Below are positions 1 to 64,000 of a stretch of 64,000 nucleotides of DNA, piece by piece. The notes beneath the pieces are model-generated. The model ran no database searches. It worked only from the letters and a program-made list of their open reading frames with translations, and was not told where the DNA came from. The stretch comes from a bacterium (lineage in GTDB: Bacteria > Pseudomonadota > Alphaproteobacteria > SP197). Numbering within the stretch: the stretch's first letter is position 1; every line of letters begins with the position of its first letter. Made by a program: the position numbers and the translations under genes. Where the stretch lies: positions 26,857 through 90,856 of the forward strand of contig JAPPGE010000088.1 in assembly GCA_028821455.1 (NCBI GenBank), written 5' to 3'.

Positions 1-671
1 ATGCACCGGTCAAGGGCATGCGCATCGCCCTTTCCATCGACCTGGGGTACTGCGAGGTCGATGAGGACGTGCGCAGAAGCACCCTCGATGCGGCCGCCAA
101 GCTGAAGGAGGCGGGCGCCATCGTCGATGAGGTGGAGATCGGCTGGTCGTGGGACGTGCTGACAGCCGCGATGAACTATCTGGGCCACCTCTTCGGCAAC
201 TCCATCGCCCCTGCCCTGCGCCGACATCGCCATGAACTGATGCCCTACACCGTCGCCTTTGCCGATTTCGGCGCAGGCACCACGGGCGAGGACTTCCTCG
301 ATGCCCAGAAACTCGCCGGAGAGATGTACGATGTCCTGGGCCCGCTGCTGTCACGCTATGACGCACTGGTATGCCCGACGAATGCACTGGCTTCGGTTCC
401 GGCGGAGTTCGACTCCACGAAAGAGGATCTCGCCATCAACGGCGTTGCCGTCGATCCCATGCTGGGCTGGGTCATGACCTATCCGTTCAACATCATGTCG
501 CGCTGTCCCGTTCTCACCGTTCCGTCCGGCCTCGACCGCAATCATGTGCCGACCGGCCTGCAGATTGTCGGCCGCACGTATGACGATCCGACTGTCTTTC
601 GCATCGGTCATGCTGTCGAGGCAGCCGATCCCTGGTACACCAACCCGGCGCGCCGTCCGGATGTCGGCTAG
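1..671 (+). CDS. amidase (amidase-signature family), C-terminal fragment; 5' end lies outside the window
   Basis: Frame of ORF 18..671 is open to the window start. The C-terminal ~220 aa resemble AS-family amidases. Stop TAG at 669-671. Confidence 0.7.
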   Translation, partial: APVKGMRIALSIDLGYCEVDEDVRRSTLDAAAKLKEAGAIVDEVEIGWSWDVLTAAMNYLGHLFGNSIAPALRRHRHELMPYTVAFADFGAGTTGEDFLDAQKLAGEMYDVLGPLLSRYDALVCPTNALASVPAEFDSTKEDLAINGVAVDPMLGWVMTYPFNIMSRCPVLTVPSGLDRNHVPTGLQIVGRTYDDPTVFRIGHAVEAADPWYTNPARRPDVG

Positions 672-1323
672 GTCGTGGTCCCGGAGGGCATGCGCCGCCC
701 TCCTCATCCTCGTGCTGGCGCCGGCCGGCGCCCAGGCCCTTACCGGAGAGGCGACGGTGGTGGATGGCGATACCATTCTGATCGGCGCGGAACGCATCCG
801 CATCTTCGGGATCGATGCGCCCGAAAGCAATCAGGACTGTGGAGACGGCTGGCCCTGCGGCAGGGAAGCAACCAGCGCCGTGGAGGACATGACCCGGGGC
901 AAATCCGTCCGTTGCGAGGGCGACACCCGCGATTTCTATGGCAGGCTGATTGCAGTCTGCTACGCCGGCTCGGTGGACATCGGCGGTGATCTCGTGCGCC
1001 GGGGTCTTGCTCTCGCCTACCGCAAGTATTCCATGGCCTACGTGGAGCACGAGGATGAAGCAAGACAGCATGGCCGCGGCATGTGGTCAGGCGCGTTCGT
1101 CGCTCCCTGGGACTGGCGACGGGGTGTGACCCTGCCAGCAGAAGAACCCGAAACCGCGGATGTCTCGTCCGAAGGCGACATGCTGGCCCTCTACGACGAC
1201 AACGGCAACGGATCGATATCCTGCAGCGAAGCGCGCCATCACGGCATTGCACCTGTCAAGGCAGAGCATCCGGCCTACCAATTCATGCGAGATGGTGACG
1301 GCGACGGCGTCGTCTGCGAATAA
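661..1323 (+). CDS. secreted thermonuclease (staphylococcal-nuclease-like) with C-terminal Excalibur-type Ca-binding motif
   Basis: Internal ATG at 661 within track ORF 544..1323 gives signal peptide MSARSWSRRACAALLILVLAPAGAQA. SNase-like core (DGDT...RIFGIDAPE...GRLIAVCY). C-terminal DGDGDGVVCE motif. The start overlaps the amidase stop. Confidence 0.7.
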   Translation: MSARSWSRRACAALLILVLAPAGAQALTGEATVVDGDTILIGAERIRIFGIDAPESNQDCGDGWPCGREATSAVEDMTRGKSVRCEGDTRDFYGRLIAVCYAGSVDIGGDLVRRGLALAYRKYSMAYVEHEDEARQHGRGMWSGAFVAPWDWRRGVTLPAEEPETADVSSEGDMLALYDDNGNGSISCSEARHHGIAPVKAEHPAYQFMRDGDGDGVVCE

Positions 1324-1349
1324 CCGCCGACCTCATCGCCCCATACGTG

Positions 1350-2465
1350 TCAACCGGCCGGCACAGCGGCGGCCAGAGCCGCTGCCTTTGCAATGACGGC
1401 GTCCTGGTGGGGATAGAGTTGATGGCCACCGGCAGTGTCGACGTACTGGGCGAAGGGATCCTCGATCGTCGACGAGGTCCCTGACAGCTCCTCCATCACC
1501 GTCAGGCCGCAGTAGGGAACATAGGCCGCCGAGTACCCTCCCTCGTGACTTGCCACCAACGTGCCGCCTGTGAGTTCGTCGGCAAGGTCCAGCATGATTG
1601 AAGTCAACTGCCGGTAGGTGGAGCTCGTCACCATCATGCGTCCGAGGGGATCGTAGATCGAACCGTCGAAACCCGATGCAACGATGATGAGTTGCGGCCG
1701 GAAACGCCGCAGCGCCGGCGCCACGACACGCTCGAAGACACCGATGTAGGCATCCCGCCCCGATCCTGGCGGCAGCGGCACATTGATGGTCGCTCCCTTT
1801 CCCGCACCCTCGCCGATCTCGTCAATGTGTCCGGAATCGGCCGGATACCAGTTGTCCTGGTGGATCGAGATGGCGAGCACATCGCGGTCTTCCCAGAAGA
1901 TCCGCTGGGTGCCGTTGCCGTGGTGCACATCCCAGTCGACGACGGCGCAGCGCTCGACTCCGTGATGGTGACGCGCATGCTCGATGGCCACGCCGACATT
2001 GCCAAAGATACAGAAACCACGCCCGATGTCGGGTTCGGCATGGTGACCGGGAGGCCGCACGAGGGCGTAGCCATTGTCGATGTTACCACGCAAGGCGGCG
2101 TCCACCATGGCGATCGTGCCCCCTGCCGAGAGACAGGCGATCTCGTAGCTGCCGTGACCGAACGGGGTTGCTTCCCCGGCGTCACCGCCCTGTCCTGCCG
2201 ACATTTCCCTGATCCTCTCGACATAATCGCGGGTATGCACCCTGAGGATGTCCTCTTCGCTCGCCATCACCGGGCGCACGTCGACAAGACCGTCGAGAAT
2301 GCCGGCCACGTCCATGAGATTTCTCATGCGTCGTTTGGTCTCGGCGTTTTCTCCGTGCTCACCAGGCTGCACCGTCAACCCGGGCCGGTGCCACAGGGCG
2401 GCATGTCCCGTGTCATGCCACATGTAGAGTTCGTGAAACAGGAAACCCGTCTTTCGGTTCATCAA
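1350..2465 (-). CDS. histone-deacetylase-family amidohydrolase (AcuC / acetylpolyamine amidohydrolase-like)
   Basis: 371-aa ORF with HDAC-family hallmarks (HHGDG-type region DVHHGNGTQ, catalytic His/Asp pattern, YxxGGG-like tail). Confidence 0.8.
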   Translation of the reverse strand: MMNRKTGFLFHELYMWHDTGHAALWHRPGLTVQPGEHGENAETKRRMRNLMDVAGILDGLVDVRPVMASEEDILRVHTRDYVERIREMSAGQGGDAGEATPFGHGSYEIACLSAGGTIAMVDAALRGNIDNGYALVRPPGHHAEPDIGRGFCIFGNVGVAIEHARHHHGVERCAVVDWDVHHGNGTQRIFWEDRDVLAISIHQDNWYPADSGHIDEIGEGAGKGATINVPLPPGSGRDAYIGVFERVVAPALRRFRPQLIIVASGFDGSIYDPLGRMMVTSSTYRQLTSIMLDLADELTGGTLVASHEGGYSAAYVPYCGLTVMEELSGTSSTIEDPFAQYVDTAGGHQLYPHQDAVIAKAAALAAAVPAG

Positions 2466-2489
2466 ATCCTCATCTTTCTAGTCGTTGGC

Positions 2490-3530
2490 TCAAAGCCAGG
2501 GGAGAAGACAATCTCCACAGGCAGGGCGCGAGAGAAAGGCCTCGCCCATGGCGCACGTGTCGGCGGCGTAGCCCTCCTTGTTGTCAACTGCAAGCTCGGT
2601 CTCGGCGTGGCTGCCGAACCAGGCGAGAATGGCGAAGCGGCGCATCATCACCAGCGACGAAATGATGGCCAGATCGTCCGTATCAAGGGCGCCGACGGAC
2701 CTGTATCCGGCCAACCAGGCGGCCACCAGGTCGCCGGTGGTATCGAGATTGTCGATCAGCGTCAGGGCCGATGCGAGGTCATAGAGAAACCACGAAAGAC
2801 CACAGTCGTCGAAGTCGATAACGCGCGTCTCGTCGCCGACCAGCAACAGGTTTCCGAGGCGAAGATCACAGTGCGCCAGACCGAAACGTCCGGGCGTCAT
2901 GCCGTAGATCTCCAGGCGCTTGAGAATCTCGGTTTCCACGCCTTCGAGGAACAACTGCTGATGCACGTCATCCAGCGGGCCGTCGCGCCAGTCGCCCCAG
3001 TTCGCATGAGGACCAAAGACACCGGCCGCGTCCCAGTTCAAACGCTCGAAGAAATCCGGACGCCGCCACGCCATGGCATGGAGGTGGAGTCTGGCGCTCA
3101 CATCGCCAAGGCGCCGGAAGGGTTCCTCGAGATCGACGTCCATCGATGGTTCCACGCCATCGATGAACTCGAAGAGCACCATGTTTCGGGGACTTGCCAG
3201 ACCGGAAACGCGGCCGGTCTGGATCTCGTCTCCGTCCACGCCCACGATCGCCTGGGGAGTGATGAGCCCGATGTCGTTCTGGAGAGCGTGCAGCCAGACG
3301 AGTTCGGTCCTGATACCGTCCCTCGAGTGGTAGCCGTCGCGATGAATTCGCAGGATCCAGCGTTCTCCCGAGGGGCCATCGAGCCGCCAAGTCACGTTTT
3401 CCGAGACATTGACCAGTGTCACCGAGATCGGAGAGGGAAGGTCCCATCGCTCAAGCGACTGGTGCGCCAGATCACGCAGATACTCCAGCGTGCTGCCGGT
3501 TTCGTTCCATGCCGTGACACCGGCCATCAA
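2490..3530 (-). CDS. aminoglycoside/homoserine-kinase-type phosphotransferase (APH family)
   Basis: Brenner motif LAHCDLRLGNLLL and DFDD(C) Mg-binding motif. TTG/ATG tandem start. 24-nt gap to the HDAC-like gene on the same strand. Confidence 0.75.
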   Translation of the reverse strand: MMAGVTAWNETGSTLEYLRDLAHQSLERWDLPSPISVTLVNVSENVTWRLDGPSGERWILRIHRDGYHSRDGIRTELVWLHALQNDIGLITPQAIVGVDGDEIQTGRVSGLASPRNMVLFEFIDGVEPSMDVDLEEPFRRLGDVSARLHLHAMAWRRPDFFERLNWDAAGVFGPHANWGDWRDGPLDDVHQQLFLEGVETEILKRLEIYGMTPGRFGLAHCDLRLGNLLLVGDETRVIDFDDCGLSWFLYDLASALTLIDNLDTTGDLVAAWLAGYRSVGALDTDDLAIISSLVMMRRFAILAWFGSHAETELAVDNKEGYAADTCAMGEAFLSRPACGDCLLPWL

Positions 3531-3623
3531 CCCGCCTCAGTCAATCTGCTTACCATTTGCTCACTGGTGAAACTGGCGATCTCGATGGATCGCAGGAAGT
3601 ACAATCCAACCGCTGGAAAATAC

Positions 3624-3710
3624 TGGTGCGGACGAGGGGAGTCGAACCCCTACTCCATGTCTGGAAGCGGATTTTAAGTCCGCTGCGTCTACCCATTCCG
3701 CCACGTCCGC
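3624..3710 (-). tRNA. tRNA-Leu (anticodon UAA), type II with long variable arm, CCA encoded
   Basis: Reverse complement reads GCGGACG..GGACTTAAAATCC..long variable arm..GGTTCGACTCC..CGTCCGCACCA. Cloverleaf folds by eye; anticodon loop is CTTAAAA. Confidence 0.85.
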
Positions 3711-3755
3711 CCATGCGATACCCGCTACATGACCCGCCGCCCCGGTGCAAGGTCG

Positions 3756-4958
3756 TCACCCGAGCGCGCCGTTCGGAAGGATGAGGTTGGCATCATCCAT
3801 GCGTCCAAGTCGTTCGCACAACTGGCGATAGCTGTTGTGAAATTCCTCCCTGTCAACCGAACACTGCGCGATGCGCCTCGGCCCCGACCCCGGGTCGAAC
3901 TCGGTCCGGGCATGGAGAATCCTGTGGTTGTCGAAGACATGGCACTCACCCGGTTGAAGCTTGTGCCGGTAGACAAGGTCAGCGCGATAGATTTCCCGCG
4001 CGAAGGCGCCCAGCGCCTTGTAGGCGGGTTCGATCATCACTTCATCGAGGTCCTGGACGCCCAGGGTGCGATCCGAAAAGCGGATGCCGACCACCTCACC
4101 GTCCTGATCGGTGACAATCATGCGACCACGGGCAACATAGCGTTCCTGGGGGTTGCGCTCGGCGCAGAACCGGAAGGGCTGGCGGGTAAGGAAATCAAAG
4201 GCGTCGGCGTCCCTGGCAGCAAGGCGGCGGGCAGCGAGGAGACCATCGACGAGAATGGACTCGCCGCCCTCTCCCGGTGTCGACTCCAGGCCAAGGTGGA
4301 AACTGATGCCTGGTGGAGCATAGCGCCAACCTTCGTCGGTATGGGGTGCGAGGCGCACCCACCCGCCGGCTCCAAGATTGGTATAGCGGCCCTTCTTCGA
4401 GGGTGGCCGGGTTTCGATCATCGCAAGGGGACCAAAGTCCGTATTGCGCAGCACGCCCAGCCTTTCTGCCAGACGCGCCACCTCGTCATCTCCGGCAGGC
4501 GCTCCGCGCACGCGGGCGAAACCGTAATCGCGCAAGCGCACTTCGAAGGCAAGGAGGGCTTCGTCATCCACGAGGAGCGTTTCCCAGTCCAGCCAGGGAA
4601 ACGCCGCTGCCTCGCTCCCCGTCCAGGTCTGTTGGCGCACCTTGCGTCCCAGGCGCGACGGTCCGTCGTAGGCATTGCGCCGCAGCCAGGCGAGGTCATG
4701 ACGGGTGACGACACCGTCGTCCGCCCACTGGACGACAAGCTCGCCGTTCTCGATGACCGATGAGACAACATCAAGGGAGGCCGGATCATCCGGCAGACGA
4801 AAGGCGTCGTCGGACGCCTGGTCTGACCGGCCGATGGCCGGATGAAAGTGCTGCTGACGCAACCACACGAAGTGATAGTGATTGCGTTCACCATCGGCCC
4901 AGTTGAGGACGATGCGGCGGTCGGGCAGGATGTCGAGCGAGTTCACTGATTGGCTCAT
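3756..4958 (-). CDS. gamma-butyrobetaine hydroxylase-like Fe(II)/2-oxoglutarate dioxygenase (TauD/TfdA superfamily with N-terminal DUF971-like domain)
   Basis: Internal ATG (MSQSVNSL) preceded by GGAGAA RBS. HTDEG facial-triad region and C-terminal TauD-like HxxxxxR-type region. N-terminal domain typical of BBOX/TMLH. Confidence 0.7.
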   Translation of the reverse strand: MSQSVNSLDILPDRRIVLNWADGERNHYHFVWLRQQHFHPAIGRSDQASDDAFRLPDDPASLDVVSSVIENGELVVQWADDGVVTRHDLAWLRRNAYDGPSRLGRKVRQQTWTGSEAAAFPWLDWETLLVDDEALLAFEVRLRDYGFARVRGAPAGDDEVARLAERLGVLRNTDFGPLAMIETRPPSKKGRYTNLGAGGWVRLAPHTDEGWRYAPPGISFHLGLESTPGEGGESILVDGLLAARRLAARDADAFDFLTRQPFRFCAERNPQERYVARGRMIVTDQDGEVVGIRFSDRTLGVQDLDEVMIEPAYKALGAFAREIYRADLVYRHKLQPGECHVFDNHRILHARTEFDPGSGPRRIAQCSVDREEFHNSYRQLCERLGRMDDANLILPNGALG

Positions 4959-5011
4959 CAGGGTTCTCCGGTCTCGCGGACCCTTCGGAGATGGCAGGCT
5001 ATGAGGGCCGC

Positions 5012-5482
5012 ATGATGACTTCAAGGATCCTCCTCATCATCGGTCACGTTCCCTCACCCAATACGCAGCGTCTGCGTGATGCGGTGTTGGAAGGCGCCCT
5101 GTCGATCGATGCAGAAACGGTCGCCGTGGATGCCCGGTCACCCTTCGAGACCATGCCGGACGACGTCAAGGCTGCCGCCGCCCTGGTACTCGGCACGACA
5201 GAAAATCTGGGTTACATGTCCGGCGCGCTGAAGGATTTCTTTGATCGTTGCTACTACCCATGCCTCGAGGAAACCCGCGCAAAGCCCTACGCGCTCTACA
5301 TCCGCGCCGGCCTCGACGGCACGGGAACCAGGCGTGCCGTGGAGAGCATCGCCGGTGGCCTGGGTTGGCGCGCCGTCAGCGAACCCCTTCTGCTGAAGGG
5401 TGAATGGCAGGATGGCTTTGCCGGAGAGGCCCACGAACTCGGCATGCTCATGGCCGCCGGCCTCGATGCCGGCGTCTTCTGA
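5012..5482 (+). CDS. flavodoxin-fold NAD(P)H-dependent FMN reductase-like protein
   Basis: N-terminal ILLIIGHVPSPNTQRL pattern typical of the NADPH-dependent FMN reductase family. GAGGG RBS 5 nt upstream of ATG 5012. Confidence 0.6.
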   Translation: MMTSRILLIIGHVPSPNTQRLRDAVLEGALSIDAETVAVDARSPFETMPDDVKAAAALVLGTTENLGYMSGALKDFFDRCYYPCLEETRAKPYALYIRAGLDGTGTRRAVESIAGGLGWRAVSEPLLLKGEWQDGFAGEAHELGMLMAAGLDAGVF

Positions 5483-5494
5483 AGGAGCACTCGC

Positions 5495-6643
5495 ATGCGC
5501 AACCCGCAACTCGAAGTCGGCCAAGACAATCTCGCCTGGTGGAACCGGGCGGAGAACCGCCGCCATGGCTTCCACAACATCCACAGGCTGAACCGGCGTG
5601 GCCTCGCCCTTCGTTCCGGCCATGTCCTGCCGCTTCGGGACCGCCACGACCCGGCGATCGCCGAAAGGAGCGACGTTGCCCGGCTGACGGCCCTGCCGTC
5701 CTTCAGCGCCATGGTGATGGCGCAAGGCAGGGACGTCCTCTTCGAAGCCCACGCGGCCGATTGCGGCCCCGATACCCTGCATTCGATGCAGTCGATCACC
5801 AAGACCCACCTCAACCTCGTGTTCGGCCGTCTCGTCGCCTCCGGCAAAGTTGATCCCGGTCAAACGGTGGAAACGTGGATTCCCGAAATCGGCAGCGGAT
5901 ACCGCGGCGTGACGTTGCAGCAGGTTCTCGACATGAACGTGCCGCTCGCCTTCGACGAGGACTATGCGGCGCCGTGGGATCCACCTCCGGGGCCCGGGGA
6001 ACGGCGTGGATACGGCCAGGAGGAGGTGGCCATGGGATGGCGCCTACCACCGCCGGGCGGGCGAGAATTCGGTGTCAGGGAGTTCGCCCTCACCCTCGAG
6101 AAGGACATGGATGACGTCCCCGGCAATCGTGCCCGCTACGCCTCTCCGAACACGGACCTGGCGGGATGGATTGCCGAGCGCGCCAGCGGCTCCGATCTCT
6201 TCGAACTCATCTCCACGAACATCGAGGGCGCCGGTCTGGAAGGGGTGTTCTTCGTCTCCCTCGACTGCACCTTTGTTCCGGTGTTGAGTGGAGGGGGCGC
6301 CATGACGGCGCGGGACATGGCGAGATACGGACTGCTGTTCGCCCGCGGTGGCACCGGTGTCATGGGGAAATCTGCCGGAGATGCCGAATTCATCGAGCAA
6401 ACGCGCACCAGGAAAGGGGCCCCCTTCGAAGGGTCATGGCCCGGGCTTTCCTACAGCAATCACATGTTTACCGATGGCACCTGGATCGGCCATGGCGGTT
6501 ACGCCGGGCAGTTCCTCATGATACGGCCCGACAAGGAAGCCGCCGCCGCCTGGTTCAGCGTCGTCGACAGTGTCTACGGTGACGCCGACGACCACATGGC
6601 CCATGTCATCGTCATGCTCTCCGACGTGCTGGAGAACCTGTAG
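5495..6643 (+). CDS. serine hydrolase of the beta-lactamase/transpeptidase-like family
   Basis: SxxK motif (SITK) about 100 aa from the N-terminus. Size and overall pattern fit class-C-like esterases/beta-lactamases. Confidence 0.7.
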   Translation: MRNPQLEVGQDNLAWWNRAENRRHGFHNIHRLNRRGLALRSGHVLPLRDRHDPAIAERSDVARLTALPSFSAMVMAQGRDVLFEAHAADCGPDTLHSMQSITKTHLNLVFGRLVASGKVDPGQTVETWIPEIGSGYRGVTLQQVLDMNVPLAFDEDYAAPWDPPPGPGERRGYGQEEVAMGWRLPPPGGREFGVREFALTLEKDMDDVPGNRARYASPNTDLAGWIAERASGSDLFELISTNIEGAGLEGVFFVSLDCTFVPVLSGGGAMTARDMARYGLLFARGGTGVMGKSAGDAEFIEQTRTRKGAPFEGSWPGLSYSNHMFTDGTWIGHGGYAGQFLMIRPDKEAAAAWFSVVDSVYGDADDHMAHVIVMLSDVLENL

Positions 6644-6686
6644 GCATCCGGGCCGACGATGACGGCCGCTTCCTCTTGCGAACGGA

Positions 6687-7931
6687 TCAGTCCCCGTTCG
6701 AGCGGATTGTGCGGGGAAGGCGCGAGAGCAGTTCCGGACCGTCGTCGGTGACGAGAAGAGTCTCGATGAAATTGCAGCCCGTACCGCCCGGCCATCCTTC
6801 CCAGATATCGAACTGATTCTCGTAGTTGAACACCAGACCGGGCTTGACCGTAAGCTGTTCAGCAGTCGGGCCGAAGACCTCCTCATTCCAGTGTATCCAG
6901 TACGCTCCCGTCCAGTCGGGCGGAAACGAAATGCCCAGTGGGTAGCCTCCGATCCACCATGCGTGGTCCTGCAAGCCCACCTTGCGGATGTGCTCGTTGG
7001 CGATCTCGTCGACGCGAGGTAACGGATCACCGAGCTGCACATTCTCGATGATGGCGTCGATCGAGCCCGAGGCCCTTTCCATAACGTCCAGCCATCGGCT
7101 GTCGGCCTTGCCGACCGAGAATGTACGGCACATATTGATGTGGTAGCGGTGAAGCGATCCACAGACGTCGATGTGCACCAGATCGCCATCCTTGACCTTG
7201 CGTTGGATCGGTGGCGAGTGATGGGTGCCCGAGCGAACACCCGATGCAACCATGGTATGGATCGCCGGATAGTTGCAGCCCTGTTCCATCAGGCTTGCGA
7301 CCAGAACGGCTTCGATCGCAGTCTCCGTCATGCCTGGCTTCATGGCGGTGCGTGCCGCCTCGAGCGCGTTGTCGGTCGCAGCTGCCGCCTGCCGCATGAC
7401 CTCCACCTCGCGCGGCGACTTGTAGACACGCTGCGTCTCGACCAGCAACGAGGCATCGACGACTTCTGCTCCCTTGCCTCGCAGCTTTCCGGCAAGCGCT
7501 TCGATGACCGAAGAAACGGGGCCCCAACCCCAGAACTGAAGGCCGATCGTACCACCCGTCAATCCCCGGGCGGCGAGTTCGTCCGCGATGACGTCGAAGT
7601 CGCCGGCGCTGGCCATCGGATCGTGATCAAAGATCACGGCGTCGCGAATCTCAGGCAGCAGCGAAAGGATGGTGGTATGGGCTGCCGTATCGAAGAACAG
7701 GGTGTCGTCGCTGTCCGCCCGCACTACCAGCGTCAGTGAATTGCGCAGATGGTTGTGGATCATGTCGTAGCCTGTCAGCCAGTTGATGTCCGGAAGCCGG
7801 CAAAGCAGGAGAAGATCGACACCGGCATCCGACATCGCGCTGCGCACCTTCTTGCGGCGCTCGGCGTACTCTTCGGGCGGAAACGGCAGTTCCCAATCGA
7901 TCTGTTCACGCAGGTGTGTCTTCAGTTCCAT
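6687..7931 (-). CDS. M24-family metallopeptidase (Xaa-Pro aminopeptidase / creatinase-like)
   Basis: N-terminal creatinase/prolidase domain and C-terminal pita-bread metal-ligand pattern (HID..D, H, E..E). Confidence 0.75.
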   Translation of the reverse strand: MELKTHLREQIDWELPFPPEEYAERRKKVRSAMSDAGVDLLLLCRLPDINWLTGYDMIHNHLRNSLTLVVRADSDDTLFFDTAAHTTILSLLPEIRDAVIFDHDPMASAGDFDVIADELAARGLTGGTIGLQFWGWGPVSSVIEALAGKLRGKGAEVVDASLLVETQRVYKSPREVEVMRQAAAATDNALEAARTAMKPGMTETAIEAVLVASLMEQGCNYPAIHTMVASGVRSGTHHSPPIQRKVKDGDLVHIDVCGSLHRYHINMCRTFSVGKADSRWLDVMERASGSIDAIIENVQLGDPLPRVDEIANEHIRKVGLQDHAWWIGGYPLGISFPPDWTGAYWIHWNEEVFGPTAEQLTVKPGLVFNYENQFDIWEGWPGGTGCNFIETLLVTDDGPELLSRLPRTIRSNGD

Positions 7932-8072
7932 GGTGTTCTCCTCAATGAAACATATGCGCTTTCCCGGTCATCATAGGCGCTATCTCCGGTCTGGCGAAAT
8001 CCGAATGCGATCGCTCGCAAGCGGGCATCCAAGCGCGACTCACACACCGCGGTCCGGGCAGGCCGGTGCGTG

Positions 8073-8837
8073 TCAGGAGCTAGCCGCGTCCTCCTCGACA
8101 GGATTTCCTCCCGCCTCTGCCGATGCACGAAAGACACAGTCGAAGGCGGCATCGAGGCGTTCGCGATCGGTCGAGCTCAGCACGATGCTGGTGCCGAAGA
8201 CGCCGCCATCGCGCCAGGGGTAACTCCCCATGTCGACATCGGGAAACTCCTGCTGGAGGGTGCCGAGAGCACCGGCAATGGTTCCCTCCCCGCAATGGAC
8301 CCTGATGGCACGGGACAGGATGCGCGGCCCTCCGCGCAAGCCGGCACTCGCCGCCCGGAACATGGCCCTCGCAATTTCGGGTACTCCGGCCAGCACGAAC
8401 ACATTGCCGATCTGGAAACCCGGCGCCATGCTCACCTCATTGTCGATGAGCCGGGCGCCGTCGGGGATGCGCGCCATGCGCAGGCGGGCCTCATTGGGCT
8501 CGATGCCGCGTTCGCGTGAGTATGCCACGAGCAAGTCGCGGACTTCGGGGTGAATGCTGATTCCGACGCCGAATGCTGCAGCGATACTGTCGGCGGTGAT
8601 GTCATCGTGGGTGGGACCGATGCCGCCGGTGGTGAAGACGTAGGTATGACGGTGACGCAATTCATTGACGGCAGCGACGATCTCCTCTTCCACGTCACCT
8701 ACCACCCTCACCTCCCTCAGGCGGATGCCGAGTCCGGTGAGATTCTCCGCCAGGAAGGCGATGTTGGCATCCCGGGTGCGCCCGGACAGAATCTCGTTGC
8801 CGATGACCACCACGGCTGCGGTGACAGTTTTGCTCAT
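8073..8837 (-). CDS. CinA-like molybdopterin-binding (MoCF biosynthesis) domain protein
   Basis: Internal ATG (MSKTVTAAVVVIGNEILSGRTRDAN) checked on the sequence (cat at 8835-8837). CinA N-terminal domain pattern. Confidence 0.7.
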   Translation of the reverse strand: MSKTVTAAVVVIGNEILSGRTRDANIAFLAENLTGLGIRLREVRVVGDVEEEIVAAVNELRHRHTYVFTTGGIGPTHDDITADSIAAAFGVGISIHPEVRDLLVAYSRERGIEPNEARLRMARIPDGARLIDNEVSMAPGFQIGNVFVLAGVPEIARAMFRAASAGLRGGPRILSRAIRVHCGEGTIAGALGTLQQEFPDVDMGSYPWRDGGVFGTSIVLSSTDRERLDAAFDCVFRASAEAGGNPVEEDAASS

Positions 8838-8997
8838 CAGGGATTCCCCACCAGGCACCGCCCGAAGTCTGGCCCGCAAGGCGGGTGACTTGCAAACACT
8901 CCGCATACAGACCGGACGGACCTCACCGGATGTGTGCGTTTGCGGACAGGCGAAGCACGGCTATATTCGCTCACTTCCGGATCACGCGGAATTCGAC

Positions 8998-9660
8998 ATG
9001 ACCACCGCCACGCAACGAGCGGAATCCCGGGCCGACCCCCACGCCTACCGACTGATACTGCGCTTCGCGCTTCTCAACATCGTTGCCGTCGCGCTTCTCC
9101 TGGCATGCGAGGCCAACGGCCTTGTCAGCCGGGCGATCGATGCCGATTCGACGTCCTTCGTCTTCGTCATCGTGGTCGTGTTCCTGGTCGGCCTTGCCCT
9201 CGCGTTGCAGCGGGTGGTGTGGACCAGCCGCGAACTCAACCAGGCGAGACAGGCGGAACCCGATCAGGGGAGCCGTGCCGCCGCCCATGTCAAGCGAACA
9301 GCTGGCAAGGATGCAGACAGCCGCCAGACTCTGGCCCAGGCGCTGCGTCTTGAACTCTCGCAGAACATCACCATCATCCGCCATCTCGCCTCGAGTCTCG
9401 TGTTTCTGGGCCTCATCGGTACCGTTCTCGGCTTCATCATTGCCCTTTCGGGTGTCGATCCCGATCTTGCCAGTGAGACGGAGAACATCGGTCCCATGGT
9501 CTCGGCCCTCATCGCCGGGATGTCCACGGCACTCGTGACAACCCTCGTGGGCGGCCTTCTCAATATCTGGCTCATGGCCAACTACCAGTTGCTCACCACC
9601 GGGACGGTCCGGCTCATCAACACCATCGTAGAACTGGGCGAAAGCCGTGCAGGCTCTTGA
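8998..9660 (+). CDS. MotA/TolQ/ExbB-family proton-channel protein
   Basis: ATG at 8998 (MTTATQ). Three predicted TM helices with a conserved C-terminal TM pair (LVFLGLIGTVLGFIIAL...STALVTTLVGGLLNI) typical of ExbB/TolQ. The upstream part of track ORF 8665..9660 overlaps cinA and was rejected. Confidence 0.75.
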   Translation: MTTATQRAESRADPHAYRLILRFALLNIVAVALLLACEANGLVSRAIDADSTSFVFVIVVVFLVGLALALQRVVWTSRELNQARQAEPDQGSRAAAHVKRTAGKDADSRQTLAQALRLELSQNITIIRHLASSLVFLGLIGTVLGFIIALSGVDPDLASETENIGPMVSALIAGMSTALVTTLVGGLLNIWLMANYQLLTTGTVRLINTIVELGESRAGS

Positions 9661-10252
9661 TCCGCTCGATGACGATCCCGCCGCAACTGTCTTTCGCGAC
9701 GTCATTCTGCTTGCCCTGCTGGGATTCGTCGCTCTGGTGATCCTCCTGCTGCCGCACGTCAATCCCCCGGAAAAGAAGACATCCGACCTGATGACGCCAG
9801 GCAACGTGATCGTCGAGATCAAGTGGCCCGAGAGCATCGATGCCGACGTTGACCTCTGGGTCAGGGCTCCAGGCGATGGCGCGGTAGGCTGGTCTCAGCG
9901 CGGCGGCGCCATCTTCGACCTCCTGCGCGATGATCTTGGCTACCTCAACGATCTCACGGCCGCCAATCACGAGATGGCCTATTCCCGGGGTGTTCCGCAC
10001 GGCGAGTATGTCGTCAACGTCCACATGTACCGCAATGACACCGAGATCTGGCCGGTGCCGGTCTATGTCATCATCAGCGTCAAGCTCGACATCGACAAAC
10101 CCGCCCGCCAGATCCTCCTCGGCAAGGTCGACCTCGTGCGTGTCGATCAGGAAGAGACTGTCTATCGCTTCAACCTGAACGAGGCGGGAGGGCTGTTGCC
10201 TCATACCGTCAACAAACTCTACACCTCGCTCTTTGACAGCCAGCGTCTGTGA
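9647..10252 (+). CDS. membrane-anchored hypothetical protein, possibly a diverged ExbD/TolR-like partner
   Basis: GTG start overlapping the upstream gene by 14 nt. Single N-terminal TM with an Asp before the helix (FRDVILLALLGFVALVILLL), reminiscent of the ExbD/TolR/MotB protonatable Asp. No recognisable soluble domain. Confidence 0.5.
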   Translation: MQALDPLDDDPAATVFRDVILLALLGFVALVILLLPHVNPPEKKTSDLMTPGNVIVEIKWPESIDADVDLWVRAPGDGAVGWSQRGGAIFDLLRDDLGYLNDLTAANHEMAYSRGVPHGEYVVNVHMYRNDTEIWPVPVYVIISVKLDIDKPARQILLGKVDLVRVDQEETVYRFNLNEAGGLLPHTVNKLYTSLFDSQRL

Positions 10253-10255
10253 CCG

Positions 10256-10777
10256 ATGTCGCTCGTCGCCATCAGCTTCGTCGCCTGTTTCATGCTGGCT
10301 GCCGTTGCCGGCTGGGCGGCGGTCTCCTCCGCCGGACGCCTGTCCCGCAAGATCGCCGCGCTGGTGGCCCTCGCTCTCCTCGTGCCGGCAGGCTATGGCT
10401 CGGTCAGCGAACTGCTTGGCAGGCCCAAGCCCGTCAGCAGCGCCTGGCTGGAGGACTTCACCACCTATCACACGGTGATCGCCTGGGATATTCACGAGGA
10501 CAAGGCGATCTATCTGTGGCTCGAGATGCCCGACGGCCAGGAACCCAGAGTGTTCGCTTTCCCATACGATACGGCAACGGTCTCGCGGCTGCAGAAGGCC
10601 GGCGAGAGGGCGAAATCACTGGCCAGCAAGCTGCTCGCCCGCCTTGAAGAGACCGGACCGGCAGGCACCAGCCGCCTCGAGTTCACCAGCCAGACCGAGT
10701 TCCGTCGCGAACTTCCCGCCAAGCCCGACCCGGAGGATGAGGATGTCTTCCAGTTCGACGGGAAATCCGAGACCTAG
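10256..10777 (+). CDS. membrane-anchored hypothetical protein
   Basis: Starts 4 nt after the previous stop. N-terminal TM/signal-anchor (LVAISFVACFMLAAVAGWAAV), acidic C-terminus. No family recognised. Confidence 0.5.
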   Translation: MSLVAISFVACFMLAAVAGWAAVSSAGRLSRKIAALVALALLVPAGYGSVSELLGRPKPVSSAWLEDFTTYHTVIAWDIHEDKAIYLWLEMPDGQEPRVFAFPYDTATVSRLQKAGERAKSLASKLLARLEETGPAGTSRLEFTSQTEFRRELPAKPDPEDEDVFQFDGKSET

Positions 10778-11003
10778 GTTCTCCGATGTCCTGCCGCGGC
10801 AGGTTGGGCAGCACGAGGTCTGCGGTCATGATACGCTCCCCCGGCCCGGGGGTTCGTGATCAATACCGCAGGCAAGCCGGTTGAGCCCACGATCCGCCAC
10901 TCGCGGCCGCAGGGCGTCGATGTCGGCGAAACCGGACGCGCGCGTGTCGAAGAAGGGACTCTTTCGGGCAAACGACGGTCCCGGCCGCTGAAAGGACAGG
11001 ACG

Positions 11004-12023
11004 ATGCGACTCCTCGTGACCGGCGGCACCGGGTTCGTCATGAGTCATGTCGTGCGGACCTGGCTCGAACGCCACCCCTCGGCGTCTGTCGTTTCCGTCG
11101 ACGTTGCGCCGCCCGACTCCCTCGCGGAACGCTTCTTCGAGCTCGTCCGGGAACGGCTGACCGTGGTCACCGGAGACGTTCGCGACCCGCACCTGCTCGG
11201 CACGATACCCGGAAAGGAGTCGATGACCCATGTCGTGTGCGGCGCGGCCATGACGCCCACGATCGGCACCACCGAAAAATCCCGGGCGGCGACGATCGCG
11301 GGCGTCAACATCATGGGCCCGGTCCATTGCCTCGAGTTCGCACGCACCCTGCCGCGTCTCAAGCGCATGGTCCATGTTTCCACCGGCAGCGTCTACGGAG
11401 ACGACGGACCCGAGGACGGTGGACCACTTCCCGAGGACGGCCATGTTCGCCCGTTTCCCGCCACGCTCTATCCCATCACCAAGCTCTCCGGCGAGATGCT
11501 GGCCGGACGGTGGCGGGCGATGTTCGGATTGCCCCTCCACATCGTGCGCCTAGCCAGTGTCTACGGACCGATGGATCGCCCGACACCCGGACGTGACTAT
11601 GCCTGCGCTCCCCACGTGATGGTGCACAAAGCCCTGCGCGGAGTGCCCTGGAGCGTGGCGGGCGGAGAAGGCGTCGGCGATTTCATCCACGCCGGCGATG
11701 TGGCCGGCGCAATCTGCGAACTGCTTGCGGCTCCCGTCCTTCGCCACGACGTCTACAACATCGCTTCCGGTGAAACGACCACGCTGGACGCACTCGCCCG
11801 CCTCGTGTGCTCGGTCGTGCCCGGCGCGACCTGGCACGAGGCCGCACCCGGCGACGACGCCGATGTCGTCGGTTCTCCGTCTCGCAAGACCGGCGCCTGG
11901 GGCGCCTACGATATCACGCGCCTCACCTCTGATGTCCGGTGGCGGCCCAGACCGCTCCATCAGGGCCTTGCCAACTACGCGACATGGATCACCGACAACG
12001 AAGCAACCAGACCGCACTCTTGA
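11004..12023 (+). CDS. NAD-dependent epimerase/dehydratase (extended SDR)
   Basis: N-terminal VTGGTGFV Rossmann motif and YxxxK-type region (YPITK). Confidence 0.8.
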   Translation: MRLLVTGGTGFVMSHVVRTWLERHPSASVVSVDVAPPDSLAERFFELVRERLTVVTGDVRDPHLLGTIPGKESMTHVVCGAAMTPTIGTTEKSRAATIAGVNIMGPVHCLEFARTLPRLKRMVHVSTGSVYGDDGPEDGGPLPEDGHVRPFPATLYPITKLSGEMLAGRWRAMFGLPLHIVRLASVYGPMDRPTPGRDYACAPHVMVHKALRGVPWSVAGGEGVGDFIHAGDVAGAICELLAAPVLRHDVYNIASGETTTLDALARLVCSVVPGATWHEAAPGDDADVVGSPSRKTGAWGAYDITRLTSDVRWRPRPLHQGLANYATWITDNEATRPHS

Positions 12024-12299
12024 CGAACGTGTCCGGTCCATGTGACCGGGAGGCGTCAACGAATTCGCCGGCGCAATGTTCTACCCTTCGGGCGCCGTCT
12101 GCTGATCTTTCTCGATTGGACAGATCATCATATTCCCGCTGCGCGTCAACTGCCGTGAAGGGCGGAGGGCCCCGGGATCGTCCATCCTGATGACGCTCGG
12201 TACCGACCTGGATGATGGCGCACGCTCTTGCAGGCCCTCACCACAGTACCGGTTCCATGGAATCAACGACTTGGCTGAACGCCATCCGGTTGTTCAGAC

Positions 12300-12372
12300 C
12301 CATGCCGAATTGACGCCTCTCGCCTCGCTGTGGTATTAGTTTCTTACGCCCGAAGTAATACCTCGAGGATTC
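12300..12372 (+). promoter_or_regulatory. AT-rich leader/promoter region of the vapBC operon
   Basis: Local GC drop (tggtattagtttcttacgcccgaagtaatacctcgaggattc) immediately upstream of the RHH antitoxin start. Confidence 0.3.
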
Positions 12373-12612
12373 ATGGCAACGATCTCGCTGAAACTTCCCG
12401 ACCCGCTTGCACTACGGCTTGCTGAAACCGCCCGCAGTAGGCGCACGAGCAAATCTGCCATTGTTCGGGATGCGCTGGATGCCTATCTGTCCGCAAGCGA
12501 GCCACACCCGGAAGGTTCCGCACTGGCGTTTGCCGCTGATGTGAAAGGCGTGCTCGCCGGGCCTCCGGATCTTTCCTGCAACAAGGAGCACATGCGGGGC
12601 TTCGGCCGTTGA
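12373..12612 (+). CDS. vapB: ribbon-helix-helix (CopG/VapB-type) antitoxin
   Basis: 79 aa, N-terminal RHH pattern (ISLKLPDPLALRLAETARSRRTSKSAIVRDALDAYL). Stop overlaps the toxin start (TTGA). Confidence 0.75.
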   Translation: MATISLKLPDPLALRLAETARSRRTSKSAIVRDALDAYLSASEPHPEGSALAFAADVKGVLAGPPDLSCNKEHMRGFGR

Positions 12613-13058
12613 GCATCATTCTCGACACCGGGCCACTGGTTGCATTTCTGAATCGCCGTGACGCATACCATCACTGGGCCGTGGATCAATGGTCGAACGC
12701 AACACCGCCTTTGCTCACTTGTGAAGCTGTCGTCGCCGAAGCTTGCTATCTGGTGCGAACTTTCTCCGGAGGCGAGGCTGCCGTGCTGGAGCTTGTTGCA
12801 CGGGGAGTGGTGGAGATTCCATTTGTTCTGGCTGACCAGGCACACGACGTAGCTCGATTGCTGAAGAAATACTGCAACGTTCCCATGTCCCTCGCCGACG
12901 GCTGCCTTGTGCGCATGGCCGAGAAACTTGCCAGCAGTGCCATCATGACGCTCGACAGCGATTTCGCCATCTACCGCAGGAATGGTCGCGAAGTCATCCC
13001 GTTGCTGACCCCTGACCAGTTCAACCGGGAGCCTCCGGGGCCGGAGCGGTTCACGTGA
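12609..13058 (+). CDS. vapC: PIN-domain ribonuclease toxin (VapC-like)
   Basis: TTG start. N-terminal ILDTGPLVAF with conserved Asp and a downstream acidic residue pattern (TLDSDF) typical of PIN toxins. 4-nt overlap with the antitoxin. Confidence 0.75.
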   Translation: MSIILDTGPLVAFLNRRDAYHHWAVDQWSNATPPLLTCEAVVAEACYLVRTFSGGEAAVLELVARGVVEIPFVLADQAHDVARLLKKYCNVPMSLADGCLVRMAEKLASSAIMTLDSDFAIYRRNGREVIPLLTPDQFNREPPGPERFT

Positions 13059-13473
13059 CGCATGAACTGCTTGGGCCACTTGGCTCAAGCTGGTGGCGAG
13101 ATGATCGGATGCCCCACGACCGCCACCCGGATGACAGGTTCATCGCAGCGGCGACAGGTGCTACCTCATTGCCGGTCATGACCATGCCTGTTGGTTCGCG
13201 ATGGCGGGATGCGCGTCGTCCGGAGGGTTCTCCCACAGGCGCTCTTCACTGGATGGACAAGGTGCAGACGATCCAATCCTGGCGCTGCCCATCCGGAAGA
13301 ATGCCGAGAACTGCAATCTGCGTGATAGGAACCCAGCATCGCGTCGCACTACGACAATCGATCTCGCAGGCTCCTTACCGCGTCGGGGCAGGCGAAGGTG
13401 CCTGACTCGCCCGTGGTCTACGGGATCCGAAGCGCGTCCGGGAATTGTGCCAGATTCGGAATGGAGGGACATC

Positions 13474-14178
13474 ATGAGGTTTGCCTCGCCGCTCAGACGC
13501 GCCACGCTGGTGAGGCGCTACAAGAGGTTTCTTTCCGATCACCGGCTGGATGACGGCAACATCGTCACCGCACACTGCGCCAATCCGGGGCAGATGACGG
13601 GTATTGCCGAAACCGGCATGACGACCTGGCTGCAGGATGTCTCCGGCGGCAAACGCAAGCTTGCCTGGTCCTGGGAACTCGTGTGTGCGGACGGGGGACT
13701 CGTCGGCTGCCACACGGGCAAGCCGAACCGGCTTGTCGAAGAGGCGATCTCGAGGGGCGGCATTGCCGAGCTGGCCGGCTACGGGTCGCTACGCCGCGAA
13801 GTGGTCTGGGGTGACCACTCGCGCTTCGATTTCCTGCTCGAGGATCCCACGCGCGGATCCTGCTACGTCGAGGTCAAGAACTGCCACATGCGCCGGCTGG
13901 GGACGTGCGCGGAATTCCCGGACGCGGTGACCACACGCGGGGCACGACACATGGAGGAACTCGTGTCGGTGGTCAGGGCCGGTCATCGGGCCGTCGTGGT
14001 CTGGTGCGTCCAGCGCATGGACTGCGACTCCCTTGCAATTGCCGATGACATCGACCCCGGATTCGCTGCTGCGGTGACACGGGCCTCGGGCATGGGCGTT
14101 GAGACACTGGCCTATTCGTGTAGATTGACCACCGAAGACATCGTGATCGATCGGCGGATTCCGGTCCGCCTTTCGTGA
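13474..14178 (+). CDS. sfsA: sugar fermentation stimulation protein A (SfsA family)
   Basis: ATG 13474 preceded by GGAGGG. MRFASPLRRATLVRRYKRFLSD..VEVK pattern characteristic of SfsA. Confidence 0.85.
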   Translation: MRFASPLRRATLVRRYKRFLSDHRLDDGNIVTAHCANPGQMTGIAETGMTTWLQDVSGGKRKLAWSWELVCADGGLVGCHTGKPNRLVEEAISRGGIAELAGYGSLRREVVWGDHSRFDFLLEDPTRGSCYVEVKNCHMRRLGTCAEFPDAVTTRGARHMEELVSVVRAGHRAVVVWCVQRMDCDSLAIADDIDPGFAAAVTRASGMGVETLAYSCRLTTEDIVIDRRIPVRLS

Positions 14179-14196
14179 CAGACACCGGAGTTTCCG

Positions 14197-15009
14197 ATGC
14201 AGCTCAAGCGTCGCCAGAGCGACTCGCACGTGACAATCCACTCTCCGGAGGACATGGACGGCATGCGTGCTGCCGGCTCGCTTGCAGCACGGACGCTCGA
14301 CATGATCGCGCCTCACGTCGTTCCCGGTGTCACCACCGAGACCCTGGATCGTCTTTGTCACACCTTCATCCTCGATCATGGAGCGGTCCCGGCGCCGCTC
14401 AATTATCGCGGTTATCCCAAGTCGATCTGCACCTCGATCAACCACGTGATCTGTCACGGCATACCGAGTTCCGGCAGGGTGTTGCGCGACGGTGACATCA
14501 TGAACATCGACGTCACCGTGCTGCTCGACGGCTGGCATGGCGACACCAGCCGCATGTACTACGTCGGCAACGTGCGCCGGAAAGCCTCGCGCCTGTGCGA
14601 GGTGTGCCACGAATCCATGTGGCTCGGCATCGAATCGGTGAAGCCGGGCGCCCGGCTCGGCGATGTCGGTCATGCAATCCAGAGCCATGCCGAGGCACAG
14701 CGCTGCTCGGTGGTCTACGAGTTCTGCGGCCACGGCATCGGCCGCATCTTCCACGATGCGCCCAACGTCCTTCACGTCGGCGAACCGGGGACCGGTCTCG
14801 AACTTGAACCTGGCATGTTCTTTACCATCGAGCCGATGCTCAATCTTGGTCGCCCGGAAGCTTTGATCCTCGATGACGGCTGGACAGCGGTGACTCGGGA
14901 CAAGAGCCTCTCGGCGCAGTGGGAACATTCCGTCGCCGTGACCGAAGACGGCTTCGAGGTCTTCACGCTGTCGCCTGCCGGCCATACCTTGCCACCCTAT
15001 TCAAGCTGA
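14197..15009 (+). CDS. map: type I methionine aminopeptidase
   Basis: Canonical MAP-I metal-ligand layout (D..D..H..E..E). FCGHGIG and PMLN regions. Confidence 0.9.
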   Translation: MQLKRRQSDSHVTIHSPEDMDGMRAAGSLAARTLDMIAPHVVPGVTTETLDRLCHTFILDHGAVPAPLNYRGYPKSICTSINHVICHGIPSSGRVLRDGDIMNIDVTVLLDGWHGDTSRMYYVGNVRRKASRLCEVCHESMWLGIESVKPGARLGDVGHAIQSHAEAQRCSVVYEFCGHGIGRIFHDAPNVLHVGEPGTGLELEPGMFFTIEPMLNLGRPEALILDDGWTAVTRDKSLSAQWEHSVAVTEDGFEVFTLSPAGHTLPPYSS

Positions 15010-15019
15010 CAAGCGGCCG

Positions 15020-15974
15020 GATGACCGGCGCGATGTCCACCGGGGCGTCCGTATCCGTAAGGCAGAAGGTCGCCGGCAACGTCGTGCTGGCGGTGGGAAC
15101 CTCGGTGTGGGGAACGCACTTCCTTGTAACGGACATCCTGCTTGCAGGGTGGGATCCCTACTTCCTCACCATGGCCCGCTTGCTGTCGGCCACCGGGTTC
15201 CTGCTCACCTTTCTCACCCTGCAGTCCAGGGGGCGTCCCTTCGCCCGGGTCCCCTGGAAGCCGGCCCTGCTGCTGGGGAGTGCCGGCATCGCCGTCTCGA
15301 CTGTGCTTCTCACCCTTGGCGTGAAGTACGCCGGAGCCGTTCCCGCGTCCATCGTCGCCGCGGCCGCTCCGATTGTCGCGGCATTCGTGGCACGGGCGGG
15401 CTTCGGCATTCCTCTCACGCTGGGGGTTGCGTTTGGTGCCGTCATTGCCGTCACCGGGGGCATCATCGCCGCTCTCGGGTCGGCGGCAGGGGGTATCGGT
15501 ACCGTCCGGGGCGGTGAACTGTTCATTCTCGCCGCCATCACCCTCTTCACCTGGTACTCCATAGGCGCCCAGCGCTGGCTGACGGGACTCTCGCAACTTG
15601 GCATCACCGCCATCACCATCATGATCGGCGCCATGACCATGGTGGTCGCCCTGCCGGTACTCGTCGGGCTCGGAATCGCAGAGACCCGCTTCGAGCTCAG
15701 CTGGAGTTCGATCGCTTTCATCCTTTATCTGGGAGCAGGCCCCGCCTCGTTTTCCCTCTTTACCTGGCACTGGGGGGTCAGCCGGGTCGGTGTCACCATT
15801 GCCTCGATCTACTCGAATCTGGTGCCTGTGGTGGTGGTGGCCATCCGTACACTGGAGGGCATCCCGCCGACGACCGGGCACGTGATTGGCGGCATTCTCA
15901 TCATCACCGGTGTCCTCGTCGCCCAGCTCCTCCCCTCCGGGCGTTCACGTCTTGCCCGCAGGCGCCAGGCATGA
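15020..15974 (+). CDS. DMT-superfamily (EamA-like) transporter
   Basis: About 10 TM helices in two EamA-like repeats. ATG 15020 chosen downstream of the map stop. Confidence 0.7.
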
Positions 15975-17167
15975 GGGGACGACGTCCCGTCAGGGTGGTG
16001 GCCCTCGTCAGTCTGGGACACCTGACGAATCATCTCATCGTCATGGTGGTGCCGCCACTCGTGGTCACATGGGTTGAGGACTTTGCCATCGACTACACCG
16101 CCATCGGCGTCATCATGGCTGTGACGGCCATCACGTCAGCCGTGTCCGTGGTTCCCGTTGGCATCCTCACCGACCGGGTGCCGGCACGCCATGTCCTGAT
16201 TGCAGGACTCTGCGTCCTGTCACTTTCGGTGATCGGACTCGGGTTCGCCCAAAGCTATGTCGAGCTCCTCGTCTGGGCCGCGTTCATGGGGCTTGGCAAC
16301 ACCGTGTTTCATCCATGCGGATACACGATCCTGTCAGCCGGTGTACCGAAACAGTGGCTCGGGCGCGCCTTCAGCGTGCACACCTTTGCCGGCTATGCGG
16401 GCTTCGCCCTGACACCGGCATTCATCGGGCTGTCGGTTCTCTACTGGGACTGGAGGAGTGCTCTCATTGCAATGGGGCTGGCCGGACTTGCCGTGGCCGC
16501 CACCATGACACTGAACCGCGACATTCTGGTCGATGGCAGGGGGACCGACTCCGGCGACAGGGACCGGCGCCGGGAACGCCGAACCATCCTCCTGACCTTG
16601 CCTGTCCAGATGTGCTTCGCCTTCTTCTTCCTGACAACCATCGCCTATTGGGGATTCGACAGCTTCCTTCCGGCATCCCTCTTCGAGCATCACGGAATTC
16701 CGGAGACGCTGGGCACATTTGCGCTGACGGTCTTCTTCGGGTTTTCCGCCGTCGGCATCCTCATTGGCGGAGTGATCGCCGACCGCACGACCCGGCATGA
16801 CCTGACGGCGACCGGCGGATTCGTCATTGCCGCCACGTGCATCTTCCTTGTCGGAGATGTCGCCGGCGGCACGGCAACGATCTTCGTTCTGATTGCCATC
16901 GCCGGCCTTGGCGCAGGTGTGGTGACTCCCTCGCGCGATCTCATCGTGCGCCGGGTGACACCACCCTCGGAAACCGGCAAGGTATTCGCGTTCATGACCC
17001 TAGGCATGGATGCCGGAACCTTCATCGCTCCACCGCTTTTCGGCATTCTCATGGACGGGGGACATGTGGTGTGGTTGTTCCGCCTCGCCGCGATCATGCT
17101 GATCTGTTCCGTGCTGACGGTGACGGCCACCCAACACATTCACAGACACCGGGGAGTGCCGGCATGA
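15971..17167 (+). CDS. MFS transporter
   Basis: 12 predicted TM helices. MFS-type loop motif between TM2 and TM3 (GILTDRVPARH). Confidence 0.8.
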   Translation: MRGRRPVRVVALVSLGHLTNHLIVMVVPPLVVTWVEDFAIDYTAIGVIMAVTAITSAVSVVPVGILTDRVPARHVLIAGLCVLSLSVIGLGFAQSYVELLVWAAFMGLGNTVFHPCGYTILSAGVPKQWLGRAFSVHTFAGYAGFALTPAFIGLSVLYWDWRSALIAMGLAGLAVAATMTLNRDILVDGRGTDSGDRDRRRERRTILLTLPVQMCFAFFFLTTIAYWGFDSFLPASLFEHHGIPETLGTFALTVFFGFSAVGILIGGVIADRTTRHDLTATGGFVIAATCIFLVGDVAGGTATIFVLIAIAGLGAGVVTPSRDLIVRRVTPPSETGKVFAFMTLGMDAGTFIAPPLFGILMDGGHVVWLFRLAAIMLICSVLTVTATQHIHRHRGVPA

Positions 17168-17955
17168 CACCTGATGACGTGAAGAAGGCTGCCGCCATGT
17201 TGGTCCGGGCGCGGGACGCAGGAGGCGAGGTTCCTCGCCTTCCCGCGGACTTGCGGCCCGTGACGATGCAGGAAGGCTACGCGATCCAGGATGAGGTGAT
17301 CCGCCAGCGCGCCGCCAGCGGTATGGAACAGGCGGGCTGGAAGGTTGGCTGCACGTCGAAGGTCATGCAGGAGATGCTGGGGCTCGACGTACCGGGTGGC
17401 GGCGCCGTGCTCGCTGCAAACCACCTCATCACTCCGGCACGCCAGGCGGCATCCGGCCTGACCAACCCCGTGGCCGAATGCGAGATCGCCGTACGCATCG
17501 GGCAGGACCTGGAACCAAGGGAAGGCGGACACGACCGAACGACTGTTGCCCATTGTGTCGAATCCTGCATGGCAGCCATCGAACTGGCCGAACTGCGGCA
17601 TCCCGAGCACGCCGACATGGCGCCGGCGGAAAAGGTGGCGGACGACTTCTTCCAGAGACTGATCGTCACGGGCAAGGAAGTCACCGAGTGGCAGGCGCTT
17701 GACCTCGCCGCACTCCGGGCAACCACCACCGTCTCGGGCGTGGCGCGGGGCGAAGGATACGGGGAGGCCAGCCTGGGTCATCCCCTCAACACCGTGGCGT
17801 GGCTCGCCAACTGCCTGGCAGAACGCGGGACCAGGCTTCTGGCCGGGCACGTCGTGCTGACCGGTTCCCTGGTCGAAGCCGTCCTGGTCGAAGAGGGAGA
17901 CGATATCCTCTGCGCCGTCGAAGACCTTGGCGAGGTCCGCCTCACCATGGTCTGA
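17164..17955 (+). CDS. FAH-family hydratase (2-keto-4-pentenoate / 2-oxohept-3-enedioate hydratase-like)
   Basis: ATG 17164 overlapping the MFS stop. MhpD/HpaH-like pattern. The 5' extension of track ORF 16837..17955 was rejected because it overlaps the MFS gene. Confidence 0.7.
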   Translation: MTPDDVKKAAAMLVRARDAGGEVPRLPADLRPVTMQEGYAIQDEVIRQRAASGMEQAGWKVGCTSKVMQEMLGLDVPGGGAVLAANHLITPARQAASGLTNPVAECEIAVRIGQDLEPREGGHDRTTVAHCVESCMAAIELAELRHPEHADMAPAEKVADDFFQRLIVTGKEVTEWQALDLAALRATTTVSGVARGEGYGEASLGHPLNTVAWLANCLAERGTRLLAGHVVLTGSLVEAVLVEEGDDILCAVEDLGEVRLTMV

Positions 17956-18754
17956 CGTGGCCGATTTCCACTCCTGGGAGACCCTCACCTCTCCCGATCT
18001 GAAGCGGTTGGCCGGCACCAGGTGTGTAGCGGTTCTCGCCATGGGGGCGACGGAACAGCACGGACCCCACCTGCCGCTTGGTACCGATACGATGATTGCC
18101 AGAGGCCTCACCGACCGGGCGCGACAGCATGTCGCAACCGCGGGGACGGTTCTGGTTCTGCCCCCTCTCGCCATCGGCAAGAGCAGCGAGCACACGTCGT
18201 TTCCGGGAACCTTCACCCACGAGCCGGAAACCCTGTTGGCCATGATACGGCAGATTGGCGCCGGCCTTGCAGCCAGCCGCATTCACCGCCTGGTGATCGT
18301 CAATGCCCATGGTGGCCAGCCGCAGATCGTTGATCTTGCGGCGCAGGACCTGAGAGACCGCCACGCCATGCTGGTGGTCCGGGCGAACTACATGACCTGG
18401 CCGCTACCCCCTCACCTCGCCGGTCTCGACCCCGAGGGACACCATGGAGGCATGATGGAAACCGCCATCATGCTCGCCCTCCACCCGGACCTTGTCGCGA
18501 TGGCGAACGCTGGCTCCTTCCCTTCCGTGGCAACATCGCTGGCTTCCCGGCACCGGAGATTTGGCCACGGCGGCCGGCTCGGTTTTGCCTGGCGGGCCGA
18601 GGACCTCAATCCCGCAGGAGTCGTCGGCAGGGCCGGTGAGGCAACGACGGCACTGGGCGAGGAACTTCTTGACCATTTCGGTCAGATGCTGGGAGAACTC
18701 ATCTCTGATGCTCTCGATATCGACCGTCGCGAGGTGTTCGGATCCGGTCACTGA
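17927..18754 (+). CDS. creatininase-family amidohydrolase
   Basis: AMGATEQHGPHLPLGTD and HGG motifs of creatinine amidohydrolase / MftE-like proteins. A GTG at 17957 just after the upstream stop is an alternative start. Confidence 0.75.
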   Translation: MARSASPWSDVADFHSWETLTSPDLKRLAGTRCVAVLAMGATEQHGPHLPLGTDTMIARGLTDRARQHVATAGTVLVLPPLAIGKSSEHTSFPGTFTHEPETLLAMIRQIGAGLAASRIHRLVIVNAHGGQPQIVDLAAQDLRDRHAMLVVRANYMTWPLPPHLAGLDPEGHHGGMMETAIMLALHPDLVAMANAGSFPSVATSLASRHRRFGHGGRLGFAWRAEDLNPAGVVGRAGEATTALGEELLDHFGQMLGELISDALDIDRREVFGSGH

Positions 18755-18777
18755 TCACCGAAGGAAGGGGACATTCC

Positions 18778-19947
18778 GTGGACATGGCGCTCACACACGA
18801 TGACCTTGATGTACGCGAACGGGCACGCGGCTTCGCCCGCCGGCATCTCTGGCCTCATGAAATCACTCTCGATGAGAATGGGTCACTCGATGAGGCCACG
18901 GAAGCCGGAATTCGCCAGGGGGTCCTCGACTACCGCCTCAACGCCATCAACCATGATCCCGAGCATGGCGGCCAGGGCATGACGATCGTCCAGCAGTGCA
19001 TCGTCAACGAAGAAGTCGGCTCGGCAACCAATGGCCTCTGGGGGCGCGTCTGGCAACCACCCATCTGCCTGAATCAGGGAACGCCCGAACAAATCGAGAC
19101 CTACCTGGTGCCGGCATGCCGTGGTGACGTCACTGTGTCGTTCTGCACCACCGAGCCCGGAGCCGGATCGGATGCCGGCGGCATCAGGACGTCGGCGCAC
19201 CTCGCCGGGAACCACTATGTCATCAACGGCGAGAAGTGCTTTGCCAGCAACTCGGAAAGTGCTCACGTCAATCTCGTGACCACCATCATGGATGGCGACC
19301 CGGCACGTCCGACCCTGTTTCTCGTCGACAGGGGCACCGAAGGGTTCAACATCCGGCGCACGCCCCGGTTTTCCCAGCGCTCGGGACACGAACATCCCGA
19401 GGTCGATCTCGTTGACGTGCGGGTCCCGACGACACAGATGCTGGGTAACGTGGGCGAAGGATTCGAGCTCACCAAGGACTGGTTCGTCGAGGCCCGACTG
19501 GCGATTGCGGCGCGCAGTATCGGCATGGCGGTCCGCGCCTCGGAGCTGGCTCTTGACTGGGCCCGGGAGCGACGGCAGTTCGGCCAGGCCATCATCGAGT
19601 TCCAGGGCATCGGGTTCATGTTCGCCGACATGGCAACGGAGATCATGGCCGGCAAGTCGATGCTCTACCGCACCGCCCAGGAAATCGACGCCGGTCTCGA
19701 CCGCCGGATGGCCCATGCCAAGGCAAGCGCCATCAAGTACTACTGTTCGGAGGCTGCGTTCCGGGCGGTTGACCGCGCAGCACAGATCTTCGGGGGACGC
19801 GGCACGATGTGCGAAAACCCCGTCGAGCGGCTGACCCGCGACGTCCGTCTCGAACGGATCTGGGAAGGCACCTCGGAGATCCAGAAGGTCATCATGGCAG
19901 GTCAGATCACGAAGCGCGGCCTCGACCCCTACATCGGCTGGGCCTGA
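18778..19947 (+). CDS. acyl-CoA dehydrogenase family protein
   Basis: ACAD N-terminal, middle and C-terminal domain pattern, with catalytic-base region near the C-terminus (ERIWEGTSEIQ). Confidence 0.85.
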   Translation: MDMALTHDDLDVRERARGFARRHLWPHEITLDENGSLDEATEAGIRQGVLDYRLNAINHDPEHGGQGMTIVQQCIVNEEVGSATNGLWGRVWQPPICLNQGTPEQIETYLVPACRGDVTVSFCTTEPGAGSDAGGIRTSAHLAGNHYVINGEKCFASNSESAHVNLVTTIMDGDPARPTLFLVDRGTEGFNIRRTPRFSQRSGHEHPEVDLVDVRVPTTQMLGNVGEGFELTKDWFVEARLAIAARSIGMAVRASELALDWARERRQFGQAIIEFQGIGFMFADMATEIMAGKSMLYRTAQEIDAGLDRRMAHAKASAIKYYCSEAAFRAVDRAAQIFGGRGTMCENPVERLTRDVRLERIWEGTSEIQKVIMAGQITKRGLDPYIGWA

Positions 19948-19948
19948 C

Positions 19949-21199
19949 ATGCGTCACCCTCAGTCGCTCGGAGAGATCGTCGAGAACGGGCTGTGCCTGG
20001 GGTGTGGTCTGTGCCAGGCCATTGCCGGCAGGGACAAGGTCGCGATGGACTGGATCGATCCACCAGGGCGCCTGCGTCCGGTGATCCGCCAGCACCTGGA
20101 CGAGGCGAGCGAGCGAGCCATTCTCGAGGCCTGCCCTGGCATGCGGCTTGACGGCGCCCCCGATCCTGTCCGGCATGGCGACACGGTGGCCATGGATCCG
20201 GCATTCGGGCCCTGGATCCGTGTCTGGAAGGGTCACGCCAGTGACCCTTCCATCCGTCACATGGCGTCTTCGGGCGGAGCACTGACGGCGCTCGCAATTC
20301 ACCTCCTCGACAGCGGTGCCGTCGACTTCATCAGCCACGTCAGTGCCGACGAAATCCGCCCCTTGCGTTCCCGCAGCCATGTCTCGCGGACACGCGATGA
20401 CGTGTTGGCGGCAGCTGGATCGCGCTACGGTCCAGTGGCGCCCCTGGACCGCTTTACGGAACTCCTCGATGAGGGCCGCCCCTTCGCCGTCATCGGCAAA
20501 CCCTGCGACATCTCCGGCGTCCACAATTACGCCAGACAAGACTCCAGGGTCGGCGAACTTGTCTACGCGACACTGGCGTTTTCCTGCGGCACCTTCGCAG
20601 ACCTCGACTGTTCTCGGCAGATGCTCGAGCGGGTGGGATTTCCAGGAGGCGCCATGGGGGAAGAGAACCTTTCACTGTTTCGCTACCGCGGCTACGGCTG
20701 CCCCGGTCCCACCCGGGCGGTTGATCGCGACGGCAGGATCTTCGACGAGGACTATCTCGACTTCTGGTACGGGCCACAGGGCTGGACCTTCCAGTTCCGC
20801 TGCCGGATCTGCGCCGATCCCACGGGAGAGACGACGGATGTCACGGTGGCGGATGCCTGGCCCGGCGGAGCGCCGGAAAGGAACGAGGAAGGTGGATGGA
20901 GCACATTCATCAGCCGCACCGGCCGCGGCGATGCCCTGATGCAGGGGGCCATCGATGCCGGCGTGCTCGTTGTCGAGGAACACGACATGTCTCTCATGCA
21001 CGAGGTCCAGCCTCACCAGGTGGAGAAGAAACAGGCGATCAATGCCCGCCTGGAGGCCATGGCCGAAGAAGGATGCGTCATGCCCGAGTTCCGCAACCTC
21101 AATCTTGACGAGGCCGCGGCGCAGCGTGACCGCGCCTTCCACGAGAACAACCGGGCCGGCATGCGGGAACGGCTTTCCCGGGGTCTGAACCGGGAATAG
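19949..21199 (+). CDS. coenzyme F420 hydrogenase/dehydrogenase beta-subunit-like Fe-S flavoprotein (FrhB/FdhB family)
   Basis: N-terminal Cys cluster (CLGCGLCQAIAGRD) followed by an FrhB-like core. Stop is 1 nt before the ACAD... actually starts 2 nt after the ACAD stop. Confidence 0.65.
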   Translation: MRHPQSLGEIVENGLCLGCGLCQAIAGRDKVAMDWIDPPGRLRPVIRQHLDEASERAILEACPGMRLDGAPDPVRHGDTVAMDPAFGPWIRVWKGHASDPSIRHMASSGGALTALAIHLLDSGAVDFISHVSADEIRPLRSRSHVSRTRDDVLAAAGSRYGPVAPLDRFTELLDEGRPFAVIGKPCDISGVHNYARQDSRVGELVYATLAFSCGTFADLDCSRQMLERVGFPGGAMGEENLSLFRYRGYGCPGPTRAVDRDGRIFDEDYLDFWYGPQGWTFQFRCRICADPTGETTDVTVADAWPGGAPERNEEGGWSTFISRTGRGDALMQGAIDAGVLVVEEHDMSLMHEVQPHQVEKKQAINARLEAMAEEGCVMPEFRNLNLDEAAAQRDRAFHENNRAGMRERLSRGLNRE

Positions 21200-21208
21200 A
21201 GGCGCCAG

Positions 21209-21994
21209 GTGGGTTCATCCTCCATCTTCCGTTCCGGACTCCTTGACGGGAGCCATGTGTTCGTCACCGGCGGCGGCACCGGCATCGGTTTCGGCTGCGC
21301 CCGGGAACTTGGTCTGCTTGGCGCGAGAATCACGATTGCAGCGCGTCGCCAGCAGGTCCTCGAGGAGGCATGCGGCGAACTGGCCGGACAAGGCATCGAT
21401 GCCGCCTTCCAGGTTCTCAACATCCGTGACGACTCGGCCTGCCAGGAGGTTCTCCGGACGACCATCCGGGAGCGCGGGCTGCCCGATTATCTCGTCAACA
21501 ACGCCGGTGGCCAGTTCTCGGCCAGAGCGCAGGACATCTCGGCCAACGGCTTCAGGGCCGTCATGGATCTCAATGTCCAGGGCACCTGGCATATGAGCAG
21601 TGCCTTTGCCCGGGCGCATCGCGCCAGTGGTACGCCGGGCCGCATCGTCAACATCGTCTTCGCCCACACTAGGGCGATGGAGCATTTTGCCCACGGCGCC
21701 GCCGCCCGCGCCGCGGTTGTCAATCTGACGCGCACCCTGGCCCTCGAATGGAGCGATCACCGGATTCTCGTCAACGCGGTCGGGCCCGGTGCGGTCATGA
21801 CCGAAGGCATGCGTCAGTACGACGCATTCGACAGCGGTGAGACGGCAAGCCGCGCCTTCCCGGTACCGCGTCTCGGCACTCCCGACGACATCGCCTGGAT
21901 GGTCGCCTACCTCCTCTCCCCCGCCGGCGACTGGATCACCGGCAGCATCTTCACCATCGACGGCGGCGCCAGCCTCGGCCGCCGTGAGCGCTGA
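21209..21994 (+). CDS. short-chain dehydrogenase/reductase
   Basis: GTG start. TGGGTGIG cofactor motif and NNAG motif; classical SDR length. Confidence 0.85.
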   Translation: MGSSSIFRSGLLDGSHVFVTGGGTGIGFGCARELGLLGARITIAARRQQVLEEACGELAGQGIDAAFQVLNIRDDSACQEVLRTTIRERGLPDYLVNNAGGQFSARAQDISANGFRAVMDLNVQGTWHMSSAFARAHRASGTPGRIVNIVFAHTRAMEHFAHGAAARAAVVNLTRTLALEWSDHRILVNAVGPGAVMTEGMRQYDAFDSGETASRAFPVPRLGTPDDIAWMVAYLLSPAGDWITGSIFTIDGGASLGRRER

Positions 21995-22144
21995 AGGCGC
22001 TGTCATCGTCTCGGTCTTCGCCCAGGTGCTGGCCATGCTCGTGGCGTGGATCCCCGCTGGCGACTTGACGCCGGCCTGACGAAGTTCAACCCTCTCGCAG
22101 GCCGCACGGTCCCCTCGGTTTTGCCACAGCGCCGGAGGCCACTC

Positions 22145-23176
22145 ATGCCCGTCGCAACGACCTGTATCGGCGCCTATCCCAAACCGGCCTACGTGCCGCA
22201 CATGGCCTGGTTCCACGGTAGCGCGCAAACCGGCGAGGCGGACGCGCTGGAACTGTCGCCCGGGGAGCGACAGGCCATCCTCGATCGCGCGACACGGGAG
22301 GTGGTGGCAGAACAGGATTCGATCGGCATCGACATCCCGACGGACGGCGAGATCCGCAGGGCGAACTACATCCACTACCACTGCGCCCACCTCCACGGCT
22401 TCGAGCTTGACACGCTGACCGAGTGCACGATGCGCAATGGAGCCTGGACGGCCGAAGTGCCGAGCTTCACCGGCCGGATCAGGGCGGGCGCGCCGTTCCT
22501 GGTGCGGGATTGGACGATCGCGCAGAGCGCGACCGCAAGGCCCGTCAAGATAACGGTGCCCGGACCGCTGACGGTCTCGGATTCAACCGCCAACCTCTTC
22601 TATCCTGATCGCCGTTCTTGGTGCGCCGATCTCGCCGATGCGCTCAACGTCGAGATCCGCCGCCTGGCGGAAGCGGGCTGCCGGCACATTCAGGTCGACG
22701 AACCGCTCTTCGCGCGTTTGCCGGACGAGGCCCTTGAATTCGGGGTCGAGAACCTCGAGCGGTGCTTTCACGGCGTTCCCGACGACGTCACCCGCACGAT
22801 GCACATGTGTTGCGGCTATCCCGACAGACTTGACGAGACCGACTACGTGAAGGCCGATCCGGAGGTCTATGAGAAACTGGCCGGCGCGGTGAACGCCAGT
22901 CTCGTCGACGCGGTCTCAATCGAGGATGCTCACCGGCACAACGACCTCGGGCTGCTCGAAGCCTTCGCCGACACCACTGTCGTTCTCGGGGTTGTCGAGA
23001 TTGCGTCCAGCCGCGTTGAGACATTCGAAGGGATCGTCTGTCGCCTCCGTGAAGCACTCAACCACATCGATGCCGAGCGCCTGATGGCCGCGCCTGACTG
23101 TGGCCTCATCATGCTGGGCTCGGATCTGGCACGCGCCAAGCTCCGGAGACTCGTCAAGGCCGCACGCGCGGTCTGA
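22145..23176 (+). CDS. cobalamin-independent methionine-synthase-like (MetE/UroD-fold) methyltransferase-family protein
   Basis: Internal ATG 22145 (MPVATTCIGAYPKP). Resembles the MetE C-terminal catalytic barrel, with a His/Cys/Glu Zn-ligand-like pattern (H..C..E...CG). Confidence 0.65.
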   Translation: MPVATTCIGAYPKPAYVPHMAWFHGSAQTGEADALELSPGERQAILDRATREVVAEQDSIGIDIPTDGEIRRANYIHYHCAHLHGFELDTLTECTMRNGAWTAEVPSFTGRIRAGAPFLVRDWTIAQSATARPVKITVPGPLTVSDSTANLFYPDRRSWCADLADALNVEIRRLAEAGCRHIQVDEPLFARLPDEALEFGVENLERCFHGVPDDVTRTMHMCCGYPDRLDETDYVKADPEVYEKLAGAVNASLVDAVSIEDAHRHNDLGLLEAFADTTVVLGVVEIASSRVETFEGIVCRLREALNHIDAERLMAAPDCGLIMLGSDLARAKLRRLVKAARAV

Positions 23177-23440
23177 TCAGCTTCGTTGGTGAAGTCTCGA
23201 GTCCGCACGGTGCCAATCCCGCCATCTACCTGAGAAAACCAGGATCAGGCCTCGCTACTCGGCGTTCAGTCAGGTCCTCACCAGGCGCAGCAGCCATGTC
23301 CTTGGCCTGCTCGTCCCGGCAGGACGGAGCGCGACACGGAGCGCGACATGTGTGTTGTTGTGATGGTTCGCCGCCACGGATCAATCGGTCGTCATGGCAT
23401 CATGCCGGTCAACCTGAGAACGATCGCCTGGCACATCGAT

Positions 23441-23779
23441 TCAGCTGCCGCGGTAGGTGGTGTAGCCCCACGGGCTTGCCAGGAGGGGAACATGCCAGTG
23501 CCGTGACACGTCGGTGATGCGGAAGCGAACCGGCACCTGCTCAAGGAACCCCGGAGCCAGCCCTCTCCAGGCGAAATAGGCGCCGATATCGAAGACGGTC
23601 TCGAAGTGACCCTGGCGCACGTTCTCCATGAGCGGCCGGTCCGTGCGGCCGTCGTCGTTGGTGACAGCCGACGCAATGACCCGGCGCTCGTTGCCGACCA
23701 ATTCGAAGAGAGTGATGGCGACCCCGGCAGCCGGGTGTCCCGAAGCGGTATCAAGAACGTGGGTCGTCAATCCTGGCAT
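23441..23779 (-). CDS. hiuH: 5-hydroxyisourate hydrolase (transthyretin family)
   Basis: 112 aa, C-terminal YRGS signature, HVLDT motif, GGGAGG-type RBS. The longer track ORF was trimmed to this ATG. Confidence 0.85.
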   Translation of the reverse strand: MPGLTTHVLDTASGHPAAGVAITLFELVGNERRVIASAVTNDDGRTDRPLMENVRQGHFETVFDIGAYFAWRGLAPGFLEQVPVRFRITDVSRHWHVPLLASPWGYTTYRGS

Positions 23780-23855
23780 GGCCCTTCCCTCCCCCGGAGA
23801 AATCCCTCGCGTGCTGGACACATCCGATGCCGGTGTTACCTTTGCAGCGACCACC

Positions 23856-24794
23856 ATGCAACGAATGCTCTCCTTGCCGCCAGACACTCCCTACCCGCGA
23901 GACATGAAGGGCTACGGCGCCATGCCACCCGATCCGGCCTGGCCGGAAGGCGCCCGCCTCGCGGTGCAGTTCGTCATCAACTACGAGGAAGGTGGCGAGA
24001 ACTGCGTGCTTCACGGCGATGTCGCATCCGAGGCCTTCCTCTCGGAGATCGTGGCCGCCACGCCAATCGAAGGCATGCGTCACATGAGCATGGAGTCGCT
24101 CTACGAATACGGCAGCCGGGTGGGGGTGTGGCGGCTGTTCCGGCTGTTCCGGGAACAGGCGATACCGGTCACCGTTTTCGGCGTCGCCATGGCCCTCGAA
24201 CGCAACCCCGAGGTGGCGGAACGGGCGATGGAGGCAGACTTCGAGATCTGCTCCCACGGCTATCGCTGGATCGATTACCAGAAGGTGGGGGAAGACGAAG
24301 AGCGCGAACACATGGAGCGCGCCATCGCCATCCAGACGAAGCTGACCGGCCAGCGGCCGCTGGGGTGGTACACCGGGCGAACCAGTCCGAACACGCGCCG
24401 CCTCGTCGTCGAGGAAGGCGGATTTCTTTATGATGCCGATGATTACAGCGACGAGCTTCCATTCTGGACGACAGTCGGGAACAGACCGCATCTCGTCGTT
24501 CCCTATACACTCGATGTCAACGACATGCGCTTTGCCACTCCTCAGGGGTTCAACTCCGGCGACCAGTTCTTCACCTATCTCAAGGACACGTTCGATGTCC
24601 TGTGGCAGGAGGGTGGCAGGATGCTGTCGGTCGGGCTGCATTGCCGCCTCGCCGGACGTCCCGGACGCATTGGCGCCCTGAAACGCTTTGTCGACCACGC
24701 ACGACGCCATGAGGGTGTCTGGTTCTGCAGACGCATCGACATCGCCCGTCATTGGCGGGCGCGGTTCCCTCCTCCCGCCAATGGGAACGGTTGA
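23856..24794 (+). CDS. puuE: allantoinase PuuE (polysaccharide-deacetylase family)
   Basis: TPYPRDMKGYG..PP..WPEGARLAVQFVINYEEG N-terminus is diagnostic of PuuE. About 312 aa. Confidence 0.85.
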   Translation: MQRMLSLPPDTPYPRDMKGYGAMPPDPAWPEGARLAVQFVINYEEGGENCVLHGDVASEAFLSEIVAATPIEGMRHMSMESLYEYGSRVGVWRLFRLFREQAIPVTVFGVAMALERNPEVAERAMEADFEICSHGYRWIDYQKVGEDEEREHMERAIAIQTKLTGQRPLGWYTGRTSPNTRRLVVEEGGFLYDADDYSDELPFWTTVGNRPHLVVPYTLDVNDMRFATPQGFNSGDQFFTYLKDTFDVLWQEGGRMLSVGLHCRLAGRPGRIGALKRFVDHARRHEGVWFCRRIDIARHWRARFPPPANGNG

Positions 24795-25311
24795 CGTGCC
24801 GGCGCTCACGCTCGAAGCGATCAATCGAGCCGATGCAGACGGGTTCACGGCCGTGCTCGGGGACGTCTTCGAAAGCTCTCCGTGGTTCGCCCGGCGCGCC
24901 CATCGCCACGGGCCCTTCACATCAACTGCGGCATTGATCCGCGCCATGACACGGGTTCTTGACGAGGCGGCCGACGAGGAAAAACTCGCTTTCATCCGGG
25001 CCCATCCCGACCTTGCCGGCAAGGCGGCCAGGGCACGTGACCTTGAACCCGATTCGACACGCGAGCAGGCGAGTGCCGGACTCGACCGCCTGTCGGATGC
25101 GGACTTCACTCTTTTCATGGATCTCAACCGCAGGTATCGGGAAAAATTCGGTTTTCCCTTCATCATCGCGGTCCGCGATCACACACTCGACAGCATCATC
25201 GAGGCGTTCCATCGGCGGCTCGAAAGTGATCCGCAAACCGAGATGGCGGAAGCACTGGCCAACATCGCGCGGATCGTCAGCCTGCGCATCAGGGAAAGGA
25301 TCGGGAAGTAG
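24781..25311 (+). CDS. uraD: 2-oxo-4-hydroxy-4-carboxy-5-ureidoimidazoline (OHCU) decarboxylase
   Basis: 176 aa, ATG 24781 overlapping the puuE stop by 14 nt. UraD-like pattern (FESSPWFA...AHP.L). Confidence 0.8.
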   Translation: MGTVDVPALTLEAINRADADGFTAVLGDVFESSPWFARRAHRHGPFTSTAALIRAMTRVLDEAADEEKLAFIRAHPDLAGKAARARDLEPDSTREQASAGLDRLSDADFTLFMDLNRRYREKFGFPFIIAVRDHTLDSIIEAFHRRLESDPQTEMAEALANIARIVSLRIRERIGK

Positions 25312-25316
25312 GCGCC

Positions 25317-26516
25317 ATGGAAACCGCCATTCTCGACTGGGCCAATCTCGTCATCCGCTGGACTCACGTCATCGTCGGTATCGCCTGGATCGGCACGTCC
25401 TTTCTCTTCATGTGGCTCGATGCCCATCTCGAGAAACCCGAACCCGGCAAGAAGGGTATCGAGGGCGAACTGTGGATGGTGCACAGCGGCGGATTCTACG
25501 AGGTCAACAAGTATCTTGTGGCACCAGCGGCCATCCCGCGCACCCTGCACTGGTTCAAGTGGGAAGCGGGATTCACCGGAATCACCGGTGTCATGCTGCT
25601 CGCCATCGTCTACTACCTCGGTGCCGAGTCCTATCTGATAGAGGCGGGCTCCGGATCGCTTAGCCGCCTGCAGGCGGTGGGAATCGGGATTGCCACCCTG
25701 GTGGTGGGCTGGTTCGCCTATGACGCCCTCTTCGCATCGCGTGCCGGTGCCGACAATCCCCTGCCTGCCAATGTGCTTTCCATCGTCGTACTCGTGGCCG
25801 TCGCCATTGCCCTGACGCAGATCTTCACGGGCCGCGCGGCCTACATGCATGTCGGCGCACTGATCGGCATTGTCATGGTCATCAATGTCTTCGTGCGCAT
25901 CATTCCGGCCCAGAGCAAGCTGATTGCCGCCCGTCTCGCCGGAGAGGAACCAGATCCCCTGCTTGGAAGACAGGCCAAGCAGCGCTCGGTTCACAACAAC
26001 TACCTGACGTTGCCGGTTGTTTTCATCATGATCAGCAGCCATTACCCGATGACGTTCGGACACTCCCTGAACTGGCTGCTTCTGATCGCCATCTCGCTTT
26101 CCGGAGCCCTGGTGCGTCACTGGTTCAACCTTCGCAATGCCGGCAGGTCCCAGCCCTGGCCCCTGGCAGCCGCCGTCTTCCCCTTCCTGGGGGCGGCCAT
26201 CATTGCCTCCTGGCCGGCTCTCGAGAGAGGATCGACAGAGACTGCCACCCAACGGGTCGCCTTCAGCGAGGTCCGGCAGATCATCAACGAACGTTGTCTT
26301 TCCTGCCATGCGGCCGAACCTCGCCACGAGAACTTCGACGCCGCGCCGAAGGATGTCCGCTTCAACACTGCTGCCGAGATCCTGAGCCACGTCGAGGCAA
26401 TCAGAATTACCACGGTGGAAACCGACACCATGCCGCTTGGCAACGAGACTGGCATGACACCCGAGGAACGACGGCTTCTCGGACTCTGGATCCGTCATGG
26501 CGCCGCCACTCAATAG
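25317..26516 (+). CDS. puuD: membrane-bound cytochrome-c urate hydroxylase PuuD
   Basis: Polytopic N-terminal membrane domain plus C-terminal c-type haem motif CLSCH. Genomic context with hiuH/puuE/uraD. Confidence 0.75.
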   Translation: METAILDWANLVIRWTHVIVGIAWIGTSFLFMWLDAHLEKPEPGKKGIEGELWMVHSGGFYEVNKYLVAPAAIPRTLHWFKWEAGFTGITGVMLLAIVYYLGAESYLIEAGSGSLSRLQAVGIGIATLVVGWFAYDALFASRAGADNPLPANVLSIVVLVAVAIALTQIFTGRAAYMHVGALIGIVMVINVFVRIIPAQSKLIAARLAGEEPDPLLGRQAKQRSVHNNYLTLPVVFIMISSHYPMTFGHSLNWLLLIAISLSGALVRHWFNLRNAGRSQPWPLAAAVFPFLGAAIIASWPALERGSTETATQRVAFSEVRQIINERCLSCHAAEPRHENFDAAPKDVRFNTAAEILSHVEAIRITTVETDTMPLGNETGMTPEERRLLGLWIRHGAATQ

Positions 26517-26535
26517 GTCCGGCCAGGAGACGGGC

Positions 26536-27936
26536 GTGCGTTTCCTGCTGAACGGCAGGGAGCATGTGGCCCCGTCCGCCTTACCAACGATGACGGCGCT
26601 GGACTACCTGCGCGGCGAAGCCGGCCTCAGGGGCACCAAGGAGGGATGCGCGGAGGGAGATTGCGGCGCCTGCACTGTTGTCATGGTGCGCCACGGCGGC
26701 ACCCGGCCCGAAGCCATCAACGCATGCCTCTACACCCTGGGCCAGCTTGACGGCGCCAGTCTCGTGACCGTCGAGGGGCTGTCCGGCAGGGACGAGGCTC
26801 CCGATCCCGTCCAGCAGGCGATGATATCCAGTCATGCAAGCCAGTGCGGGTTCTGCACTCCGGGATTTGTCATGGCACTCTGGGCGTTGCGCCAGGAGGG
26901 CGGGGCCCCGGATGACGATGCCATTCACGAGGCTCTCGCCGGCAATCTCTGCCGCTGCACGGGCTACCGCCCGATCGTCGAGGCGGCGCGCCAGGCGTGC
27001 CGGAATGCCCCGCCGGATCAGGAAGTTCCCGACAGGGCAACGCCGGCACCGCAGGAATCGCTGACTACCGGGGATGCCCTGTGGCTTGCACCAGCGACCC
27101 TTGACGGACTGCTCACCCTCAAACGGTCCCATTCCGGAGCCTTGCTACTTGCCGGCGGCACGGATGTCGGCCTGCAATTCAGCAAGGAACGCCGTCACGC
27201 TGCGGTCACCATCTCCACCTCCCACGTGCGGGAATTGCGCCTCATGAGTGAAACGGCCGATGCGCTCCACATCGGCGCTGCAGTGACGATCTCGGAGGCA
27301 CTGCCCGCATGCGAGGAGGCCTGGCCTGCCTTGGGCGCCATCATGCGCCGCTTCGGATCGCGGCAGATCCGCAATGTCGCTACCGTTGCCGGCAATCTCG
27401 CCAACGCCTCACCGATCGGTGATCTCGCGCCCTGTCTCATGGCGCTGGACGCGGCACTGGATCTCGCGGGACCTGATGGCGAACGTCGCATACCCCTGGA
27501 AGGGTTCTTCCGTGCCTACCGTCGCACCGCGCTCGGTGACGCAGAGGTCATCACCAGGATCAGAATCCCAAGGCCCGCAGATAGAAGTGTCTTTCGTGCC
27601 TGGAAGATCTCGAAGCGCCATGATCAGGACATCTCGGCGGTGATTGGCGCTTTCCGCGTCATTCTTCGCGACGACCGTATCGCGGACATGCGAATCGCTT
27701 TCGGCGGCATGGCGGCAGTGCCGGCCCGGGCACTCGAAACCGAGCGCGCCCTGATCGATCAGACATGGTCGGAGGGCACCCTCAGAGACGCTGGAGGCGC
27801 CCTGGAGCGCGATTTCACGCCCATCGACGATCAACGGGCCAGTGCCGCCTATCGTCTCAGGGTTGCCGCCAATCTCCTCATCCGTCTCTATCGAGATGTG
27901 GCGGGAGAGTCGGCGGTCGAGGTGAACCAGACATGA
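26536..27936 (+). CDS. xdhA: xanthine dehydrogenase small subunit (2Fe-2S / FAD-binding)
   Basis: GTG 26536 preceded by AGGAGA. The track's ATG 26497 is an alternative start overlapping puuD. Two [2Fe-2S] cysteine motifs (CAEGDCGAC, CGFCTPG) and a CO-dehydrogenase-type FAD domain. Confidence 0.85.
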   Translation: MRFLLNGREHVAPSALPTMTALDYLRGEAGLRGTKEGCAEGDCGACTVVMVRHGGTRPEAINACLYTLGQLDGASLVTVEGLSGRDEAPDPVQQAMISSHASQCGFCTPGFVMALWALRQEGGAPDDDAIHEALAGNLCRCTGYRPIVEAARQACRNAPPDQEVPDRATPAPQESLTTGDALWLAPATLDGLLTLKRSHSGALLLAGGTDVGLQFSKERRHAAVTISTSHVRELRLMSETADALHIGAAVTISEALPACEEAWPALGAIMRRFGSRQIRNVATVAGNLANASPIGDLAPCLMALDAALDLAGPDGERRIPLEGFFRAYRRTALGDAEVITRIRIPRPADRSVFRAWKISKRHDQDISAVIGAFRVILRDDRIADMRIAFGGMAAVPARALETERALIDQTWSEGTLRDAGGALERDFTPIDDQRASAAYRLRVAANLLIRLYRDVAGESAVEVNQT

Positions 27937-30245
27937 ATGCCTCAGATGCAGCGGTGTTCGCCAGGGCCGCCCATGACAGCGCCCTGGAGCATGTCACCGG
28001 CAGGGCACGATTCATCGATGACATGCCGGAGCTTCCAGGCACCCTCGAGGTGGTACTCGTGACCTCCCCCCATGCCCATGCCGACATCGTCGGCATCGAC
28101 CTAGCGCTGGCACGCGCCTCGCCCGGCGTCCACGCCGTGCTGACAGCCGCCGACATTCCGGGGACCAACGACATAGGTCCGATCACTGACAGCGAACCGG
28201 CAATCGCATGCGACGTGGCAGAGTATGCCGGAGCGCCTGTGGCCGCGGTTGCCGCCACGACCTTTGATCAGGCCTTCACGGCAGCCGGTCTTGTCAAGGT
28301 CACCTGGTCGCAGCGTCCCGCTCTCCTCACCATCGATGAGGCCCTCGGGCACGAAGCCTACACGTCCCCACCACAGACCATGAAGCGCGGCGATTCCGGC
28401 GCGGCGATTGCCGGAGCGCGCCACCGGATCAGCGGCGAGGTGCGTTGCGGCGGCCAGGATCACTTCTATCTCGAAAGTCACATCGCCCTTGCGGTGCCGC
28501 GCGACAACGGCGACCTCGACGTCTTAAGTTCCACCCAGCATCCGACGGAAGTCCAGCACGCCGTGGCGGCGGTCCTCGGCATCCCGTTTTCTTCCGTCAC
28601 GGTCGAAGTGCGGCGAATGGGCGGCGGCTTCGGTGGCAAGGAGAGCCAGGCATCGATCATCGCCGCAATCGCCGCGCTCGTGGCCGCGAAGACCGGTCTA
28701 CCGGCCAAGCTCCGGCTCAGAAGGGATGCCGACATGATCGTCACCGGCAAACGCCACGACGGTCTCTTCCGCTACACAGCGGGGTTCGATTCCCGGGGCA
28801 GGATTGAAGGTGTCGACATCATGATCGCGCTGAAGGCAGGCAATGTCGCCGATCTGAGTTCCTCGGTTCTCACCCGCGCCATGTGCCATGTCGACAACTG
28901 CTACTTCCTCCCGAACATCACCGTGCGCGGCTATCCCTGCCGGACCAACACGGTGTCCAACACGGCATTCCGCGGGTTCGGTGGCCCCCAGGGCATGCTC
29001 GCCATCGAAACGGTCGTCGAGCATGTCGCCCGACACCTTGGCCTCGACGTCGACGACGTGCGCGACGCCAACTGGTACGGAACTGAAGACCGCAACACGA
29101 CACCCTATGGCCAGCAGGTCTCCCACAACCTCATCGGCACCATCGTCACCAGGCTGCGAAGCGCCGCAGACTGGGAGGGAACCCGCCGGGACATCGAGCG
29201 CTTCAACGCCGCAAACCGGACGCTGAAGAAGGGTATTGCGATGATGCCCGCGAAGTTCGGCATCTCCTTCAACGTGCCGCGTCTCAACCAGGCTGGTGCT
29301 CTCGTCCATGTCTATACGGACGGCAGTGTCCATCTCAACCATGGCGGCACCGAGATGGGACAGGGCCTTTTCATCAAGGTCGCCCAGGTGGTCGCCTCGG
29401 TCTTCGGCATCGCTCTGGGAGACGTCAAGGTTTCGGCCACGCGCACCGACAAGGTCCCGAACACGGTGGCTACCGCGGCCTCGTCGGGATCGGACCTCAA
29501 CGGCATGGCAGCCTTCAACGCCGCCACAACGATCAGGAATCGCATGGCGGATGTCGCCGCACGGATACTGGGCGCCACGGTTGACGCCATCGAGTTCCGC
29601 CACGGGCGTGTCTACGCCGGCAACGAGAGCCTCTCCTTCGCCCGCCTTGCGGAACTCTCCTGGGACGAACGGGTGTCGCTCTCCGCCACCGGCTACTATG
29701 CCACGCCGGGTATCACCTGGGATGCCGACACCATGACGGGCCATCCCGCGCATTACTACACGTTCGGCGCCGCCATTGCGGTCGTGGTGATCGACACCCT
29801 GACCGGAGAATCGCGGGTCCTGAAGACCGACATCCTCCAGGACTGCGGCGCATCACTCAATCCCGCCATCGACATCGGACAGATCGAGGGGGGATTTGTC
29901 CAGGGACAGGGCTGGCTGACTTCCGAGGAACTGGTGTGGAATGCCGACGGACACCTTCTGACCCATGGGCCCTCGACCTACAAGATTCCCGGAAGTCGCG
30001 ATGTCGCGCCGGATTTCAATGTCCACATCCTGCCCGACATGCCCAATCCGGTGCCGACCATCTACCGCTCGAAGGCGGTCGGCGAACCGCCTCTCCTGCT
30101 CGCCATTTCGGTGTGGCTCGCCATCCGCGATGCTGTCGCGCGCCTTGCCGGATACCGTCATCTGCCACGCCTCGATGCTCCGGCGACGCCGGAGGCCATC
30201 CTCATGGCGGTTGACGACATTCTCGCCCGCGACTCCTGCCGGTGA
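27933..30245 (+). CDS. xdhB: xanthine dehydrogenase molybdopterin-binding subunit
   Basis: ATGA overlap with xdhA. Aldehyde-oxidase/XDH Mo-cofactor domain pattern (GGGFGGKE, catalytic Glu region near the C-terminus). Confidence 0.85.
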   Translation: MNASDAAVFARAAHDSALEHVTGRARFIDDMPELPGTLEVVLVTSPHAHADIVGIDLALARASPGVHAVLTAADIPGTNDIGPITDSEPAIACDVAEYAGAPVAAVAATTFDQAFTAAGLVKVTWSQRPALLTIDEALGHEAYTSPPQTMKRGDSGAAIAGARHRISGEVRCGGQDHFYLESHIALAVPRDNGDLDVLSSTQHPTEVQHAVAAVLGIPFSSVTVEVRRMGGGFGGKESQASIIAAIAALVAAKTGLPAKLRLRRDADMIVTGKRHDGLFRYTAGFDSRGRIEGVDIMIALKAGNVADLSSSVLTRAMCHVDNCYFLPNITVRGYPCRTNTVSNTAFRGFGGPQGMLAIETVVEHVARHLGLDVDDVRDANWYGTEDRNTTPYGQQVSHNLIGTIVTRLRSAADWEGTRRDIERFNAANRTLKKGIAMMPAKFGISFNVPRLNQAGALVHVYTDGSVHLNHGGTEMGQGLFIKVAQVVASVFGIALGDVKVSATRTDKVPNTVATAASSGSDLNGMAAFNAATTIRNRMADVAARILGATVDAIEFRHGRVYAGNESLSFARLAELSWDERVSLSATGYYATPGITWDADTMTGHPAHYYTFGAAIAVVVIDTLTGESRVLKTDILQDCGASLNPAIDIGQIEGGFVQGQGWLTSEELVWNADGHLLTHGPSTYKIPGSRDVAPDFNVHILPDMPNPVPTIYRSKAVGEPPLLLAISVWLAIRDAVARLAGYRHLPRLDAPATPEAILMAVDDILARDSCR

Positions 30246-31744
30246 GCGCCGAACCTCGACTCCGCCTTGAGGGCGTGACCCGGCGCTTTCCCGGCGTCCT
30301 GGCCAACGACGATGTGAACCTCGCTGTCGAAGCCGGTGAAATCCATGCACTTCTTGGGGAGAATGGTGCCGGCAAGTCGACCCTGGTCAAGTTCATTTAC
30401 GGGGTGCAGTCGGCAGACAGCGGAACCCTTTTCTGGGAAGGCAGACCTCAGCGCATTGCCAATCCGAAGGCGGCGCGGCGGCTTGGCATCGCCATGGTGT
30501 TCCAGCATTTCTCCCTGTTTGACGCCATGACTGTGACCGAGAACATTGCCCTGGGCCTGCCACGTTCCTTCACCCGTTCGGGGCTCGAGGAACGCATCCA
30601 CGACGTGTCACGGCGCTATGGCCTGCCTCTCGACCCCGGGCGTCACGTGCACGCACTCTCGGTGGGGGAACGACAACGCATCGAGGTGGTTCGCTGCCTG
30701 CTGCAGGAACCACGCCTTCTCATCATGGATGAACCGACATCCGTGCTCACACCCCAGGAAGTCGAGGGTCTCTTCGCCACCCTGCGCCAGCTTTCCGACG
30801 ACGGAGTCTCGATCCTCTACATCAGTCACAAGCTCCAGGAGATCCGGGACCTGTGCCACAAGGCGACGATCATGAGGGGTGGCCGCGTGGTTGCCGAGTG
30901 CGACCCCGCCACCCGCTCGACTCACGAACTTGCCGAGCTCATGATCGGTTCGGACCTTACCCTTCCGCGGCGCACATCCGCGGCGGGAAGCGCATCACCG
31001 CGCCTTGAAGTGAGGCACCTTGCCCTTGCGTCATCCCGTCTCCACGGAACGCCGTTGAATGACATCTCCTTCGAGGTTCTCGCCGGCGAGATCCTGGGAA
31101 TCGCCGGCATCGCCGGCAACGGACAGCAGGAACTCATGGATGCGCTGTCGGGAGAGACGCCTCTGCCTGACGACCATGCCATTGTGGTGGACGGCACACC
31201 GGTGGGTGCATCCGGACCCAACCGCCGGCGCGCCGCCGGCATGGTCTTCGTTCCGGAAGAACGCCTGGGGCACGGGGCAGTCCCACAAATGACGCTGTGG
31301 GAAAACGCCCTGCTCTCGGGAGCCGCGACATCGAATCTCGTGACCCGGGGGATGATCAGCGGAGCCCGTGCCCGCGCCTTCGCGGCTGCCGTGGTGCGGG
31401 ACTTTGATGTCAGGACGCCCGGCGTGACGCAGCCGGCATCGAGCCTATCCGGTGGCAATCTCCAGAAGTTCATCATTGGCAGGGAAATCTCGCACAACCC
31501 GGGCATCATCCTTGCCCTGCAACCGACCTGGGGCGTCGATGCGGGCTCCGCGGCAGCGGTCCGCCAGGCGCTCATCGACCTTGCCGCGGATGGTGCGGCG
31601 GTGCTCGTTATCTCCCAGGATCTCGAGGAACTCATGGAGATTTCCGATCGTCTGTGCGTCATCAGCCAGGGCCGGCTGTCACCGCCCATGAGGACCATGG
31701 ATGCCACGGCCAGCCGGATTGGCCTGCTGATGGCGGGCTCGTGA
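30242..31744 (+). CDS. ABC transporter ATP-binding protein with two ABC domains (nucleoside/sugar type)
   Basis: GTG start overlapping the xdhB stop. Walker A GENGAGKST, LSGG signature, and a degenerate second domain. Confidence 0.85.
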   Translation: MSAEPRLRLEGVTRRFPGVLANDDVNLAVEAGEIHALLGENGAGKSTLVKFIYGVQSADSGTLFWEGRPQRIANPKAARRLGIAMVFQHFSLFDAMTVTENIALGLPRSFTRSGLEERIHDVSRRYGLPLDPGRHVHALSVGERQRIEVVRCLLQEPRLLIMDEPTSVLTPQEVEGLFATLRQLSDDGVSILYISHKLQEIRDLCHKATIMRGGRVVAECDPATRSTHELAELMIGSDLTLPRRTSAAGSASPRLEVRHLALASSRLHGTPLNDISFEVLAGEILGIAGIAGNGQQELMDALSGETPLPDDHAIVVDGTPVGASGPNRRRAAGMVFVPEERLGHGAVPQMTLWENALLSGAATSNLVTRGMISGARARAFAAAVVRDFDVRTPGVTQPASSLSGGNLQKFIIGREISHNPGIILALQPTWGVDAGSAAAVRQALIDLAADGAAVLVISQDLEELMEISDRLCVISQGRLSPPMRTMDATASRIGLLMAGS

Positions 31745-32802
31745 TGGCCCTGCGTTTCGAGGCAAGGGGCGCGGCGTCGCGCGCCATGGTGCTGGGATCG
31801 CCGGCAATCGCCGTGGTGCTGACGCTGGCCGCCAGCCTCGTCATGTTCGCCTCCCTGGGAACGGACCCGGTGCGCGCGCTTCAGGCATTCTTCATCCAGC
31901 CACTGTCCTCGGAGCGCGGGGTGGCCGAACTCATGGTCAAGGCCACGCCTCTGGTTCTCATCGCACTGGGACTTTCCATGGGATTCAGGGCCAATGTCTG
32001 GAACATCGGCGCCGAGGGACAGCTGACCCTCGGAGCATTGGCCGGAGGCGGACTCGCCCTTGCCCTCTACGGCCACGAATCGCCCTTGCTTCTTCCGCTC
32101 ATGTTTGCGGCCGGCATCGCCGGCGGCATGGCCTGGGCCGCCATTCCGGCATTCCTCAAGACCCGTTTCAACACCAACGAAATCCTGACGAGTCTGATGC
32201 TCGTCTATGTCGCCATCCTCCTCCTGAGCTATCTCATCCATGGTCCGTGGCGGGATCCCGACGGGTTCAACTTTCCGGAATCGCGCCTCTTCCACGACTC
32301 CGCGAGGCTGCCGGTGCTGCTCCAGGGAACCCGACTCCACATCGGCTGGCCGATCGCCCTTGCCCTCGCTGCAACCACCTGGATCCTGCTCGCCAGGCAC
32401 ATCATCGGATTCCAGGTTCGCGTCGTCGGCCTCGCCCCGGCCGCTGCCTCCTTCGCGGGCTTCAGCCGGACACGGATCACATGGATCACTCTGCTGGCCG
32501 GTGGTGGTGCCGCCGGACTCGCCGGCGTGATGGAGGTGGCAGGCCCGATCGGCCAGATCGTTCCGGTCATTTCACCAGGTTACGGATTCACCGCCATTAT
32601 CGTCGCCTTTCTCGGCCGCCTGCATCCCGTCGGAGTCGTCTTCGCCGGGCTTCTCATGGCGCTCACCTACCTCGGCGGAGAGTATGCGCAGATCACGATG
32701 AATCTCCCCAATGCAGTGACCGGAGTCTTCCAGGGCATGCTGCTCTTCTTCCTGCTGGCGAGCGACATTCTCATCCGCTACCGCATCCGCTTCGTCCCAT
32801 GA
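31744..32802 (+). CDS. ABC transporter permease (BMP/nucleoside system)
   Basis: Polytopic membrane protein. ATG shares a base with the upstream stop. Confidence 0.8.
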   Translation: MALRFEARGAASRAMVLGSPAIAVVLTLAASLVMFASLGTDPVRALQAFFIQPLSSERGVAELMVKATPLVLIALGLSMGFRANVWNIGAEGQLTLGALAGGGLALALYGHESPLLLPLMFAAGIAGGMAWAAIPAFLKTRFNTNEILTSLMLVYVAILLLSYLIHGPWRDPDGFNFPESRLFHDSARLPVLLQGTRLHIGWPIALALAATTWILLARHIIGFQVRVVGLAPAAASFAGFSRTRITWITLLAGGGAAGLAGVMEVAGPIGQIVPVISPGYGFTAIIVAFLGRLHPVGVVFAGLLMALTYLGGEYAQITMNLPNAVTGVFQGMLLFFLLASDILIRYRIRFVP

Positions 32803-32824
32803 TCCGCAGACGGCATCAGAACCC

Positions 32825-33751
32825 ATGACCATCGACTTTCTCGTGGCCGCCCTCATGACGATCATCACGGCATCGACTCCTCTCGTCTTTGCCGCTGTCG
32901 GCGAGATCGTTGCCGAGAAATCCGGTGTCCTCAATCTCGGAGTCGAGGGCATGATGATCGTGGGCGCTATCGGCGCCTTTGCCACCGGCATCGTGACCGG
33001 AGATCCGGTTCTCGCCGTGCTGGCGGGTGCGGCGTCGGGGGCCCTGATGGCGTTCATCTTCGGATGCCTCACCCTGTGGCTCCTCTCCAACCAGGTGGCA
33101 ACGGGCCTGGCGCTCACCATCTTCGGAATTGGCCTGAGCGCCCTTGTCGGGCACCAGTTTGTCGGAGTCACGTTTGCCGGACTGCCCAAGCTTGACATTC
33201 CCGGCATCACCGACCTGCCGTTCATTGGTCCGCTTCTCTTCGGCCACGACGCACTCGTCTACCTCTCCGTTGTCTCCGTTGTCGGGGTCGCCTGGTTCCT
33301 CAGGCGCACCAGGACAGGACTCGCCTTGCGGGCGGTCGGTGAAAACCACGACGCGGCACACTCCATCGGCTATCCGGTCATCATGATCCGCCTGATGGCG
33401 GTGCTTTTCGGTGGCGTCATGGCCGGCCTGGGCGGTGCCTGCCTTTCCCTTGCCTACACGCCACTGTGGATCGAGAACATGACGGCGGGGCGGGGCTGGA
33501 TCGCCCTGGCGCTGGTCGTCTTCGCCTCGTGGCGACCATGGCGGGCCTTTTTCGGCGCCTATCTCTTCGGAGGCATCACCATCATCCAGCTTCACGCCCA
33601 GGGCCTGGGAGTTGCCATCCCGTCCCAGATCCTCTCCATGCTTCCCTACATCGCCACCATTGTTGTGCTGGTCCTCATATCGCGTGATGATGTCAGGATG
33701 CGTTTCAACGCTCCGGCGTGCCTGGGCAGGAGTTTCCATGCCACGGGGTAG
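32825..33751 (+). CDS. ABC transporter permease (second subunit)
   Basis: Polytopic membrane protein, same family as the preceding gene. Confidence 0.8.
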   Translation: MTIDFLVAALMTIITASTPLVFAAVGEIVAEKSGVLNLGVEGMMIVGAIGAFATGIVTGDPVLAVLAGAASGALMAFIFGCLTLWLLSNQVATGLALTIFGIGLSALVGHQFVGVTFAGLPKLDIPGITDLPFIGPLLFGHDALVYLSVVSVVGVAWFLRRTRTGLALRAVGENHDAAHSIGYPVIMIRLMAVLFGGVMAGLGGACLSLAYTPLWIENMTAGRGWIALALVVFASWRPWRAFFGAYLFGGITIIQLHAQGLGVAIPSQILSMLPYIATIVVLVLISRDDVRMRFNAPACLGRSFHATG

Positions 33752-33784
33752 GACCGGCAACGACAAGGTCGTGAGAACAGCGAC

Positions 33785-34882
33785 TTGATGAAGGGGAACA
33801 AGGGAATGATGAATACAATGAACCGGGCCATCGCCGCATGTTTGCTGGCTGCAGGCCTTCTTGCGGGTCCGGCCTCGGCTGAACCCCTCAAGGTGGGATT
33901 CGTTTACGTCGGCCCGATCGGCGACCACGGATGGACCTACCAGCACGATCAGGGGCGGCTTGCCGTCGAGGAAGCCTTCGGCGATCAGGTCGAGACCAGC
34001 TACGTCGAGAGCGTGCCGGAAGGCGCCGATGCCGACAGGGTGATCGCCCAGTTGGCCGAAACCGGGCACGGTCTCATCTTCACCACGTCGTTCGGCTACA
34101 TGAATCCGACGATCCGCGTTGCCGAGATGTACCCGGACGTGCACTTCGAGCATGCCACCGGTTACAAGCAGGCTGACAACGTGGCAACCTACTCGGCGCG
34201 GTTCTACGAGGGCCGGCATGTCGCCGGACTGCTGGCCGGCAGCGTGACCGAGAGCAACGTGATCGGCTACATCGCCTCCTTCCCCATTCCTGAAGTGGTG
34301 CGCGGTATCAATGCAGCCTTCCTGGCCGCCCGTTCCGTCAACCCCGATGTGTCGTTCAAGATCGTCTGGGTGTCGACCTGGTTCGATCCGGGCAAGGAAG
34401 GGGATGCCGCCAAGGCGCTGATCGATCAGGGTGCCGATGTCATCCTTCAGCACACGGATTCGCCAGCCGCCCTGCAGGTGGCGCAGGACCGCGGCGTGTG
34501 GGCCGTCGGCCAGGCTTCGGACATGACCGCCTTCGGTGCCGATGCCCACCTCGTGTCGGTCGTCAACAACTGGGCCGCCTACTACGTCAGACGGGTTCAG
34601 GCCGCCCTCGACGGCTCCTGGGGTACCTCGGACACCTGGGGCGGCTTTGGTGCCAACATGCTGTTGCTCTCCGCCTACAACGAGGCCATCCCGGCCGATG
34701 TCGTCGAGATGGCCGAAGCGGCCCGCGCTGCGATCGCCGAAGGGTCCCTCCACCCCTTTGCCGGTCCCATCCATGACCAGGAAGGCAATCTCCTTGTCGC
34801 CGAGGGCGAGGTCGCCGACGACGGCATGCTTCTCGGCATGAGCGTCTACGTCGAGGGCATCGACGCCACGTTGCCGCAGTAA
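33785..34882 (+). CDS. BMP-family (basic membrane protein, PnrA-like) ABC substrate-binding lipoprotein/periplasmic protein for purine nucleosides
   Basis: Signal peptide, then an LKVGFVYVGPIGDHGW start. BMP-family pattern throughout. Confidence 0.8.
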   Translation: MMKGNKGMMNTMNRAIAACLLAAGLLAGPASAEPLKVGFVYVGPIGDHGWTYQHDQGRLAVEEAFGDQVETSYVESVPEGADADRVIAQLAETGHGLIFTTSFGYMNPTIRVAEMYPDVHFEHATGYKQADNVATYSARFYEGRHVAGLLAGSVTESNVIGYIASFPIPEVVRGINAAFLAARSVNPDVSFKIVWVSTWFDPGKEGDAAKALIDQGADVILQHTDSPAALQVAQDRGVWAVGQASDMTAFGADAHLVSVVNNWAAYYVRRVQAALDGSWGTSDTWGGFGANMLLLSAYNEAIPADVVEMAEAARAAIAEGSLHPFAGPIHDQEGNLLVAEGEVADDGMLLGMSVYVEGIDATLPQ

Positions 34883-34890
34883 CTCCCGCC

Positions 34891-34921
34891 CACCCCCGGC
34901 AACCGGTCTCTGCCGGGGGTG
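34891..34921 (+). terminator. perfect 11-bp GC-rich hairpin after the SBP gene; candidate intrinsic terminator
   Basis: CACCCCCGGCA-(accggtctc)-TGCCGGGGGTG, 9 nt after the stop codon. No clear U-tract. Confidence 0.4.
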
Positions 34922-35304
34922 GCGACCGGCTGCCGTCACCTCAGGGCAAGCGGTCTGGCCCGGGCAAGTGTGGGCAGCGAATCCATCGGCGACTGGCGGG
35001 AAGCGTTGCCGCGGAAGGGGGTCAACCGGGACACGATGCACTCTGCACACGATCCCGATCGCAGTCCGTTGCCGGCGCTTGAGGGGATCGAATCACCAAG
35101 AGACCAAGGGCCTCCCTGCTGCCGGAAAGCTCGAGAAGCCTGCCGACAGGCAGCCCGGAAACGGTGGGGTTCCGAAGTCATCCGGCTGTGCGCGACAGCG
35201 GTATCCCGACAACCTTGTTGGTGATTCCCTCAAGGCGCCGCCATCACGAGGAAGAAGTGGTTACGGTGGGGTTCCAGGGCAATCCTGCAACCGGCGCGGT
35301 TCTG

Positions 35305-36729
35305 TTATCTGCCAGGAACCTGTCGCGTGGTGTCCGGCAACCAGGTGGCCAGTTCGGGCCATGCCACCAGCACGACCACCATCAGGACCATGATCAGGAA
35401 CATCGGAAGGGCGGTCTTGGCGATGTAACCCATGTGGTGATCGGTCATGCTCTGGAGCACGAACAGGTTGAACCCGATCGGGGGAGTGATCTGGGCCATC
35501 TCGATGACGACGGTCACAAAGATGCCGAACCAGATCATCGAGAACCCGACTTCCTGGAACGCCGGAATGTTCACCATTGGCTCAACCACCGCCATGGTCA
35601 GCACCACCGCCGAAATGCCGTCCAGGAAGCAGCCGATCACGATGTAGAATACCGTCAGCGCCGCAATCAGCATATAGACCGAGAGTTCAAGACTGGCGAG
35701 CCACTCGGCCAGCGCCCGCGGCAGGCCGGTAAATCCCATGCTGAGCGACAGGAAGGCTGCGCCCATCAGAATTAGGGCGACCATCGCCGAGGTGCGTACA
35801 GCCCCCATGAGACTCTGGACAAACGTGCTCCAGTTGAGGCTGCCCTGCGCCGCCGCGAGCGCGAGGGCGCCGATGACCCCGATCGCGGCCGCCTCGGTTG
35901 GCGTGGCCAGGCCCAGGTACATCGAGCCGATCACCGACAGGACCAGCCCGGCGACGGGGATCAGGAAACGTGCATTCTTCAGTTTCTCCAGGAACCCCAC
36001 GGTCGGTTCCGGTTCCGGCCGCTGGTCCGGGCGCAGGACGTGCCAGATTGCGATGTAGCCCATGAACATCGCCGCCAGCACGAGGCCCGGCACAATTCCT
36101 GCGATGAAGAGCTTGGAAATCGACTCGTTGATGGTGACCCCGTAGACGATCAGCGTCAGCGACGGCGGAATCATCAGCCCCAGCGTGGCCGAGCCGGCCA
36201 GAGTGCCGATGGTCATGAACTCCGGATAGCGGCGTCGCCTCAGTTCCGGTACCGCCATCTTGCCGACCGTCATGAGGGTTGCCGCGGACGATCCGGACAC
36301 CGCGGCAAAGATGGTGCAGCCCACGACATTGGTGTGCAGCAGGCCACCGGGAAGTCGCGCCATCCAGGGAGCAAGACCCTTGAACATGTCCTCGCTGAGG
36401 CGCGTGCGGAACAGGATTTCTCCCATCCAGATGAACAGCGGCAGCGCGGTGAGCGTCCAGCTCGACGACGATGCCCAGATCGTCGTGATCATCGCATCGC
36501 CGGCCGGGCGAACGGTAAAGGCCAGCATGCCGACATAGGCAACGCCCATCAGCGCCAGGCCGATCCAGACGCCGGATCCCAGCAGGACAAACAGCACGAT
36601 GAGGAAGATGGCCGTCTTCAGCCAGATGTCGTCGGCACCCGTTGCCACCACCAGCGCCAGGGTCCCCCCCGCCAGCAGCGCGGCGGCGGCGGCGAAAACG
36701 AGGCGACGGGGAAAGTCAGGGGCGAGCAC
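35305..36729 (-). CDS. dctM: TRAP transporter large permease
   Basis: 474 aa polytopic protein; DctM family pattern. Confidence 0.85.
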   Translation of the reverse strand: MLAPDFPRRLVFAAAAALLAGGTLALVVATGADDIWLKTAIFLIVLFVLLGSGVWIGLALMGVAYVGMLAFTVRPAGDAMITTIWASSSSWTLTALPLFIWMGEILFRTRLSEDMFKGLAPWMARLPGGLLHTNVVGCTIFAAVSGSSAATLMTVGKMAVPELRRRRYPEFMTIGTLAGSATLGLMIPPSLTLIVYGVTINESISKLFIAGIVPGLVLAAMFMGYIAIWHVLRPDQRPEPEPTVGFLEKLKNARFLIPVAGLVLSVIGSMYLGLATPTEAAAIGVIGALALAAAQGSLNWSTFVQSLMGAVRTSAMVALILMGAAFLSLSMGFTGLPRALAEWLASLELSVYMLIAALTVFYIVIGCFLDGISAVVLTMAVVEPMVNIPAFQEVGFSMIWFGIFVTVVIEMAQITPPIGFNLFVLQSMTDHHMGYIAKTALPMFLIMVLMVVVLVAWPELATWLPDTTRQVPGR

Positions 36730-36733
36730 GGTG

Positions 36734-37303
36734 TCAGCCTCCGCGGTCTGCGGGCTCGGGATCCTCGACTCCGCCGTGCCGGGTCAGCAGCACGCGGACG
36801 AACTGCTCCACCAGCGACAGGGCGAAGAGGCAGGCGCCTGCAGACATGGCGATCTGGGGGATCCAGAGCGGGGTTGCGTCCTGTCCCTGGCTCACGTCGT
36901 TCAGCCGGTATGACCAGATGTTCGCCTTGACGGCGTAGCAGGCGAAGAAGATGGCGGTCACGGCGGCAACGCCGTAACACCAGACTTCCGCGAGACGCCG
37001 CCATCGTCCCAGGGAATTGAGCACCAGCGTCACGCGAATATGTGCGCCCCGGTTGAGGGCATGGGCCAGCGCAAGGAATGACGCGCCGGCCATGGCGTAT
37101 CCGGCGTAGTCGGATCCGCCGGGAAACACGAGACCGGTCCAGCGTGTCGCCATCTGCACGACGACCAGGACCAGGATCGCAATGAGGAAGATGGCCCCCG
37201 CCAGCCCGCCAGCCAGATAGAGACCGTCCAGAATGCGCCGCAGGACCCGAAAGGCCCCCGTGACCATGCCAGGATCACGCGCCGTCATCTGCTGCGCCCG
37301 CAT
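36734..37303 (-). CDS. dctQ: TRAP transporter small permease
   Basis: About 180 aa with 4 TM helices, 4 nt upstream of dctM. Confidence 0.8.
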   Translation of the reverse strand: MRAQQMTARDPGMVTGAFRVLRRILDGLYLAGGLAGAIFLIAILVLVVVQMATRWTGLVFPGGSDYAGYAMAGASFLALAHALNRGAHIRVTLVLNSLGRWRRLAEVWCYGVAAVTAIFFACYAVKANIWSYRLNDVSQGQDATPLWIPQIAMSAGACLFALSLVEQFVRVLLTRHGGVEDPEPADRGG

Positions 37304-37332
37304 TCCGGCGCGACTGCAGCGGAATGGCCCCC

Positions 37333-38301
37333 CTACTCGGACTCGAAAGCCTCGAGAATTGCGGCCGCATCCGGTCCGGCCAGTTCCGACCAGACCGACG
37401 ACATCGCGGCGCCGATCACGGCAAGGTCTTCGGCGAGTTGCGGGTCAGGCGAGAGGACGATCATGCCGTTGGCGGCGAGTTGCGCACGATACCAGTCCGC
37501 CAGTTCACGCGCCCTGGTGGTGCCGGCCGCTTCCGCCAGCAGCGCGCAAGCGCGCAGACAGTTGCGCGCGTGATCGTCCAGGGCCTCGAATGCGTCCCGG
37601 TTCACAAACACGTAGTTGCGCGGAAGCCAGCCCTGGACATCGTAGAAGTGGCTCAGATGTTCCCAGACCTTTCGGTCGTAACCCGTCGCGGCCGACGAGG
37701 CGAAGGCTTCCGCCACCCCGGTCGCCAGCGCCTGGCTGAGTTCTGCGGCTTCGATCTGCACCGGCACCATGCCCGCCAGTTCGGCCATCATCGCCGTGGC
37801 GGCGTTGTACGCGCGGAACTTGATCCCGGCCATGTCCGGAACGCCTTCGATTTCCCGGTTGAAATAGAGCCCCTGCGGCGGCCACGGCACGGCGTAGAGC
37901 AGGATCAGGTTCTGTTCGAAGAGAACCTCCGCCAGTCGGTCCCTGGCAGCTTGCCACAGGCGATCGGATGCCTCGAACGAGGAAGCCAGGAATGGCACTG
38001 AATCGAATCCGAACAGCGGGTTTTCGTTCTGGTGGGCGCTCAGCAGGCGCTCGCCGATGAGCGCCTGGCCGGTCTGTACCGCCCGTTTGATCTCATTGCC
38101 CTTGAAGAGCGAGCCGCCGCCATGGACGACGATTTCGAGGTCGCCGCCGGTGCATACACCCACGGCCTCGGCGAACAGCTTGCCGTTCTGTGTGTGGTAG
38201 TTCGAATCCGCGTACGCCATCGGCAGATCCCATCGTTCCGCCGCCATGGCCGCGCTGAACGAGAGCATCAGGGACGTGGCAATCCCGATCGACCAACGCA
38301 T
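37333..38301 (-). CDS. dctP: TRAP transporter substrate-binding protein
   Basis: Internal ATG giving signal peptide MRWSIGIATSLMLSFSAAMA. DctP family pattern. Confidence 0.8.
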   Translation of the reverse strand: MRWSIGIATSLMLSFSAAMAAERWDLPMAYADSNYHTQNGKLFAEAVGVCTGGDLEIVVHGGGSLFKGNEIKRAVQTGQALIGERLLSAHQNENPLFGFDSVPFLASSFEASDRLWQAARDRLAEVLFEQNLILLYAVPWPPQGLYFNREIEGVPDMAGIKFRAYNAATAMMAELAGMVPVQIEAAELSQALATGVAEAFASSAATGYDRKVWEHLSHFYDVQGWLPRNYVFVNRDAFEALDDHARNCLRACALLAEAAGTTRARELADWYRAQLAANGMIVLSPDPQLAEDLAVIGAAMSSVWSELAGPDAAAILEAFESE

Positions 38302-38563
38302 GCCTGTATCTCCCGTCCACGAGCCCCACACCATTGTCGTGGCAGACAATCCGTCGATCGACAACGCGTGTCAACTTGCGGGAGATCCTGATTCCCGGAC
38401 GCCAGGAGATCACAGGTGTGCCGAGATTCTCAGGGTTGCGGGGAGAGATCCCGCGAGCGATCACCGGAGCCCGGCACAACGCCGGCCGGCTGCGGAGGAG
38501 GAATTCGAGCGGCCGGCCGGCGTGGTCGTACCCGCGCGGACGAGGTCCGGGTGGGCCCAAGTG

Positions 38564-40165
38564 CTACGCGGTGGGATCGCGGAACCACCAACGCTCCAGG
38601 CACTTGATGCCGTCGAGATCCCAGGCTGCCGACATGCGTCCGTGAGCGATGTTTTCGCTGACTGCGAAGACGTAGTTGGAGAAGATTGGAGCCACCACAC
38701 CGCCATCATCGCTGCACAACTGCTGCATCTCGTGATACATCTCCCGCCTGAGTTCGGTATCGAGTTCCGCCCGGGCGAGAATCAGGAGTTCGTTGAAACG
38801 CGGGTTGGCCCAGTGAGTCTCGTTCCACGGGGCACCGGCAGCATAGGTCTGCGAAAACACCCAGTCCTCGGTGACCCGACCACTCCAGTAGGACGCCACC
38901 CAGGGCTCCACGTTCCAGACATCCGACCAGTAGCCGTCGTTGGGCTCGCGGGTGACGTCGATGGTGATCCCGGCAGCAGCAGCGTGCTGCTGGTAGAGGA
39001 CGGCTCCGTCGGTGGCGCCGGCAAAGGCGGTTTCCGCCACATTGAGAGGCACCGTGATCTCCGTCAGGCCGGCCTTGCCGAGGTAGTGCCTTGCTTTGTC
39101 CGGGTCGTAGACACGCTGTGGCAGATCTTCGGCAAAGTACCGGTTGGACCGGCCGATCGGATGATCGTTTCCGACATAGCCGTGGCCGTTCAGCAGTTTG
39201 GTGAGAAGTTCCTCTCGATCAACGGCGTACTTCAACGCCAGACGGACATTGGGATCGTCGAAAGGCGCACGGTCGCACATCATCGAATAGACGTAGTGCA
39301 GGGTGCCTTGAGTCTCCTCCAGACGCACACCGGGCGCGGCATCGAGAAGGTCAGCGGTCTTCAGGTCAACCCGGTCGATCACGTGAACCGTACCGGATGT
39401 CAGGGCCGATACACGGGCCGTCACATCGATGGTCGACAGCACCTCGGCTTCGTCGAAGAAGGCCTGACCTGACTTCCAGTAGTTGGGATTGCGCGTCAGG
39501 AATGACCGCACGCCCGGTTCGAACTCGTTGAGGACGAACCCGCCCGTTCCGTCGCCCGACTGCCAGTCGAGAACACCGTCCACGACGGGACAGATCGCAA
39601 TATGGTAGTCGCTCAACAGGAACGGAAAGTCTGCATTGCCCTCGCTCAGTTCAAAGGTGACGGTGTCCTTGCCGTCCGCCTTCATGTTGACGATCGCGGA
39701 CAGAATGCCCTTGGCGGGTGACGCCGAGTTTTCGCCCGTATGGTGGGCGACCGATGCGATCACATCATCCGCATCGAGCGTCTTGCCGCTGTGGAACTCG
39801 ACGCCCTGTCGCAGCTTGAAGGTCCAGTTTGCCGCGTCCGGAGTCGATTCCCAGCTTTCGGCAAGTTCACCGATCAGTTCATCCTCGTTGGAAACTTCGG
39901 TGAGACAGTTGCGGAAACCGAATCCAACGACTTGCATGTAGGTGTCATTGTAGGTGGCGGGGTCCACCGAATCGGTCGTCGATCCCAGACCGAGGGCAAC
40001 ACGGACCCGGCCGCCCATCTGCGGCTCGTCCGCCCTGGCCTCCTGCGTGGCAAGCGCGGTCGCGGTGGGCAGGGCCACCCCGCACGCCAGGGCATGCGCG
40101 ATGAACTCGCGCCGGGTGATATGGTTCTGCCGCAACAGGTCCAGCTTGTGTTCGATCGAACTCAT
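38564..40165 (-). CDS. ABC transporter substrate-binding protein, family 5 (peptide/opine/nickel type) with Tat signal
   Basis: ATG 40165 preceded by AAGGAGG. RREFIAHALACGVALP twin-arginine signal. Family-5 SBP length (533 aa). Confidence 0.8.
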   Translation of the reverse strand: MSSIEHKLDLLRQNHITRREFIAHALACGVALPTATALATQEARADEPQMGGRVRVALGLGSTTDSVDPATYNDTYMQVVGFGFRNCLTEVSNEDELIGELAESWESTPDAANWTFKLRQGVEFHSGKTLDADDVIASVAHHTGENSASPAKGILSAIVNMKADGKDTVTFELSEGNADFPFLLSDYHIAICPVVDGVLDWQSGDGTGGFVLNEFEPGVRSFLTRNPNYWKSGQAFFDEAEVLSTIDVTARVSALTSGTVHVIDRVDLKTADLLDAAPGVRLEETQGTLHYVYSMMCDRAPFDDPNVRLALKYAVDREELLTKLLNGHGYVGNDHPIGRSNRYFAEDLPQRVYDPDKARHYLGKAGLTEITVPLNVAETAFAGATDGAVLYQQHAAAAGITIDVTREPNDGYWSDVWNVEPWVASYWSGRVTEDWVFSQTYAAGAPWNETHWANPRFNELLILARAELDTELRREMYHEMQQLCSDDGGVVAPIFSNYVFAVSENIAHGRMSAAWDLDGIKCLERWWFRDPTA

Positions 40166-41460
40166 GATAAGCCTCCTTGTTGTGAAGTGGGTTGGTTCGC
40201 CAGTCGTCGCGCGGACCTGGACCGGTGCATGACGGCCTGCAACAGGACATTGCAGCCGGCCTCGAGATCGGCGGGTTTGGCGCTTTCGGCTTCGTTGTGA
40301 CTGACTCCGCCGGCGCAGGGCACGAAGATCATCGCGGCAGGCGTGGTGTGACAGATCTGGCAGGCGTCGTGGCCCGCGCCGGACACCATGTCGAGGTGAA
40401 AATAGCCAAGGGAGCGGGCGGCGTTTCGCACCGCATCGACGCAGTCGCGGTCGAAATGCACCGCCGGATTGCGCCAGATCTCGTCGATCTCGAGAGCCAC
40501 GCTTTCGCTCCGGCAAGCCGCCTCGGTCCGTCCCCGGAAACTCGCGTCCATCTCCGCCAGCACCTCGTCGTCGGGATGGCGCAGATCGACGGCAAGCCGC
40601 ACCAAGCCGGGCACGGTGTTGCGCGAGTTGGGGATCACATCGAGTTGGCCGACCGTGCCAACCGCTTTCGGAGAATGATCGAGCGCCGCATGGCGTGCGG
40701 CGAAGACGACGCCCGCCGCGGCAACCAGGGCGTCGCGCCGACCCGCCAGCGGCGTCGATCCGGCATGCGCGTCCTGGCCGCCCAGCGTCACGTCGTACCA
40801 GCGTTGTCCCTGGCCACCGAGCACGACGCCGATCGTCCGTCCTTCCCGCTCCAGGATTGGCCCCTGTTCGATATGGGCTTCGAAGTAGGAATCGAACGCG
40901 CGATCGCCGCAGGGCTCGTCACCCAGATAGCCAATGCGATCCAGTTCCGCTCCCAGAGTCCTGCCATTGCCGTCGGTTCGTCCAAGGGCGAACGCGCGGT
41001 CGAAAAGGCCGGCGAAAACGCCGGATGCGAGCATCGCGGGCGCGAACCTGGCACCTTCCTCGTTGGTCCAGACCACCACGTCGACCGGCGCCTCGGTCTC
41101 GACGCCGTGCTCGTTCAGCGTCCGGATCACCTCGAGCCCCGCGAGCACTCCATAGACGCCGTCGAAACGGCCGCCGTGGGGCTGGGTATCGAGATGGCTG
41201 CCGGTCGCCACCGCCGGCAGGCCTTCCCGGCGTCCGGGACGACGGGCGAAAATGTTGCCCATATCGTCCACCGAGATCCGGCACCCGGCGTCGCGACACC
41301 ACGATACGAACAGATCGCGCCCTGCCTTGTCCTCGTCAGTCAGCGCCAGGCGACGGCAGCCGCCGGCGGGCGTGGCGCCGATCCTGGCCATCTCCATGAT
41401 GCTGCACCACAGACGGTCTCCATCGACGCGCGGAGACGGACAGTCCATGGCGCTCGCCAT
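40162..41460 (-). CDS. M20-family amidohydrolase of the hydantoinase/carbamoylase type (allantoate amidohydrolase / N-carbamoyl-L-amino-acid hydrolase-like)
   Basis: Internal ATG 2 nt downstream of the upstream gene's stop. M20 metal-ligand pattern (H..D..E..H) and dimerisation-domain region. Confidence 0.75.
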   Translation of the reverse strand: MASAMDCPSPRVDGDRLWCSIMEMARIGATPAGGCRRLALTDEDKAGRDLFVSWCRDAGCRISVDDMGNIFARRPGRREGLPAVATGSHLDTQPHGGRFDGVYGVLAGLEVIRTLNEHGVETEAPVDVVVWTNEEGARFAPAMLASGVFAGLFDRAFALGRTDGNGRTLGAELDRIGYLGDEPCGDRAFDSYFEAHIEQGPILEREGRTIGVVLGGQGQRWYDVTLGGQDAHAGSTPLAGRRDALVAAAGVVFAARHAALDHSPKAVGTVGQLDVIPNSRNTVPGLVRLAVDLRHPDDEVLAEMDASFRGRTEAACRSESVALEIDEIWRNPAVHFDRDCVDAVRNAARSLGYFHLDMVSGAGHDACQICHTTPAAMIFVPCAGGVSHNEAESAKPADLEAGCNVLLQAVMHRSRSARRLANQPTSQQGGLS

Positions 41461-41462
41461 TC

Positions 41463-42347
41463 CTACCCCGCCGGATCGCGCCTGAGGGCCTGGCACAGGC
41501 AATGGACGCCGCCGCCGCCCAGCGTGAACATGGACATGTCGGGATCGAACACCTCGAAGCCCAGCGCGCGCAGCTTGCCATTGAGCGTCGAGCTGCCCTG
41601 CATAGACAGCACCCGGTCGTTGCCCAGGGCAACCACGTTGACGCCGAGGTTCCTGGCCTCCGCATATCCGACGTCGACGAACTCGAAACCCCTGGCGCGC
41701 AGCCACGCGACAAGCCAGCCCTCCAGCGCGTCGAGGCACGCCAATAGGAGCTTGGACGCCAACGGAACGACAAGCCCGTCCATGTGGATGAACTCGCGCG
41801 AGATCGGCGCCACCTGGGCCTCCCATCCCTCTCGGCGCACCCAGTCGGCGACCTGTTCTGCGCCTTCTCTTTCCGAGCGCTCGCCACAGTAACCGATCAG
41901 CACGCAGCCGGGTTCCAGGATGACGAAGTCTCCTCCCTCGAAATGGCCGGCTGTCACAAGACGCCAGATCGGAATGTCGTTGTTCTGATAGAACCTGATT
42001 GCCGTCACGTAGTCGGCTCGCCTGCACTTCAACTGCATGTGGCAGATCAGCGCACCCCAGGGTGTCATGGCGCTTGAATCACGGGCAAAAAAGTTCCGGT
42101 GCAGCACCTCGTCGGAGTCGAGGTAGTGGCAGGTCACACCCGCGTCCTCGTAGATGCGAACCATCTCCGCATGCTGCGCCATGGCGGTCTGAAGGTTGAA
42201 GGCGATACCGGTATGGTCCTGGTTCTGCAGCGTGCGCTGCGTAATCGGACCGGCGTCAACCCATCGGAAATACTCTGGACGACCGAGCAAGACGTCGCGC
42301 AAGGGACCGTAGTCGTTGTCGATACCCCAGGCTGCGGAATGCCCCAT
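41463..42347 (-). CDS. amidinotransferase-superfamily protein (DDAH / arginine-deiminase-like guanidino-group-modifying enzyme)
   Basis: C-terminal GGGVHCLCQ catalytic-Cys motif and overall pentein-fold pattern. Confidence 0.7.
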   Translation of the reverse strand: MGHSAAWGIDNDYGPLRDVLLGRPEYFRWVDAGPITQRTLQNQDHTGIAFNLQTAMAQHAEMVRIYEDAGVTCHYLDSDEVLHRNFFARDSSAMTPWGALICHMQLKCRRADYVTAIRFYQNNDIPIWRLVTAGHFEGGDFVILEPGCVLIGYCGERSEREGAEQVADWVRREGWEAQVAPISREFIHMDGLVVPLASKLLLACLDALEGWLVAWLRARGFEFVDVGYAEARNLGVNVVALGNDRVLSMQGSSTLNGKLRALGFEVFDPDMSMFTLGGGGVHCLCQALRRDPAG

Positions 42348-42412
42348 GGCCTCCCTTCTCCGCCTTTGTCCGGGTTGATCGTCTGATCATTTTTAGTTAG
42401 ATAAAATATCAA
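42348..42412. promoter_or_regulatory. AT-rich divergent promoter region with dyad GATAAAATATC (candidate LysR-type binding site)
   Basis: Sharp GC drop between the divergently transcribed DDAH-like operon and the LysR gene. Contains a T-N11-A-compatible dyad. Confidence 0.4.
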
Positions 42413-43363
42413 ATGAAAAATGGTAATATGCCTTCTTATACAAGCAAAACGCAGGCACCACGCCTGCACAAGGCGGACCTCCATCTCCTCATGGTCTTCA
42501 TGACAGTCGTGGAATGTGGCGGATTCGCTGCTGCCCAGGTCACACTCAACGTCAGCCAGTCGACCATCAGCCGGCAGATCGGCAATCTGGAACAGCGTCT
42601 CGGCATGCGACTGTGCCAGCGTGGACGGGCCGGGTTCTTTCTGACCGACAAGGGACGGACCGTCTATGAGGCGTGTCAGCATCTTTCGACCGCGCTCGAG
42701 AGCTTCCGAACCACGGTCGGCGCCTTGCGCGGTGAACTCGTCGGCGATCTTTCAATCGCCGTGATCGACAACTGGGCGACCGACCGTGGCTTCCCATTGG
42801 CCGATGTTCTCTCGACCTTCAGGGCCAAGGCCCGAAAGGTCCACATTCACTTCCACACGTTGGCGCCCGACGAGATCGAGCGGGCCGTCCTGGAGAACAG
42901 GGTCAACCTCGGGATCGGCGTCTTTCACCAGCGCCGTCCGGGGCTGGTGTACGAGGTGCTCTATGACGATCCCGTCGAACTCTACTGTGGCGTGAACCAT
43001 CCACTGTTTGACCGGAACCCTCCCCGTGCAAACGACGTCGAGAATGCCGATCTGGCGCACCGCGCCTATCTGTCAGAGAGCCAGGTGGCACCGCTCACGG
43101 CGCACCTGCCGTCATCTGCATCGGCACGCCAGATCGAAGGCCTGGCTTTTTTCATTCTTTCGGGCTGGCACGTTGGTTACCTGCCCGTCTCCTATGCCGA
43201 ACGATGGGTCACTGCCGGACGCATGAAGAGCATCCTGCCGGACGTCTACCGCCGAATCACGCGGATGGAGCTTGTGATGCGCCGAGGCGTCACACCAACA
43301 CTTGTGGGCCAGACTTTTGCCGACATATTGCGCGAAACCACGCAACCGATGCGAAGCTGCTAG
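42413..43363 (+). CDS. LysR-family transcriptional regulator
   Basis: N-terminal HTH (LHLLMVFMTVVECGGFAAAQVTLNVSQSTISRQIGNLE) and a LysR substrate-binding domain. Confidence 0.85.
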   Translation: MKNGNMPSYTSKTQAPRLHKADLHLLMVFMTVVECGGFAAAQVTLNVSQSTISRQIGNLEQRLGMRLCQRGRAGFFLTDKGRTVYEACQHLSTALESFRTTVGALRGELVGDLSIAVIDNWATDRGFPLADVLSTFRAKARKVHIHFHTLAPDEIERAVLENRVNLGIGVFHQRRPGLVYEVLYDDPVELYCGVNHPLFDRNPPRANDVENADLAHRAYLSESQVAPLTAHLPSSASARQIEGLAFFILSGWHVGYLPVSYAERWVTAGRMKSILPDVYRRITRMELVMRRGVTPTLVGQTFADILRETTQPMRSC

Positions 43364-43394
43364 ATTCCTACTGACCTGGAGCGCCAGGCGAACT

Positions 43395-43665
43395 GGCGGA
43401 AGGGTAGCGGGTGAAAGTCCCGTGGAAAGAAAGGAGTAGCTGACCGCGACTCTCCGCAAGCCGTGCGCCGTCGGTCGTGAAGCCGGTGGTGAAGTGTCGG
43501 TAGCGGTGCATGCGAGCGGTGAACACCTGCGTGACAAAGGCCAGCGTGGACGTCGAAGAGACCGTACCCGCCACGATCGGATTATGATTGAGGTTGATCG
43601 GACAGTGCTCCAGTCATGAGTGGAGCCAGGATTGTCCGCCACGCGGCCATGTCGCCTTCCGAGTG
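43395..43665 (+). ncRNA. candidate cobalamin (AdoCbl) riboswitch-like leader element, copy 1
   Basis: In order on the plus strand: GAAGGG..GGTGAAAGTCC (43410-43420), AGCTGACCGCG, CCCGCCAC (43567-43574, B12-box-like), GGAGCCAGGATTGTCCGCC (43622-43640). Matched from memory of the consensus; not covariance-tested. Confidence 0.4.
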
Positions 43666-43985
43666 GCTGAGGTGACGGTGCCGACAATGCTCTTCGCCGA
43701 GATCCTGCGCCGACTCAAGGCGTCCGTTTGTCATGCGTTGCAGCGCGATTCACAGGAGAGGCGCACCTTGATCGCGATCGATCTGTCCTCTGGCTCATGG
43801 CAGACGATTTCGGGAAAGACAGCGCAGTAACCGCCCAGCGTGCGGATCGGTTGCCGGTTCACATTGGGAATTCGGGCAGGACAAGCGTCCACGGCTCAAT
43901 CGGACATCTGTGTGCATGGATTCCGTCGGGACGTTGGTCTACCGTGCCGCTCACCATCATGATGTCGCAGCACAGGAGGACACGA

Positions 43986-45154
43986 TCATGCCCAAAGCCA
44001 TGAACATCGAGGAGTTTCGTTCACGCATCGATAACTGTGATCTGACGCGACGGCAGGCGGCAGGTGCACTGGCCGCGGCTGGCGTCGGTCTGACGACGAT
44101 GACGTTCGGCCCGGGCGGCGTGCGCGCCCAGGATTCCCTGCCGGTCGACGATTCGCTGCAGGTATTTGAGTGGGGCGGTTATGAGCTGCCCGAATTCTAC
44201 GTGCCTTATGTCGAAAAGCATGGGGCAACGCCGGCGTTTGCCCTGTTTGGCGAGGAAGAGGAAGCGTTGCAGAAGCTTCGCTCCGGCTTTCGATCAGACA
44301 TCGGCCACCCGTGCGTCGGCAGCACCAGGCGCTGGCGCGATGCCGGCATCCTGCAACCGATCGACACCAGCCGACTGACCCACTTCTCCGATGTTTTCCC
44401 GAGTTTGAAAGTCCTGCCGGGCAGCATCGACGAAAACGGTTTGACCTATTTCATAGCGGCCGACTGGGGCAACTCGTCGGTCCTGTTCCGCCCCGATCTG
44501 GCACCGGAGTATGTCGATACGGAGGACCAGAAGAACGAGTCGTGGGCCATCCTGTTCGATGAAAAGTATGCCGGGCGCCTCGGCATCTTCGATTCGGTGG
44601 ACGGCGTCATGGCCGTCGTCGGCTCGGTGGTCGGTGCCGAAGACCCCTTTGACATGACCGATGCCGAGTTGGAGGAGGCGACGAAGCTCTTGCGCAAACA
44701 GCGCGAAATCCTGCGCTTTTACTGGACCGATCAAACCAGCGTCGAACAGGCGCTCGCCTCGGGCGAAATGGTCGCGTCCTATGCCTGGAACAGCGCCATC
44801 GTCGAACTCAAGAAACAGGGCGTCAATGTCGTCTACATGAACCCGAAGGAAGGCATCTGGACCTGGGTGTGCGGCTTGACGCTGCTTGTCGACGGTCCAG
44901 GCGACCAGAACAAGGCTTATGAGTTCATCGACGCCTGGATCTCGCCGGCGTCCGGCAAGAACCTGATCGAGATGTACGGTTACGGCCACTCCAATGCCAA
45001 GTCGTTCGAACTGGTCGATGCGGCCGTCCTCGAAAACCTCGGCATCACGGATCCGGATACGATGATGGCGAACAGCCGCTTCTTCGGCGAGATCAAACCG
45101 GAAGTGCGCGAGAAGTACATCGTCCTCTTCGACGAGATAAAGGCCGGTTTCTAG
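43986..45154 (+). CDS. orphan PotD/PotF-family (family 1) ABC substrate-binding protein with Tat-like signal
   Basis: N-terminal LTRRQAAGALAAAGVGL signal. PotD/PotF-like fold pattern. No adjacent permease or ATPase. Confidence 0.75.
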
Positions 45155-45299
45155 GAGCGCCTCTGGGAGAAAGAGGGATCGGCGACACAATTTGAGACAC
45201 CCGTGATCGGGTAGTGCCTGCCTCGAGCTTCACCGCGCATGCGCAGGCGGCGTGCAAGGCGTCGGCCGGACAGGGGCCGGCTGGCGTCAGCGCCCGTTC

Positions 45300-45530
45300 G
45301 GGCGATCCGTTCTGAAGGGCCCGTTTGCGGGTGAAAGTCATCCGGTCCCCGCAATTCGAGTGCCTGTGGGCTAAAGCGGCGAATGCCAAGCGCTGGCGCA
45401 TCCGATCGCGGTCGCGGGGCGACCCGCGTTCCGATGCGCCAGGCGGGTTCCTCGCCTGGTCCACAATGAGGCACATCAGGGGCTGGTCGGGGCGCCCAGG
45501 GGTGTCTCCATTGAGGACCTGCGCCATTCA
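45300..45530 (+). ncRNA. candidate cobalamin riboswitch-like element, copy 2, inside an ~840-nt noncoding gap
   Basis: GAAGGGCCCGTTTGCGGGTGAAAGTC (45330-45339 is GGTGAAAGTC), CCCCGCAA (45347-45354), 3' GAGGACCTGCGCC (45513-45525). Shares the GCGGGTGAAAGTC core with copy 1. Confidence 0.35.
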
Positions 45531-45997
45531 CTAGCCAAGCGGGGTTGAGGCTCGGTTGCGGCACGGTCCAACGCTGCATGGAACGCCACGGCGGCCTCGG
45601 TCGTGTGAATTCGCGGCTGACGCAGACGGTGCAGAGTGCCCCGGGCAAGCCCTTTATCGCGAACACCTCCTGGAGCATCCACGCGGCCGGGCCCATCGGA
45701 ACACGTCGAGCCGGTAGTCTCCAACAGCCCCCCTGCCTTCCTCCTCGTCGGCAGCCGGTAGCGTCGGAAGCCCCGCTCCGATAGCTCTGCTGCACCCCGC
45801 GCCGAAGGACGCTTCGCCTCGAAGGCCGTGACACATCGGGGGATTCCTCCTTCCATGGTTCCTGTAGCCATGGCGTCCGGTTCATCACGGCCTTCGTCAC
45901 CAGACAACTCGTGTGCCGCCACATGGCGAACAGGTGCGCTTGCCGCGGTTGTGGCGGGGGTGGCAGGATGCGGCCTCAGGCTGAAAGGGAACTTGCG

Positions 45998-46309
45998 ATG
46001 TACAGGATCGATCCCGGACGCACCGATCTGGCCGAGGAATTCCGGCGCAATCCCTTCGGACCGCACAGTGCCGAGCTCCAGAAGGTGCTCAATGTCATGC
46101 GATGGGAGCCCATCGAAGGCAAGTATGTCCTGGTCAACACGGTTCCTCACAAGGAGTGGTGTCTCGCCCAGCTTCCGGGGAAGCGCGGTGTGCCGGTGAC
46201 GCTCCACGAGGACGTGGTGTTCACCGACCTCGGCGAGGCCGAGTGGTACATCTTCAGACTGCGCTGGAAGAAGCACACCGGGGTTGATCTGGACCAGGCC
46301 TCTCAATGA
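45998..46309 (+). CDS. small subunit of a two-subunit N,N-dimethylformamidase-like amidohydrolase (DmfA1-like)
   Basis: 103 aa, ATG 45998 preceded by AAAGGGA, stop overlaps the large-subunit start (ATGA). Assignment rests on size and coupling to the large subunit. Confidence 0.5.
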   Translation: MYRIDPGRTDLAEEFRRNPFGPHSAELQKVLNVMRWEPIEGKYVLVNTVPHKEWCLAQLPGKRGVPVTLHEDVVFTDLGEAEWYIFRLRWKKHTGVDLDQASQ

Positions 46310-48546
46310 CCTTCGATTACCGCAGACGCATCCTGGGCTACCCGGATCGCGTTCGTGCAAGGCCGGGCGAAACCATTGACTTCAAGATCAGTCTCGAAGA
46401 CCACGAGACCTTCTTGTTCAGGACCGTTCGCATCGTCTGCGGTGTCGAGACTCCGGACGGCGCTCCCTACCGCGAGGTTGAAATCGAGACACCGGCAAAC
46501 GGACTCCACGAAGGCTCCTGTCAACCCATCGATGCCGGTTCCTACGCGATCATCCCCTCCGCACCAATCCTTGACCGGCTTTCGACCTTCACGTTCCAGG
46601 CCTTCATCATGCCGACCCTTCCCGGCGACGGACGCCAGGCCATCGTCAGCCGTGGCTCGGGTCCCGGACGACCCGGTTTCGCGGTCATTCTTGATCTGGA
46701 GGGCGCCCTTGCCCTGATGGTGGGCAACGGTCATGACCTCGTCACCGTTTCGACCGGCAGATCCCTTCAACCGTGGAAATGGGTCTTTGTGACGGCAAGC
46801 TACGACGCAGCGAACGGTTCGGTCACGCTGAGCCAGGAACCGCTCATCCATACCGGCGACTCCAGCAGTCCCGAGCGTATCACGGGGCATGCGCCGCCCG
46901 GCGTGGTCTTCGCGGCCGATCATGACCTCCACATGGCTGCCTGGCAGACCGGATGGCATGAGGATGGCAGACCCCGAATGGTCGGACACTTCAACGGGCG
47001 TATCGACAGTCCGCGCCTTGCCTCGAGGATTCTCGAAGCTCACCAGACAGCGGCACTGGCACGGTCGGGGCCGACGCCGGCCGACGGGGTTGTCGGCGCC
47101 TGGGACTTCGCGGCTGACATTCCCGGCGACACCTTCCCCGACCGTTCCGGCAACGCTCTTCACGGTCGTCTTGTCAATCTGCCCTCGCGGGGGGTGACCG
47201 GACGGCAGTGGGACGGATCCTGCCATGACTGGAGGGAGTGCCCAGACCACTACGCGGCCATTCACTTTCACGACGACGATCTCTTCGACGCCGGCTGGCG
47301 GACCACCGTATCCATGGCCGTGCCCGAGTCTCTCGCCAGCGGAGTCTATGCCGCGCACTGCCAGGCCGGAGATGACACGTGCCACATTCCCTTTGTCATC
47401 GTTCCCGAACGCGAGGCGCCGAGGGAACGCGTCGCCTTTCTCGCCTCCACGGCCACCTGGCTTGCCTATGCCAACAACCACTGGCAACTGGACGAGGAAA
47501 AAGCCGAGGTGAAGCGCGGGCGGATCATCGACTACAGCCCCGACGAACTCTTCCTCCATGAACGGCGCGATCTCGGTCTTTCGACCTATGATACGCATCG
47601 CGACGGATCGGGCGTGTTCTACAGCTCGCGGCTGCGGCCACTGGTGAACAACTACAGTCCGAAGTCGGCGATCTGGAGTTTCAACGCGGACACGCACGTC
47701 ACCGACTGGCTGGAGGCTTCCGGAATCCCGTTCGACGTCGTCACGGACGAAGACATTCACGAGGACGGTGTCGCGGCCCTTGCCGACCACCGGGTCATCA
47801 TCACCGGGACTCATCCGGAGTACTGGTCGACGGACATGCTGGATGCGCTGGCCGCCTATTTCGATCGTGGCGGCAGGCTGATGTACCTTGGCGGTAACGG
47901 GTTCTACTGGCGCATCGCCTGTCATCCCACGCGGGGTGGCGAGGCCATCGAGGTGCGGCGTCCGGAGTCGGGAGCGCGTTTCTGGGCCTCCCGCCCGGGC
48001 GAATATCATCTCTCCTTCAGCGGCGAGAGGGGAGGATTGTGGAAACACATTGGCCGCCCTCCGCAGTCACTCGTCGGTGTCGGCACCTTCGCCACCGGAT
48101 TCGATCGGTCGGGCTGGTTCGTCAAGAAGCCGGACATCGATGACAACCCCCGTGCATCCTGGATCTTTGAGGGTGTCAAGGGCGACATCATCGGTGATTT
48201 CGGTGTCCTGGGTGGCGGAGCGGCAGGCATCGAACTCGACGGTGCCGACGAGGCTCTGGGCACGCCGCCGGAGACCATCGTGCTGGCGAGTTCGGACGGC
48301 CATTCCGCCTACTACATGCAGTCACCCGACGAGATTGTCTTCAACCATGCAGCCGTCACCGGGGACGCCAATCCCAGGGTACGAGCAGACATGGTGTACT
48401 TCACGTTGCCGTCGGGCGCCGGTGTCTTTTCCACCGGCTCCATCAGCTGGGCTGCAAGCCTGGGCTGGAACGGCTACGACAACAACGTGGCACGGATTAC
48501 CGGCAATGTCGTGCGCCGGTTTGCCGCCGACGCGGCCCTGCCCTGA
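46306..48546 (+). CDS. N,N-dimethylformamidase large-subunit-like protein (DmfA2-like)
   Basis: 746 aa, translationally coupled to the small ORF. Domain pattern and length fit the DMFase beta-subunit family. Family assignment is from memory, not searched. Confidence 0.55.
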   Translation: MTFDYRRRILGYPDRVRARPGETIDFKISLEDHETFLFRTVRIVCGVETPDGAPYREVEIETPANGLHEGSCQPIDAGSYAIIPSAPILDRLSTFTFQAFIMPTLPGDGRQAIVSRGSGPGRPGFAVILDLEGALALMVGNGHDLVTVSTGRSLQPWKWVFVTASYDAANGSVTLSQEPLIHTGDSSSPERITGHAPPGVVFAADHDLHMAAWQTGWHEDGRPRMVGHFNGRIDSPRLASRILEAHQTAALARSGPTPADGVVGAWDFAADIPGDTFPDRSGNALHGRLVNLPSRGVTGRQWDGSCHDWRECPDHYAAIHFHDDDLFDAGWRTTVSMAVPESLASGVYAAHCQAGDDTCHIPFVIVPEREAPRERVAFLASTATWLAYANNHWQLDEEKAEVKRGRIIDYSPDELFLHERRDLGLSTYDTHRDGSGVFYSSRLRPLVNNYSPKSAIWSFNADTHVTDWLEASGIPFDVVTDEDIHEDGVAALADHRVIITGTHPEYWSTDMLDALAAYFDRGGRLMYLGGNGFYWRIACHPTRGGEAIEVRRPESGARFWASRPGEYHLSFSGERGGLWKHIGRPPQSLVGVGTFATGFDRSGWFVKKPDIDDNPRASWIFEGVKGDIIGDFGVLGGGAAGIELDGADEALGTPPETIVLASSDGHSAYYMQSPDEIVFNHAAVTGDANPRVRADMVYFTLPSGAGVFSTGSISWAASLGWNGYDNNVARITGNVVRRFAADAALP

Positions 48547-48571
48547 ATCATCGGTTGGGAGGAGGAAAGGC

Positions 48572-50776
48572 ATGCGGCGGCTTCTCGGATATGCCGACAG
48601 GATCAGCGTCAGGCCAGACGAGACCATCAACTTCAAGGTATCAAGCGAGGACGAGGGCACCTTCCATCTCGACATCCTTCGTATCCGTTGCGGTGATGAC
48701 ACGCCGGCTGGACCGGGCCTCAAGGAGACGCCTGTCGAGGCCCGGGTAAACGGCGACTATCCGGCACGCTTCCAGAAGACGCAGGTCGGTTCCTTCGTTT
48801 CGGTCGATCATCCCCGGACACCGGCTCTGGAGAGCTTTACGCTGCAGGCGATGGTCTGGCCGACGCTTCTCGAGAAGGACGAACAGACCATCATGGGCTC
48901 GTGGCATGCCGGTCACCGCAAGGGCTATGCGATCGGCGTCGTCAACGGGAGACTCACTCTCACGATCGGCGATGGCAGCAGTATCGAAACACTGGTCTCT
49001 TCCGCCAGCATGCACGAACGCCACTGGTATCTCGTGGCCGCGACCTTCGACTCCGCGACAGGCGAGGCCACCCTCATCCAGGAGCCTCTCGTGCGCTATG
49101 CCGGCGATGCCGACAGTGCACGGACGACACGACCCATGGATGTCCGACCGGGAAACGGCGGCAGATTCATCATTGCCGGCCACAACAGCGATGACGGCGT
49201 CAGCGGTCTCTTCAATGGCAAGATCGATACACCGGCAGTGACCTCGCGTGTGCTCGAACGCGGCCAGATGGAGCACCTTCTGGATCGGCGCATTCCTCCC
49301 GAGGTCGCCGCCGATGTGGTCGCCCTGTGGGACTTCAGCCGCGAAATGAACGGCGTGACGGCCCACGACATCTCGCCGAACCGGCTTCACGGCACTATCG
49401 TCAACATACCCACGCGAGCCATGAAGGGCTGGAATCACGACGGCAGCGAGATGGTCTGGACCCACCGGCCGGAGCACTACGGCGCCATCCACTTCCATGA
49501 CGACGATCTCTATGACTGCGACTGGGAAACGGACGCCGCCTGGCACGTGCCCGCCAACTGCCGGAGCGGCGCCTTTGCCGCCTTCCTGACCCAGAACGAC
49601 CAGTGGTTCTATATCCCCTTCTATGTCCGCCCGCCGACCGGACGTCCGGGGGCACGCTTGGCCCTCTTGATTGCCACTTGCAGCTACTATGCCTACGTCA
49701 ACAATCACATGCCGATCGGCTGGGGTGACATGGGTGAGCATTCCGGCAACGCCTTCAGCGTGATCGACATGACCGACATTCACCTTCACATGCACCCGGA
49801 GCACGGACTGTCGATGTATGACAACCACAGCGACGGCTCCGGCGTGGCCTATGCCTCGCGTCTGCGCCCGTTCCTGCGCATGGGTCCACGAGACGATCTC
49901 TGGCAATACAACGCCGACACCCACATCACCGACTGGCTCGAGGAACAGGGGATCGCGTTCGATGTCATCACCGACGACGACCTCGACGCCGAGGGTGTGG
50001 CCCTTCTCGAACCCTATGCTTCAGTCATGACGACGACGCATCCCGAGTACACCACCACGGGAATGATGCAGGCCCTGCTTCACTACCAGCAGCGGGGCGG
50101 CCGCTTCATCTACATGGGCGGCAATGGCTTCTACTGGCGGGTGGCGCTTCACCCAACTCTTCCCGGGGTCATGGAAATGCGGCGGGCCGAGGACGGCATG
50201 CGCAGCTGGATCGCCTCGCCGGGTGAATACGTCATGAGTTTCAACGGAGAACTCGGCGGCCTGTGGCGGCGCAACGGCATGAGCCCGGAGGCGATCTGCG
50301 GCACGGGCTTCGCCGCCCAGGGGTTCAATTTCGCCCGGCCCTACACGCGAACCCCGGCGAGCGAGGATTCGCGTGCCTCCTGGATCTTCGAAGGCATCGG
50401 CCGCGACGAGAAGATCGGCGACTTCGGATCCGTCTTCGGCGGTGCCGCCGGAGCCGAGATCGACAGTATCGACCCTCAGGAAGGCACACCGCCCCACGCC
50501 CTCGTCGTCGCCGAGGCCACCGACTTCGGCGTCGATTTCCACTGGGTCAACGAGGAGTTCCTTCACACGCATTCCGCCGTCAACGGCGAGAACTGTCCCC
50601 ACGTGCGCTGTGACATGGTGTTCTACGAAACACCCAACGGCGGCGCGGTCTTCTCGACCAGTTCCATCGCTTTTGCCGGATCCCTTGCCCACAACGGTTA
50701 CGACAACAACGTCAGCCGCCTGCTCTCCAATGTCGTCAACCGCTTCCTCGATCCCGAACCCATCCCGTCACCCTGA
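48572..50776 (+). CDS. second N,N-dimethylformamidase large-subunit-like paralog (no adjacent small subunit)
   Basis: 734 aa, GGAGGA RBS. Clearly paralogous to the preceding gene along its whole length (shared HFHDDDL, YDNNV, GGNGFYWR blocks). Confidence 0.55.
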   Translation: MRRLLGYADRISVRPDETINFKVSSEDEGTFHLDILRIRCGDDTPAGPGLKETPVEARVNGDYPARFQKTQVGSFVSVDHPRTPALESFTLQAMVWPTLLEKDEQTIMGSWHAGHRKGYAIGVVNGRLTLTIGDGSSIETLVSSASMHERHWYLVAATFDSATGEATLIQEPLVRYAGDADSARTTRPMDVRPGNGGRFIIAGHNSDDGVSGLFNGKIDTPAVTSRVLERGQMEHLLDRRIPPEVAADVVALWDFSREMNGVTAHDISPNRLHGTIVNIPTRAMKGWNHDGSEMVWTHRPEHYGAIHFHDDDLYDCDWETDAAWHVPANCRSGAFAAFLTQNDQWFYIPFYVRPPTGRPGARLALLIATCSYYAYVNNHMPIGWGDMGEHSGNAFSVIDMTDIHLHMHPEHGLSMYDNHSDGSGVAYASRLRPFLRMGPRDDLWQYNADTHITDWLEEQGIAFDVITDDDLDAEGVALLEPYASVMTTTHPEYTTTGMMQALLHYQQRGGRFIYMGGNGFYWRVALHPTLPGVMEMRRAEDGMRSWIASPGEYVMSFNGELGGLWRRNGMSPEAICGTGFAAQGFNFARPYTRTPASEDSRASWIFEGIGRDEKIGDFGSVFGGAAGAEIDSIDPQEGTPPHALVVAEATDFGVDFHWVNEEFLHTHSAVNGENCPHVRCDMVFYETPNGGAVFSTSSIAFAGSLAHNGYDNNVSRLLSNVVNRFLDPEPIPSP

Positions 50777-50886
50777 GCACGCCTCGAAATCAAGGGACAC
50801 ATCAGGTCAGTCGCGGATGTCCTTCGTGTTCGCGAACGACATCGCCGCATCCGGCAACCAACGCTGGCGGCCCGCCATGATTCCGC

Positions 50887-52974
50887 TCAGCAAGAATCGG
50901 AAAGGGGAACGACGAGAACATCCAGAGCGATGGCGCCTCGGTCCGTGATAAGGAGAGGATTGACGTCGAGCGCATCGAGGTAGGGCCCGAGTTCGAGGGC
51001 CAGGGTCGACATCTTCATGACCGCATCGACGAGAGCACCGGAACCGACAGCGGCACCGCCGCGCCACCCCTCGAGAAGCCGGGTGAGTTTCAGGCAGGCG
51101 AGAGTTTCCTCGACCTCCAGGCGCAAGACCGGAGGACGGTAGGCGGTCACGTCGTCAAGAAGCTCGACGAGTACACCGCCGGCGCCGGCAAGAACGACGG
51201 GGCCGAACTGGGGATCGCGGGTCATCCCTACCATGGCTTCGATGCCGTCTCCGGCCATGGCCGCCACCATGCAACGTGGCCCCAGGGCCCTGGCCATGGT
51301 GCGCCAGGCATGGATGAGGCCGGCGTCATCGGCAAGGCCGGTCACGACGCCTCCTACATCCGACTTGTGGGCGATGCCCGGCATCGCCGTCTTCAGAACG
51401 ACAGGATAGCCGATCTCTCCTGCCGCCTTGCGGGCGCCTTCTTCGCTGTCGATGATCGCATGGCGCGGTGTCGCGACACCGTAGTCCTCAAGAAGCGCCA
51501 GGCCGGTCGCCTCATCGGCATCGCGCAGGCGCTCCCCCCAGTAAAGCGCTCGCTCCATGTCGGGACGCACGGGCACAGCGGCCGGACGCCGTCGCCAGTT
51601 CCTGCGCCAGAAGGCATGGGAGACGGCCTTGAGACCCGGTACGCTCCCATCGAGGACCGGCAGGTCGTGGTTGTGGGTGAAGTCCCACGCAAGTTCGTGG
51701 TGGTCGGTGCCGGAGTGGTTGGTGATGAGCGCCACGGGTTTCGTCGTCGTCGAGGCCGCAGCCAGGCAGGCGTTTGCGCAGGCGCGGCTGTAGCCGTTGT
51801 GTTGCGACACGTCGAGGAAGAAGGCTCCCAGCGCCGTTGACGGATCGTCCATGAGGGCTGCAAAGCAGTCGCGCATGACGCCGTCGTGATCGACCCCGGT
51901 CCCGAAGGCGTCACAGGGGTTCTCCGCATCGAGGCCGTAGTCGAGGCGTTCTCCAAGACTGGCTCTCGTTTTCTCGCCAATGACGGCGAACGGAACGCCG
52001 AGATCGCTGGCCAGGTCGCAGATCATCTCGCGCTCGCCACCGGAATCGTGGATCGTCGCAAGGGCGCCGTCTCCGACATCCCTCGCCCGGGCAAGCAGCA
52101 GGGACGTGGCAATGAGTTCATCGATCGTCGAGACCCGCAGCACTCCGTGCTTGCGAAAGACGGCGTCGATGGTCCGGTCATCGCCGGCAAGGGCTCCGGT
52201 GTGGCTCACCGCCATGCGTGCCGCCATGTCGGAACGGCCCGCCTTGAGCGCCACCACGGGCACGTCCCTTGCCTGCGCCTTTTCGAGAACCGCTTCGAAC
52301 CCTTGCGGATCACGGATCGTCTCGAGAAAGAGGGTCAGCACCCGCGCCGTGCCGAGTTCGAGGGCATAGTCCATGTAGTCGACGACCGTTGCCGAGGTCT
52401 CCCGACCGACGGAGGCCGCGAAATTCGGTTTCAGGCGGCTTCCCGCGAGGCAGCCGAAGACCGACCCGGACTGGGCCAGGACCGTGATCCGTCCAGGATC
52501 GAACTGCGGGAAACGGTAGGAATTGACGTGGATGGCGGCCTCATAGTTGCAGAATCCCATGCAGTTGACGCCGATCGAGGGAACATCAGCCTCGCGCAGC
52601 ATCGCTTCGAGACGCTCGGCAAGCGCCGGTTCCCTGTCGCCCGGCACGACACAGCTGCCGAAGATCGCCACCGCCCTGACACCTGCCTCGATGGCCGCCG
52701 TCACCTGATCCTCGACACGGGTGTCGCCGACCGCCATGACGGCAAGGTCGACCGGGTCCGGCAGGTCTGCCAGCGACGGATGACAGACATGTCCGGCAAC
52801 CTCTCGATAGCGCGGGTTGACCGGGTAGACCGGTCCGTCAAAATCGAGATCGCGGAATGTCTCGAGAACACTGCGTCCTGTCGCATGTTCGCGCGCCGTC
52901 GCTCCCACCACCGCCACCGATGACGGCACGAGCAGAGGCTGGAGCCGATGCGCGATACGCCGGCGCCGCATCAT
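50887..52974 (-). CDS. ADP-forming acyl-CoA synthetase (acetate-CoA ligase family; CoA-binding + succinyl-CoA-synthetase-like + ATP-grasp)
   Basis: N-terminal CoA-binding Rossmann (SVAVVGAT), phosphohistidine-loop region (SHTGALAG), C-terminal ATP-grasp. Internal ATG chosen to avoid overlap with the upstream gene. Confidence 0.8.
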   Translation of the reverse strand: MMRRRRIAHRLQPLLVPSSVAVVGATAREHATGRSVLETFRDLDFDGPVYPVNPRYREVAGHVCHPSLADLPDPVDLAVMAVGDTRVEDQVTAAIEAGVRAVAIFGSCVVPGDREPALAERLEAMLREADVPSIGVNCMGFCNYEAAIHVNSYRFPQFDPGRITVLAQSGSVFGCLAGSRLKPNFAASVGRETSATVVDYMDYALELGTARVLTLFLETIRDPQGFEAVLEKAQARDVPVVALKAGRSDMAARMAVSHTGALAGDDRTIDAVFRKHGVLRVSTIDELIATSLLLARARDVGDGALATIHDSGGEREMICDLASDLGVPFAVIGEKTRASLGERLDYGLDAENPCDAFGTGVDHDGVMRDCFAALMDDPSTALGAFFLDVSQHNGYSRACANACLAAASTTTKPVALITNHSGTDHHELAWDFTHNHDLPVLDGSVPGLKAVSHAFWRRNWRRRPAAVPVRPDMERALYWGERLRDADEATGLALLEDYGVATPRHAIIDSEEGARKAAGEIGYPVVLKTAMPGIAHKSDVGGVVTGLADDAGLIHAWRTMARALGPRCMVAAMAGDGIEAMVGMTRDPQFGPVVLAGAGGVLVELLDDVTAYRPPVLRLEVEETLACLKLTRLLEGWRGGAAVGSGALVDAVMKMSTLALELGPYLDALDVNPLLITDRGAIALDVLVVPLSDSC

Positions 52975-52990
52975 TCCGGCAATGGGCCGT

Positions 52991-54232
52991 TCAGAAGAAA
53001 ACGTATGAGCGAACCACGATGTTCTTGCGGCACGGCGCATCGGCGGGTGCGCCGGGATCGAAGCAGGCGGAGTGGAAAGACCACCTGGAAACTGATCCGT
53101 CGGTGATGGAATCGTAACACTTCAGCATGGATATCTCGTTGGGCTGCTGGCGTGGAAACCAGTACCAATCGTGGTCCGGGCGATAGGTGAACCGGGTGGT
53201 CTCTCCGACGCGATCGTCATAGATGCGGTAGTTCGTGATGTAGGGCTGATCGGCGAAGGAAGGCCAGGCACACAGGATGAAGGGATACTGCTCGACCGTC
53301 TCGAAGGGTTTGGCGAGATTGATCGACATGAATCGGCGCGACATCTTGGCATCGGCTTCGGCCTCGGAGTAGTGCTGCTCGCGTCCGAAGTTTCGCAGGT
53401 TCTGCGTCAGCAACTCCCGGCACCGCACACGCCCGGAATTGTCGTTGAGATCGTTGTGCACGAGATTGACATATCCGGTGTTCACTCCGGGGTTCTTCGC
53501 GTCCTGATCTTCCCTGACCGGGCCGTCGTAGTCCCGGTTGAAGATGTCGTGATTGTAGACGAGAGCATCGGTGGCACCGGGAAAGAAATCCATGAGAAGC
53601 CGCTCGATTTCCGGATAGAAGACGCGTTCCACTTCCACGGCGTTGTAGAAGTCGGTGCAGCTGGAGTCGAGGTGGGCCAGGGAGACTCCCAGCTTGTCCA
53701 TGCACTCGGGCGCGGTAACGGAAGGCCTTCCAGGGGTTTCTCCGATCCTGCGGGCATCGCGCACCACCTGGGGGAAATAGAGCGAACGCCTCCAGAGGTT
53801 CTCTTCCGCCTGGCGCAACAGGTCTGCTTCCTTTCGCCGCGTCGGATCCTGCCAAAGGTGATTCGACGACACGACGGAATAGGACGGATGCTCGTAGACG
53901 GTATAGCGCAGCGGCAGCACCACTCCTCCCTCGGGTGCTTTCATGCCGCTGGCGCGAATGTGCTCCATGCACTCATCCCAGGTGCGGAAACCGGTTCCCC
54001 GCCTGGTTTGCACAGGACCAGGGGGCGCATCCTCGATCCAGCGAATGAAATCGTCGACATGGCCCAGCGCAATCTGTTCGAGCGCGGCGTTGAGCGCCGC
54101 CCCGGTCCCCGCATCGCCATCGCGCTCGAATGATGCAAAGGAGAGACCGCCATTGGCTGCCACCGGCTCCGGTTGTCCGCTGGTGATTTCCAGAGACGGC
54201 ACCCAGGCCGTCTGGATTCCACGTCCGTCCAT
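52991..54232 (-). CDS. conserved hypothetical 413-aa protein (copy 1 of tandem pair); HxD-containing, possibly a non-haem-iron oxygenase-like fold
   Basis: Start MDGRGIQTAW with GGGGGA RBS, 16 nt upstream of acs. No family recognised. LVHNDLND motif. Confidence 0.6.
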   Translation of the reverse strand: MDGRGIQTAWVPSLEITSGQPEPVAANGGLSFASFERDGDAGTGAALNAALEQIALGHVDDFIRWIEDAPPGPVQTRRGTGFRTWDECMEHIRASGMKAPEGGVVLPLRYTVYEHPSYSVVSSNHLWQDPTRRKEADLLRQAEENLWRRSLYFPQVVRDARRIGETPGRPSVTAPECMDKLGVSLAHLDSSCTDFYNAVEVERVFYPEIERLLMDFFPGATDALVYNHDIFNRDYDGPVREDQDAKNPGVNTGYVNLVHNDLNDNSGRVRCRELLTQNLRNFGREQHYSEAEADAKMSRRFMSINLAKPFETVEQYPFILCAWPSFADQPYITNYRIYDDRVGETTRFTYRPDHDWYWFPRQQPNEISMLKCYDSITDGSVSRWSFHSACFDPGAPADAPCRKNIVVRSYVFF

Positions 54233-54345
54233 CTGATCCCCCGCAAGGCGTCTGTCGCTTGGCCCTACTTTGAGCCCATCGAAGGCGGATTCGCAAGTCC
54301 CGGGCGACTCCACCGCCAGGAGCAGTGGTCAATGGGGAATACAGC

Positions 54346-54531
54346 GGTGTCGTTCGGATCTGTCAATTCTGCCAAAGACGGTTGGCAGGCCTGACCGACA
54401 ACCTCTCCAAAACGTGTGCTGACCGGGTAGACTGGTCCGTCAAGATCCAGACTGCGGAACGTCTCGAAAGCGCTGCGTCCCGTCGCATGTTCGCACGGCT
54501 CCGCTCCCACCACCGCCACCGAAGACGGCAC
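54346..54531 (-). pseudogene. 5' fragment of the acyl-CoA synthetase gene carried inside the tandem duplication
   Basis: Track ORF 54265..54531 begins MPSSVAVVGAEPCEHATGRSAFETFRSLDLDGPVYPV, which aligns with acs residues LVPSSVAVVGATAREHATGRSVLETFRDLDFDGPVYPV. Homology ends about 70 aa in. Confidence 0.55.
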
Positions 54532-54576
54532 GAGCAGAGGCTGAAGCCGTGTTACTTCTGTTGTGAACCGTTCCGT

Positions 54577-55818
54577 TCAGAAGAACACGTACGAGCGAAC
54601 CACGATGTTCTTGCGGCAAGGCGCGTCAGCGGGTGCACCGGGATCGAAGCAGGCAGAGTGGAAAGACCACCTGGAAACGGATCCGTCGGTGATGGAATCG
54701 TAACACTTCAGCATGGAAATCTCGTTGGGCTGCTGGCGTGGAAACCAGTACCAGTCGTGGTCCGGGCGATGGGTGAACACGGTGGTCTCTCCGACCCGGT
54801 CGTCATAGATGCGGTAGTTCGTGATGTAGGGCTGATCGGCGAAGGAAGGCCAGGCACACAGGATGAAGGGATATTGCTCGACGGTCTCGAACGGTTTGGC
54901 GAGATTGATCGACATGAACCGGCGGGACATCTTGGCATCGGCCTCGGCCTCCGTGTAGTGCTGCTCGCGTCCGAAATTCCGCAAGTTCTGCGTCAGCAGC
55001 TCCCGGCATCGCACACGCCCGGAATTGTCGTTGAGGTCGTTGTGCACGAAATTGACATACCCGGTGTTGACTCCGGGGTCCTTCGCATCCTGGTCTTCCC
55101 TGACCGGGCCATCGTAGTCCCGGTTGAAGATGTCATGATTGTAGACGAGGGCATCGGTGGCATCGGGAAAGAAATCCAGGAGAAGCCGCTCGATTTCCGG
55201 ATAGTAGACGCGTTCCACTTCCGCTGCGTCGTAGAAATCGGCGCAGGTGGAATCGAGGTGGGTCAGAGAGACCCCGAGCCTGTCCATGCATTCCGGCGTG
55301 GTGACCGAGAGACCTCCAGAGGTTTCCTCGATCCTGCGGGCATCGCGTACCACCTGGGGAAAATAGAGGGAACTCCGCCAGATGTTCTCTTCCGCCTGGC
55401 GCAACAGGTCTGCTTCCTTTCGCCGCGCCGGATCCTGCCAAAGGTGATTCGACGACACGACGGAGTACGACGGATGCTCGTAGACGGTGTAACGCAACGG
55501 CAGCACCACCCCGCCATCGGGTGCCTCCACGCGGCTGGCGCGAATGTGGTCCATGCACTCGTCCCAGGTGCGGAACCCGGTTCCCCACCTTGTTTCCACG
55601 GGACCAGGGGGCGCATCCTCGATCCAGCGAATGAAATCGTCGACATGGCCCAGGGCGATCTGCTCGAGCGCAGCATCGATCGCCGCCCGGGTCCCCGCAT
55701 CGCCATCACGCTCAAATGATGCAAAGGAGAGACCGCCGTTGGCGGCCACCGGCTCCGGCTGTCCGCTGGTGATCTCAAGAGACGGCACCCAGGCCGTGTG
55801 GATTCCACGTCCGTCCAT
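54577..55818 (-). CDS. conserved hypothetical 413-aa protein (copy 2, about 95% identical to copy 1)
   Basis: Start MDGRGIHTAW with GAGGG RBS. Nearly identical at protein and DNA level to 52991..54232. Confidence 0.6.
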   Translation of the reverse strand: MDGRGIHTAWVPSLEITSGQPEPVAANGGLSFASFERDGDAGTRAAIDAALEQIALGHVDDFIRWIEDAPPGPVETRWGTGFRTWDECMDHIRASRVEAPDGGVVLPLRYTVYEHPSYSVVSSNHLWQDPARRKEADLLRQAEENIWRSSLYFPQVVRDARRIEETSGGLSVTTPECMDRLGVSLTHLDSTCADFYDAAEVERVYYPEIERLLLDFFPDATDALVYNHDIFNRDYDGPVREDQDAKDPGVNTGYVNFVHNDLNDNSGRVRCRELLTQNLRNFGREQHYTEAEADAKMSRRFMSINLAKPFETVEQYPFILCAWPSFADQPYITNYRIYDDRVGETTVFTHRPDHDWYWFPRQQPNEISMLKCYDSITDGSVSRWSFHSACFDPGAPADAPCRKNIVVRSYVFF

Positions 55819-55912
55819 CTCAGCCCTCGCAAGATGTCTGCTGCATGGACTACTTTGGACCCATCGCAGGCGGGGTCGCAAGGCCCGGGTCACGCCACGC
55901 CGGGAGCCGCGG

Positions 55913-56386
55913 TCAATAGGGAATCCTGCCGGTCGTCCGGTTCCAGGCGTCGAAAGTAGCAATCGCTTCGTTCGCCAACAGCCTTCGCGCGGTGATGGAC
56001 CGTTGAGATATGGCCAGCGCCACCTCGCGGTAGATGAGGTCGTCATCGAAACCGATCCGGGCCGCATCCTCCCTGGTGTTGCCATAGACGATTCGGGAAA
56101 GCCGCGCCCAGTAAATGGCGGCAAGACACATCGGACAGGGTTCGCAACTCGTGTAGATGACACACCCTTCCAGAGAAAAGGTGGAGAGTGTGCGGCAGGC
56201 GTCGCGGATGGCTACGATCTCGGCGTGAGCCGTGGGATCATGGTCGGTGGTCACGCGATTGGCGCCTTCGCCGACGATCCGGCCATCGCACACGACGACC
56301 GCGCCGAAGGGCCCGCCTTCGAGTGTCGTCACGCTGGCGTCTGCAAGGGCGATGGCCCGTCGCATGAAGGCAGCATCATCAGGCAT
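55913..56386 (-). CDS. CDA-fold nucleoside/nucleotide deaminase (TadA / guanine-deaminase-like)
   Basis: HAEIVAIR and PCPMC zinc-binding motifs. Confidence 0.8.
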   Translation of the reverse strand: MPDDAAFMRRAIALADASVTTLEGGPFGAVVVCDGRIVGEGANRVTTDHDPTAHAEIVAIRDACRTLSTFSLEGCVIYTSCEPCPMCLAAIYWARLSRIVYGNTREDAARIGFDDDLIYREVALAISQRSITARRLLANEAIATFDAWNRTTGRIPY

Positions 56387-57267
56387 CAGGAGTCCTGCCG
56401 ACTGCGCACATGGCGCACACCGAACTCGGGCGCCCTCTCCTCGACTCCGGCAAAGTAGAAGGCGTTCATCTCGCGCAGCATGGCATCGATCGGGCGAAGG
56501 CCTGCCGGGTCAAGGTCGAAGACGGGTTCGGGTTCGGGCCTGAAATGACCGAACCTGTCCTTGCCCCGGACAAGCGTCGCATAGTCGACTTCACCCACCA
56601 CCTGTCTCATTTCCGGCGTGATGAACCGCAGGGCCAGGCCGATCCGCCTCGATGCCGAAGGGTTCGCCGGGGAGGAATGATAGAGGCTGCCGTGATGAAG
56701 CGACATCTCGCCAGACTTCAGCTCCACGTCGACCGCCTCATCCTCGTCAACGTCGACTGCCAATTCCTGCCCTCTTGAGAGCTGGTTCAACTCGCGCCAG
56801 GTGTCCCGGTGCTCGACCATGCCGTGGCGGTGGGAGCCGGGTATGAACCGCATGGCGCCATTGTCCCGGGTCACGTCGCCCAGCGCGATCCAGGCGGTGG
56901 TTTCGCGTGTGTCGTCATCGAGGCCCCAGTAGCGCAGATCCTGATGCCAACCGACGAAATCCGTCGTGTGGGGCTCCTTGATGAAAAAACCGGCGCTCCA
57001 CAGGAGAAGATCGGGGCCCATCAGCGACTCGACGGGATCGAGAACGCGGCTGTCCCTCGCCAGCGCATGAATCCCGGGCAACACGAGATGGGGAACATTG
57101 AAGGTATACTGGAAGACATGGGGCTGATCGCGGGTACGATCGAGCAGATCCTCGGTTTCCTGACGGAGATCACGCGCCTCGGCGGACGAGATCGCCGGCA
57201 CGGGGAAGAGATAGCCCCGCTCGTGGTAGGCGTCCGCGGACGCGCGGTCGAGAAACCCTCGTGTCAT
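56386..57267 (-). CDS. phytanoyl-CoA dioxygenase (PhyH) family Fe(II)/2-oxoglutarate dioxygenase
   Basis: GWHQDLRYWG HxD region and distal His (GSLYHSS). PhyH/EctD-like length. Confidence 0.7.
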   Translation of the reverse strand: MTRGFLDRASADAYHERGYLFPVPAISSAEARDLRQETEDLLDRTRDQPHVFQYTFNVPHLVLPGIHALARDSRVLDPVESLMGPDLLLWSAGFFIKEPHTTDFVGWHQDLRYWGLDDDTRETTAWIALGDVTRDNGAMRFIPGSHRHGMVEHRDTWRELNQLSRGQELAVDVDEDEAVDVELKSGEMSLHHGSLYHSSPANPSASRRIGLALRFITPEMRQVVGEVDYATLVRGKDRFGHFRPEPEPVFDLDPAGLRPIDAMLREMNAFYFAGVEERAPEFGVRHVRSRQDS

Positions 57268-57543
57268 GTCGCTCCTCCTTGCCTGTCAGAGATGTCCGGC
57301 ACGCCTGGTGCCGGGTGTGATTCCGAAGATCCTGCAGCGCGCCGAAATCCAGCTTCCCGAACCTGTCGCCAGGCGACCTCCATCCCGTCAGCCGTGGTCC
57401 CGGACCGGCGATCACCCGAGGCGGGCAGGATCGCCGATTCGTCCCGGACACGGGCGACGTGGTGTCCGGGAATCACGGATCGAAGGCTGGTACAGGAAGA
57501 AAGCACGTCGCTTGGCCGTCCATTGCGGGGTGATCTTGCGATT

Positions 57544-58338
57544 TCAGTCAGTCTTCGTCAGGCGCCTGGCCAGCATGTGTGTGTGATGGATGCCACCGCC
57601 GGCGAGGGCTTCAAGGCGTCGCATGCTCGCGTCAATGCGCCTGGCAAACATCTCTTCACCCAGGGCTTCCCTCAGAATCCCGGCTTCAGGCCCTCGGACC
57701 CATGCCACTTCCCGACGCGCGGCATCGAGGGACCGCACCGTGTCGTCCTTCATGCACGGAGGGCCCAGACCGGCCCGGCCGAACGCCTCCTCGTAGACGG
57801 TGAGATTCTCGAAGTGAAAGGTGAGGCCGTAGGCCTTCATGGCATCGATCCAGGCCTTGTAGAGGTGTGGCGCCGCTTTGGGACCGGAGGGAACCGTGAA
57901 GTCGGCGCAGATTACCTGCCCTCCCGGAACCAGCACGCGCGCCACCTCGTCAAACAGGGCGGATTTGTCGGGAATATGGCAGACGACGTCCTTGGCGAAG
58001 ACGGTATCGAAGGAATCATCATCAAACGGCAATGGTCCCGGTGTGACATGTTGCGTTTCGATCTTCCCGACAAGTCCGGCTTCGCGGATCGTCTCGCGGG
58101 CTCGCATGACGAGATCGCCGGCAACATCGATCGATGTCACGTGACGGGCGCCAAAGGTCCCGACAAGCATGACCGCCGCTCCGCCAAGACCACAACCGAC
58201 ATCGAGAACGGTTCGGCCGGCAAGGTCGACTCCCTCGAGCAGGGCGGCCATTTCCTCGGCGCCCCCAGGCGACAGGAACCCCTTGCCATAGAGCGCCTGC
58301 ATGCCTTCGACAACATTTGTCGAGTACTGGGTCGTCAT
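57544..58338 (-). CDS. class I SAM-dependent methyltransferase
   Basis: Motif I VLDVGCGLGG, acidic post-I residue, motif II DTVFAKDV. Confidence 0.8.
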   Translation of the reverse strand: MTTQYSTNVVEGMQALYGKGFLSPGGAEEMAALLEGVDLAGRTVLDVGCGLGGAAVMLVGTFGARHVTSIDVAGDLVMRARETIREAGLVGKIETQHVTPGPLPFDDDSFDTVFAKDVVCHIPDKSALFDEVARVLVPGGQVICADFTVPSGPKAAPHLYKAWIDAMKAYGLTFHFENLTVYEEAFGRAGLGPPCMKDDTVRSLDAARREVAWVRGPEAGILREALGEEMFARRIDASMRRLEALAGGGIHHTHMLARRLTKTD

Positions 58339-58777
58339 GAACTCGTCTCTCCACGCCACCTCGCGGACGAGGCGCAGTATTGCATGCAGGTCTCGTCGCT
58401 AGACAAGGAGGAATCTGCGCCCCGTGTTCCGTGCCGGCAGACGCAGCAGGCGCCATGGCGGGTCGGACGCCATGGCGAGCGTGCCTGTGCCGAACCGGAC
58501 GTCGATCCCTCGACCAGGACCGCCATCCCCTCCATTGCCCCAGCACATCGCCATAAAGGATGTGTCCGCTCTCAAGGCCGCCGGCGGCGGCGCCCTTTCA
58601 AACGTTGGCTGCCCAATCCAGCGTCAGAATTGGTGAACTCCAACGGGCGCGGTGCGTATGGCGCGTGAATCTTGCCGCATCCACTCGATGAACGGTCGAG
58701 CATCAAGGCCGAAATCCGTGATATCGGAGCCGACACCGGGGAAGACAACGCGAGGTGACGGATGCCTGAACGTCGTC

Positions 58778-59221
58778 TCAGCCCGTCGCCGGCCCGTGCC
58801 TGAGGGGCGTACCTTCACCGGGGAAGCCCTCGTAGCGCGGCAGATCGTCGGCGACTTCCATCCACGCGATGCGCTCGGGTTCGAAGGCATGGGCCGTCGG
58901 AACCAGGGATTCGGGCTCGTCGAACGTGCTGATGTGGAACTCGATGATCGGACCAAGGTCGCCACCGTCGCCTTCCCAGGTCAGGGGCGTGCCGCAGTCG
59001 CCGCAGAACCCGCGAAGCACACCGGGTGACGATTGGTAGTGCCTGCGGTCCGTACCGCTGAAGGTCACCTGCTCGGCCCGGTAACCGGCAAGCGTCACCA
59101 CCGCAGCACCGTTGTGCTTGCGGCAGCTGTGACAGTGGCAATGGGTCACGTCGAAAGGCTCGTCCTTCGCCTCGAAGCGTATGGCGCCACACATGCAGCG
59201 CCCGGTTCTCGTCACGGTCAT
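58778..59221 (-). CDS. GFA-family (glutathione-dependent formaldehyde-activating / CENP-V-like) zinc protein
   Basis: CMCGAIRF, HCHCHSCRK and CGDCGTPL cysteine motifs; 147 aa. Confidence 0.75.
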   Translation of the reverse strand: MTVTRTGRCMCGAIRFEAKDEPFDVTHCHCHSCRKHNGAAVVTLAGYRAEQVTFSGTDRRHYQSSPGVLRGFCGDCGTPLTWEGDGGDLGPIIEFHISTFDEPESLVPTAHAFEPERIAWMEVADDLPRYEGFPGEGTPLRHGPATG

Positions 59222-59298
59222 CGGTGTTGCTCCCGTTCGGGCACGCAGTGCACACCCTTCGCCCTTGTGCCCGTCTCGTCTTCGCACAAGTCTATCGC

Positions 59299-60390
59299 CT
59301 ATTCTCCCGGCAGGACATAGGCGCTCTCCGGCAGCCACGACACAAAGATCCGCGTACTGACATCGGTGTTGAGATGCGCGATCTCGTCGTGGCTCTTCTG
59401 TGCCCTGATTTCCTGGCCATCGTCGGTTTCGATGTGGATCGTGACCGTCGCGCCTACAAACTCCTCTCCGATCACCCTGCCTTCCAGAACGTTCCGTGCG
59501 TCAGCCGGCTGTTCCTCGGAGAGGACCATGCGGTCGTTGCCGACAACGAACGTCGTTGATGCGCCTTCTTGTTTCCCGCCCGCGCCGCTGGCGTTCACAT
59601 AGAACCTCCCCTGACCTGTCTCGATCGGGAGAAGACCGCCATCCATGGGTGCCATGCGGCCCTGGAAGATGTTCGAGGAACCCAGGAACTCCGCAACGAA
59701 ATGGTTGTGTGGCGTGCGGTAGATCTCGACCGGCGCACCAATCTGCTCGATCCGGCCACGACTCATGATCACGATCCGGTCGCCCATGGCAAAGGCCTCC
59801 GACTGACTGTGCGTCACGTAGACAAAGGTGATTCCAAGTTCCTTCTGAAGGTTCGAGAGGATGGCCTGCATGCGGACCTTCAGATGGGCGTCCAGTGAAC
59901 TCAGGGGCTCGTCCAGGAGCAGGATCTCGGGCTCGGTCACGAGCGAGCGCGCCAATGCGACACGTTGACGCTGGCCACCTGACAGCTGGCTGATGTCGCG
60001 CCTGGCAAACTCGGCGATCCCCATGCGATCAAGCCATTCCATGGCCTTTCCACGGCGCCTTGCCCTGTCCATGCCGCGCATTTTCAGGCCGAACTCGACA
60101 TTTTGCAGGACGTCGAGAAAGGGAAAGAGCGCCAGGCTCTGCCACACCATCGGCGTGTCCCGTCGCCATGTCGCCAGATCGTTGATCCGCCGGCCATCCA
60201 GGCGGATCTCGCCTTGTGTCGGAGCATCGAGACCGGCGAGCATGCGCAGCGTTGTGGTCTTTCCGCACCCGCTGGAGCCCATGATCACCAGAAACTCGCC
60301 CTTGCGGATGTCCAGATTCATGCGGTCCACGGCGATGGTGTCGCCAAACCTCTTCTCGACATTGTCGAAGACGACCAGCGATTCAGCCAC
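59299..60390 (-). CDS. ABC transporter ATP-binding protein (PotA/FbpC-like)
   Basis: Walker A GSSGCGKTT, LSGGQRQRVALAR signature, and a C-terminal TOBE-like regulatory domain. Confidence 0.85.
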   Translation of the reverse strand: MAESLVVFDNVEKRFGDTIAVDRMNLDIRKGEFLVIMGSSGCGKTTTLRMLAGLDAPTQGEIRLDGRRINDLATWRRDTPMVWQSLALFPFLDVLQNVEFGLKMRGMDRARRRGKAMEWLDRMGIAEFARRDISQLSGGQRQRVALARSLVTEPEILLLDEPLSSLDAHLKVRMQAILSNLQKELGITFVYVTHSQSEAFAMGDRIVIMSRGRIEQIGAPVEIYRTPHNHFVAEFLGSSNIFQGRMAPMDGGLLPIETGQGRFYVNASGAGGKQEGASTTFVVGNDRMVLSEEQPADARNVLEGRVIGEEFVGATVTIHIETDDGQEIRAQKSHDEIAHLNTDVSTRIFVSWLPESAYVLPGE

Positions 60391-60402
60391 TGCGGACCTC
60401 CC

Positions 60403-61221
60403 TCAGGGTTCCTGCCTTCGAGGCGTTTCGTCGACTCCGCCCGAGCGGCTCATCAACAGAACCTGCGCGAGGATGACCAGCGTCATTGTCGTCAGGAACA
60501 CGATTGTCCCGATGGCGTTGATCCGCGGACTGACTTGACCCTGAAGGAATCCCAGGATGCGAACCGGGAGCGTTTCGTTCAGTCCCGAAACGAACCAGGC
60601 CACCGCGAACTCGTCGAACGACACGGCCATGGTGATGAACAGGGCGGCGAAAATCGCCGGGCGCGCAAAGGGCACGATGACATGGAACATGGCACGCCAC
60701 TCGCCGGCTCCCAGGTTCCAGGCGGCTGCTTCGAGACTTGGATCCATCTGCGAGAGTCTCATACGGATGATGGCCATCGCGAAGGGGCTGCACATGACGA
60801 CATGGCTGATGATCACGGAGTGGATTTCACCCGAAAGGGAGACGCGCGACAGAAACGCGAGCATCGCCAGGCCCATGATCACCACCGGGATCGTCGGCGG
60901 CAGCAATGCAAGGGCGAGATACAAAGGCTTGCCGAAAAACCTGTATCTGAAGTCAGTGTAGGCTGCCGCGAAGCCGAGCGCGGTCGAGAGCAGAGAGGCG
61001 CAGATGCCGACGACCACGCTGTTGCGCAAGCCTTCCCAGACCAGAGGATCTTCCGCGATGGCCTCGTACCAGCGCAGGCTGAAGCCCCCCAGGGGGAGCG
61101 AGGGGAAGCGGTCGGCGTTGAAGGAAAAGACGAAGCTCGCTGCGATCGGGGCGAACACGAAGGCGAGTGCCAGGATGACGTAGGCGCGCAAACTCCAGTC
61201 GATGAGCCAGTTCCGATTCAT
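60403..61221 (-). CDS. ABC transporter permease (PotC-like)
   Basis: C-terminal 272 codons of track ORF 60403..62064. The 5' remainder of that ORF overlaps the next permease and was rejected. 4-nt overlap with the upstream permease. Confidence 0.8.
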   Translation of the reverse strand: MNRNWLIDWSLRAYVILALAFVFAPIAASFVFSFNADRFPSLPLGGFSLRWYEAIAEDPLVWEGLRNSVVVGICASLLSTALGFAAAYTDFRYRFFGKPLYLALALLPPTIPVVIMGLAMLAFLSRVSLSGEIHSVIISHVVMCSPFAMAIIRMRLSQMDPSLEAAAWNLGAGEWRAMFHVIVPFARPAIFAALFITMAVSFDEFAVAWFVSGLNETLPVRILGFLQGQVSPRINAIGTIVFLTTMTLVILAQVLLMSRSGGVDETPRRQEP

Positions 61222-62057
61222 GCTCTCTTTCTGTAGGCATAGCCGATCGCCGAAAAGGCGACCACCAGAAGCGTTGCGATCATCACGATCGCGATGACCG
61301 CCGCCCGCGGCCATTGCTGGCCGGCCTTGGTCGTATCGGTGATCATGATGCTGAGCGTCGGCGGCTTGCCTCCTCCGAGATAGAGCGGACCGACAAAGTC
61401 CCCGAATGTCAGGATGAAGCAGAAAAGCGCGGCAATCACGAGGCCCACCCTGGCCGACGGTATGACGACGAGGAAAACCGTCCTGAGACGTCCGCAACGC
61501 AGGTTGTGCGCCGCTTCGATCAAGGTCCGGTCGACAAACATCAGGCCGAACACCTGGAGGAGCACAACGAGCGGCAAACAAAGGGTCAGGTAGCCTACCA
61601 TCGTGCCGAAATCCGTATTCAGCATGGTGTACGGCCCCATTCCCAGGAGGCCGAAGGCCGCGTTGAAGATACCGTTGTCGCTCAGGAAAATCTGCCAGGA
61701 ATAAACGCGTACCAGGTAACTCGTGAAGAACGGGATGATCATCAGAAAAATGGCCAGCCGCCGCAGGTTCGCCGACAACTTGAAGGCAATGCCGTAGGAG
61801 CAGGGAAACGCTAGGATACTGACAAGCACCGAGGCACCGGCCGCCAGGGCAAGGGTTCGCAGATAGGTGTCCCAGAACACGTCTCGGCCGAACATCTTGG
61901 TCCAGTTGACGCCGTCGAAGTCCGGGACCATCCGATAGTTTTCGACGACCCAGAAACTGAGGGCAACAAGAAAGAAGAGCGGAAAGGCAAAGAACAGAAG
62001 CTGCCAGAGGAGTAGCGGCAAGGAAAACGACAGTCCGAAGATCGTGACCTTCTTCAT
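61218..62057 (-). CDS. ABC transporter permease (PotB-like)
   Basis: 6 TM helices and an EAA-like loop. Confidence 0.8.
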   Translation of the reverse strand: MKKVTIFGLSFSLPLLLWQLLFFAFPLFFLVALSFWVVENYRMVPDFDGVNWTKMFGRDVFWDTYLRTLALAAGASVLVSILAFPCSYGIAFKLSANLRRLAIFLMIIPFFTSYLVRVYSWQIFLSDNGIFNAAFGLLGMGPYTMLNTDFGTMVGYLTLCLPLVVLLQVFGLMFVDRTLIEAAHNLRCGRLRTVFLVVIPSARVGLVIAALFCFILTFGDFVGPLYLGGGKPPTLSIMITDTTKAGQQWPRAAVIAIVMIATLLVVAFSAIGYAYRKRA

Positions 62058-62149
62058 GCCTCACGCATCCATGTCAGGTCTCCGGCCCGTCTTCCCCGTC
62101 CCGGAGAAGAACGCCGTCATCGAGGACGCCCTTCTCCAATTCGGGACTG

Positions 62150-63289
62150 CTAGCCGCTCTTGTAGTCAGACCAGAAGTCATTCCAGTCCTCAAGGGTTTG
62201 CTGCACGGGCAAGGCTCGAAAGTGGATGCGGCCGTCACGAATGTCATCCATCACGTTTCGCTGTCCCAGCACCATGCCCTGACGCTGCGCTTCCTCGGGC
62301 GTTTCCGCGTTGAGGAGCTCCCATCCCTTCTGGCTGGGAATGAGCGCGGGATAGGCGGCCATGTTGGCGGACTTCACCTGGCCCTCGGGCGAGGTGATGT
62401 ACTGGATGAACTGTCGGGCCAACTCCGGATGCCTGGCACCCTTGCCGATGGAGAATGACTCGGTCCACTGCAGTCCGCCTTCCTCGGGCACGACTGTCCT
62501 GACGGCAGCGCCTTCCTTCTGCAATACCCCGGTGATCCAGTCGCCGATGCCGCAGAAGGCGAGCATCTGGCCGTTCTGGAGGGATGCGAACGTGCCACCA
62601 TAGTCGAAAAACCCGCCGACCTGAGGACGCAGCGTCAGGGTGGTCTCCCGGAGCGTGTCCCATGCCGCATCGTCGAGGTCGAACGGCGGGTGGTTGCCGT
62701 TGTGGAGGCTCATCTGACCGAGATTCGGCAGATGCCAGTCGAAGTGGCCGAGCTTTCCGGTCAGCTTGGGGCTCCAATAGACCTGGTACGAACGCGCTTC
62801 CTCCTCCGTCAAGGCCTCGGTGTTGTAGGCCACACCCAGAAATCCGAAGCGCGCCATGACGGAGAAGAGCTTGCCGTCCTTCCAGTGCCCGGGGAACTGC
62901 TGAAACTCCGGATAGTAGTCGTCCAGCGGATAGTCGCCCGGATCAAGCTCTTCGACGTAGCCCGCTGCGTTGAGCTGCTGCACGTACTCGGCGTCCGACA
63001 GGATCAGGTCGTAGGTGCCGGGTGGCGACTGGGCGATCAGAGCCAGCATGTTGTCGCCGCCCGAGTAGTACTTTGGCTTGACCGTGACATCATGCTGTTC
63101 CTCGAACTCAGCGACGATGTCGGGTTCGGCATGGCCGTACCAGGCGAGCATGGTCAGTTCGGTCGTGGCTGCCGATGCCCTGCGCATGACGTAAGGTGCC
63201 GACAGCGTACCGCTGACCGCCACCATGCTTCCGTGCAGAAAACGCCGGCGGGTGACGAGGGATCCCGGTCCTGAACTTGGATTCGACAT
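62150..63289 (-). CDS. PotD/PotF-family polyamine-type ABC substrate-binding protein with Tat signal
   Basis: Internal ATG 63289 preceded by AGGAGATGG. RRRFLHGSMVAVSGTLSAP twin-arginine signal. Same family as the orphan SBP at 43986. Confidence 0.8.
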   Translation of the reverse strand: MSNPSSGPGSLVTRRRFLHGSMVAVSGTLSAPYVMRRASAATTELTMLAWYGHAEPDIVAEFEEQHDVTVKPKYYSGGDNMLALIAQSPPGTYDLILSDAEYVQQLNAAGYVEELDPGDYPLDDYYPEFQQFPGHWKDGKLFSVMARFGFLGVAYNTEALTEEEARSYQVYWSPKLTGKLGHFDWHLPNLGQMSLHNGNHPPFDLDDAAWDTLRETTLTLRPQVGGFFDYGGTFASLQNGQMLAFCGIGDWITGVLQKEGAAVRTVVPEEGGLQWTESFSIGKGARHPELARQFIQYITSPEGQVKSANMAAYPALIPSQKGWELLNAETPEEAQRQGMVLGQRNVMDDIRDGRIHFRALPVQQTLEDWNDFWSDYKSG

Positions 63290-63504
63290 TTCGCCATCTC
63301 CTGTGTTCGTGATTGGAGGCTCCAACGTGGGCTGGCGCAGGCGCCGGCGGCGTCGGGGCATCCCTTCAGACAGGATATGAATGGCAACGGTATTTTCGAA
63401 ATTTATTGTCGTAATGGTCCCATTAACAATGCTTCTTGCACGCTTGCGTGGTTCCGGTTTCCCATGCGCGCATGAGGCCACGCATATGCACTCTCGAGGT
63501 CGTC

Positions 63505-64000
63505 CTAGCGACGTTGCGGCCGCTTGAACTCGGGCCCTCCCGCGCCGTCCAGGCCGGAGATGATGTGATTGACCAGGCGAACGCCCGCGTCGGACTGGCG
63601 GGGGTGCTTGTAGTAGAGCCCCACCCGGATATCCGCGAGCGTCGGAAAGCCGTCCTTCTCCGACAGCACCTTCATGCCGTCGAGGAGCGTTCTCTTGGTG
63701 AGGGCGCTGACGCCCAGTCCCGCGAGGACGGCGTTCTGCAGACCGGAGATACCCGGGCTGCAGTAAGCGACCCGCCAATCGCGGTTCGCCGCGTTCAGCG
63801 CCTGGGTGATGCGGTTGCGGTATTCGCAGCCTTCGGGGTGAACGACGATCGGTACGGGGCTTTCCTTGTGTACGCTGACGTGTCCGGCCGTCGCCCAAAT
63901 CGGCTGCTCCACCCACTCTCTGGCAAGGTACTGGCCAACGCCCTCGCCGGTCATGGCGATGACGATGTCGAGTTCGTCCTTCTGGAGGTCGTCGAGCAGC
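63505..64000 (-). CDS. LysR-family regulator, C-terminal substrate-binding part; 5' end beyond the window
   Basis: Frame stays open upstream of the track's ATG 63954 to the window edge (..LLDDLQKDELDIVIAMTGEGV..). LysR substrate-binding-domain pattern. Confidence 0.65.
   Translation of the reverse strand, partial: LLDDLQKDELDIVIAMTGEGVGQYLAREWVEQPIWATAGHVSVHKESPVPIVVHPEGCEYRNRITQALNAANRDWRVAYCSPGISGLQNAVLAGLGVSALTKRTLLDGMKVLSEKDGFPTLADIRVGLYYKHPRQSDAGVRLVNHIISGLDGAGGPEFKRPQRR

Follow-up and report, generated by a model that had tools for sequence, protein, structure and literature searches.

To our knowledge, every characterised motor of the MotA/ExbB superfamily powers a major process of the cell envelope, whether flagella, Ton import, Tol-Pal-dependent division, gliding and T9SS, or Zorya defence. 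All of the MotA, ExbB, TolQ, GldL and ZorA complexes that have been solved are of the 5:2 type (PMC9389320, PMC11946911). In the ExbB-ExbD-TonB and TolQ-TolR-TolA systems a channel subunit is followed by a bitopic protein with a membrane Asp and then by a third, membrane-anchored periplasmic protein, and the same order is seen in the three-gene locus described here (g1, g2 and g3). Two further groups offer partial parallels: the GldL-GldM and PorL-PorM pairs, in which, as is predicted for this locus, a small channel subunit is joined by a bitopic partner with periplasmic beta-sandwich domains, and ZorA-ZorB of Zorya, likewise a non-flagellar 5:2-type module that is found on mobile elements. 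More recently, vWA-domain ‘force transducers’ encoded beside tolQR-like motors have been proposed as uncharacterised periplasmic partners of 5:2 motors (Mol Biol Evol 2025, PMC12204202). The trio is neither a Ton/Tol nor a Mot nor a Zorya system of the ordinary kind, and on balance we think it probable that its products form one inner-membrane machine, which would have its output in the periplasm and be a new subtype within the 5:2 proton-motor superfamily.

The locus lies in the window, a stretch of 64,000 nucleotides of alphaproteobacterial DNA (contig JAPPGE010000088.1), and its features are collected in Table 1. The original prediction spoke of three tightly coupled genes, and the coordinates, the 14-nt overlap of g1 with g2 and the 3-nt spacer between the g2 stop and the g3 start are all as it claimed. 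Of 79 related loci 67 share the overlap of 14 nt, which is therefore a conserved feature and no accident, and the spacing between g2 and g3 falls between -4 and +5 nt in most of these loci; judged from overlap and spacing, the arrangement indicates that the three genes are co-translated. The GC and GC3 values of the trio match those of the adjoining housekeeping genes. Within about 5 kb the neighbours encode TauD, an FMN reductase, a beta-lactamase-like protein, an M24 peptidase, a CinA-like protein, an epimerase, an RHH and PIN pair, SfsA and MAP. TonB, TolA, Pal and OmpA-like domains are all absent over the same distance, so the further claim that no TonB, TolA, Pal or peptidoglycan-binding gene is nearby stands, the surroundings consisting only of metabolic genes and the RHH-PIN pair; no phage genes were found in the window region.

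Table 1. Positions and predicted character of the features of the three-gene locus (numbering of the window).
Feature	Position	Strand	Description
g1	8998-9660	+	220 aa, ATG; four-helix MotA/TolQ/ExbB-family channel subunit, ~55-aa cytoplasmic loop
g2	9647-10252	+	201 aa, GTG; bitopic, acidic N-terminus, R17-D18 helix, predicted periplasmic beta-sandwich
g3	10256-10777	+	173 aa, ATG; membrane hairpin, RPKP, small beta-beta-beta-alpha domain, disordered Pro-rich/acidic tail
Promoter-like element	8938-8966	+	GTTTGCGG ... CTATAT; -10-like CTATAT at 8961-8966, ~32 nt 5' of the g1 start

A scan for E. coli-type promoter and terminator consensus sequences yielded nothing useful near the operon and left the promoter-like element uncalled. 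The element becomes visible only when the upstream regions of relatives are aligned, as a block of the form ..TTTGCGG-N15/17-CTATA(T/G) that is kept 5' of g1 even where protein identity falls to about 65% (MAFFT). It resembles what we take to be the alphaproteobacterial sigma-70 consensus, CTTGAC-N17-CTATAT, and we infer that it is a housekeeping-type promoter of that kind.

Membership of g1 in the channel family is clear from its match to the Pfam model MotA_ExbB (PF01618), which spans residues 107-209 and, at 43.9 bits (E=2.4e-11), lies above the cut-off of 22.9. The description of g1 as a compact ExbB/TolQ-type channel thus held with regard to the family but not to the topology, as four hydrophobic segments are predicted, in the manner of MotA, whereas ExbB and TolQ have three. 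In addition, g1 has nearly no cytoplasmic domain, another difference from Ton/Tol channels. The pore motifs are LGLIGTVxGF (GxxGT) in TM3 and ALxTTLVG (TTxxG) in TM4, and they are shared by bacterial and viral copies; G135, G138, T139 and G142 of TM3 and A175, T178, T179 and G182 of TM4 are retained by 83-93 of 93 homologues, 33 of which are viral. The threonines of the two motifs are presumably the equivalents of T148 and T181 of E. coli ExbB. Among NCBIfam models, those for TIGR exbB2 and tolQ give 25.7 bits (cut-off 135) and 19.3 bits (cut-off 221), MotA/PomA is matched marginally (E about 0.01) and ZorA reaches 15 bits against a cut-off of 700. The closest PADLOC models are all ZorA (E 1e-5), matched over the membrane core only at 16-22 bits, and the nearest solved relative by sequence is again ZorA (8qyh), weakly, at E 1.5e-3. 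Because the matches to ExbB2, TolQ, MotA and ZorA are all weak and about equal, g1 is best regarded, on its sequence, as a real but divergent MotA/ExbB-family channel of a distinct subfamily.

The second protein has one hydrophobic segment (residues 11-41), and the earlier suggestion that it carries an N-terminal helix with an Asp comparable to that of ExbD, TolR and MotB is well supported. This residue, D18, near what would be the cytoplasmic end of the helix, does not vary in a 20-sequence alignment (A1), and of 102 homologues from bacteria and viruses 95 have it. The likeness to ExbD consists of an acidic N-terminus and a T.F.DV.L..L..F helix that is in register with D25 of that protein: the top hhalign alignment with E. 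coli ExbD, whose query sequence agrees with PDB 6tyi, pairs residues 10-28 with 17-35 and so brings D18 opposite D25; the identity is 42% and E is 0.08 in this single comparison, which is not statistically significant alone. The stretch so aligned belongs to the N-terminus DPLDDDPAATVFRDVILLALLGFV. Profile searches gave no such pairing, as full-length g2 has no Pfam match at E<=1, ExbD (PF02472) included, ten family members cut to their first 43-48 residues have no ExbD match at E<=10, and NCBIfam, PADLOC and PHROGs returned no match. Neither g2 nor g3 contains an OmpA-like or other Pfam match, a g2 profile found only chance-level matches among PDB sequences, and no viral fold in BFVD matched g2 at E<=0.001.

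The soluble part of g2 had been called unrecognisable, which is accurate in so far as no family matches it, but it is not featureless. An AF2 model places a helix at residues 11-38, a low-confidence linker of 14 residues and then an eight-strand beta-sandwich at 53-177 (pLDDT 84-92 for the block), so that in the model the periplasmic domain has no ExbD-type alpha/beta fold, in contrast to ExbD and TolR themselves. At least 98 of 102 homologues keep a cluster of residues with acidic or polar side chains (D67, D69, D95, D96, D102, N107 and E109), and in structure the model is most like Ca2+-binding sandwiches; the cluster is possibly a metal (Ca2+) site. Membership of the TerD family was rejected, as there is no Pfam TerD match and hhalign of the g2 family against TerD gives a non-significant E of 0.067 over 32 columns. 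Any relationship, as modelled, would be at the level of the fold only (a TerD-like fold), and TerD-family proteins are cytoplasmic and soluble whereas g2 has a membrane anchor and a predicted periplasmic location. GldM and PorM carry a conserved Arg in the membrane helix, and g2 has R17 beside D18. GldL, however, has two helices, and GldM is far longer, with four domains that span the periplasm. The GldL and GldM families in Pfam have no sequence match to the trio, T9SS genes are absent nearby, and the taxa differ.

The third protein had been taken for a single-pass protein, a view that had to be abandoned: two membrane helices are predicted (residues 1-27 and 32-54) with a basic loop, RLSRK, between them, which together make a hairpin, and a conserved RPKP follows. 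Beyond this point lies a beta-beta-beta-alpha unit with the signature AIYLWL...EPR.Y.LPW, and then a low-confidence tail of 20-40 residues with a short conserved PQPxxPPK stretch and an invariant F...P.K (F..P.K), apparently less than the long spacer of TonB and TolA. The acidic tail noted in the original prediction is present in the clade of the window but is not a general feature of the family, since elsewhere a Pro-rich F..P.K is followed by an aromatic residue that ends the protein. The model of g3 as a whole is of low confidence (pLDDT 57) and a fold search with it was uninformative. Pfam, NCBIfam, PADLOC and PHROGs gave no family match for g3, TonB_C and TolA domains being absent, and its profile found chance-level matches only, and no relative, among PDB sequences. 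In the g3 alignment (A4) a search for the SxxxH (SHLS) motif found that neither Ser nor His is conserved within the helices. The vWA partners differ in this respect, as they carry an SHLS helix like that of TonB/TolA and are paired with TolR-like genes of the canonical kind (PMC12204202), features that g2 and g3 lack.

The g2 family is large, comprising 2589 proteins in a word-indexed search, of which the named ones are all ‘hypothetical’ and none has a Pfam domain, and 1830 clusters at 50% identity in an exhaustive profile search, nearly all of 185-215 aa. In a species-representative genome set, g2 loci occur in at least 578 species. The closest relatives among the matches listed are Rhodospirillales-like marine MAGs at 85-99% identity; other carriers include Geminicoccaceae, Kiloniellales, Azospirillum, Hyphomicrobiales, Granulosicoccus and other Gammaproteobacteria, and outside the Proteobacteria the matches listed comprise one Nitrospiraceae MAG and one Phycisphaeraceae MAG. 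The 79 loci examined were drawn from the species just mentioned and span Alpha- and Gammaproteobacteria, Nitrospiraceae and Phycisphaeraceae. The phylogenetic co-occurrence of the three genes, which had been put forward as a check, is evident in the order g1-g2-g3, kept in 77 of these loci, the remaining two of which end at contig ends. All-against-all clustering of the flanking ORFs revealed no conserved fourth gene in the bacterial loci. Pfam families among the 99 nearest neighbours are scattered and of the housekeeping kind, Sel1 being the commonest with five occurrences, and no integrase or defence family is recurrent among them. Synteny of the trio with a CinA-like gene holds over the wider clade of the window, from 99% to about 65% g2 identity.

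The trio is not confined to bacterial chromosomes. A tblastn search of deposited phage genomes with g2 matched ten rhizobiophages, the trio is also present in Sinorhizobium prophages, and about 40 further contigs with the trio were found in IMG/VR, many of them 48-81 kb long and bearing phage hallmark genes. The order of the three genes is kept in most of 42 viral loci. In Rhizobium phage 16-3, a temperate phage of Sinorhizobium meliloti, the trio is represented by p038, p040 and p042, with small ORFs interspersed among them. The g1 homologue p038 has 138 aa and matches g1 over TM3-TM4 (BLASTP 1e-8), p040 is 38% identical to g2 with the Asp conserved, and p042 matches g3 at 6e-8; PHROGs gave no match for p038-p042 or for g1, g2 and g3. 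In the alignment, phage copies of g1 keep the four helices and the channel motifs and are without the cytoplasmic loop and the C-terminal tail.

These observations can be brought together in a model of how the machine may work. Five g1 subunits would form the proton-channel ring, and two copies of g2, anchored by their single helices, would occupy its centre, where D18 would be the protonatable residue and would face T139 and T179 of g1. The passage of protons would move g2, by turning or shifting it, against g1. As in Ton/Tol systems, the output should be periplasmic, because g1 has very little cytoplasmic part in bacteria and none in phages, and the work would be delivered on that side through the g2 beta-sandwich and g3. 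The sandwich would sit some 14 residues above the membrane and probably bind metal (Ca2+), while the g3 hairpin probably docks outside the g1 ring and would offer its small periplasmic domain and flexible tail to an envelope target. With so short a g2 linker and so small a g3, reach to the outer membrane would be doubtful, and the analogy with Ton/Tol may therefore fail at the output end. The phrase ‘uncharacterised PMF-coupled envelope module’ used in the original prediction remains the best description, given the family of g1, the Asp of g2 and the fixed trio, with the proton coupling and the external effector as its conditional parts.

How far do the alternatives account for the same data? 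A divergent but otherwise ordinary Ton or Tol-Pal system (ExbB-ExbD-TonB or TolQ-TolR-TolA) would explain a gene order that parallels tolQRA and exbBD-tonB, in which g3 holds the tolA/tonB position, as well as the MotA_ExbB core of g1 with its GxxGT and TTxxG motifs and the weak matches to the exbB2 and tolQ models, but this reading is very improbable. Those matches lie far under the equivalog cut-offs, g2 matches neither ExbD nor TolR and is predicted to fold differently, and g3 is a hairpin that is without the TonB_C or TolA domain and the SxxxH motif; moreover, TolB, Pal and TonB-dependent receptors are all absent nearby, and the trio is also phage-borne. With g2 not ExbD and g3 not TonB or TolA in the Pfam and NCBIfam searches (E<=1), an ordinary Ton/Tol system was rejected. 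A flagellar or gliding stator paralogue (MotAB/PomAB/AglRQS-like) is scarcely credible: the four MotA-like helices of g1 and its marginal MotA/PomA matches would fit, but the torque-generating cytoplasmic domain is lacking (there is a loop of 55 aa, which phage copies lack), g2 has no OmpA-like peptidoglycan anchor, there are no adjoining motility genes, and phages carry the trio too. The architecture of the trio contradicts this candidate, which was likewise rejected.

The main rival to an envelope motor is an exclusion or abortive role, in which the trio would be an anti-phage or superinfection-exclusion device, that is, a Zorya-like envelope sensor or a gated depolarising proton leak that bacteria use for defence and phages use to exclude competitors. 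This role stays alive because of the phage copies, prophages and viral contigs included, and the weak affinity of g1 to ZorA, which is its closest PADLOC and structural relative. It is also in keeping with the presence of two copies in some genomes, namely on the chromids of Azospirillum brasilense (Sp7 included) and A. argentinense and in tandem in one MAG, and with the patchy distribution of the family, at about 55% identity, over different phyla, a pattern suggestive of horizontal transfer. Nevertheless we hold it to be unlikely, as g1 is without the long ZorA tail, g2 is without the peptidoglycan-binding domain of ZorB, and neither a ZorC/D/E-type effector nor any other conserved neighbour accompanies the trio. 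The housekeeping character of the bacterial flanks speaks against it too, and the CinA-like synteny, the native base composition and the housekeeping-type promoter-like element argue for a resident envelope function of the bacterial copies as opposed to a defence island or a prophage remnant. The same considerations bear on the idea, which we rate as quite unlikely, that the trio is a phage lysis-associated or envelope-remodelling module, its copy in the window being a domesticated or remnant phage set, and that the motor controls the timing of lysis or feeds or regulates a periplasmic protease. In phage 16-3 the trio is preceded in order by the endolysin p029 (phrog_181), the lysis-region ORFs p032 and p033 (phrog_12264 and phrog_736) and p036, a secreted trypsin-like protease; BLAST clustering places a homologue of this protease upstream of the trio in 14 of 42 viral loci, PHROGs does so in 11 of 36, and endolysin families lie 5' of the trio in several. 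These are, however, a minority of the viral loci, most of which have no lysis genes within 3.2 kb, and replication and recombination genes are about as frequent, so that the adjacency may reflect mere accessory-gene hot spots. Such a protease or lysin was found in 0 of 99 nearest bacterial neighbours, among recurrent families, the window region is without phage genes, and the chromosomal type is longer, with its g1 cytoplasmic loop, and strongly conserved across classes.

Returning to the envelope motor, no description of the trio or of phage-borne ExbB-like genes was found in the searchable literature, which leaves subscription journals mostly uncovered. The closest published parallel is provided by the vWA-domain partners of TolQR-like motors (PMC12204202), a different system. 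While the superfamily of g1 is known, g2, g3, the minimal phage form and the function of the trio are undescribed. The significance of a further motor subtype lies in the breadth of its distribution, as measured by the clusters and species given above, and in partners for which there is neither a Pfam, NCBIfam or PHROGs model nor a solved relative. The proposal is directly testable in cultivable carriers, as A. brasilense Sp7 has two copies of the trio and phage 16-3 has one.

One intriguing, if rather doubtful, extension is that the trio represents a minimal, self-contained class of 5:2 ion motor that acts wholly on the inner membrane's periplasmic side, with the phage form, whose g1 has about 138 aa and no cytoplasmic domain, as its smallest known version. 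Such a motor would not pull on the outer membrane, in contrast to Ton and Tol; it could possibly serve as a gated proton leak or envelope sensor in superinfection exclusion or abortive infection, or drive or license a periplasmic protease or lysis step. As a stator-like unit the phage form would be more reduced than any other known, and it would make a useful minimal system for work on motor mechanism. The phage copies also hint at an undescribed phage-host interaction at the inner membrane. Seven viral loci in which HMMs detected no g1 have a divergent four-helix ORF at the position of that gene.

Upstream of g1, the MotA/ExbB-family channel gene that opens the three-gene cassette, lies a block of the form ..TTTGCGG-N-CTATA(T/G) (window 8938-8966), which has equivalent sites in the related loci L001-L024 and is kept among these relatives despite the divergence of the remaining intergenic sequence. 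An E. coli-type promoter scan made no promoter call at this block.

The whole cassette is present twice in some genomes: in one MAG the copies lie about 7.3 kb apart on the same contig (locus L038), and in another, MFD04944.bin.2.82, on two contigs (L052 and L078). The chromids of Azospirillum brasilense/argentinense (H1-H7) each have two places that match g2, the gene for the bitopic membrane-Asp protein.

In phages (loci L080 and L081), small ORFs (p037, p039 and p041) break up the cassette, a gene for a secreted trypsin-like protease (phrog_9683) sits immediately 5', and in RHph_X2_25 an HNH endonuclease gene stands between g2 and g3, the hairpin-protein gene. Two IMG/VR 'viral' contigs, L083 and L084, carry a g1 of the long chromosomal type (hmm 13-222) and a g2 with 55-58% identity; instead of phage genomes, they may represent pieces of bacterial DNA or sequence flanking a prophage.

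Coordinates of cassette loci and neighbouring genes
Feature	Location	Coordinates	Strand	Remark
Phage cassette, L080	Rhizobium phage 16-3, NC_011103	3187-6075		
Phage cassette, L081	phage RHph_X2_25	3580-6505		
Cassette copy 1, L038	single contig of one MAG	46-1545		
Cassette copy 2, L038	same contig	7388-8995		
TauD-family dioxygenase ORF	window	3756-5024	-	longest ORF
FMN-reductase-like ORF	window	4991-5482	+	longest ORF
RHH antitoxin-like gene	window	12373-12612	+	Pfam RHH_1
PIN-domain toxin-like gene	window	12609-13058	+	Pfam PIN

Located 1.6 kb 3' of the cassette in the window, the RHH and PIN genes share a 4-nt overlap and look like a type II toxin-antitoxin pair. Elsewhere in the window, the TauD-family dioxygenase ORF and the FMN-reductase-like ORF are divergent, and their 5' ends have 34 nt in common if the longest-ORF coordinates are taken; the real start of one or the other probably sits further inside.

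Follow-up and report, generated by a model that had tools for sequence, protein, structure and literature searches.

This locus raises the question of how a single small-subunit gene comes to be followed by two large-subunit genes of the same enzyme family. A sequence-only reading had taken the first two genes for a small and large subunit pair of the N,N-dimethylformamidase (DMFase) type, and the third for a second large subunit lacking a partner. Here we follow up that reading for the three genes, called S, A and B, within a 64-kb window, which is the whole stretch of DNA analysed, and in related genomes.

Organisation of the S-A-B locus

The features of the locus are as follows.

45998-46309, + strand: S, DMFase-family small (alpha) subunit, 103 aa; ATG at 45998, TGA at 46307-46309
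46306-48546, + strand: A, large (beta, catalytic) subunit paralogue, 746 aa
48557-48565, + strand: B ribosome-binding site, GGGAGGAGG, 6 nt before the ATG of B; read directly from the sequence
48572-50776, + strand: B, second large (beta, catalytic) subunit paralogue, 734 aa; ATG at 48572

The ATG of A (46306) overlaps the stop codon of S as ATGA, and a gap of 25 nt separates the stop codon of A from the start of B. Both the positions of the reading frames with the coupling of S to A, and the placing of B directly after A behind its own ribosome-binding site, were reproduced as first described. A and B can be aligned end to end with 42% identity. All three genes have the high third-position G+C that is typical of real genes in a 63% G+C genome. 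Against six relatives, dN/dS was lowest for S (0.03-0.11), followed by ranges of 0.10-0.15 for A and 0.09-0.14 for B; by this measure each gene is under purifying selection. Since S has 94 clusters of homologues and dN/dS lies at 0.03-0.15 for all three genes, none of them is a chance ORF. A tblastn search of the 64-kb window detected neither a second gene resembling S nor another paralogue of the large subunits.

Two full-length large subunits with the catalytic residues of DMFase

A matches PF20254 (DMFA2_C, E 5e-91), plus Laminin_G_3, and its residues 9-745 align with residues 6-759 of the DMFase large subunit 6lvb_A (E 1e-139). B likewise matches PF20254 (E 4.6e-85) and covers residues 6-760 of 6lvb_A (E 4.4e-150). 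Judged by these alignments, both are homologous to the DMFase large subunit throughout their length and share its three-domain architecture. NCBIfam contained no model matching S, A or B. Together with the DMF_alpha homology of S described below, these matches bear out the assignment of the locus to the two-subunit DMFase-type family.

In DMFase, the iron ligands Y399, Y440 and E521, along with H519, N547 and E657, are ligands or essential residues (PMC7686228). All six are invariant in 53/53 large subunits compared, which comprised A, B, outgroups and a third paralogue, C, that is found in some relatives between A and B. Both A and B have the Tyr/Tyr/Glu triad, which the sequence-only reading had named as the feature to look for. 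Both are predicted to keep the mononuclear iron site of 2 Tyr and 1 Glu, and both are apparently active catalytic subunits. At position 693, which gates the DMFase pocket, A has Phe, all 23 B-clade sequences have His, and C has either Phe or Tyr. Moreover, the residues flanking the iron ligands are clade-specific.

A neighbour-joining tree of the large subunits was built from Kimura distances with 100 bootstraps, the outgroup being N-acetyl-(R)-beta-phenylalanine acylase, which forms a long branch. Bootstrap values are 100% for the A clade and 94% for its sister relationship with clade C. The B clade (99-100% bootstrap) takes in the S+B loci of gammaproteobacteria and of locus L040. In this tree A, with the C of some relatives, lies on a different deep branch of the family from B.

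S is a small subunit of the DMFase family

The homologues of S form 94 clusters, all of which carry a precomputed match to PF26354 (DMF_alpha), with relatives up to 98% identical to S. A Pfam search with S itself gave no match, though PF26354 is precomputed for these near-identical relatives. A profile of 38 S homologues matches the DMFase small subunit 6lvb_B (E 1.1e-8) over positions 4-91. The AlphaFold model of S (pLDDT 93.6) also matches 6lvb_B, with a TM-score of 0.72 and an rmsd of 1.6 A, and in the comparison of this model against the PDB no other structure was matched. S is a true DMFase small subunit, as seen from the profile, the fold and the precomputed Pfam matches of its relatives. 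Conservation of the small ORF, on which the original proposal depended, is thereby established.

The alignment of S to the Paracoccus subunit (132 residues) covers residues 37-125 of the latter, whose N-terminal ~36 residues are thus missing from S. The model of S begins with a coil and a short helix at residues 9-17, and the long N-terminal wedge helix is absent. Nearly all members of the S family that were found are 98-110 aa in length. Because S is without the wedge helix, assembly with S may differ from the alpha2-beta2 arrangement.

S shows 54-59% identity both to the S of B-type loci and to that of generic outgroups. These values cannot tell a B-lineage from an A-lineage origin of S, and the S tree has moderate support only; the argument therefore rests on loci in which S is paired with B alone and on natural fusions, both described next.

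Arrangement of the genes in related genomes

The set of loci was anchored on S, using an alignment of 11 S sequences, and is blind to A- or B-type genes without S. Six look-ups anchored on large subunits partly offset this bias. S-A-B was found in 11/34 species-level genomes and S-A-C-B in 6/34, together 17/34. The duplicated large subunit thus recurs in homologous loci, as had been asked of them, but side by side with loci that hold S with A only or S with B only.

In L018, L024, L025, L026 (70-75% identity to B) and L027-31, S is followed by an orthologue of B as the sole large subunit. The same sole pairing occurs in L040 and L046-48, and at least 12 loci have a B-type gene directly next to S with no other large subunit. 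Look-ups from the B-type proteins P0240, P0244 and P0221 found DMF_alpha directly upstream in 3/3 cases. Moreover, 69 of the best 120 homologues of B are natural S-linker-B fusions of 835-868 aa that carry the B-type gate motif. On this comparative evidence the B lineage is normally paired with or fused to S, and B-type loci occur in both related and distant genomes. A is found with S but without B in L011. In L014, S and A are accompanied only by a 97-aa remnant of B, and in L015 the B reading frame is split.

The description of B as a partner-less orphan is consequently misleading, B-type genes being found directly behind S as the sole large subunit or fused to it. Nor is the arrangement as unusual as it had been taken to be. 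Several large-subunit genes are present in 216/952 genomes, and a strict KOfam search recognised the small subunit in only 41/952 (bioRxiv 10.1101/2021.03.18.435917); moreover, the PDB entries of a homologous acylase (8huy) contain no S-like chain.

Upstream segment and neighbouring genes

The following features lie upstream of S.

45936-45997, + strand: operon upstream segment, with promoter-like TTGCCG at 45940-45945, an 18-nt spacer, CAGGAT at 45964-45969, a leader and the S ribosome-binding site
43910-45154, + strand: orphan PotF/PotD-like substrate-binding protein; SBP_bac_8, weak PotF/PotD matches
42413-43363, + strand: LysR-type regulator; HTH_1 and LysR_substrate
38564-40516, - strand: orphan family-5 (peptide/nickel/opine type) substrate-binding protein; SBP_bac_5, E 1e-66, start codon uncertain

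Of the 843-bp gap between the PotF/PotD-like gene and S, only segment 45936-45997 is retained by all close relatives, the remainder being variable or deleted. At the corresponding position, more distant loci have CTTGA-N17-TCTAAT/TCTACT. A sigma-70 scan of the segment returned nothing. Shuffled sequence folds as well as the conserved leader does (z = -0.16), and a search of Rfam over 40-56 kb gave no match except a group II intron fragment elsewhere. An RNA element in the leader was rejected for these two reasons, and we read the conserved segment as promoter-like. Two further candidates were set aside. An extra conserved gene upstream of S was rejected, as the small ORFs of the relatives are not conserved and one overlies a tRNA-Ala gene. 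A 257-aa minus-strand ORF in the 843-bp gap is probably no gene, having no family match and 34-47% identity where the flanking genes exceed 90%.

The LysR gene is kept upstream of S in L001-3, L006, L007, L009 and L010 and is not found in more distant loci; its product may possibly regulate the operon. The PotF/PotD-like protein had been suggested to deliver the substrate. This gene is poorly linked to the operon: it lies 843 bp from S, a conserved promoter-like segment belongs to the operon itself, and neither the close relatives L003 and L010 nor any of the more distant loci carry the gene. The family-5 substrate-binding protein recurs near the operon far more widely than the PotF/PotD-like one, with homologues (45-52% identity) a short way downstream of the final large-subunit gene in L013-L018, L022, L024, L035, L038 and L048.

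A probable sharing of one small subunit by two large subunits

We consider it probable, though by no means assured, that S, A and B form one operon in which S serves both A and B, and that these differ in substrate. The operon would belong to the two-subunit mononuclear-iron amidohydrolase family typified by DMFase. A and B would be separate, catalytically competent large subunits that each use the one S, the probable assemblies being S2A2 and S2B2 as in the alpha2-beta2 DMFase, and each would hydrolyse a different small amide. A, with C where present, may have come to lie between S and B by insertion there, or the present pattern may have arisen via later loss from the S-B-only loci. The physical binding of S to both A and B, its stoichiometry and the difference in substrate are what we infer from several lines of evidence. 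That S works with B is indicated by the S-B-only loci, the DMF_alpha genes upstream of B-type proteins and the 69/120 fusions, whilst the ATGA overlap and the S-A loci L011 and L014 argue that it also works with A. S would be needed, since the Paracoccus large subunit without its small subunit is inactive (PMC7686228). Maintenance of both paralogues is suggested by S-A-B or S-A-C-B in 17/34 genomes and by a dN/dS of ~0.1 for A and B. The lack of another S-like sequence in the window also fits shared use of S. Lastly, the clade-specific gate and ligand-flanking residues, together with a homologue, AceAB, whose substrate differs from DMF, point to different substrates for A and B. DMF itself is plausibly an unlikely substrate of this operon.

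Several other explanations have to be weighed. A and B could form one mixed enzyme, S2-A-B, in which the A pocket is gated by the His of B and the B pocket by the Phe of A. The gate residue reaches into the neighbour's pocket, and such a heterodimer would hold active sites found in neither homodimer. DMFase large subunits do dimerise, with F693 of the neighbour forming part of the pocket (PMC7686228), and A and B differ at exactly this residue. They are also co-transcribed and co-inherited in 17 species-level genomes, and one complex would be in keeping with the presence of one S gene beside two large-subunit genes. However, the S-A-only loci (L011, L014) and S-B-only loci (L018, L024-26, L048) show that neither paralogue needs the other, six genomes have C between A and B, and at 42% identity nothing indicates compatible dimer interfaces. 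We therefore regard the mixed enzyme as unlikely.

One of the pictures that the sequence-only reading allowed for, in which S serves A only whilst B acts alone like the small-subunit-independent N-acetyl-beta-phenylalanine acylase, is to our mind quite improbable. It draws on the coupling of S to A through ATGA and the separate ribosome-binding site of B, on acylase structures without an S-like chain, and on the lack of a recognised small subunit in most genomes that hold a large-subunit gene. Yet it is the B-type lineage that is most tightly tied to S, both as neighbour in at least 12 loci and through fusion in 69 of the best 120 B homologues, and the B studied here is closely orthologous to that of the S-B loci, at 70-75% identity.

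An equally doubtful reading is a combinatorial system, in which the wedge-less S would be a universal adaptor for two to three paralogues, and mixed A-B, A-C and C-B dimers would hold hybrid active sites. Were it true, three or four genes would enable oligotrophic marine bacteria to act on a variety of small natural amides.

That one large subunit is non-catalytic or decaying, as a scaffold, a regulator or a gene being lost, is very improbable in spite of the loss of B in some relatives (the 97-aa remnant of L014 and the split frame of L015), given that A and B are full length with dN/dS ~0.1, keep the six catalytic residues intact in every genome compared and are both retained across many species.

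Taken together, the family assignment, the conserved S and the triad of the sequence-only reading stand, whereas its view of B as an orphan, of the arrangement as unusual and of the preceding binding protein as linked to the operon needs correcting.

Significance and comparison with known systems

DMF is a synthetic solvent, and although this is so, genes of the DMFase family are widespread. DmfA proteins of Alpha- and Gammaproteobacteria have been detected in open-ocean metaproteomes (PMC9477243). A conserved operon of uncultured marine Alphaproteobacteria with two or three diverged, catalytically intact large subunits, a single S and a clade-specific gate residue offers a compact handle on the natural role of these enzymes. 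Moreover, the abundance of S-B fusions is independent genomic evidence that enzymes of the B lineage have S as an obligate 1:1 partner. The finding reveals no new kind of system, and four known types of protein can be set beside it.

The closest model is DmfA1A2 of Paracoccus sp. DMF (PDB 6lvb; PMC7686228), which likewise has genes for a small and a large subunit. Its iron ligands (2 Tyr and 1 Glu) and its essential His, Asn and Glu are identical to those of A and B, and the otherwise unique fold of its small subunit is common to S (TM 0.72). The operon described here differs in having two large-subunit genes, or three in some relatives, behind its one small-subunit gene, and related B-type and generic large subunits are 36-40% identical to that of Paracoccus. 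S is ~30 residues shorter than the Paracoccus small subunit and has no counterpart to the N-terminal helix wedged between the large subunits of that enzyme. Phe693 of DMFase restricts the pocket to small formamides; this Phe is kept in A and is His in B. Unlike Paracoccus sp. DMF, the host here is an uncultured marine alphaproteobacterium and no DMF degrader.

AceAB of Pigmentiphaga sp. D-2 is a two-subunit homologue of DMFase that acts on acetamiprid and not on DMF (PMC11573777). Compared by description only, it has a single large subunit and a xenobiotic substrate. Its inactivity on DMF means that homology does not predict DMF hydrolysis, and demonstrates divergence in substrate within a family that has kept its alpha/beta design.

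N-acetyl-(R)-beta-phenylalanine acylase (PDB 8huy, 8i59, 8i5a) is a full-length homologue of both A (E 5e-127) and B (E 4e-143), with the same six catalytic residues and Leu at the gate position. Its PDB entries contain no chain resembling a small subunit, so that independence from S is possible within the family with the catalytic residues retained. Here, in contrast, S lies in the same operon, and B-type relatives adjoin S or are fused to it.

Lastly, the DMF_alpha-DMFA2_C fusions (e.g. P0263, P0296 and P0299) have a large part of B type, with 52-56% identity to B and the gate motif THTHSA, and share 44% identity with S over their N-terminal 95-98 residues. They consist of one polypeptide with a linker of ~25 residues, which fixes the ratio of small to large subunit at 1:1, and have no second paralogue, whereas in the operon described here S is a separate gene and is followed first by A.

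Organisation of the S-A-B operon

The genome has a G+C content of 60-66% in the window, and the three ORFs of the sequence-only reading, all on the same strand, were confirmed at exactly the stated positions:

45998-46309, + strand: S, small (alpha) subunit gene, 103-aa ORF
46306-48546, + strand: A, large (beta, catalytic) subunit gene, 746-aa ORF, its ATG overlapping the TGA of S as ATGA
48572-50776, + strand: B, large-subunit paralogue, 734-aa ORF, starting 25 nt past the stop of A with GGGAGGAGG ahead of the start

All three frames show the third-position G+C bias typical of real genes. A and B are 42% identical in end-to-end alignment, and nothing else resembling S, A or B was found anywhere within the 64-kb window.

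All close relatives retain the ~62 nt directly 5′ of S (45936-45997), which contain TTGCCG-N18-CAGGAT and a ribosome-binding site; at the equivalent place, more distant loci carry CTTGA-N17-TCTAAT. The remainder of the 843-bp gap that separates S from the PotF/PotD-like binding-protein gene varies among close relatives or has been lost from them. The conserved segment thus points to a putative promoter, and the operon appears to have its own; a promoter consensus scan called none, and no RNA structure signal was found in the leader. The ~780 bp of non-coding DNA at 45155-45935 is strongly different in close relatives or has lost 200-370 bp, with flanking genes >90% identical. It is possibly a decayed gene, and a 257-aa minus-strand ORF within it has no family match. 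Further upstream, between a LysR gene and the PotF-like gene, 43414-43564 (+) matches Rfam group-II-D1D4-6 (RF02005; E 1.4e-11, 49.5 bits with the gathering score at 49). It may be a fragment of a group II intron, and no adjoining intron-encoded protein is evident.

S, A and B belong to the dimethylformamidase family

In a single-sequence search S matched the small chain of Paracoccus N,N-dimethylformamidase (DMFase; 6lvb_B) weakly (E 0.098). However, a profile of 38 S homologues matched it at E 1.1e-8 over nearly the whole length, and the AlphaFold model of S (pLDDT 93.6) matched 6lvb_B with TM 0.72 and rmsd 1.6 A, no other fold in the PDB being matched. The small ORF is also conserved: all 94 of its homologue clusters carry precomputed PF26354, the family named DMF_alpha in gene tables. 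Therefore, S is a genuine DMFase small subunit.

The proposed DMFase assignment of the large subunits is correct. A and B each contain a Laminin_G_3 domain and PF20254 (DMFA2_C; E 5e-91 and 4.6e-85, respectively), and in a search against solved structures both matched the large chain, 6lvb_A, over their whole length (E 1e-139 and 4.4e-150). The second-best structure for both was N-acetyl-(R)-beta-phenylalanine acylase (8huy). In DMFase the iron ligands are Y399, Y440 and E521, H519, N547 and E657 are essential, F693 from the neighbouring large subunit gates the pocket, and the large subunit by itself is inactive (PMC7686228). An alignment of 53 large subunits took in A, B and a third paralogue, C, of related loci, together with two others, the DMFase chain and the acylase. 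None of the six catalytic residues varies across the 53, so that the Tyr/Tyr/Glu triad is present in A and in B. The gate position is Phe in every A, His in every B and Phe or Tyr in C, whereas the homologous acylase has Leu; ligand-flanking residues also differ clade by clade. Against six relatives, dN/dS was 0.03-0.11 for S, 0.10-0.15 for A and 0.09-0.14 for B. Taken together, these data suggest that A and B are both functional enzymes whose pockets differ. That one paralogue is inactive or decaying is very improbable, given that the catalytic residues are intact and the genes are under purifying selection.

Related loci and the ancestry of A and B

A scan anchored on S, with one genome per species and large subunits classed by tblastn, gave 34 loci.

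Large-subunit content of the 34 loci
S-A-B: L001-L004, L006-L010, L016, L022 (11 loci)
S-A-C-B: L012, L013, L015, L017, L019, L021 (6 loci)
S-A only: L011; L014 (97-aa B remnant kept)
S-B only: L018, L024, L025, L026 (70-75% identity between their B and that of the window)
S and a B-like subunit: Gammaproteobacteria L027-L031 (45-57% identical; split or truncated in three loci)
S and a single other large subunit: L032-L034
S then A, rest cut off by the contig end: L005, L020, L023

The S-A-B and S-A-C-B arrangements together account for 17 of the 34 loci. One S with one large subunit is also found at L040 and L042, loci of distant S homologues, and at L043 and L045, which hold the nearest non-orthologous relatives of A.

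In a neighbour-joining tree (100 bootstraps) support was 100 for A, 100 for C, 94 for A+C and 99 for alphaproteobacterial B; B, gammaproteobacterial and L040 sequences formed one clade (100). By this tree A and B are deep paralogues rather than products of a recent tandem duplication, and C is sister to A. The S tree, with moderate support, groups the small subunits of S-A-(C)-B loci with those of S-B loci.

Paralogue C (six S-A-C-B loci and L035-L037; e.g. L035 12550-14745) sits between A and B, is ~45% identical to A and retains the catalytic residues. The gene that separates C from B in L013 and L015 is an unrelated one, whose sequence motif points to a membrane-anchored, glucosaminidase-like protein. 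B is decaying in some relatives: the remnant in L014 (13037-13327) is 80% identical to B residues 371-467, and in L015 (16222-18436) the frame is in two pieces, through frameshift or assembly error. At the S-B locus L038 a tRNA-Ala(GGC) gene (9810-9885, in the position it has in L024; see also L018 1215-1290), over which a spurious 84-aa ORF was called, precedes S by 115 nt, and transposase genes stand on either side of the S-B pair of L048. Both observations suggest a mobile module.

A probable shared small subunit for two large subunits

B had been described as partner-less, which is misleading. Of its best 120 database homologues, 69 combine PF26354 and PF20254 in one chain of 835-868 aa: an S-like part (N-terminal 95-98 residues, 44% identical to S), a ~25-residue linker and a B-type large subunit with the gate motif THTHSA. 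No fusions occur among the best 120 homologues of A. Look-ups anchored on the unfused B-type proteins P0240, P0244 and P0221 found DMF_alpha directly upstream in 3/3, and A in none. These counts place B in the lineage for which genomes argue most strongly for an obligate 1:1 pairing with S, and A (with C) lies between S and B. The fusions span P0259-P0334 (e.g. P0263, P0296, P0299) and occur, among others, in Candidatus Entotheonellaceae and in genomes of 8-9 Mb.

We consider it probable, though by no means assured, that a single S serves both A and B, forming separate S-A and S-B enzymes that would act on different amide substrates; binding, stoichiometry and substrates are inferred. Natural gene losses that leave S with A alone (L011, L014) or B alone (L018, L024-26, L048) support this. 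A mixed S2-A-B enzyme, the gate residue of each paralogue entering the other's pocket, is unlikely; loci with only S-A or only S-B indicate that such an assembly would be non-obligate. Less likely still is that S serves A only and B acts alone, which S-B fusions and S-B adjacency oppose.

Neighbouring genes

The sequence-only reading had suggested that the PotF-like binding protein may deliver the substrate, but it is absent in L003, L010 and every distant locus. An orphan family-5 binding protein, here 5.5 kb upstream, is found next to the operon in many relatives and is more plausibly linked to it in function. Without an adjacent permease it adjoins the operon in L013-L018, L022, L024, L035, L038 and L048, often accompanied by a GFA-family (PF04828) gene. 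Also upstream are a DDAH/amidinotransferase-like gene and the LysR regulator.

38564-40516, - strand: orphan family-5 substrate-binding protein
50887-53040, - strand: ADP-forming acyl-CoA ligase, convergent, downstream of B
52991-54313 and 54577-56163, - strand: two tandem CmcJ/NvfI-family oxidoreductase paralogues (NF041278, E about 1e-39; no Pfam match)
56386-57285, - strand: PhyH-type dioxygenase, downstream of B

The ligase, oxidoreductase pair and PhyH gene are conserved in L001-L010, and in L040 and L046 the gene immediately after the B-type subunit is likewise a PhyH gene. The neighbouring genes hint at a role in breaking down small nitrogen-rich compounds, with no particular substrate indicated. 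A purine-catabolism-like block at 25230-34882 (+), with a urate oxidase N-terminal domain protein, xanthine dehydrogenase FAD/2Fe-2S and molybdopterin subunits and a Bmp/PnrA-type nucleoside ABC transporter, appears unrelated to the operon.

Comparison with known systems

Several large-subunit genes per genome were reported in 216 of 952 genomes and a recognised small subunit in 41 (bioRxiv 10.1101/2021.03.18.435917), and DmfA proteins of Alpha- and Gammaproteobacteria are present in Pacific metaproteomes (PMC9477243). We found no description of one small subunit with two or three tandem large-subunit paralogues, or of widespread DMF_alpha/B-type fusions, although literature coverage was incomplete and this is weak evidence. 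PDB entries of the homologous acylase contain no small-subunit-like chain. AceAB is a two-subunit DMFase homologue, and its substrate is not DMF (PMC11573777). The Paracoccus small subunit has ~30 N-terminal residues more than S, and the part lacking a counterpart is a helix described as a wedge between two large subunits (PMC7686228). Lastly, the natural fusions join small and large parts in one chain, whereas S, A and B are separate ORFs here.

Follow-up and report, generated by a model that had tools for sequence, protein, structure and literature searches.

Long-Retained Tandem Paralogues of the CmcJ/NvfI Family and a Decaying Acyl-CoA Synthetase Relic in an Uncultured Alphaproteobacterium

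Introduction

Concerted evolution of bacterial paralogues through gene conversion is known from tufA and tufB of Salmonella, two genes that are dispersed rather than adjacent. Tandem duplication-amplification, which has been described in enteric bacteria, yields intermediates that are near-identical, unstable and copy-number polymorphic, and it has been discussed together with the innovation-amplification-divergence model, in the last stage of which one copy diverges (Andersson and Hughes; Reams and Roth; Nasvall et al. 2012). Here we describe a tandem duplication within a 64 kb stretch of alphaproteobacterial DNA (64,000 nt in full, hereafter the window). The locus resembles enteric amplifications in that it is head-to-tail, shows short homology at its join, and comprises a gene with its own upstream region and truncated neighbours. 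It is unlike the enteric intermediates in that its units have diverged by 12.5%, in that their number is fixed at two and in that several species have them. The later divergence of one copy corresponds to the last stage of the innovation-amplification-divergence model.

The duplicated gene belongs to the CmcJ/NvfI family, whose member NvfI is the Fe(II)/2-oxoglutarate-dependent endoperoxidase of novofumigatonin biosynthesis (PDB 7DE2; PMC8292354). The proteins encoded at the locus share with NvfI a C-terminal match above the NCBIfam cutoff, the distal metal-binding histidine and a C-terminal R-x5-R. They are unlike NvfI in having an additional conserved N-terminal region and in their bacterial operon context, where the gene pair is accompanied by genes for a deaminase, a PhyH dioxygenase, a methyltransferase and an ADP-forming acyl-CoA synthetase (acs).

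The locus is an ordinary, long-retained and diverged pair of paralogues with a decaying relic. We think it probable that, as a whole, it is explained by an old illegitimate duplication of which both copies were kept by selection while the relic decayed, with gene conversion between the copies and with the upstream copy functionally distinct. As such, the locus is a clean natural example of the late aftermath of a bacterial tandem duplication, in which a datable junction, a relic of a neighbouring gene whose decay proceeds at the neutral rate, partial homogenisation by conversion and two short islands of difference can all be seen.

Results and Discussion

Structure of the Repeat and Its Junction

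Self-BLAST of the window revealed a single direct tandem repeat, 52747–54360 against 54349–55943, with 87.5% identity over 1614 alignment columns (5 gaps) and a period of 1586–1602 nt. This repeat is far above chance expectation, and the only other large repeat in the 64 kb was an old patch of 66.6% identity shared by the two DMFase-like genes. The first-pass annotation had proposed a tandem duplication of one gene and the 5′ end of acs, which the self-BLAST bore out, and it had placed the duplication at 52767–55940, correct to within about 20 nt. Its report of long runs of identical DNA holds modestly, as the units share six exact runs of at least 30 nt, the longest of them 74 nt.

The limits of the two units were drawn from the self-BLAST and a column-by-column profile. 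Unit 1 lies on the acs side (52747–54360). Read along the minus strand, it carries a remnant of the 3′ end of the deaminase gene, then intergenic DNA and paralogue A, and it runs ~228 nt into the functional acs gene. Unit 2, on the deaminase side (54349–55943), contains the genuine deaminase 3′ end, an intergenic region, paralogue B and a relic of the acs 5′ end. Two plus-strand open reading frames over the repeat (53171–54133 and 54325–55719) were rejected as antisense shadows that the minus-strand genes cast in this GC-rich DNA. An Rfam search of the repeat gave no match. An apparent contig break at the repeat, suggested by the ends of the related loci L001 and L002 at window position 44991, was dropped when these ends proved to be the flank limit of the look-up (related loci are cited by L numbers throughout).

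The functional acs gene (50887–52974, minus strand) encodes 695 amino acids of the ADP-forming acyl-CoA synthetase type, with the CoA-binding, succinyl-CoA-ligase-like and ATP-grasp domains (Pfam CoA_binding_2, Succ_CoA_lig and ATP-grasp_5) all in one chain; the gene call is also 695 amino acids in L001 and L002. The deaminase gene (55913–56386, minus strand) encodes a cytidine/deoxycytidylate-type protein of 157 amino acids (Pfam dCMP_cyt_deam_1, E 6e-29), and the duplicated unit begins, at its upstream end, with the final ~30 nt of this gene (boundary at 55943). Alignment to 55913–55943 identified the second, dead copy of this gene end at 54327–54348 (minus strand), which retains the last ~20 nt and the former stop codon (CATTGA).

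Sequence alignment places the novel join between acs-derived and deaminase-derived DNA at 54349–54358 on the minus strand (TCCGAACGAC). The parental sites, CCGGTCGACC in acs (52746–52755) and CCGGACGACC at the deaminase 3′ end (55931–55940), match in register at 9 of 10 nt, which is suggestive of a junction at short homology, as judged from today's sequences, which have changed since the duplication. Illegitimate recombination would have linked acs, ~230 nt from its start, to the deaminase gene ~30 nt short of its end, with the short imperfect homology CCGGNCGACC at or beside the join, and the oxygenase-like gene would have been duplicated along with its own upstream region.

The trapped fragment of acs has lost its start and is decaying as a pseudogene. 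This acs 5′ relic (54331–54549, minus strand) corresponds to acs residues ~10–82 at 70% identity over 73 amino acids (tblastn), and its ATGATG start has been removed by deletion, in agreement with the first-pass description of a decayed internal copy of the acs start with about 70 residues of homology. Pfam matches only the first ~60 positions of CoA_binding_2 on it; because just ~60 residues of the first domain are left, the relic is incapable of functional membership in the ADP-forming acyl-CoA synthetases. Against functional acs it has a dN/dS of 0.41–0.47 and a dS of 0.37–0.40, and it diverges faster between species (78–86% identity versus 89–94% for functional acs). The relics of L007, L008 and L169 carry an additional, frameshifting deletion of 28 nt. 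An 88-amino-acid open reading frame over the relic (54265–54531) was rejected as a genuine small gene, given the lost start, the frameshifting deletions in sister species and the relaxed constraint.

Age, Copy Number and Selection

The first-pass annotation had called the two 413-amino-acid genes ~95% identical and their duplication recent. Neither description held. Paralogues A and B share 91.4% of their nucleotides and 92.3% of their amino acids, and 95% DNA identity is attained solely in the 3′ 300 nt. Their codons differ at 27 first, 8 second and 72 third positions, with a dS of 0.31 and a dN/dS of 0.12; over the last third of the gene, on its 3′ side, dS falls to 0.18. For the flanking acs and PhyH genes, dS between the window and L007 is 0.21–0.22, and between the window and L008 it is 0.29–0.32. 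The identical junction and the identical deletion of the acs start are found in the window, L003/L007, L008, L169 and L167. The duplication is thus not recent, because the dS of A and B matches species-level dS at the locus and the junction is common to several lineages. It preceded the split of the window's species, L007, L008 and L169.

Every carrier of this junction (the window, L001, L002, L167, L007, L008 and L169) has exactly two copies of the gene. Each copy is separately constrained by purifying selection among its own orthologues, with omega values of 0.15–0.23 for A and 0.10–0.12 for B, and both copies have been retained in this way since the duplication.

These data bear on the suggestion that the locus is a classic amplification intermediate, recent, unstable and under current selection for copy number. 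Its head-to-tail geometry with a novel junction would fit, and the exact runs, the longest being 74 nt, might be enough for unequal crossing-over even now. However, we consider this reading very improbable. The units are only 87.5% identical overall, several species-level lineages carry one and the same fixed junction, copy number is always exactly two, including in three assemblies (the window, L001 and L002) that are ~99% identical to one another, and the relic bears old shared deletions followed by later, lineage-specific ones. This removes a false lead: amplification is not active at the locus, which is silent on current dosage selection and on assembly quality.

The spurious expansion of a single gene during assembly, which had also been raised, has a still smaller, almost negligible probability. 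Nothing in the window speaks for it, although the short-read contigs of L167 and L169 contain suspiciously identical stretches that are perhaps graph collapses. Differences at 12.5% of positions, with a codon-position pattern that is that of selection, run counter to an artefact, as does the recurrence of the same structure in independent assemblies from different samples. These include L001 and L002, with proteins identical to those of the window and 99% DNA identity, and the chromosome-level MAG records L007 and L008 of sister species.

The Paralogues and Their Residues

Although the duplicated gene had been annotated as unknown, its products score well above the curated cutoff of 80 bits for the CmcJ/NvfI family oxidoreductase model NF041278. 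Paralogue A (52991–54232, minus strand, 413 aa) scores 134.6 bits and paralogue B (54577–55818, minus strand, 413 aa) 139.1 bits. All homologues have a precomputed assignment to PF27522 ("YDMC"), and the exact paralogue A protein is in the database as MDE0242419.1, "CmcJ/NvfI family oxidoreductase". A literature search on the Pfam name "YDMC" returned unrelated papers only. Both paralogues are CmcJ/NvfI-family (PF27522) Fe/2-oxoglutarate-oxygenase-like genes, with their activity predicted from sequence.

The family profile match spans the C-terminal ~245 residues. The N-terminal ~170–190 residues form an extra, highly conserved region that matches no model in Pfam or NCBIfam. Residues H259 and D261 (HxD), H387, R402 and R408 are invariant in both copies and in all 120 family representatives. 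Alignment to NvfI covers residues 297–412 (E about 5e-6), includes the C-terminal R-x5-R and equates H387 with the distal metal-ligand histidine; H259 and D261 are putative metal ligands assigned by motif, as the NvfI alignment stops short of them. By these motif residues, copy B keeps the metal and 2-oxoglutarate ligands.

The copies differ in two short islands. Paralogue A has Arg149 and Arg347; paralogue B has instead Ile146-Trp147-Arg148-Ser149 and Val347. Nearly all B-position copies of the window's clade and of a sister clade have IWRS at 146–149 and V, L or A at 347. Arg347 is present in 118 of the 120 family representatives and absent from 14 of the 183 gene copies in the fetched loci, 12 of these 14 being from doubled loci. 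Arg149 is less conserved (160 of the 183 copies). There are exceptions to the B signature, as both copies of L167 are A-type and copy B of L169 has Arg149; the signature is thus not indispensable, unless these two short-read assemblies have collapsed. An AlphaFold2 model from a 34-sequence alignment had a mean pLDDT of 43.5, too low for a fold search or for placing Arg149 and Arg347.

The replacement of both arginines in B suggests functional divergence, and the pair may persist because A and B differ in substrate handling, through sub- or neofunctionalisation. Alternatively, two copies could be retained simply to raise the output of a single enzyme, with the differences between A and B being neutral. 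In keeping with such dosage retention, purifying selection is similar on both copies, gene conversion has homogenised them repeatedly (the L167 copies encode the same protein), and local near-identical duplicates of other family members occur in L018 and L020. We nevertheless regard dosage as possible but unlikely. This is because the B-position copy in both clades has replaced Arg149 together with the otherwise almost invariant Arg347, and neutral drift would not single out this pair of conserved residues in one particular copy and keep the change across species. The B orthologues are moreover the more constrained of the two sets. That one copy has consistently lost two conserved arginines points more to functional divergence, and copy B, on the deaminase side, has retained this distinct signature. 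Arg149 and Arg347 are concrete targets for mutagenesis, which could help to find the substrate of this branch of the CmcJ/NvfI oxygenases, a large and very conserved group that is uncharacterised.

Upstream of both paralogues is a conserved block, CTTGCGAATCCGCCTTCGATGGGCTCAAAGTA, at 54266–54297 (minus strand) before A and at 55851–55882 (minus strand) before B. In 19 loci the same block stands ahead of each copy of the gene, whether A, B or single-copy, and a GGGGGA Shine-Dalgarno-like run lies between it and the ATG of paralogue A. We infer that the block is a candidate regulatory site, possibly a promoter or operator, and each copy is probably driven by its own conserved upstream element. 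A scan for sigma-70 consensus promoters and terminators near both copies found nothing beyond shuffled expectation and did not call the block.

Gene Conversion and the Number of Duplications

Tracts of gene conversion between the copies are present in relatives. The A copy of L006 is chimeric, with an A-type 5′ part and a B-type 3′ part. The copies of L169 are identical over nt 1–900 and those of L167 at 1235 of 1242 positions, each a possible collapse of a short-read assembly. For the window itself, the one comparable hint is the drop in dS to 0.18 toward the 3′ side of the gene. Occasional conversion would have homogenised the copies in part. As in tufA/tufB, homogenisation is partial and tract-wise, being seen as a chimera in L006 and as near-complete in L169 and L167, and as in concerted evolution generally, neutral sites cluster the copies by genome or clade. 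The locus differs from tufA/tufB in that its copies are adjacent and in that the short islands at codons 146–149 and 347 remain different.

In the sister clade (L006, L015, L009, L011 and L168) the gene is also doubled, with another junction. The spacer in the window's clade (type I) is the acs relic, and that in the sister clade (type II) consists of the first 11–12 nt of acs and ~195 nt from the 3′ end of the deaminase gene. The gene may therefore have doubled twice, once in each clade, with the B signature coming to be common to both through parallel selection or tract exchange. We rate a single origin as slightly better than an even bet, and two origins as slightly worse than one. The differing junctions each define one monophyletic group on the flanking-gene tree, the single-copy loci L012 and L014 fall outside both groups, and the clade II copies cluster together to the exclusion of the clade I copies with 91% bootstrap, all of which favour two events. 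So do third-position quartets, in which 16.9 sites pair A and B within a clade and 4.9 pair the B copies across clades (noise expectation 4.7), and imports by recombination between lineages, which were found at the locus. On the other side, the B copies of both clades have in common ATC TGG CGG AGT at codons 146–149 (with one synonymous change) and the loss of Arg347, and over nt 361–540 the B copies of one clade resemble those of the other more than they do their own A copies. Spacer deletions do occur (L168 and L007/L008), and because they do, one older and larger duplication followed by differing spacer deletions and gene conversion fits equally well.

The more specific proposal, that two sister clades of uncultured Alphaproteobacteria duplicated the gene independently and that the upstream copy then lost Arg149 and Arg347 in parallel, is in our view doubtful. 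If true, it would mean that neofunctionalisation toward a new substrate has been repeated and predictable here, in a family of uncharacterised enzymes with conservation across phyla. A scan of metagenomes added just one further close relative, L087, in which the gene is single-copy.

Structure of the Repeat and Gene Order

Self-BLAST of 52000-56600 recovered a single direct repeat, in which 52747-54360 aligned with 54349-55943 at 87.5% identity over 1614 columns with 5 gaps, and a repeat finder gave a period of 1586-1602 nt. The first-pass annotation had thus reported a real structure at the right position, and its tandem geometry was borne out. Every gene of the locus lies on the minus strand. 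In order of transcription these are genes for a methyltransferase (57544-58359), a PhyH-type dioxygenase (56386-57267) and a deaminase (55913-56386), followed by copy B (54577-55818; 413 aa), the acs relic (about 54331-54549), copy A (52991-54232; 413 aa) and acs (50887-52974). The product of acs, judged by its CoA_binding_2, Succ_CoA_lig and ATP-grasp_5 domains, is of the ADP-forming acyl-CoA synthetase type. The earlier estimate of ~95% identity between the two genes was too high: copies A and B show 91.4% DNA identity and 92.3% protein identity, reaching 95% only in the 3' 300 nt, and their longest exact run is 74 nt.

The 64-kb window contains no other sizeable repeat except an old patch of 66.6% identity (47574-47912 and 49804-50139) within an older tandem pair, two adjacent genes resembling that for the N,N-dimethylformamidase (DMFase) large subunit (46306-48546 and about 48500-50776, plus strand), whose products have DMFA2_C and lectin-like domains. 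In L001 and L002, two closely similar loci, a small DMF_alpha-type gene and ABC transporter genes accompany this pair. A plus-strand match to group II intron domains D1-D4 (Rfam RF02005) was also observed at 43414-43564, scoring 49.5 bits (gathering score 49). The ORF after it (43910-45154) encodes a solute-binding protein, not a reverse transcriptase, and the match may come from an intron fragment without an ORF or may simply be marginal.

Read on the minus strand, acs-derived sequence switches to deaminase-derived sequence at 54349-54358. Of the two parental sites, CCGGTCGACC belongs to acs (52746-52755) and CCGGACGACC to the final 30 nt of the deaminase gene (55931-55940); they agree at 9 of 10 positions and lie in register, a few bases from the switch point. 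This junction and its parental sites indicate a duplicated unit that began ~30 nt short of the deaminase stop codon and ended ~228 nt into acs. The unit took in all of the intergenic DNA in front of the oxygenase-like gene. There, the block CTTGCGAATCCGCCTTCGATGGGTTCAAAGTA and then a GAGGGA-type ribosome-binding site have been kept ahead of the gene in 19 loci, whether it is an A, a B or a single copy. The block, a 32-nt minus-strand element of the form CTTGCGA-N18-CAAAGTA (54266-54297 and 55851-55882), is conserved in all 19 related loci examined, even amid diverged surrounding intergenic DNA. It is a candidate promoter or operator, and was not called by a consensus promoter scan. As the block is conserved before each copy, each probably has its own expression signals.

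Age of the Duplication and Decay of the acs Relic

Copies A and B differ at 27, 8 and 72 sites at codon positions 1, 2 and 3, respectively (dN 0.037, dS 0.31, dN/dS 0.12). With dS of the flanking genes as a yardstick, the window differs from L007, a related chromosome record, by 0.21-0.22 in acs and PhyH, from the related MAG L008 by 0.29-0.32, and from the sister clade by 0.36-0.45. By this yardstick the duplication dates from about the time at which these species-level lineages separated. It had been described as recent, a view at odds with an A-B dS of 0.31 and with a junction common to several such lineages.

The relic is, as first reported, a 5' pseudogene remnant of acs, homologous to acs residues ~10-82, with its ATGATG start removed by deletion. 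Its dS from functional acs (0.37-0.40) is similar to that between A and B, and its dN/dS of 0.41-0.47 is the pattern expected if one of two lineages was unconstrained. Between species, the relic is 78-86% identical and functional acs 89-94%, which shows the relic to be decaying neutrally. A further, frameshifting deletion of 28 nt is common to the relics of L007, L008 and L169.

The exact A protein was found on two further assemblies with two copies each: L001, which is an ENA metagenome scaffold, and L002 (GCA_028820225.1). At 99%, not full, DNA identity to the window they represent different strains or assemblies. The related MAGs L003/L007 (a 1.33 Mb chromosome record), L008 and L169 likewise have the gene doubled, with an identical junction and a relic that has lost the acs start through the same deletion. 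This shared structure, together with the decay of the relic, excludes for practical purposes both an assembly artefact and the transient amplification intermediate originally proposed. The locus holds a pair of paralogues that became fixed long ago and are maintained by selection, separated by a fossil of the neighbouring gene. Such a pair with a relic is an already known kind of structure, and the good preservation of junction and relic is of modest interest.

Differences between the window and L001 are clustered at 55900-56149, and also at 46900-47400 and 59150-59400. There are 31 per 250 nt in the deaminase 3' half, adjoining the repeat boundary, and 0-3 per 250 nt elsewhere. In that half the window is closest to L008 and L001 to L007, a pattern resembling import of DNA from one lineage into another by homologous recombination. 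In the MAG L167 (GCA_028818835.1, JAPPMZ010000139.1, 1423-4250) the spacer matches the window's at 343/344 nt, the flanks are ~5% diverged, and the copies encode an identical protein (1235/1242 nt identical). Either the whole gene was converted and the spacer is recombinant, or the short-read assembly is chimeric or collapsed here.

One Origin or Two

The gene is also doubled in the sister clade (L006, L015, L009, L011) with a different spacer, in which the first 11-12 nt of acs adjoin the final ~195 nt of the deaminase gene. L168 shares the left breakpoint of this spacer and has since lost the deaminase relic. Single-copy relatives are L012, L087, L010, L014, L170, L013, L016/L005 and L004; the surroundings are degraded in L004 (9301-12001), where the DMFase-like genes are fragmented, a transposase is nearby and acs does not adjoin the oxygenase gene. 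In the flanking-gene tree each of the two junction types is monophyletic, L012 and L014 lie outside both groups, and L010 is secondarily single-copy.

Separate duplication in each clade would account for the differing junctions with fewer gains and losses. The sister-clade copies all fall in one group (91% bootstrap), and in third-codon-position quartets 16.9 sites pair A with B of the same clade, against only 4.9 pairing B with B (noise level 4.7). We lean slightly, however, towards a single older duplication, after which the copies underwent gene conversion and the spacers lost different segments. The B copies of both clades have ATC TGG CGG AGT at codons 146-149, where single-copy genes and sister-clade A copies have AAT TCG AGG CGT; loss of Arg347 is common to B-position copies of both clades; and over nt 361-540 B copies are closer across clades than to their own A copies. 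Gene conversion is real, as L006_A has an A-type 5' part and a B-type 3' part, and spacer deletions do happen. Whichever count holds, the window duplication is old. This mosaic of conversion and resistant islands is itself of modest interest.

The Oxygenase Family and Persistence of Both Copies

The doubled gene was first listed as unknown, but its family can be assigned. Copies A and B score 134.6 and 139.1 bits against NCBIfam NF041278, CmcJ/NvfI family oxidoreductase (cutoff 80), over the C-terminal ~245 residues, and the exact proteins carry that name at NCBI; public precomputed annotation places the family in Pfam PF27522. Among proteins of solved structure, sequence comparison detected a single relative, the Fe(II)/2-oxoglutarate endoperoxidase NvfI (PMC8292354). 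H259, D261, H387, R402 and R408 are invariant in both copies and in 120/120 family representatives. The N-terminal ~170-190 residues are strongly conserved and matched no family.

The copies differ at 32 residues. At five of these, a fixed difference separates A from B in the window, L007 and L008, and two of the five replace arginines, Arg149 and Arg347. Arg149 is present in 116/120 representatives and 160/183 gene copies. Arg347 is present in 118/120 representatives and missing from 14 of the 183 copies in all fetched loci, 12 of the 14 being from doubled loci. In both clades, residue 149 of the B-position copies is S or C, and residue 347 is V, L or A. By alignment, Arg347 would fall just past the segment matching loop II, the substrate-closing loop of NvfI (PMC8292354). 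Both copies are under constraint when compared with their respective orthologues, and B is the more constrained of the two (omega 0.10-0.12; A, 0.15-0.23). Since B also keeps the metal and co-substrate ligands, we infer altered substrate handling in B and not decay, and the two residues may determine the specificity of this oxygenase family, which is uncharacterised and widely conserved. Plain dosage is retained as a rival reason for keeping two copies because of two counter-examples: both copies are A-type in L167, and those of L169 are identical over nt 1-900, with Val347 kept only in the 3' part of B. Their near-identity stems either from conversion events of recent date or from collapsed graphs in short-read assembly.

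Proteins of the PF27522 family (413-425 aa) are 66-77% identical across phyla in L017-L166, loci from MAGs labelled Alphaproteobacteria, Gammaproteobacteria, Pseudomonadales, Candidatus Binatia and Thermodesulfobacteriota, which suggests horizontal spread or very strong constraint. Genomes in this set often have more than one locus, and Binatia loci have a shorter, distant (~26%) paralogue 2-4 kb downstream. Distant members are also locally doubled in L018 (4825-8215) and L020 (5167-8227), with 92% and 97% protein identity and 958 and 607 nt between the copies, respectively, so that doubling of the gene recurs in other lineages.

Follow-up and report, generated by a model that had tools for sequence, protein, structure and literature searches.

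In the CmcJ/NvfI (AsaB-like) family of oxygenases, CmcJ, a short-form member, is associated with the C-7 hydroxylation of cephamycin. Two fungal members have solved structures. NvfI, an Fe(II)/alpha-KG-dependent endoperoxidase of Aspergillus novofumigatus (PDB 7DE2, 7EMZ, 7ENB), is 278-298 aa long, acts on a meroterpenoid and is encoded in a biosynthetic cluster (PMC8292354). CTB9, a 2OG-dependent dioxygenase of cercosporin biosynthesis in Cercospora (PDB 7EUS, 7EUT, 7EUU), is a polyketide tailoring enzyme. Bacteria carry short-form CmcJ/NvfI oxidoreductases of ~270-320 aa. Our search of the literature on the PF27522, NF041278, CmcJ, NvfI and AsaB families found nothing about bacterial long forms of the kind described below.

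The window (the whole stretch of 64,000 nucleotides analysed here) encodes two such long proteins on its minus strand, each of 413 aa from the ATG: copy B (54577..55818) and, downstream of it, copy A (52991..54232). Identical 413-aa products appear in the gene calls of two independent public assemblies. The first-pass annotation had given the ends of both reading frames exactly, and they are real tandem paralogues; its statement that the protein matches no family does not hold. Profile NF041278 (the NCBIfam CmcJ/NvfI family oxidoreductase) scores 134.9 bits for copy A and 140.4 bits for copy B, against a cutoff of 80, and public gene calls list PF27522 for the identical protein; the same domain is found on homologues, some of which already bear the CmcJ/NvfI name in NCBI annotation. 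Our own Pfam-A scan gave no match for either copy, which is uninformative because the release scanned lacks PF27522. The predicted fold is a double-stranded beta-helix (jelly-roll), most similar to NvfI and CTB9; the AlphaFold model was built from long forms together with 79 short forms (17 near-identical long forms alone gave a pLDDT of 39). Every structural neighbour of this fold is an Fe/2OG oxygenase, so that the earlier suggestion of a metal-dependent oxygenase or hydrolase stands in its first half, while a hydrolase identity was rejected. From the profile scores and the modelled fold, each copy is very probably a non-haem Fe(II)/2-oxoglutarate-dependent oxygenase of the CmcJ/NvfI family (probability of about 0.88). 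The false "unknown family" flag is thereby removed and, as the class of chemistry is known, direct testing becomes possible by expressing the protein and screening candidate metabolites for 2OG turnover. A match to a well-characterised housekeeping family would have refuted the first-pass reading; the family is known, but the subfamily is uncharacterised and not a housekeeping one.

The putative active site can be read by alignment. The HNDLND segment (residues 259-264 of copy A; 53441..53458, minus strand), which had been singled out as a possible metal-binding motif, indeed contains the predicted first two iron ligands of the facial triad: H259 and D261 align with NvfI chain H155/D157 (H135/D137 in the numbering of PMC8292354, from which the iron-ligand positions were taken) and H387 with NvfI chain H270. 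All three residues are invariant among 98 long and short family members and, as judged from these columns, the iron-binding HxD...H triad is present. The stretch from H387, the distal ligand, to R402 and R408 (53009..53074 in copy A, minus strand) was placed from the translation, the invariant columns and alignment to NvfI chain H270, R285 and R291. R402 and R408, both invariant, are the counterparts of the PRESIxVR arginines, which presumably bind the C5 carboxylate of 2OG. Throughout the long-form subfamily, the motif Ser is replaced by Asn404 and the Glu residues are substituted (CRKNIVVR). As the family motif RESIE thus becomes RKN(I/V)V, with N404 for Ser, 2OG binding could differ in detail. 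Two other segments mentioned previously, WYWFPRQQ and CYDS, are both present in the translations. By analogy with superfamily chemistry, the triad-bound Fe(II) would bind 2OG and O2, and decarboxylation of 2OG would yield succinate, CO2 and an Fe(IV)=O species, which would then take hydrogen from a small-molecule substrate, leading to hydroxylation or to oxidative dealkylation or desaturation.

The window protein shows 16-19% identity to NvfI (262 residues superpose) and 17-18% to CTB9. Compared with NvfI, it is extended by ~100 residues at the N terminus, has a helix inserted at ~125-149 and longer loops at 233-256 and 278-296, and it is bacterial and encoded outside any recognisable natural-product cluster; CTB9 likewise lacks the N-terminal extension. 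Short-form bacterial members are closer (31-41% identity over residues ~170-413 of the window protein): they belong to the same NF041278/PF27522 family and have the motifs VHNDxT..SG..R.R, RVGE, KCYDS and H(T/S)A in common with the long form, but they have neither residues 1-100 nor the 125-149 helix, and their INVWRP and PRESIExR read INLAKP and CRKN(I/V)VVR in the long form. The subfamily, of ~425 aa, is thus set apart by an extra N-terminal part of ~100 residues (53933..54232 in copy A, minus strand, outside NF041278) and by the inserted helix. Despite their high conservation, residues 1-40 are left unmodelled (pLDDT ~35), residues 41-100 are predicted to form a helix-helix-hairpin-helix arrangement, and residues ~125-149 a long helix. 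Both additions most likely shape the substrate pocket or an oligomer interface.

At least 582 species-level MAGs from Alphaproteobacteria, Gammaproteobacteria and Binatia carry this long form, with a mean identity of 80-81% among the three classes. Clustering at 50% identity leaves it as one isolated cluster with zero intermediates; six sequences that looked like divergent intermediates (P0133, P0173, P0179, P0185, P0198 and P0265) were rejected as frameshifted reads. The gene for the long form has a patchy distribution, often occurs in several copies and lies next to transposases and toxin-antitoxin genes, and its phylogeny conflicts with taxonomy. These features fit a horizontally moving accessory gene rather than a housekeeping modifier, and the gene has apparently been horizontally exchanged. 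The long form is a lengthened and unusually conserved variant of a known family, uncharacterised to date; for this tight subfamily, present in three classes, no characterised bacterial relative shares the architecture.

In the window, the two genes lie in tandem duplication units of ~1.59 kb that the first-pass annotation had missed (52766..55943, minus strand; unit B 55943-54368, unit A 54360-52766), which match at 88% over 1596 columns in blastn, far beyond chance. The duplication is not an assembly artefact, as it is seen in two assemblies and in four sister-species loci. The copies differ at 33 of the 413 residues (amino-acid identity of 92%, nucleotide identity of 91.5%) and the duplication is old, with a dS of 0.31 between them. 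Copy B is followed by a dead fragment of the 5' end of an acyl-CoA synthetase gene (about 54349..54576, minus strand), carried along by the duplication. This truncated, start-less fragment is an 82% repeat of 52747-52947, retains a CoA_binding_2 match of 29 bits and shows a 21-nt deletion spanning the start, similarity being lost after about 200 nt.

The intact synthetase gene (50887..52974, minus strand; 695 aa) follows copy A, the TGA of which is separated from the synthetase ATG by 16 nt (ACGGCCCATTGCCGGA), confirming the spacing given previously. Its Pfam domains (CoA_binding_2 PF13380, 77 bits; Succ_CoA_lig PF13607, 114 bits; ATP-grasp_5 PF13549, 173 bits) assign the predicted product to the NDP-forming acyl-CoA synthetase (ACD) superfamily, also as proposed. 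The best solved relatives are DddX (272 bits), 4-hydroxybutyrate-CoA ligase (228) and 3-hydroxypropionate-CoA ligase (223). DddX, an ATP-dependent DMSP lyase (PDB 7CM9), aligns end to end with the synthetase. Its phosphohistidine His292 is conserved (AHSGALAGD in DddX, SHTGALAGD here), and its cation-pi residues Trp391 and Phe435 become Phe and Tyr, aromatic but not identical. The lyase base Glu432, however, lies in a 5-residue DddX insertion (dhefd) and has no counterpart here. A DddX-type DMSP lyase was thus rejected: as Glu432 is missing and the hydroxyacid ligases score almost as well, the synthetase is read as a CoA ligase and not as a demonstrated DMSP lyase.

The wider neighbourhood, all on the minus strand, includes a homologue of GuaD-type guanine deaminases immediately upstream of copy B in the same probable operon (55913..56386; dCMP_cyt_deam_1, full-length match of 166 bits to B. 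subtilis guanine deaminase 1WKQ), a PhyH-family Fe(II)/2OG oxygenase (56386..57267; PF05721, 110.6 bits), a class I SAM-dependent methyltransferase (57544..58359; Methyltransf_11/25, no NCBIfam equivalog reached) and a GFA-family (glutathione-dependent formaldehyde-activating enzyme-like) protein (58778..59221; PF04828, taken from the gene call for this locus). DMFase-like amidases are also found in the local operon. In this MAG and its sister species, the probable operon consists of polyamine-type ABC importer, GFA protein, methyltransferase, PhyH oxygenase, guanine-deaminase-like enzyme, the two oxygenases and the ADP-forming CoA ligase. Such content suggests that a nitrogenous compound might be imported and oxidised to an acid that would then be CoA-activated, and provides one concrete context in which to hunt for the substrate. 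Around the remaining ~74 homologues, gene content is heterogeneous. When the neighbours at 82 loci were clustered de novo after crude ORF picking, no cluster was present in more than ~15 loci, and the second largest was an antisense shadow of the oxygenase gene; searches by tblastn for named neighbours, together with precomputed gene calls, served as cross-checks. Opine/sarcosine-oxidase-like genes were rejected as recurrent neighbours, being found only at two related loci (L003 and L085).

Adjacency to the synthetase had led to the proposal that an unnamed enzyme family produces a carboxylic acid, which the synthetase then converts into a CoA thioester, the two forming a functional pair. The 16-nt spacing on the same strand agrees with this, as does the lack of a terminator-like site between copy A and the synthetase, in a promoter and terminator scan that gave nothing above shuffled expectation. 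The closest solved relatives of the synthetase, moreover, all use short omega-substituted C3-C4 acids. When the neighbourhood is checked across genomes (82-84 loci sampled, for at least 582 MAGs carrying the long form), the adjacency is kept at six loci from sister species, all within the clade of the window (identity of 86% or more), and in one gammaproteobacterial lineage, independently, an ADP-forming synthetase of 33% identity lies beside the homologue, although this case is convergent. The synthetase was not found, however, at the other ~74 loci sampled, nor at L009, within the same clade; the oxygenase family is already named and known; and the duplication brought only a dead synthetase stub, yet both oxygenase copies were maintained. 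We thus regard the functional pair as rather unlikely, and the adjacency may be a local operon arrangement; it does not define the family's function. The maintenance of both copies could itself be questioned, as each carries non-consensus residues at 9-10 positions that are conserved elsewhere in the family (e.g. W78R, G169R, L170P and D197N in copy A; R149S, A186T and R347V in copy B), which could mean that one or both have been decaying or non-catalytic since the duplication. With both reading frames intact, all catalytic residues present in each copy, a dN/dS of 0.12 at this dS and both paralogues present in four sister species, while the synthetase stub duplicated alongside them did degenerate, such decay is hardly credible, and both oxygenase copies have been retained under purifying selection.

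As for the substrate of these oxygenases, oxidative demethylation is a common outcome in the Fe(II)/2OG superfamily, and GFA-family genes occur within a few kb at 13 of the 84 loci, which fall into three distinct lineages, namely the clade of the window, L034 and a set of six Binatia loci. An N- (or O-/S-) demethylase that hydroxylates a methyl group and releases formaldehyde, captured with the help of nearby GFA proteins, would also suit the guanine-deaminase-like enzyme and the amidases, which point to nitrogenous, possibly N-methylated compounds. We consider it improbable, however: the GFA family is large and multi-copy, so that 13 of 84 could be chance, no recurring formaldehyde-oxidation genes were seen at the sampled loci, and the methyltransferase of the same operon poorly suits simple demethylation. 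Moreover, the characterised members NvfI and CTB9 are not demethylases, nor is CmcJ known to be one. Could the ~80% cross-phylum identity instead reflect action on a macromolecule, as a protein or RNA hydroxylase with no small-molecule substrate? No conserved metabolic neighbourhood was seen at the sampled loci, and the conserved N-terminal module could serve as a docking element, but the known relatives all act on small molecules and the patchy, mobile, often multi-copy gene, with a tree at odds with taxonomy, makes this very unlikely. Lastly, the long form might be functionally distinct and horizontally mobile, its conserved N-terminal module building a new substrate site for some nitrogenous metabolite that is widespread and may come from a host, and in this symbiont clade it would have been drawn into a catabolic operon and duplicated there. 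This reading, for which the odds are also long, would imply a new degradation pathway if true. Its operon partners would be the guanine-deaminase-like enzyme, the PhyH oxygenase, the GFA protein, the DddX-related CoA ligase with its retained aromatic "cation box" and the DMFase-like amidases; from this gene content and from sponge chemistry, an N-methylated purine or a betaine-type acid might be suggested, speculatively, as the substrate.

The 413-aa gene pair recognised in the first-pass annotation consists of two minus-strand ORFs, each starting with ATG: copy A (52991-54232) and, upstream of it, copy B (54577-55818). The motifs quoted there were all recovered, namely HNDLND (residues 259-264, checked at 53458-53441), WYWFPRQQ and CYDS. 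The same annotation held that the protein matches no family, which is not the case. The NCBIfam model NF041278 (CmcJ/NvfI family oxidoreductase; curated cutoff of 80 bits) matches the two copies at 135 and 140 bits over residues ~168-413, and PF27522 ("YDMC") is assigned to the identical protein in public gene calls and to all 240 homologues listed, several of which NCBI already names CmcJ/NvfI family oxidoreductase. A scan of both copies against our local Pfam-A gave no match; PF27522 is a newer Pfam entry.

From the sequence alone, NvfI is the only solved relative (E ~5e-6, C-terminus), while a 98-sequence profile retrieves CTB9 (E 1e-47) and NvfI (E 3e-45) over nearly the whole domain. An AlphaFold model built from 19 long and 79 short members reaches a mean pLDDT of 83 and a pTM of 0.83, leaving only residues 1-40 unmodelled; an earlier model from 17 near-identical sequences (pLDDT 39) was of no use. 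Columns invariant in the 98 long and short sequences include H228, H259, D261, S266, R270, H387, R402 and R408. In the profile alignment, the VHNDxx motif falls on H155 and D157 of the NvfI chain and the distal histidine on H270, which, minus the 20-residue tag offset, are positions 135, 137 and 250, the iron-ligand positions of the NvfI paper (PMC8292354). The text of that paper labels the site "His135-His137-Asp250", apparently with two labels exchanged, since in the deposited sequence residues 135 and 137 form the His-x-Asp and residue 250 is the histidine. R402 and R408 correspond to the arginines of NvfI PRESIDVR, where the long form reads CRKN(I/V)VVR, the serine being replaced by an invariant asparagine. 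The suspected HxD metal motif thus aligns with iron ligands; the guess and the "oxygenase" alternative of the first-pass annotation are correct, and "hydrolase" is left without support. Fold and ligand conservation are shown by these data, and we assign the class of chemistry, Fe(II)/2OG-dependent oxidation via Fe(IV)=O, with high confidence, its mechanism being taken over from the superfamily.

The long form adds an uncharacterised member, or subfamily, to a type of enzyme already known, and would be of greater note only if it turned out to mark a new pathway acting on some widespread metabolite. Ordinary short members (270-320 aa) match residues ~100-413 with identities of 31-41%. Compared with them, the long form adds residues 1-40, which are highly conserved (GQPxPxAANGGLS...GDAGT) and unmodelled by AlphaFold, a predicted helix-helix-hairpin-helix unit (residues 41-100) and, again in the model, a long helix inserted at ~125-149; loops 233-256 and 278-296 are also longer. 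When 1.84 billion representatives clustered at 50% identity were searched exhaustively, the full-length long form was reduced to a single one (P0121, 70% identity); all other high scorers were fragments or frameshifted reads, and no other architecture with the long-form N-terminal part appeared among the matches listed. Six 50%-cluster representatives of the family (P0133, P0173, P0179, P0185, P0198 and P0265), which pass for divergent relatives in sequence searches, were rejected as such, as they are frameshifted translations, probably stemming from long-read metagenome assemblies. In one 480-aa homologue, P0034, ~55 residues of the conserved N-terminal segment (PPLELTEGQPPPIAANGGLSYMSFDQDGDAGT...), which AlphaFold leaves unmodelled, are duplicated in tandem within the protein.

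Copies A and B differ at 33 residues and their coding DNA is 91.5% identical. They belong to a tandem repeat of ~1.59 kb (unit B, 55943-54368; unit A, 54360-52766; 88% identity over 1596 columns), each unit comprising a leader of ~128 nt, the oxygenase gene and the first ~200 nt of the gene for an ADP-forming acyl-CoA synthetase. Copy B is followed by a dead, start-less synthetase 5' stub (54349-54576, minus strand), in which 21 nt are deleted across the start; it is 82% identical to the 5' end of the live gene, and all similarity ceases after ~200 nt. The stub is a built-in neutral comparator: set beside its 82%, the 91.5% identity of the coding DNA shows that the oxygenase copies are under selection. 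With dN/dS at 0.12 (dS = 0.31) and similar values in the N- and C-terminal halves, purifying selection has acted on both copies over a long time. Two public contigs assembled independently, one from NCBI GCA_028820225.1 and the other an ENA sponge-metagenome scaffold, carry the same locus with both copies, and the tandem pair recurs in four sister-species loci (L005, L006, L008 and L011). In a tree, upstream copies cluster with upstream and downstream with downstream copies, so the duplication is older than those sister species. Divergence is symmetric (9-10 otherwise conserved positions off the family consensus in each copy), and catalytic residues are preserved in both.

The live synthetase gene (50887-52974, minus strand; 695 aa; CoA_binding_2, Succ_CoA_lig, ATP-grasp_5) begins 16 nt after the TGA of copy A, with its ATG at 52974, exactly the spacing first reported. 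A search of 82 homologue loci with the window's neighbours places the synthetase immediately downstream in no loci but L005-L008, L010 and L012, all from the window's own clade (at least 86% identity); L009, from the same clade, lacks it. An ADP-forming synthetase of 33% identity, adjacent but convergent, is present in a single gammaproteobacterial lineage (L015/L086 and L024), and the other ~74 loci have no synthetase neighbour. The proposed oxygenase-synthetase pathway may hold for the window's operon, but the adjacency is clade-specific and does not define family function.

The best solved relative of the synthetase is the ATP-dependent DMSP lyase DddX (7CM9; 272 bits, end-to-end alignment), followed by ADP-forming 4-hydroxybutyrate (228 bits) and 3-hydroxypropionate (223 bits) CoA ligases. 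Of the DddX residues defined in PMC8163506, the phosphohistidine His292 is conserved, and the cation-pi residues Trp391 and Phe435 become Phe and Tyr, aromatic at both positions. The lyase base Glu432, however, lies in a 5-residue gap and has no counterpart, so we rejected a DddX identity and class the enzyme as an ACD-type CoA ligase. It may activate a short acid of cationic character (betaine- or sulfonium-type).

The same strand holds, upstream of the oxygenases, genes for two ABC permeases and a PotA-like ATPase, followed by those for a GFA-family protein, a class I methyltransferase, a PhyH-family oxygenase and a 157-aa CDA-fold deaminase (55913-56386, minus strand), whose start overlaps the PhyH stop at 56386. 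The deaminase best matches, over its full length, the solved Bacillus subtilis guanine deaminase 1WKQ (166 bits, against 113 bits for guanosine deaminases). The opposite strand carries, convergently, a PotF/PotD-like binding protein, a LysR regulator and a DMFase-like cluster (45998-50776, plus strand) in which a gene for a small alpha-like subunit (PF26354) precedes two tandem ~740-aa beta-like paralogues (Laminin_G_3 and DMFA2_C). This cluster, convergent to the synthetase, is kept in sister species, and its genes match no NCBIfam model. Scanning for terminator-like sites found none between copy B, copy A and the synthetase, the scan overall performing no better than chance. Taken together, these genes point to the import of a nitrogenous compound and its degradation by oxidation.

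The cross-genome comparison of neighbourhoods advised in the first-pass annotation, based on de novo clustering and Pfam annotation, yielded catabolic genes of mixed kinds, no single partner exceeding ~15% of loci. GFA genes occur near the homologue in 13 of 84 loci (three lineages), TauD in 10 and epoxide hydrolase in six, all Binatia; amidase, amidohydrolase, GST, SDR, luciferase-like monooxygenase and ABC transporters also recur. In the six Binatia loci (L029, L033, L053, L059, L062 and L066), the epoxide hydrolase gene (EHN and alpha/beta hydrolase) lies on the same strand ~160 nt 3' of the oxygenase, with GST, GFA and TauD genes also nearby, a lineage-specific context unlike that of the window.

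Relatives occur in at least 582 species-level genomes; those listed are MAGs throughout, from Alphaproteobacteria, Gammaproteobacteria, Binatia and a few others; going by record names, sponge metagenomes are the source of many and soil or lake samples of some. Identity averages 80-81% between classes or phyla and 82% inside Alphaproteobacteria, the gammaproteobacterial members are scattered over ~5 places in the tree, several genomes carry two loci or tandem copies, and some copies adjoin transposases or toxin-antitoxin genes. We read this pattern as probably reflecting strong constraint combined with horizontal exchange of an accessory gene. Gene amplification is recurrent in the subfamily. 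Independent second copies are seen in unrelated lineages (L014, 7825-9042 and 10001-11215; L037, 10001-11224 and 14959-15708), and four MAGs each contribute two separate loci (L005/L043, L018/L049, L036/L052 and L032/L063). At three loci, DDE/Tn5 transposases, HipA-like toxin genes or a PglZ (BREX-type) gene flank the homologue (L003, 4195-5931 and 9770-12103; L004, 7286-7717 and 11101-11649; L085, 227-2332), which fits mobile or variable genome regions.
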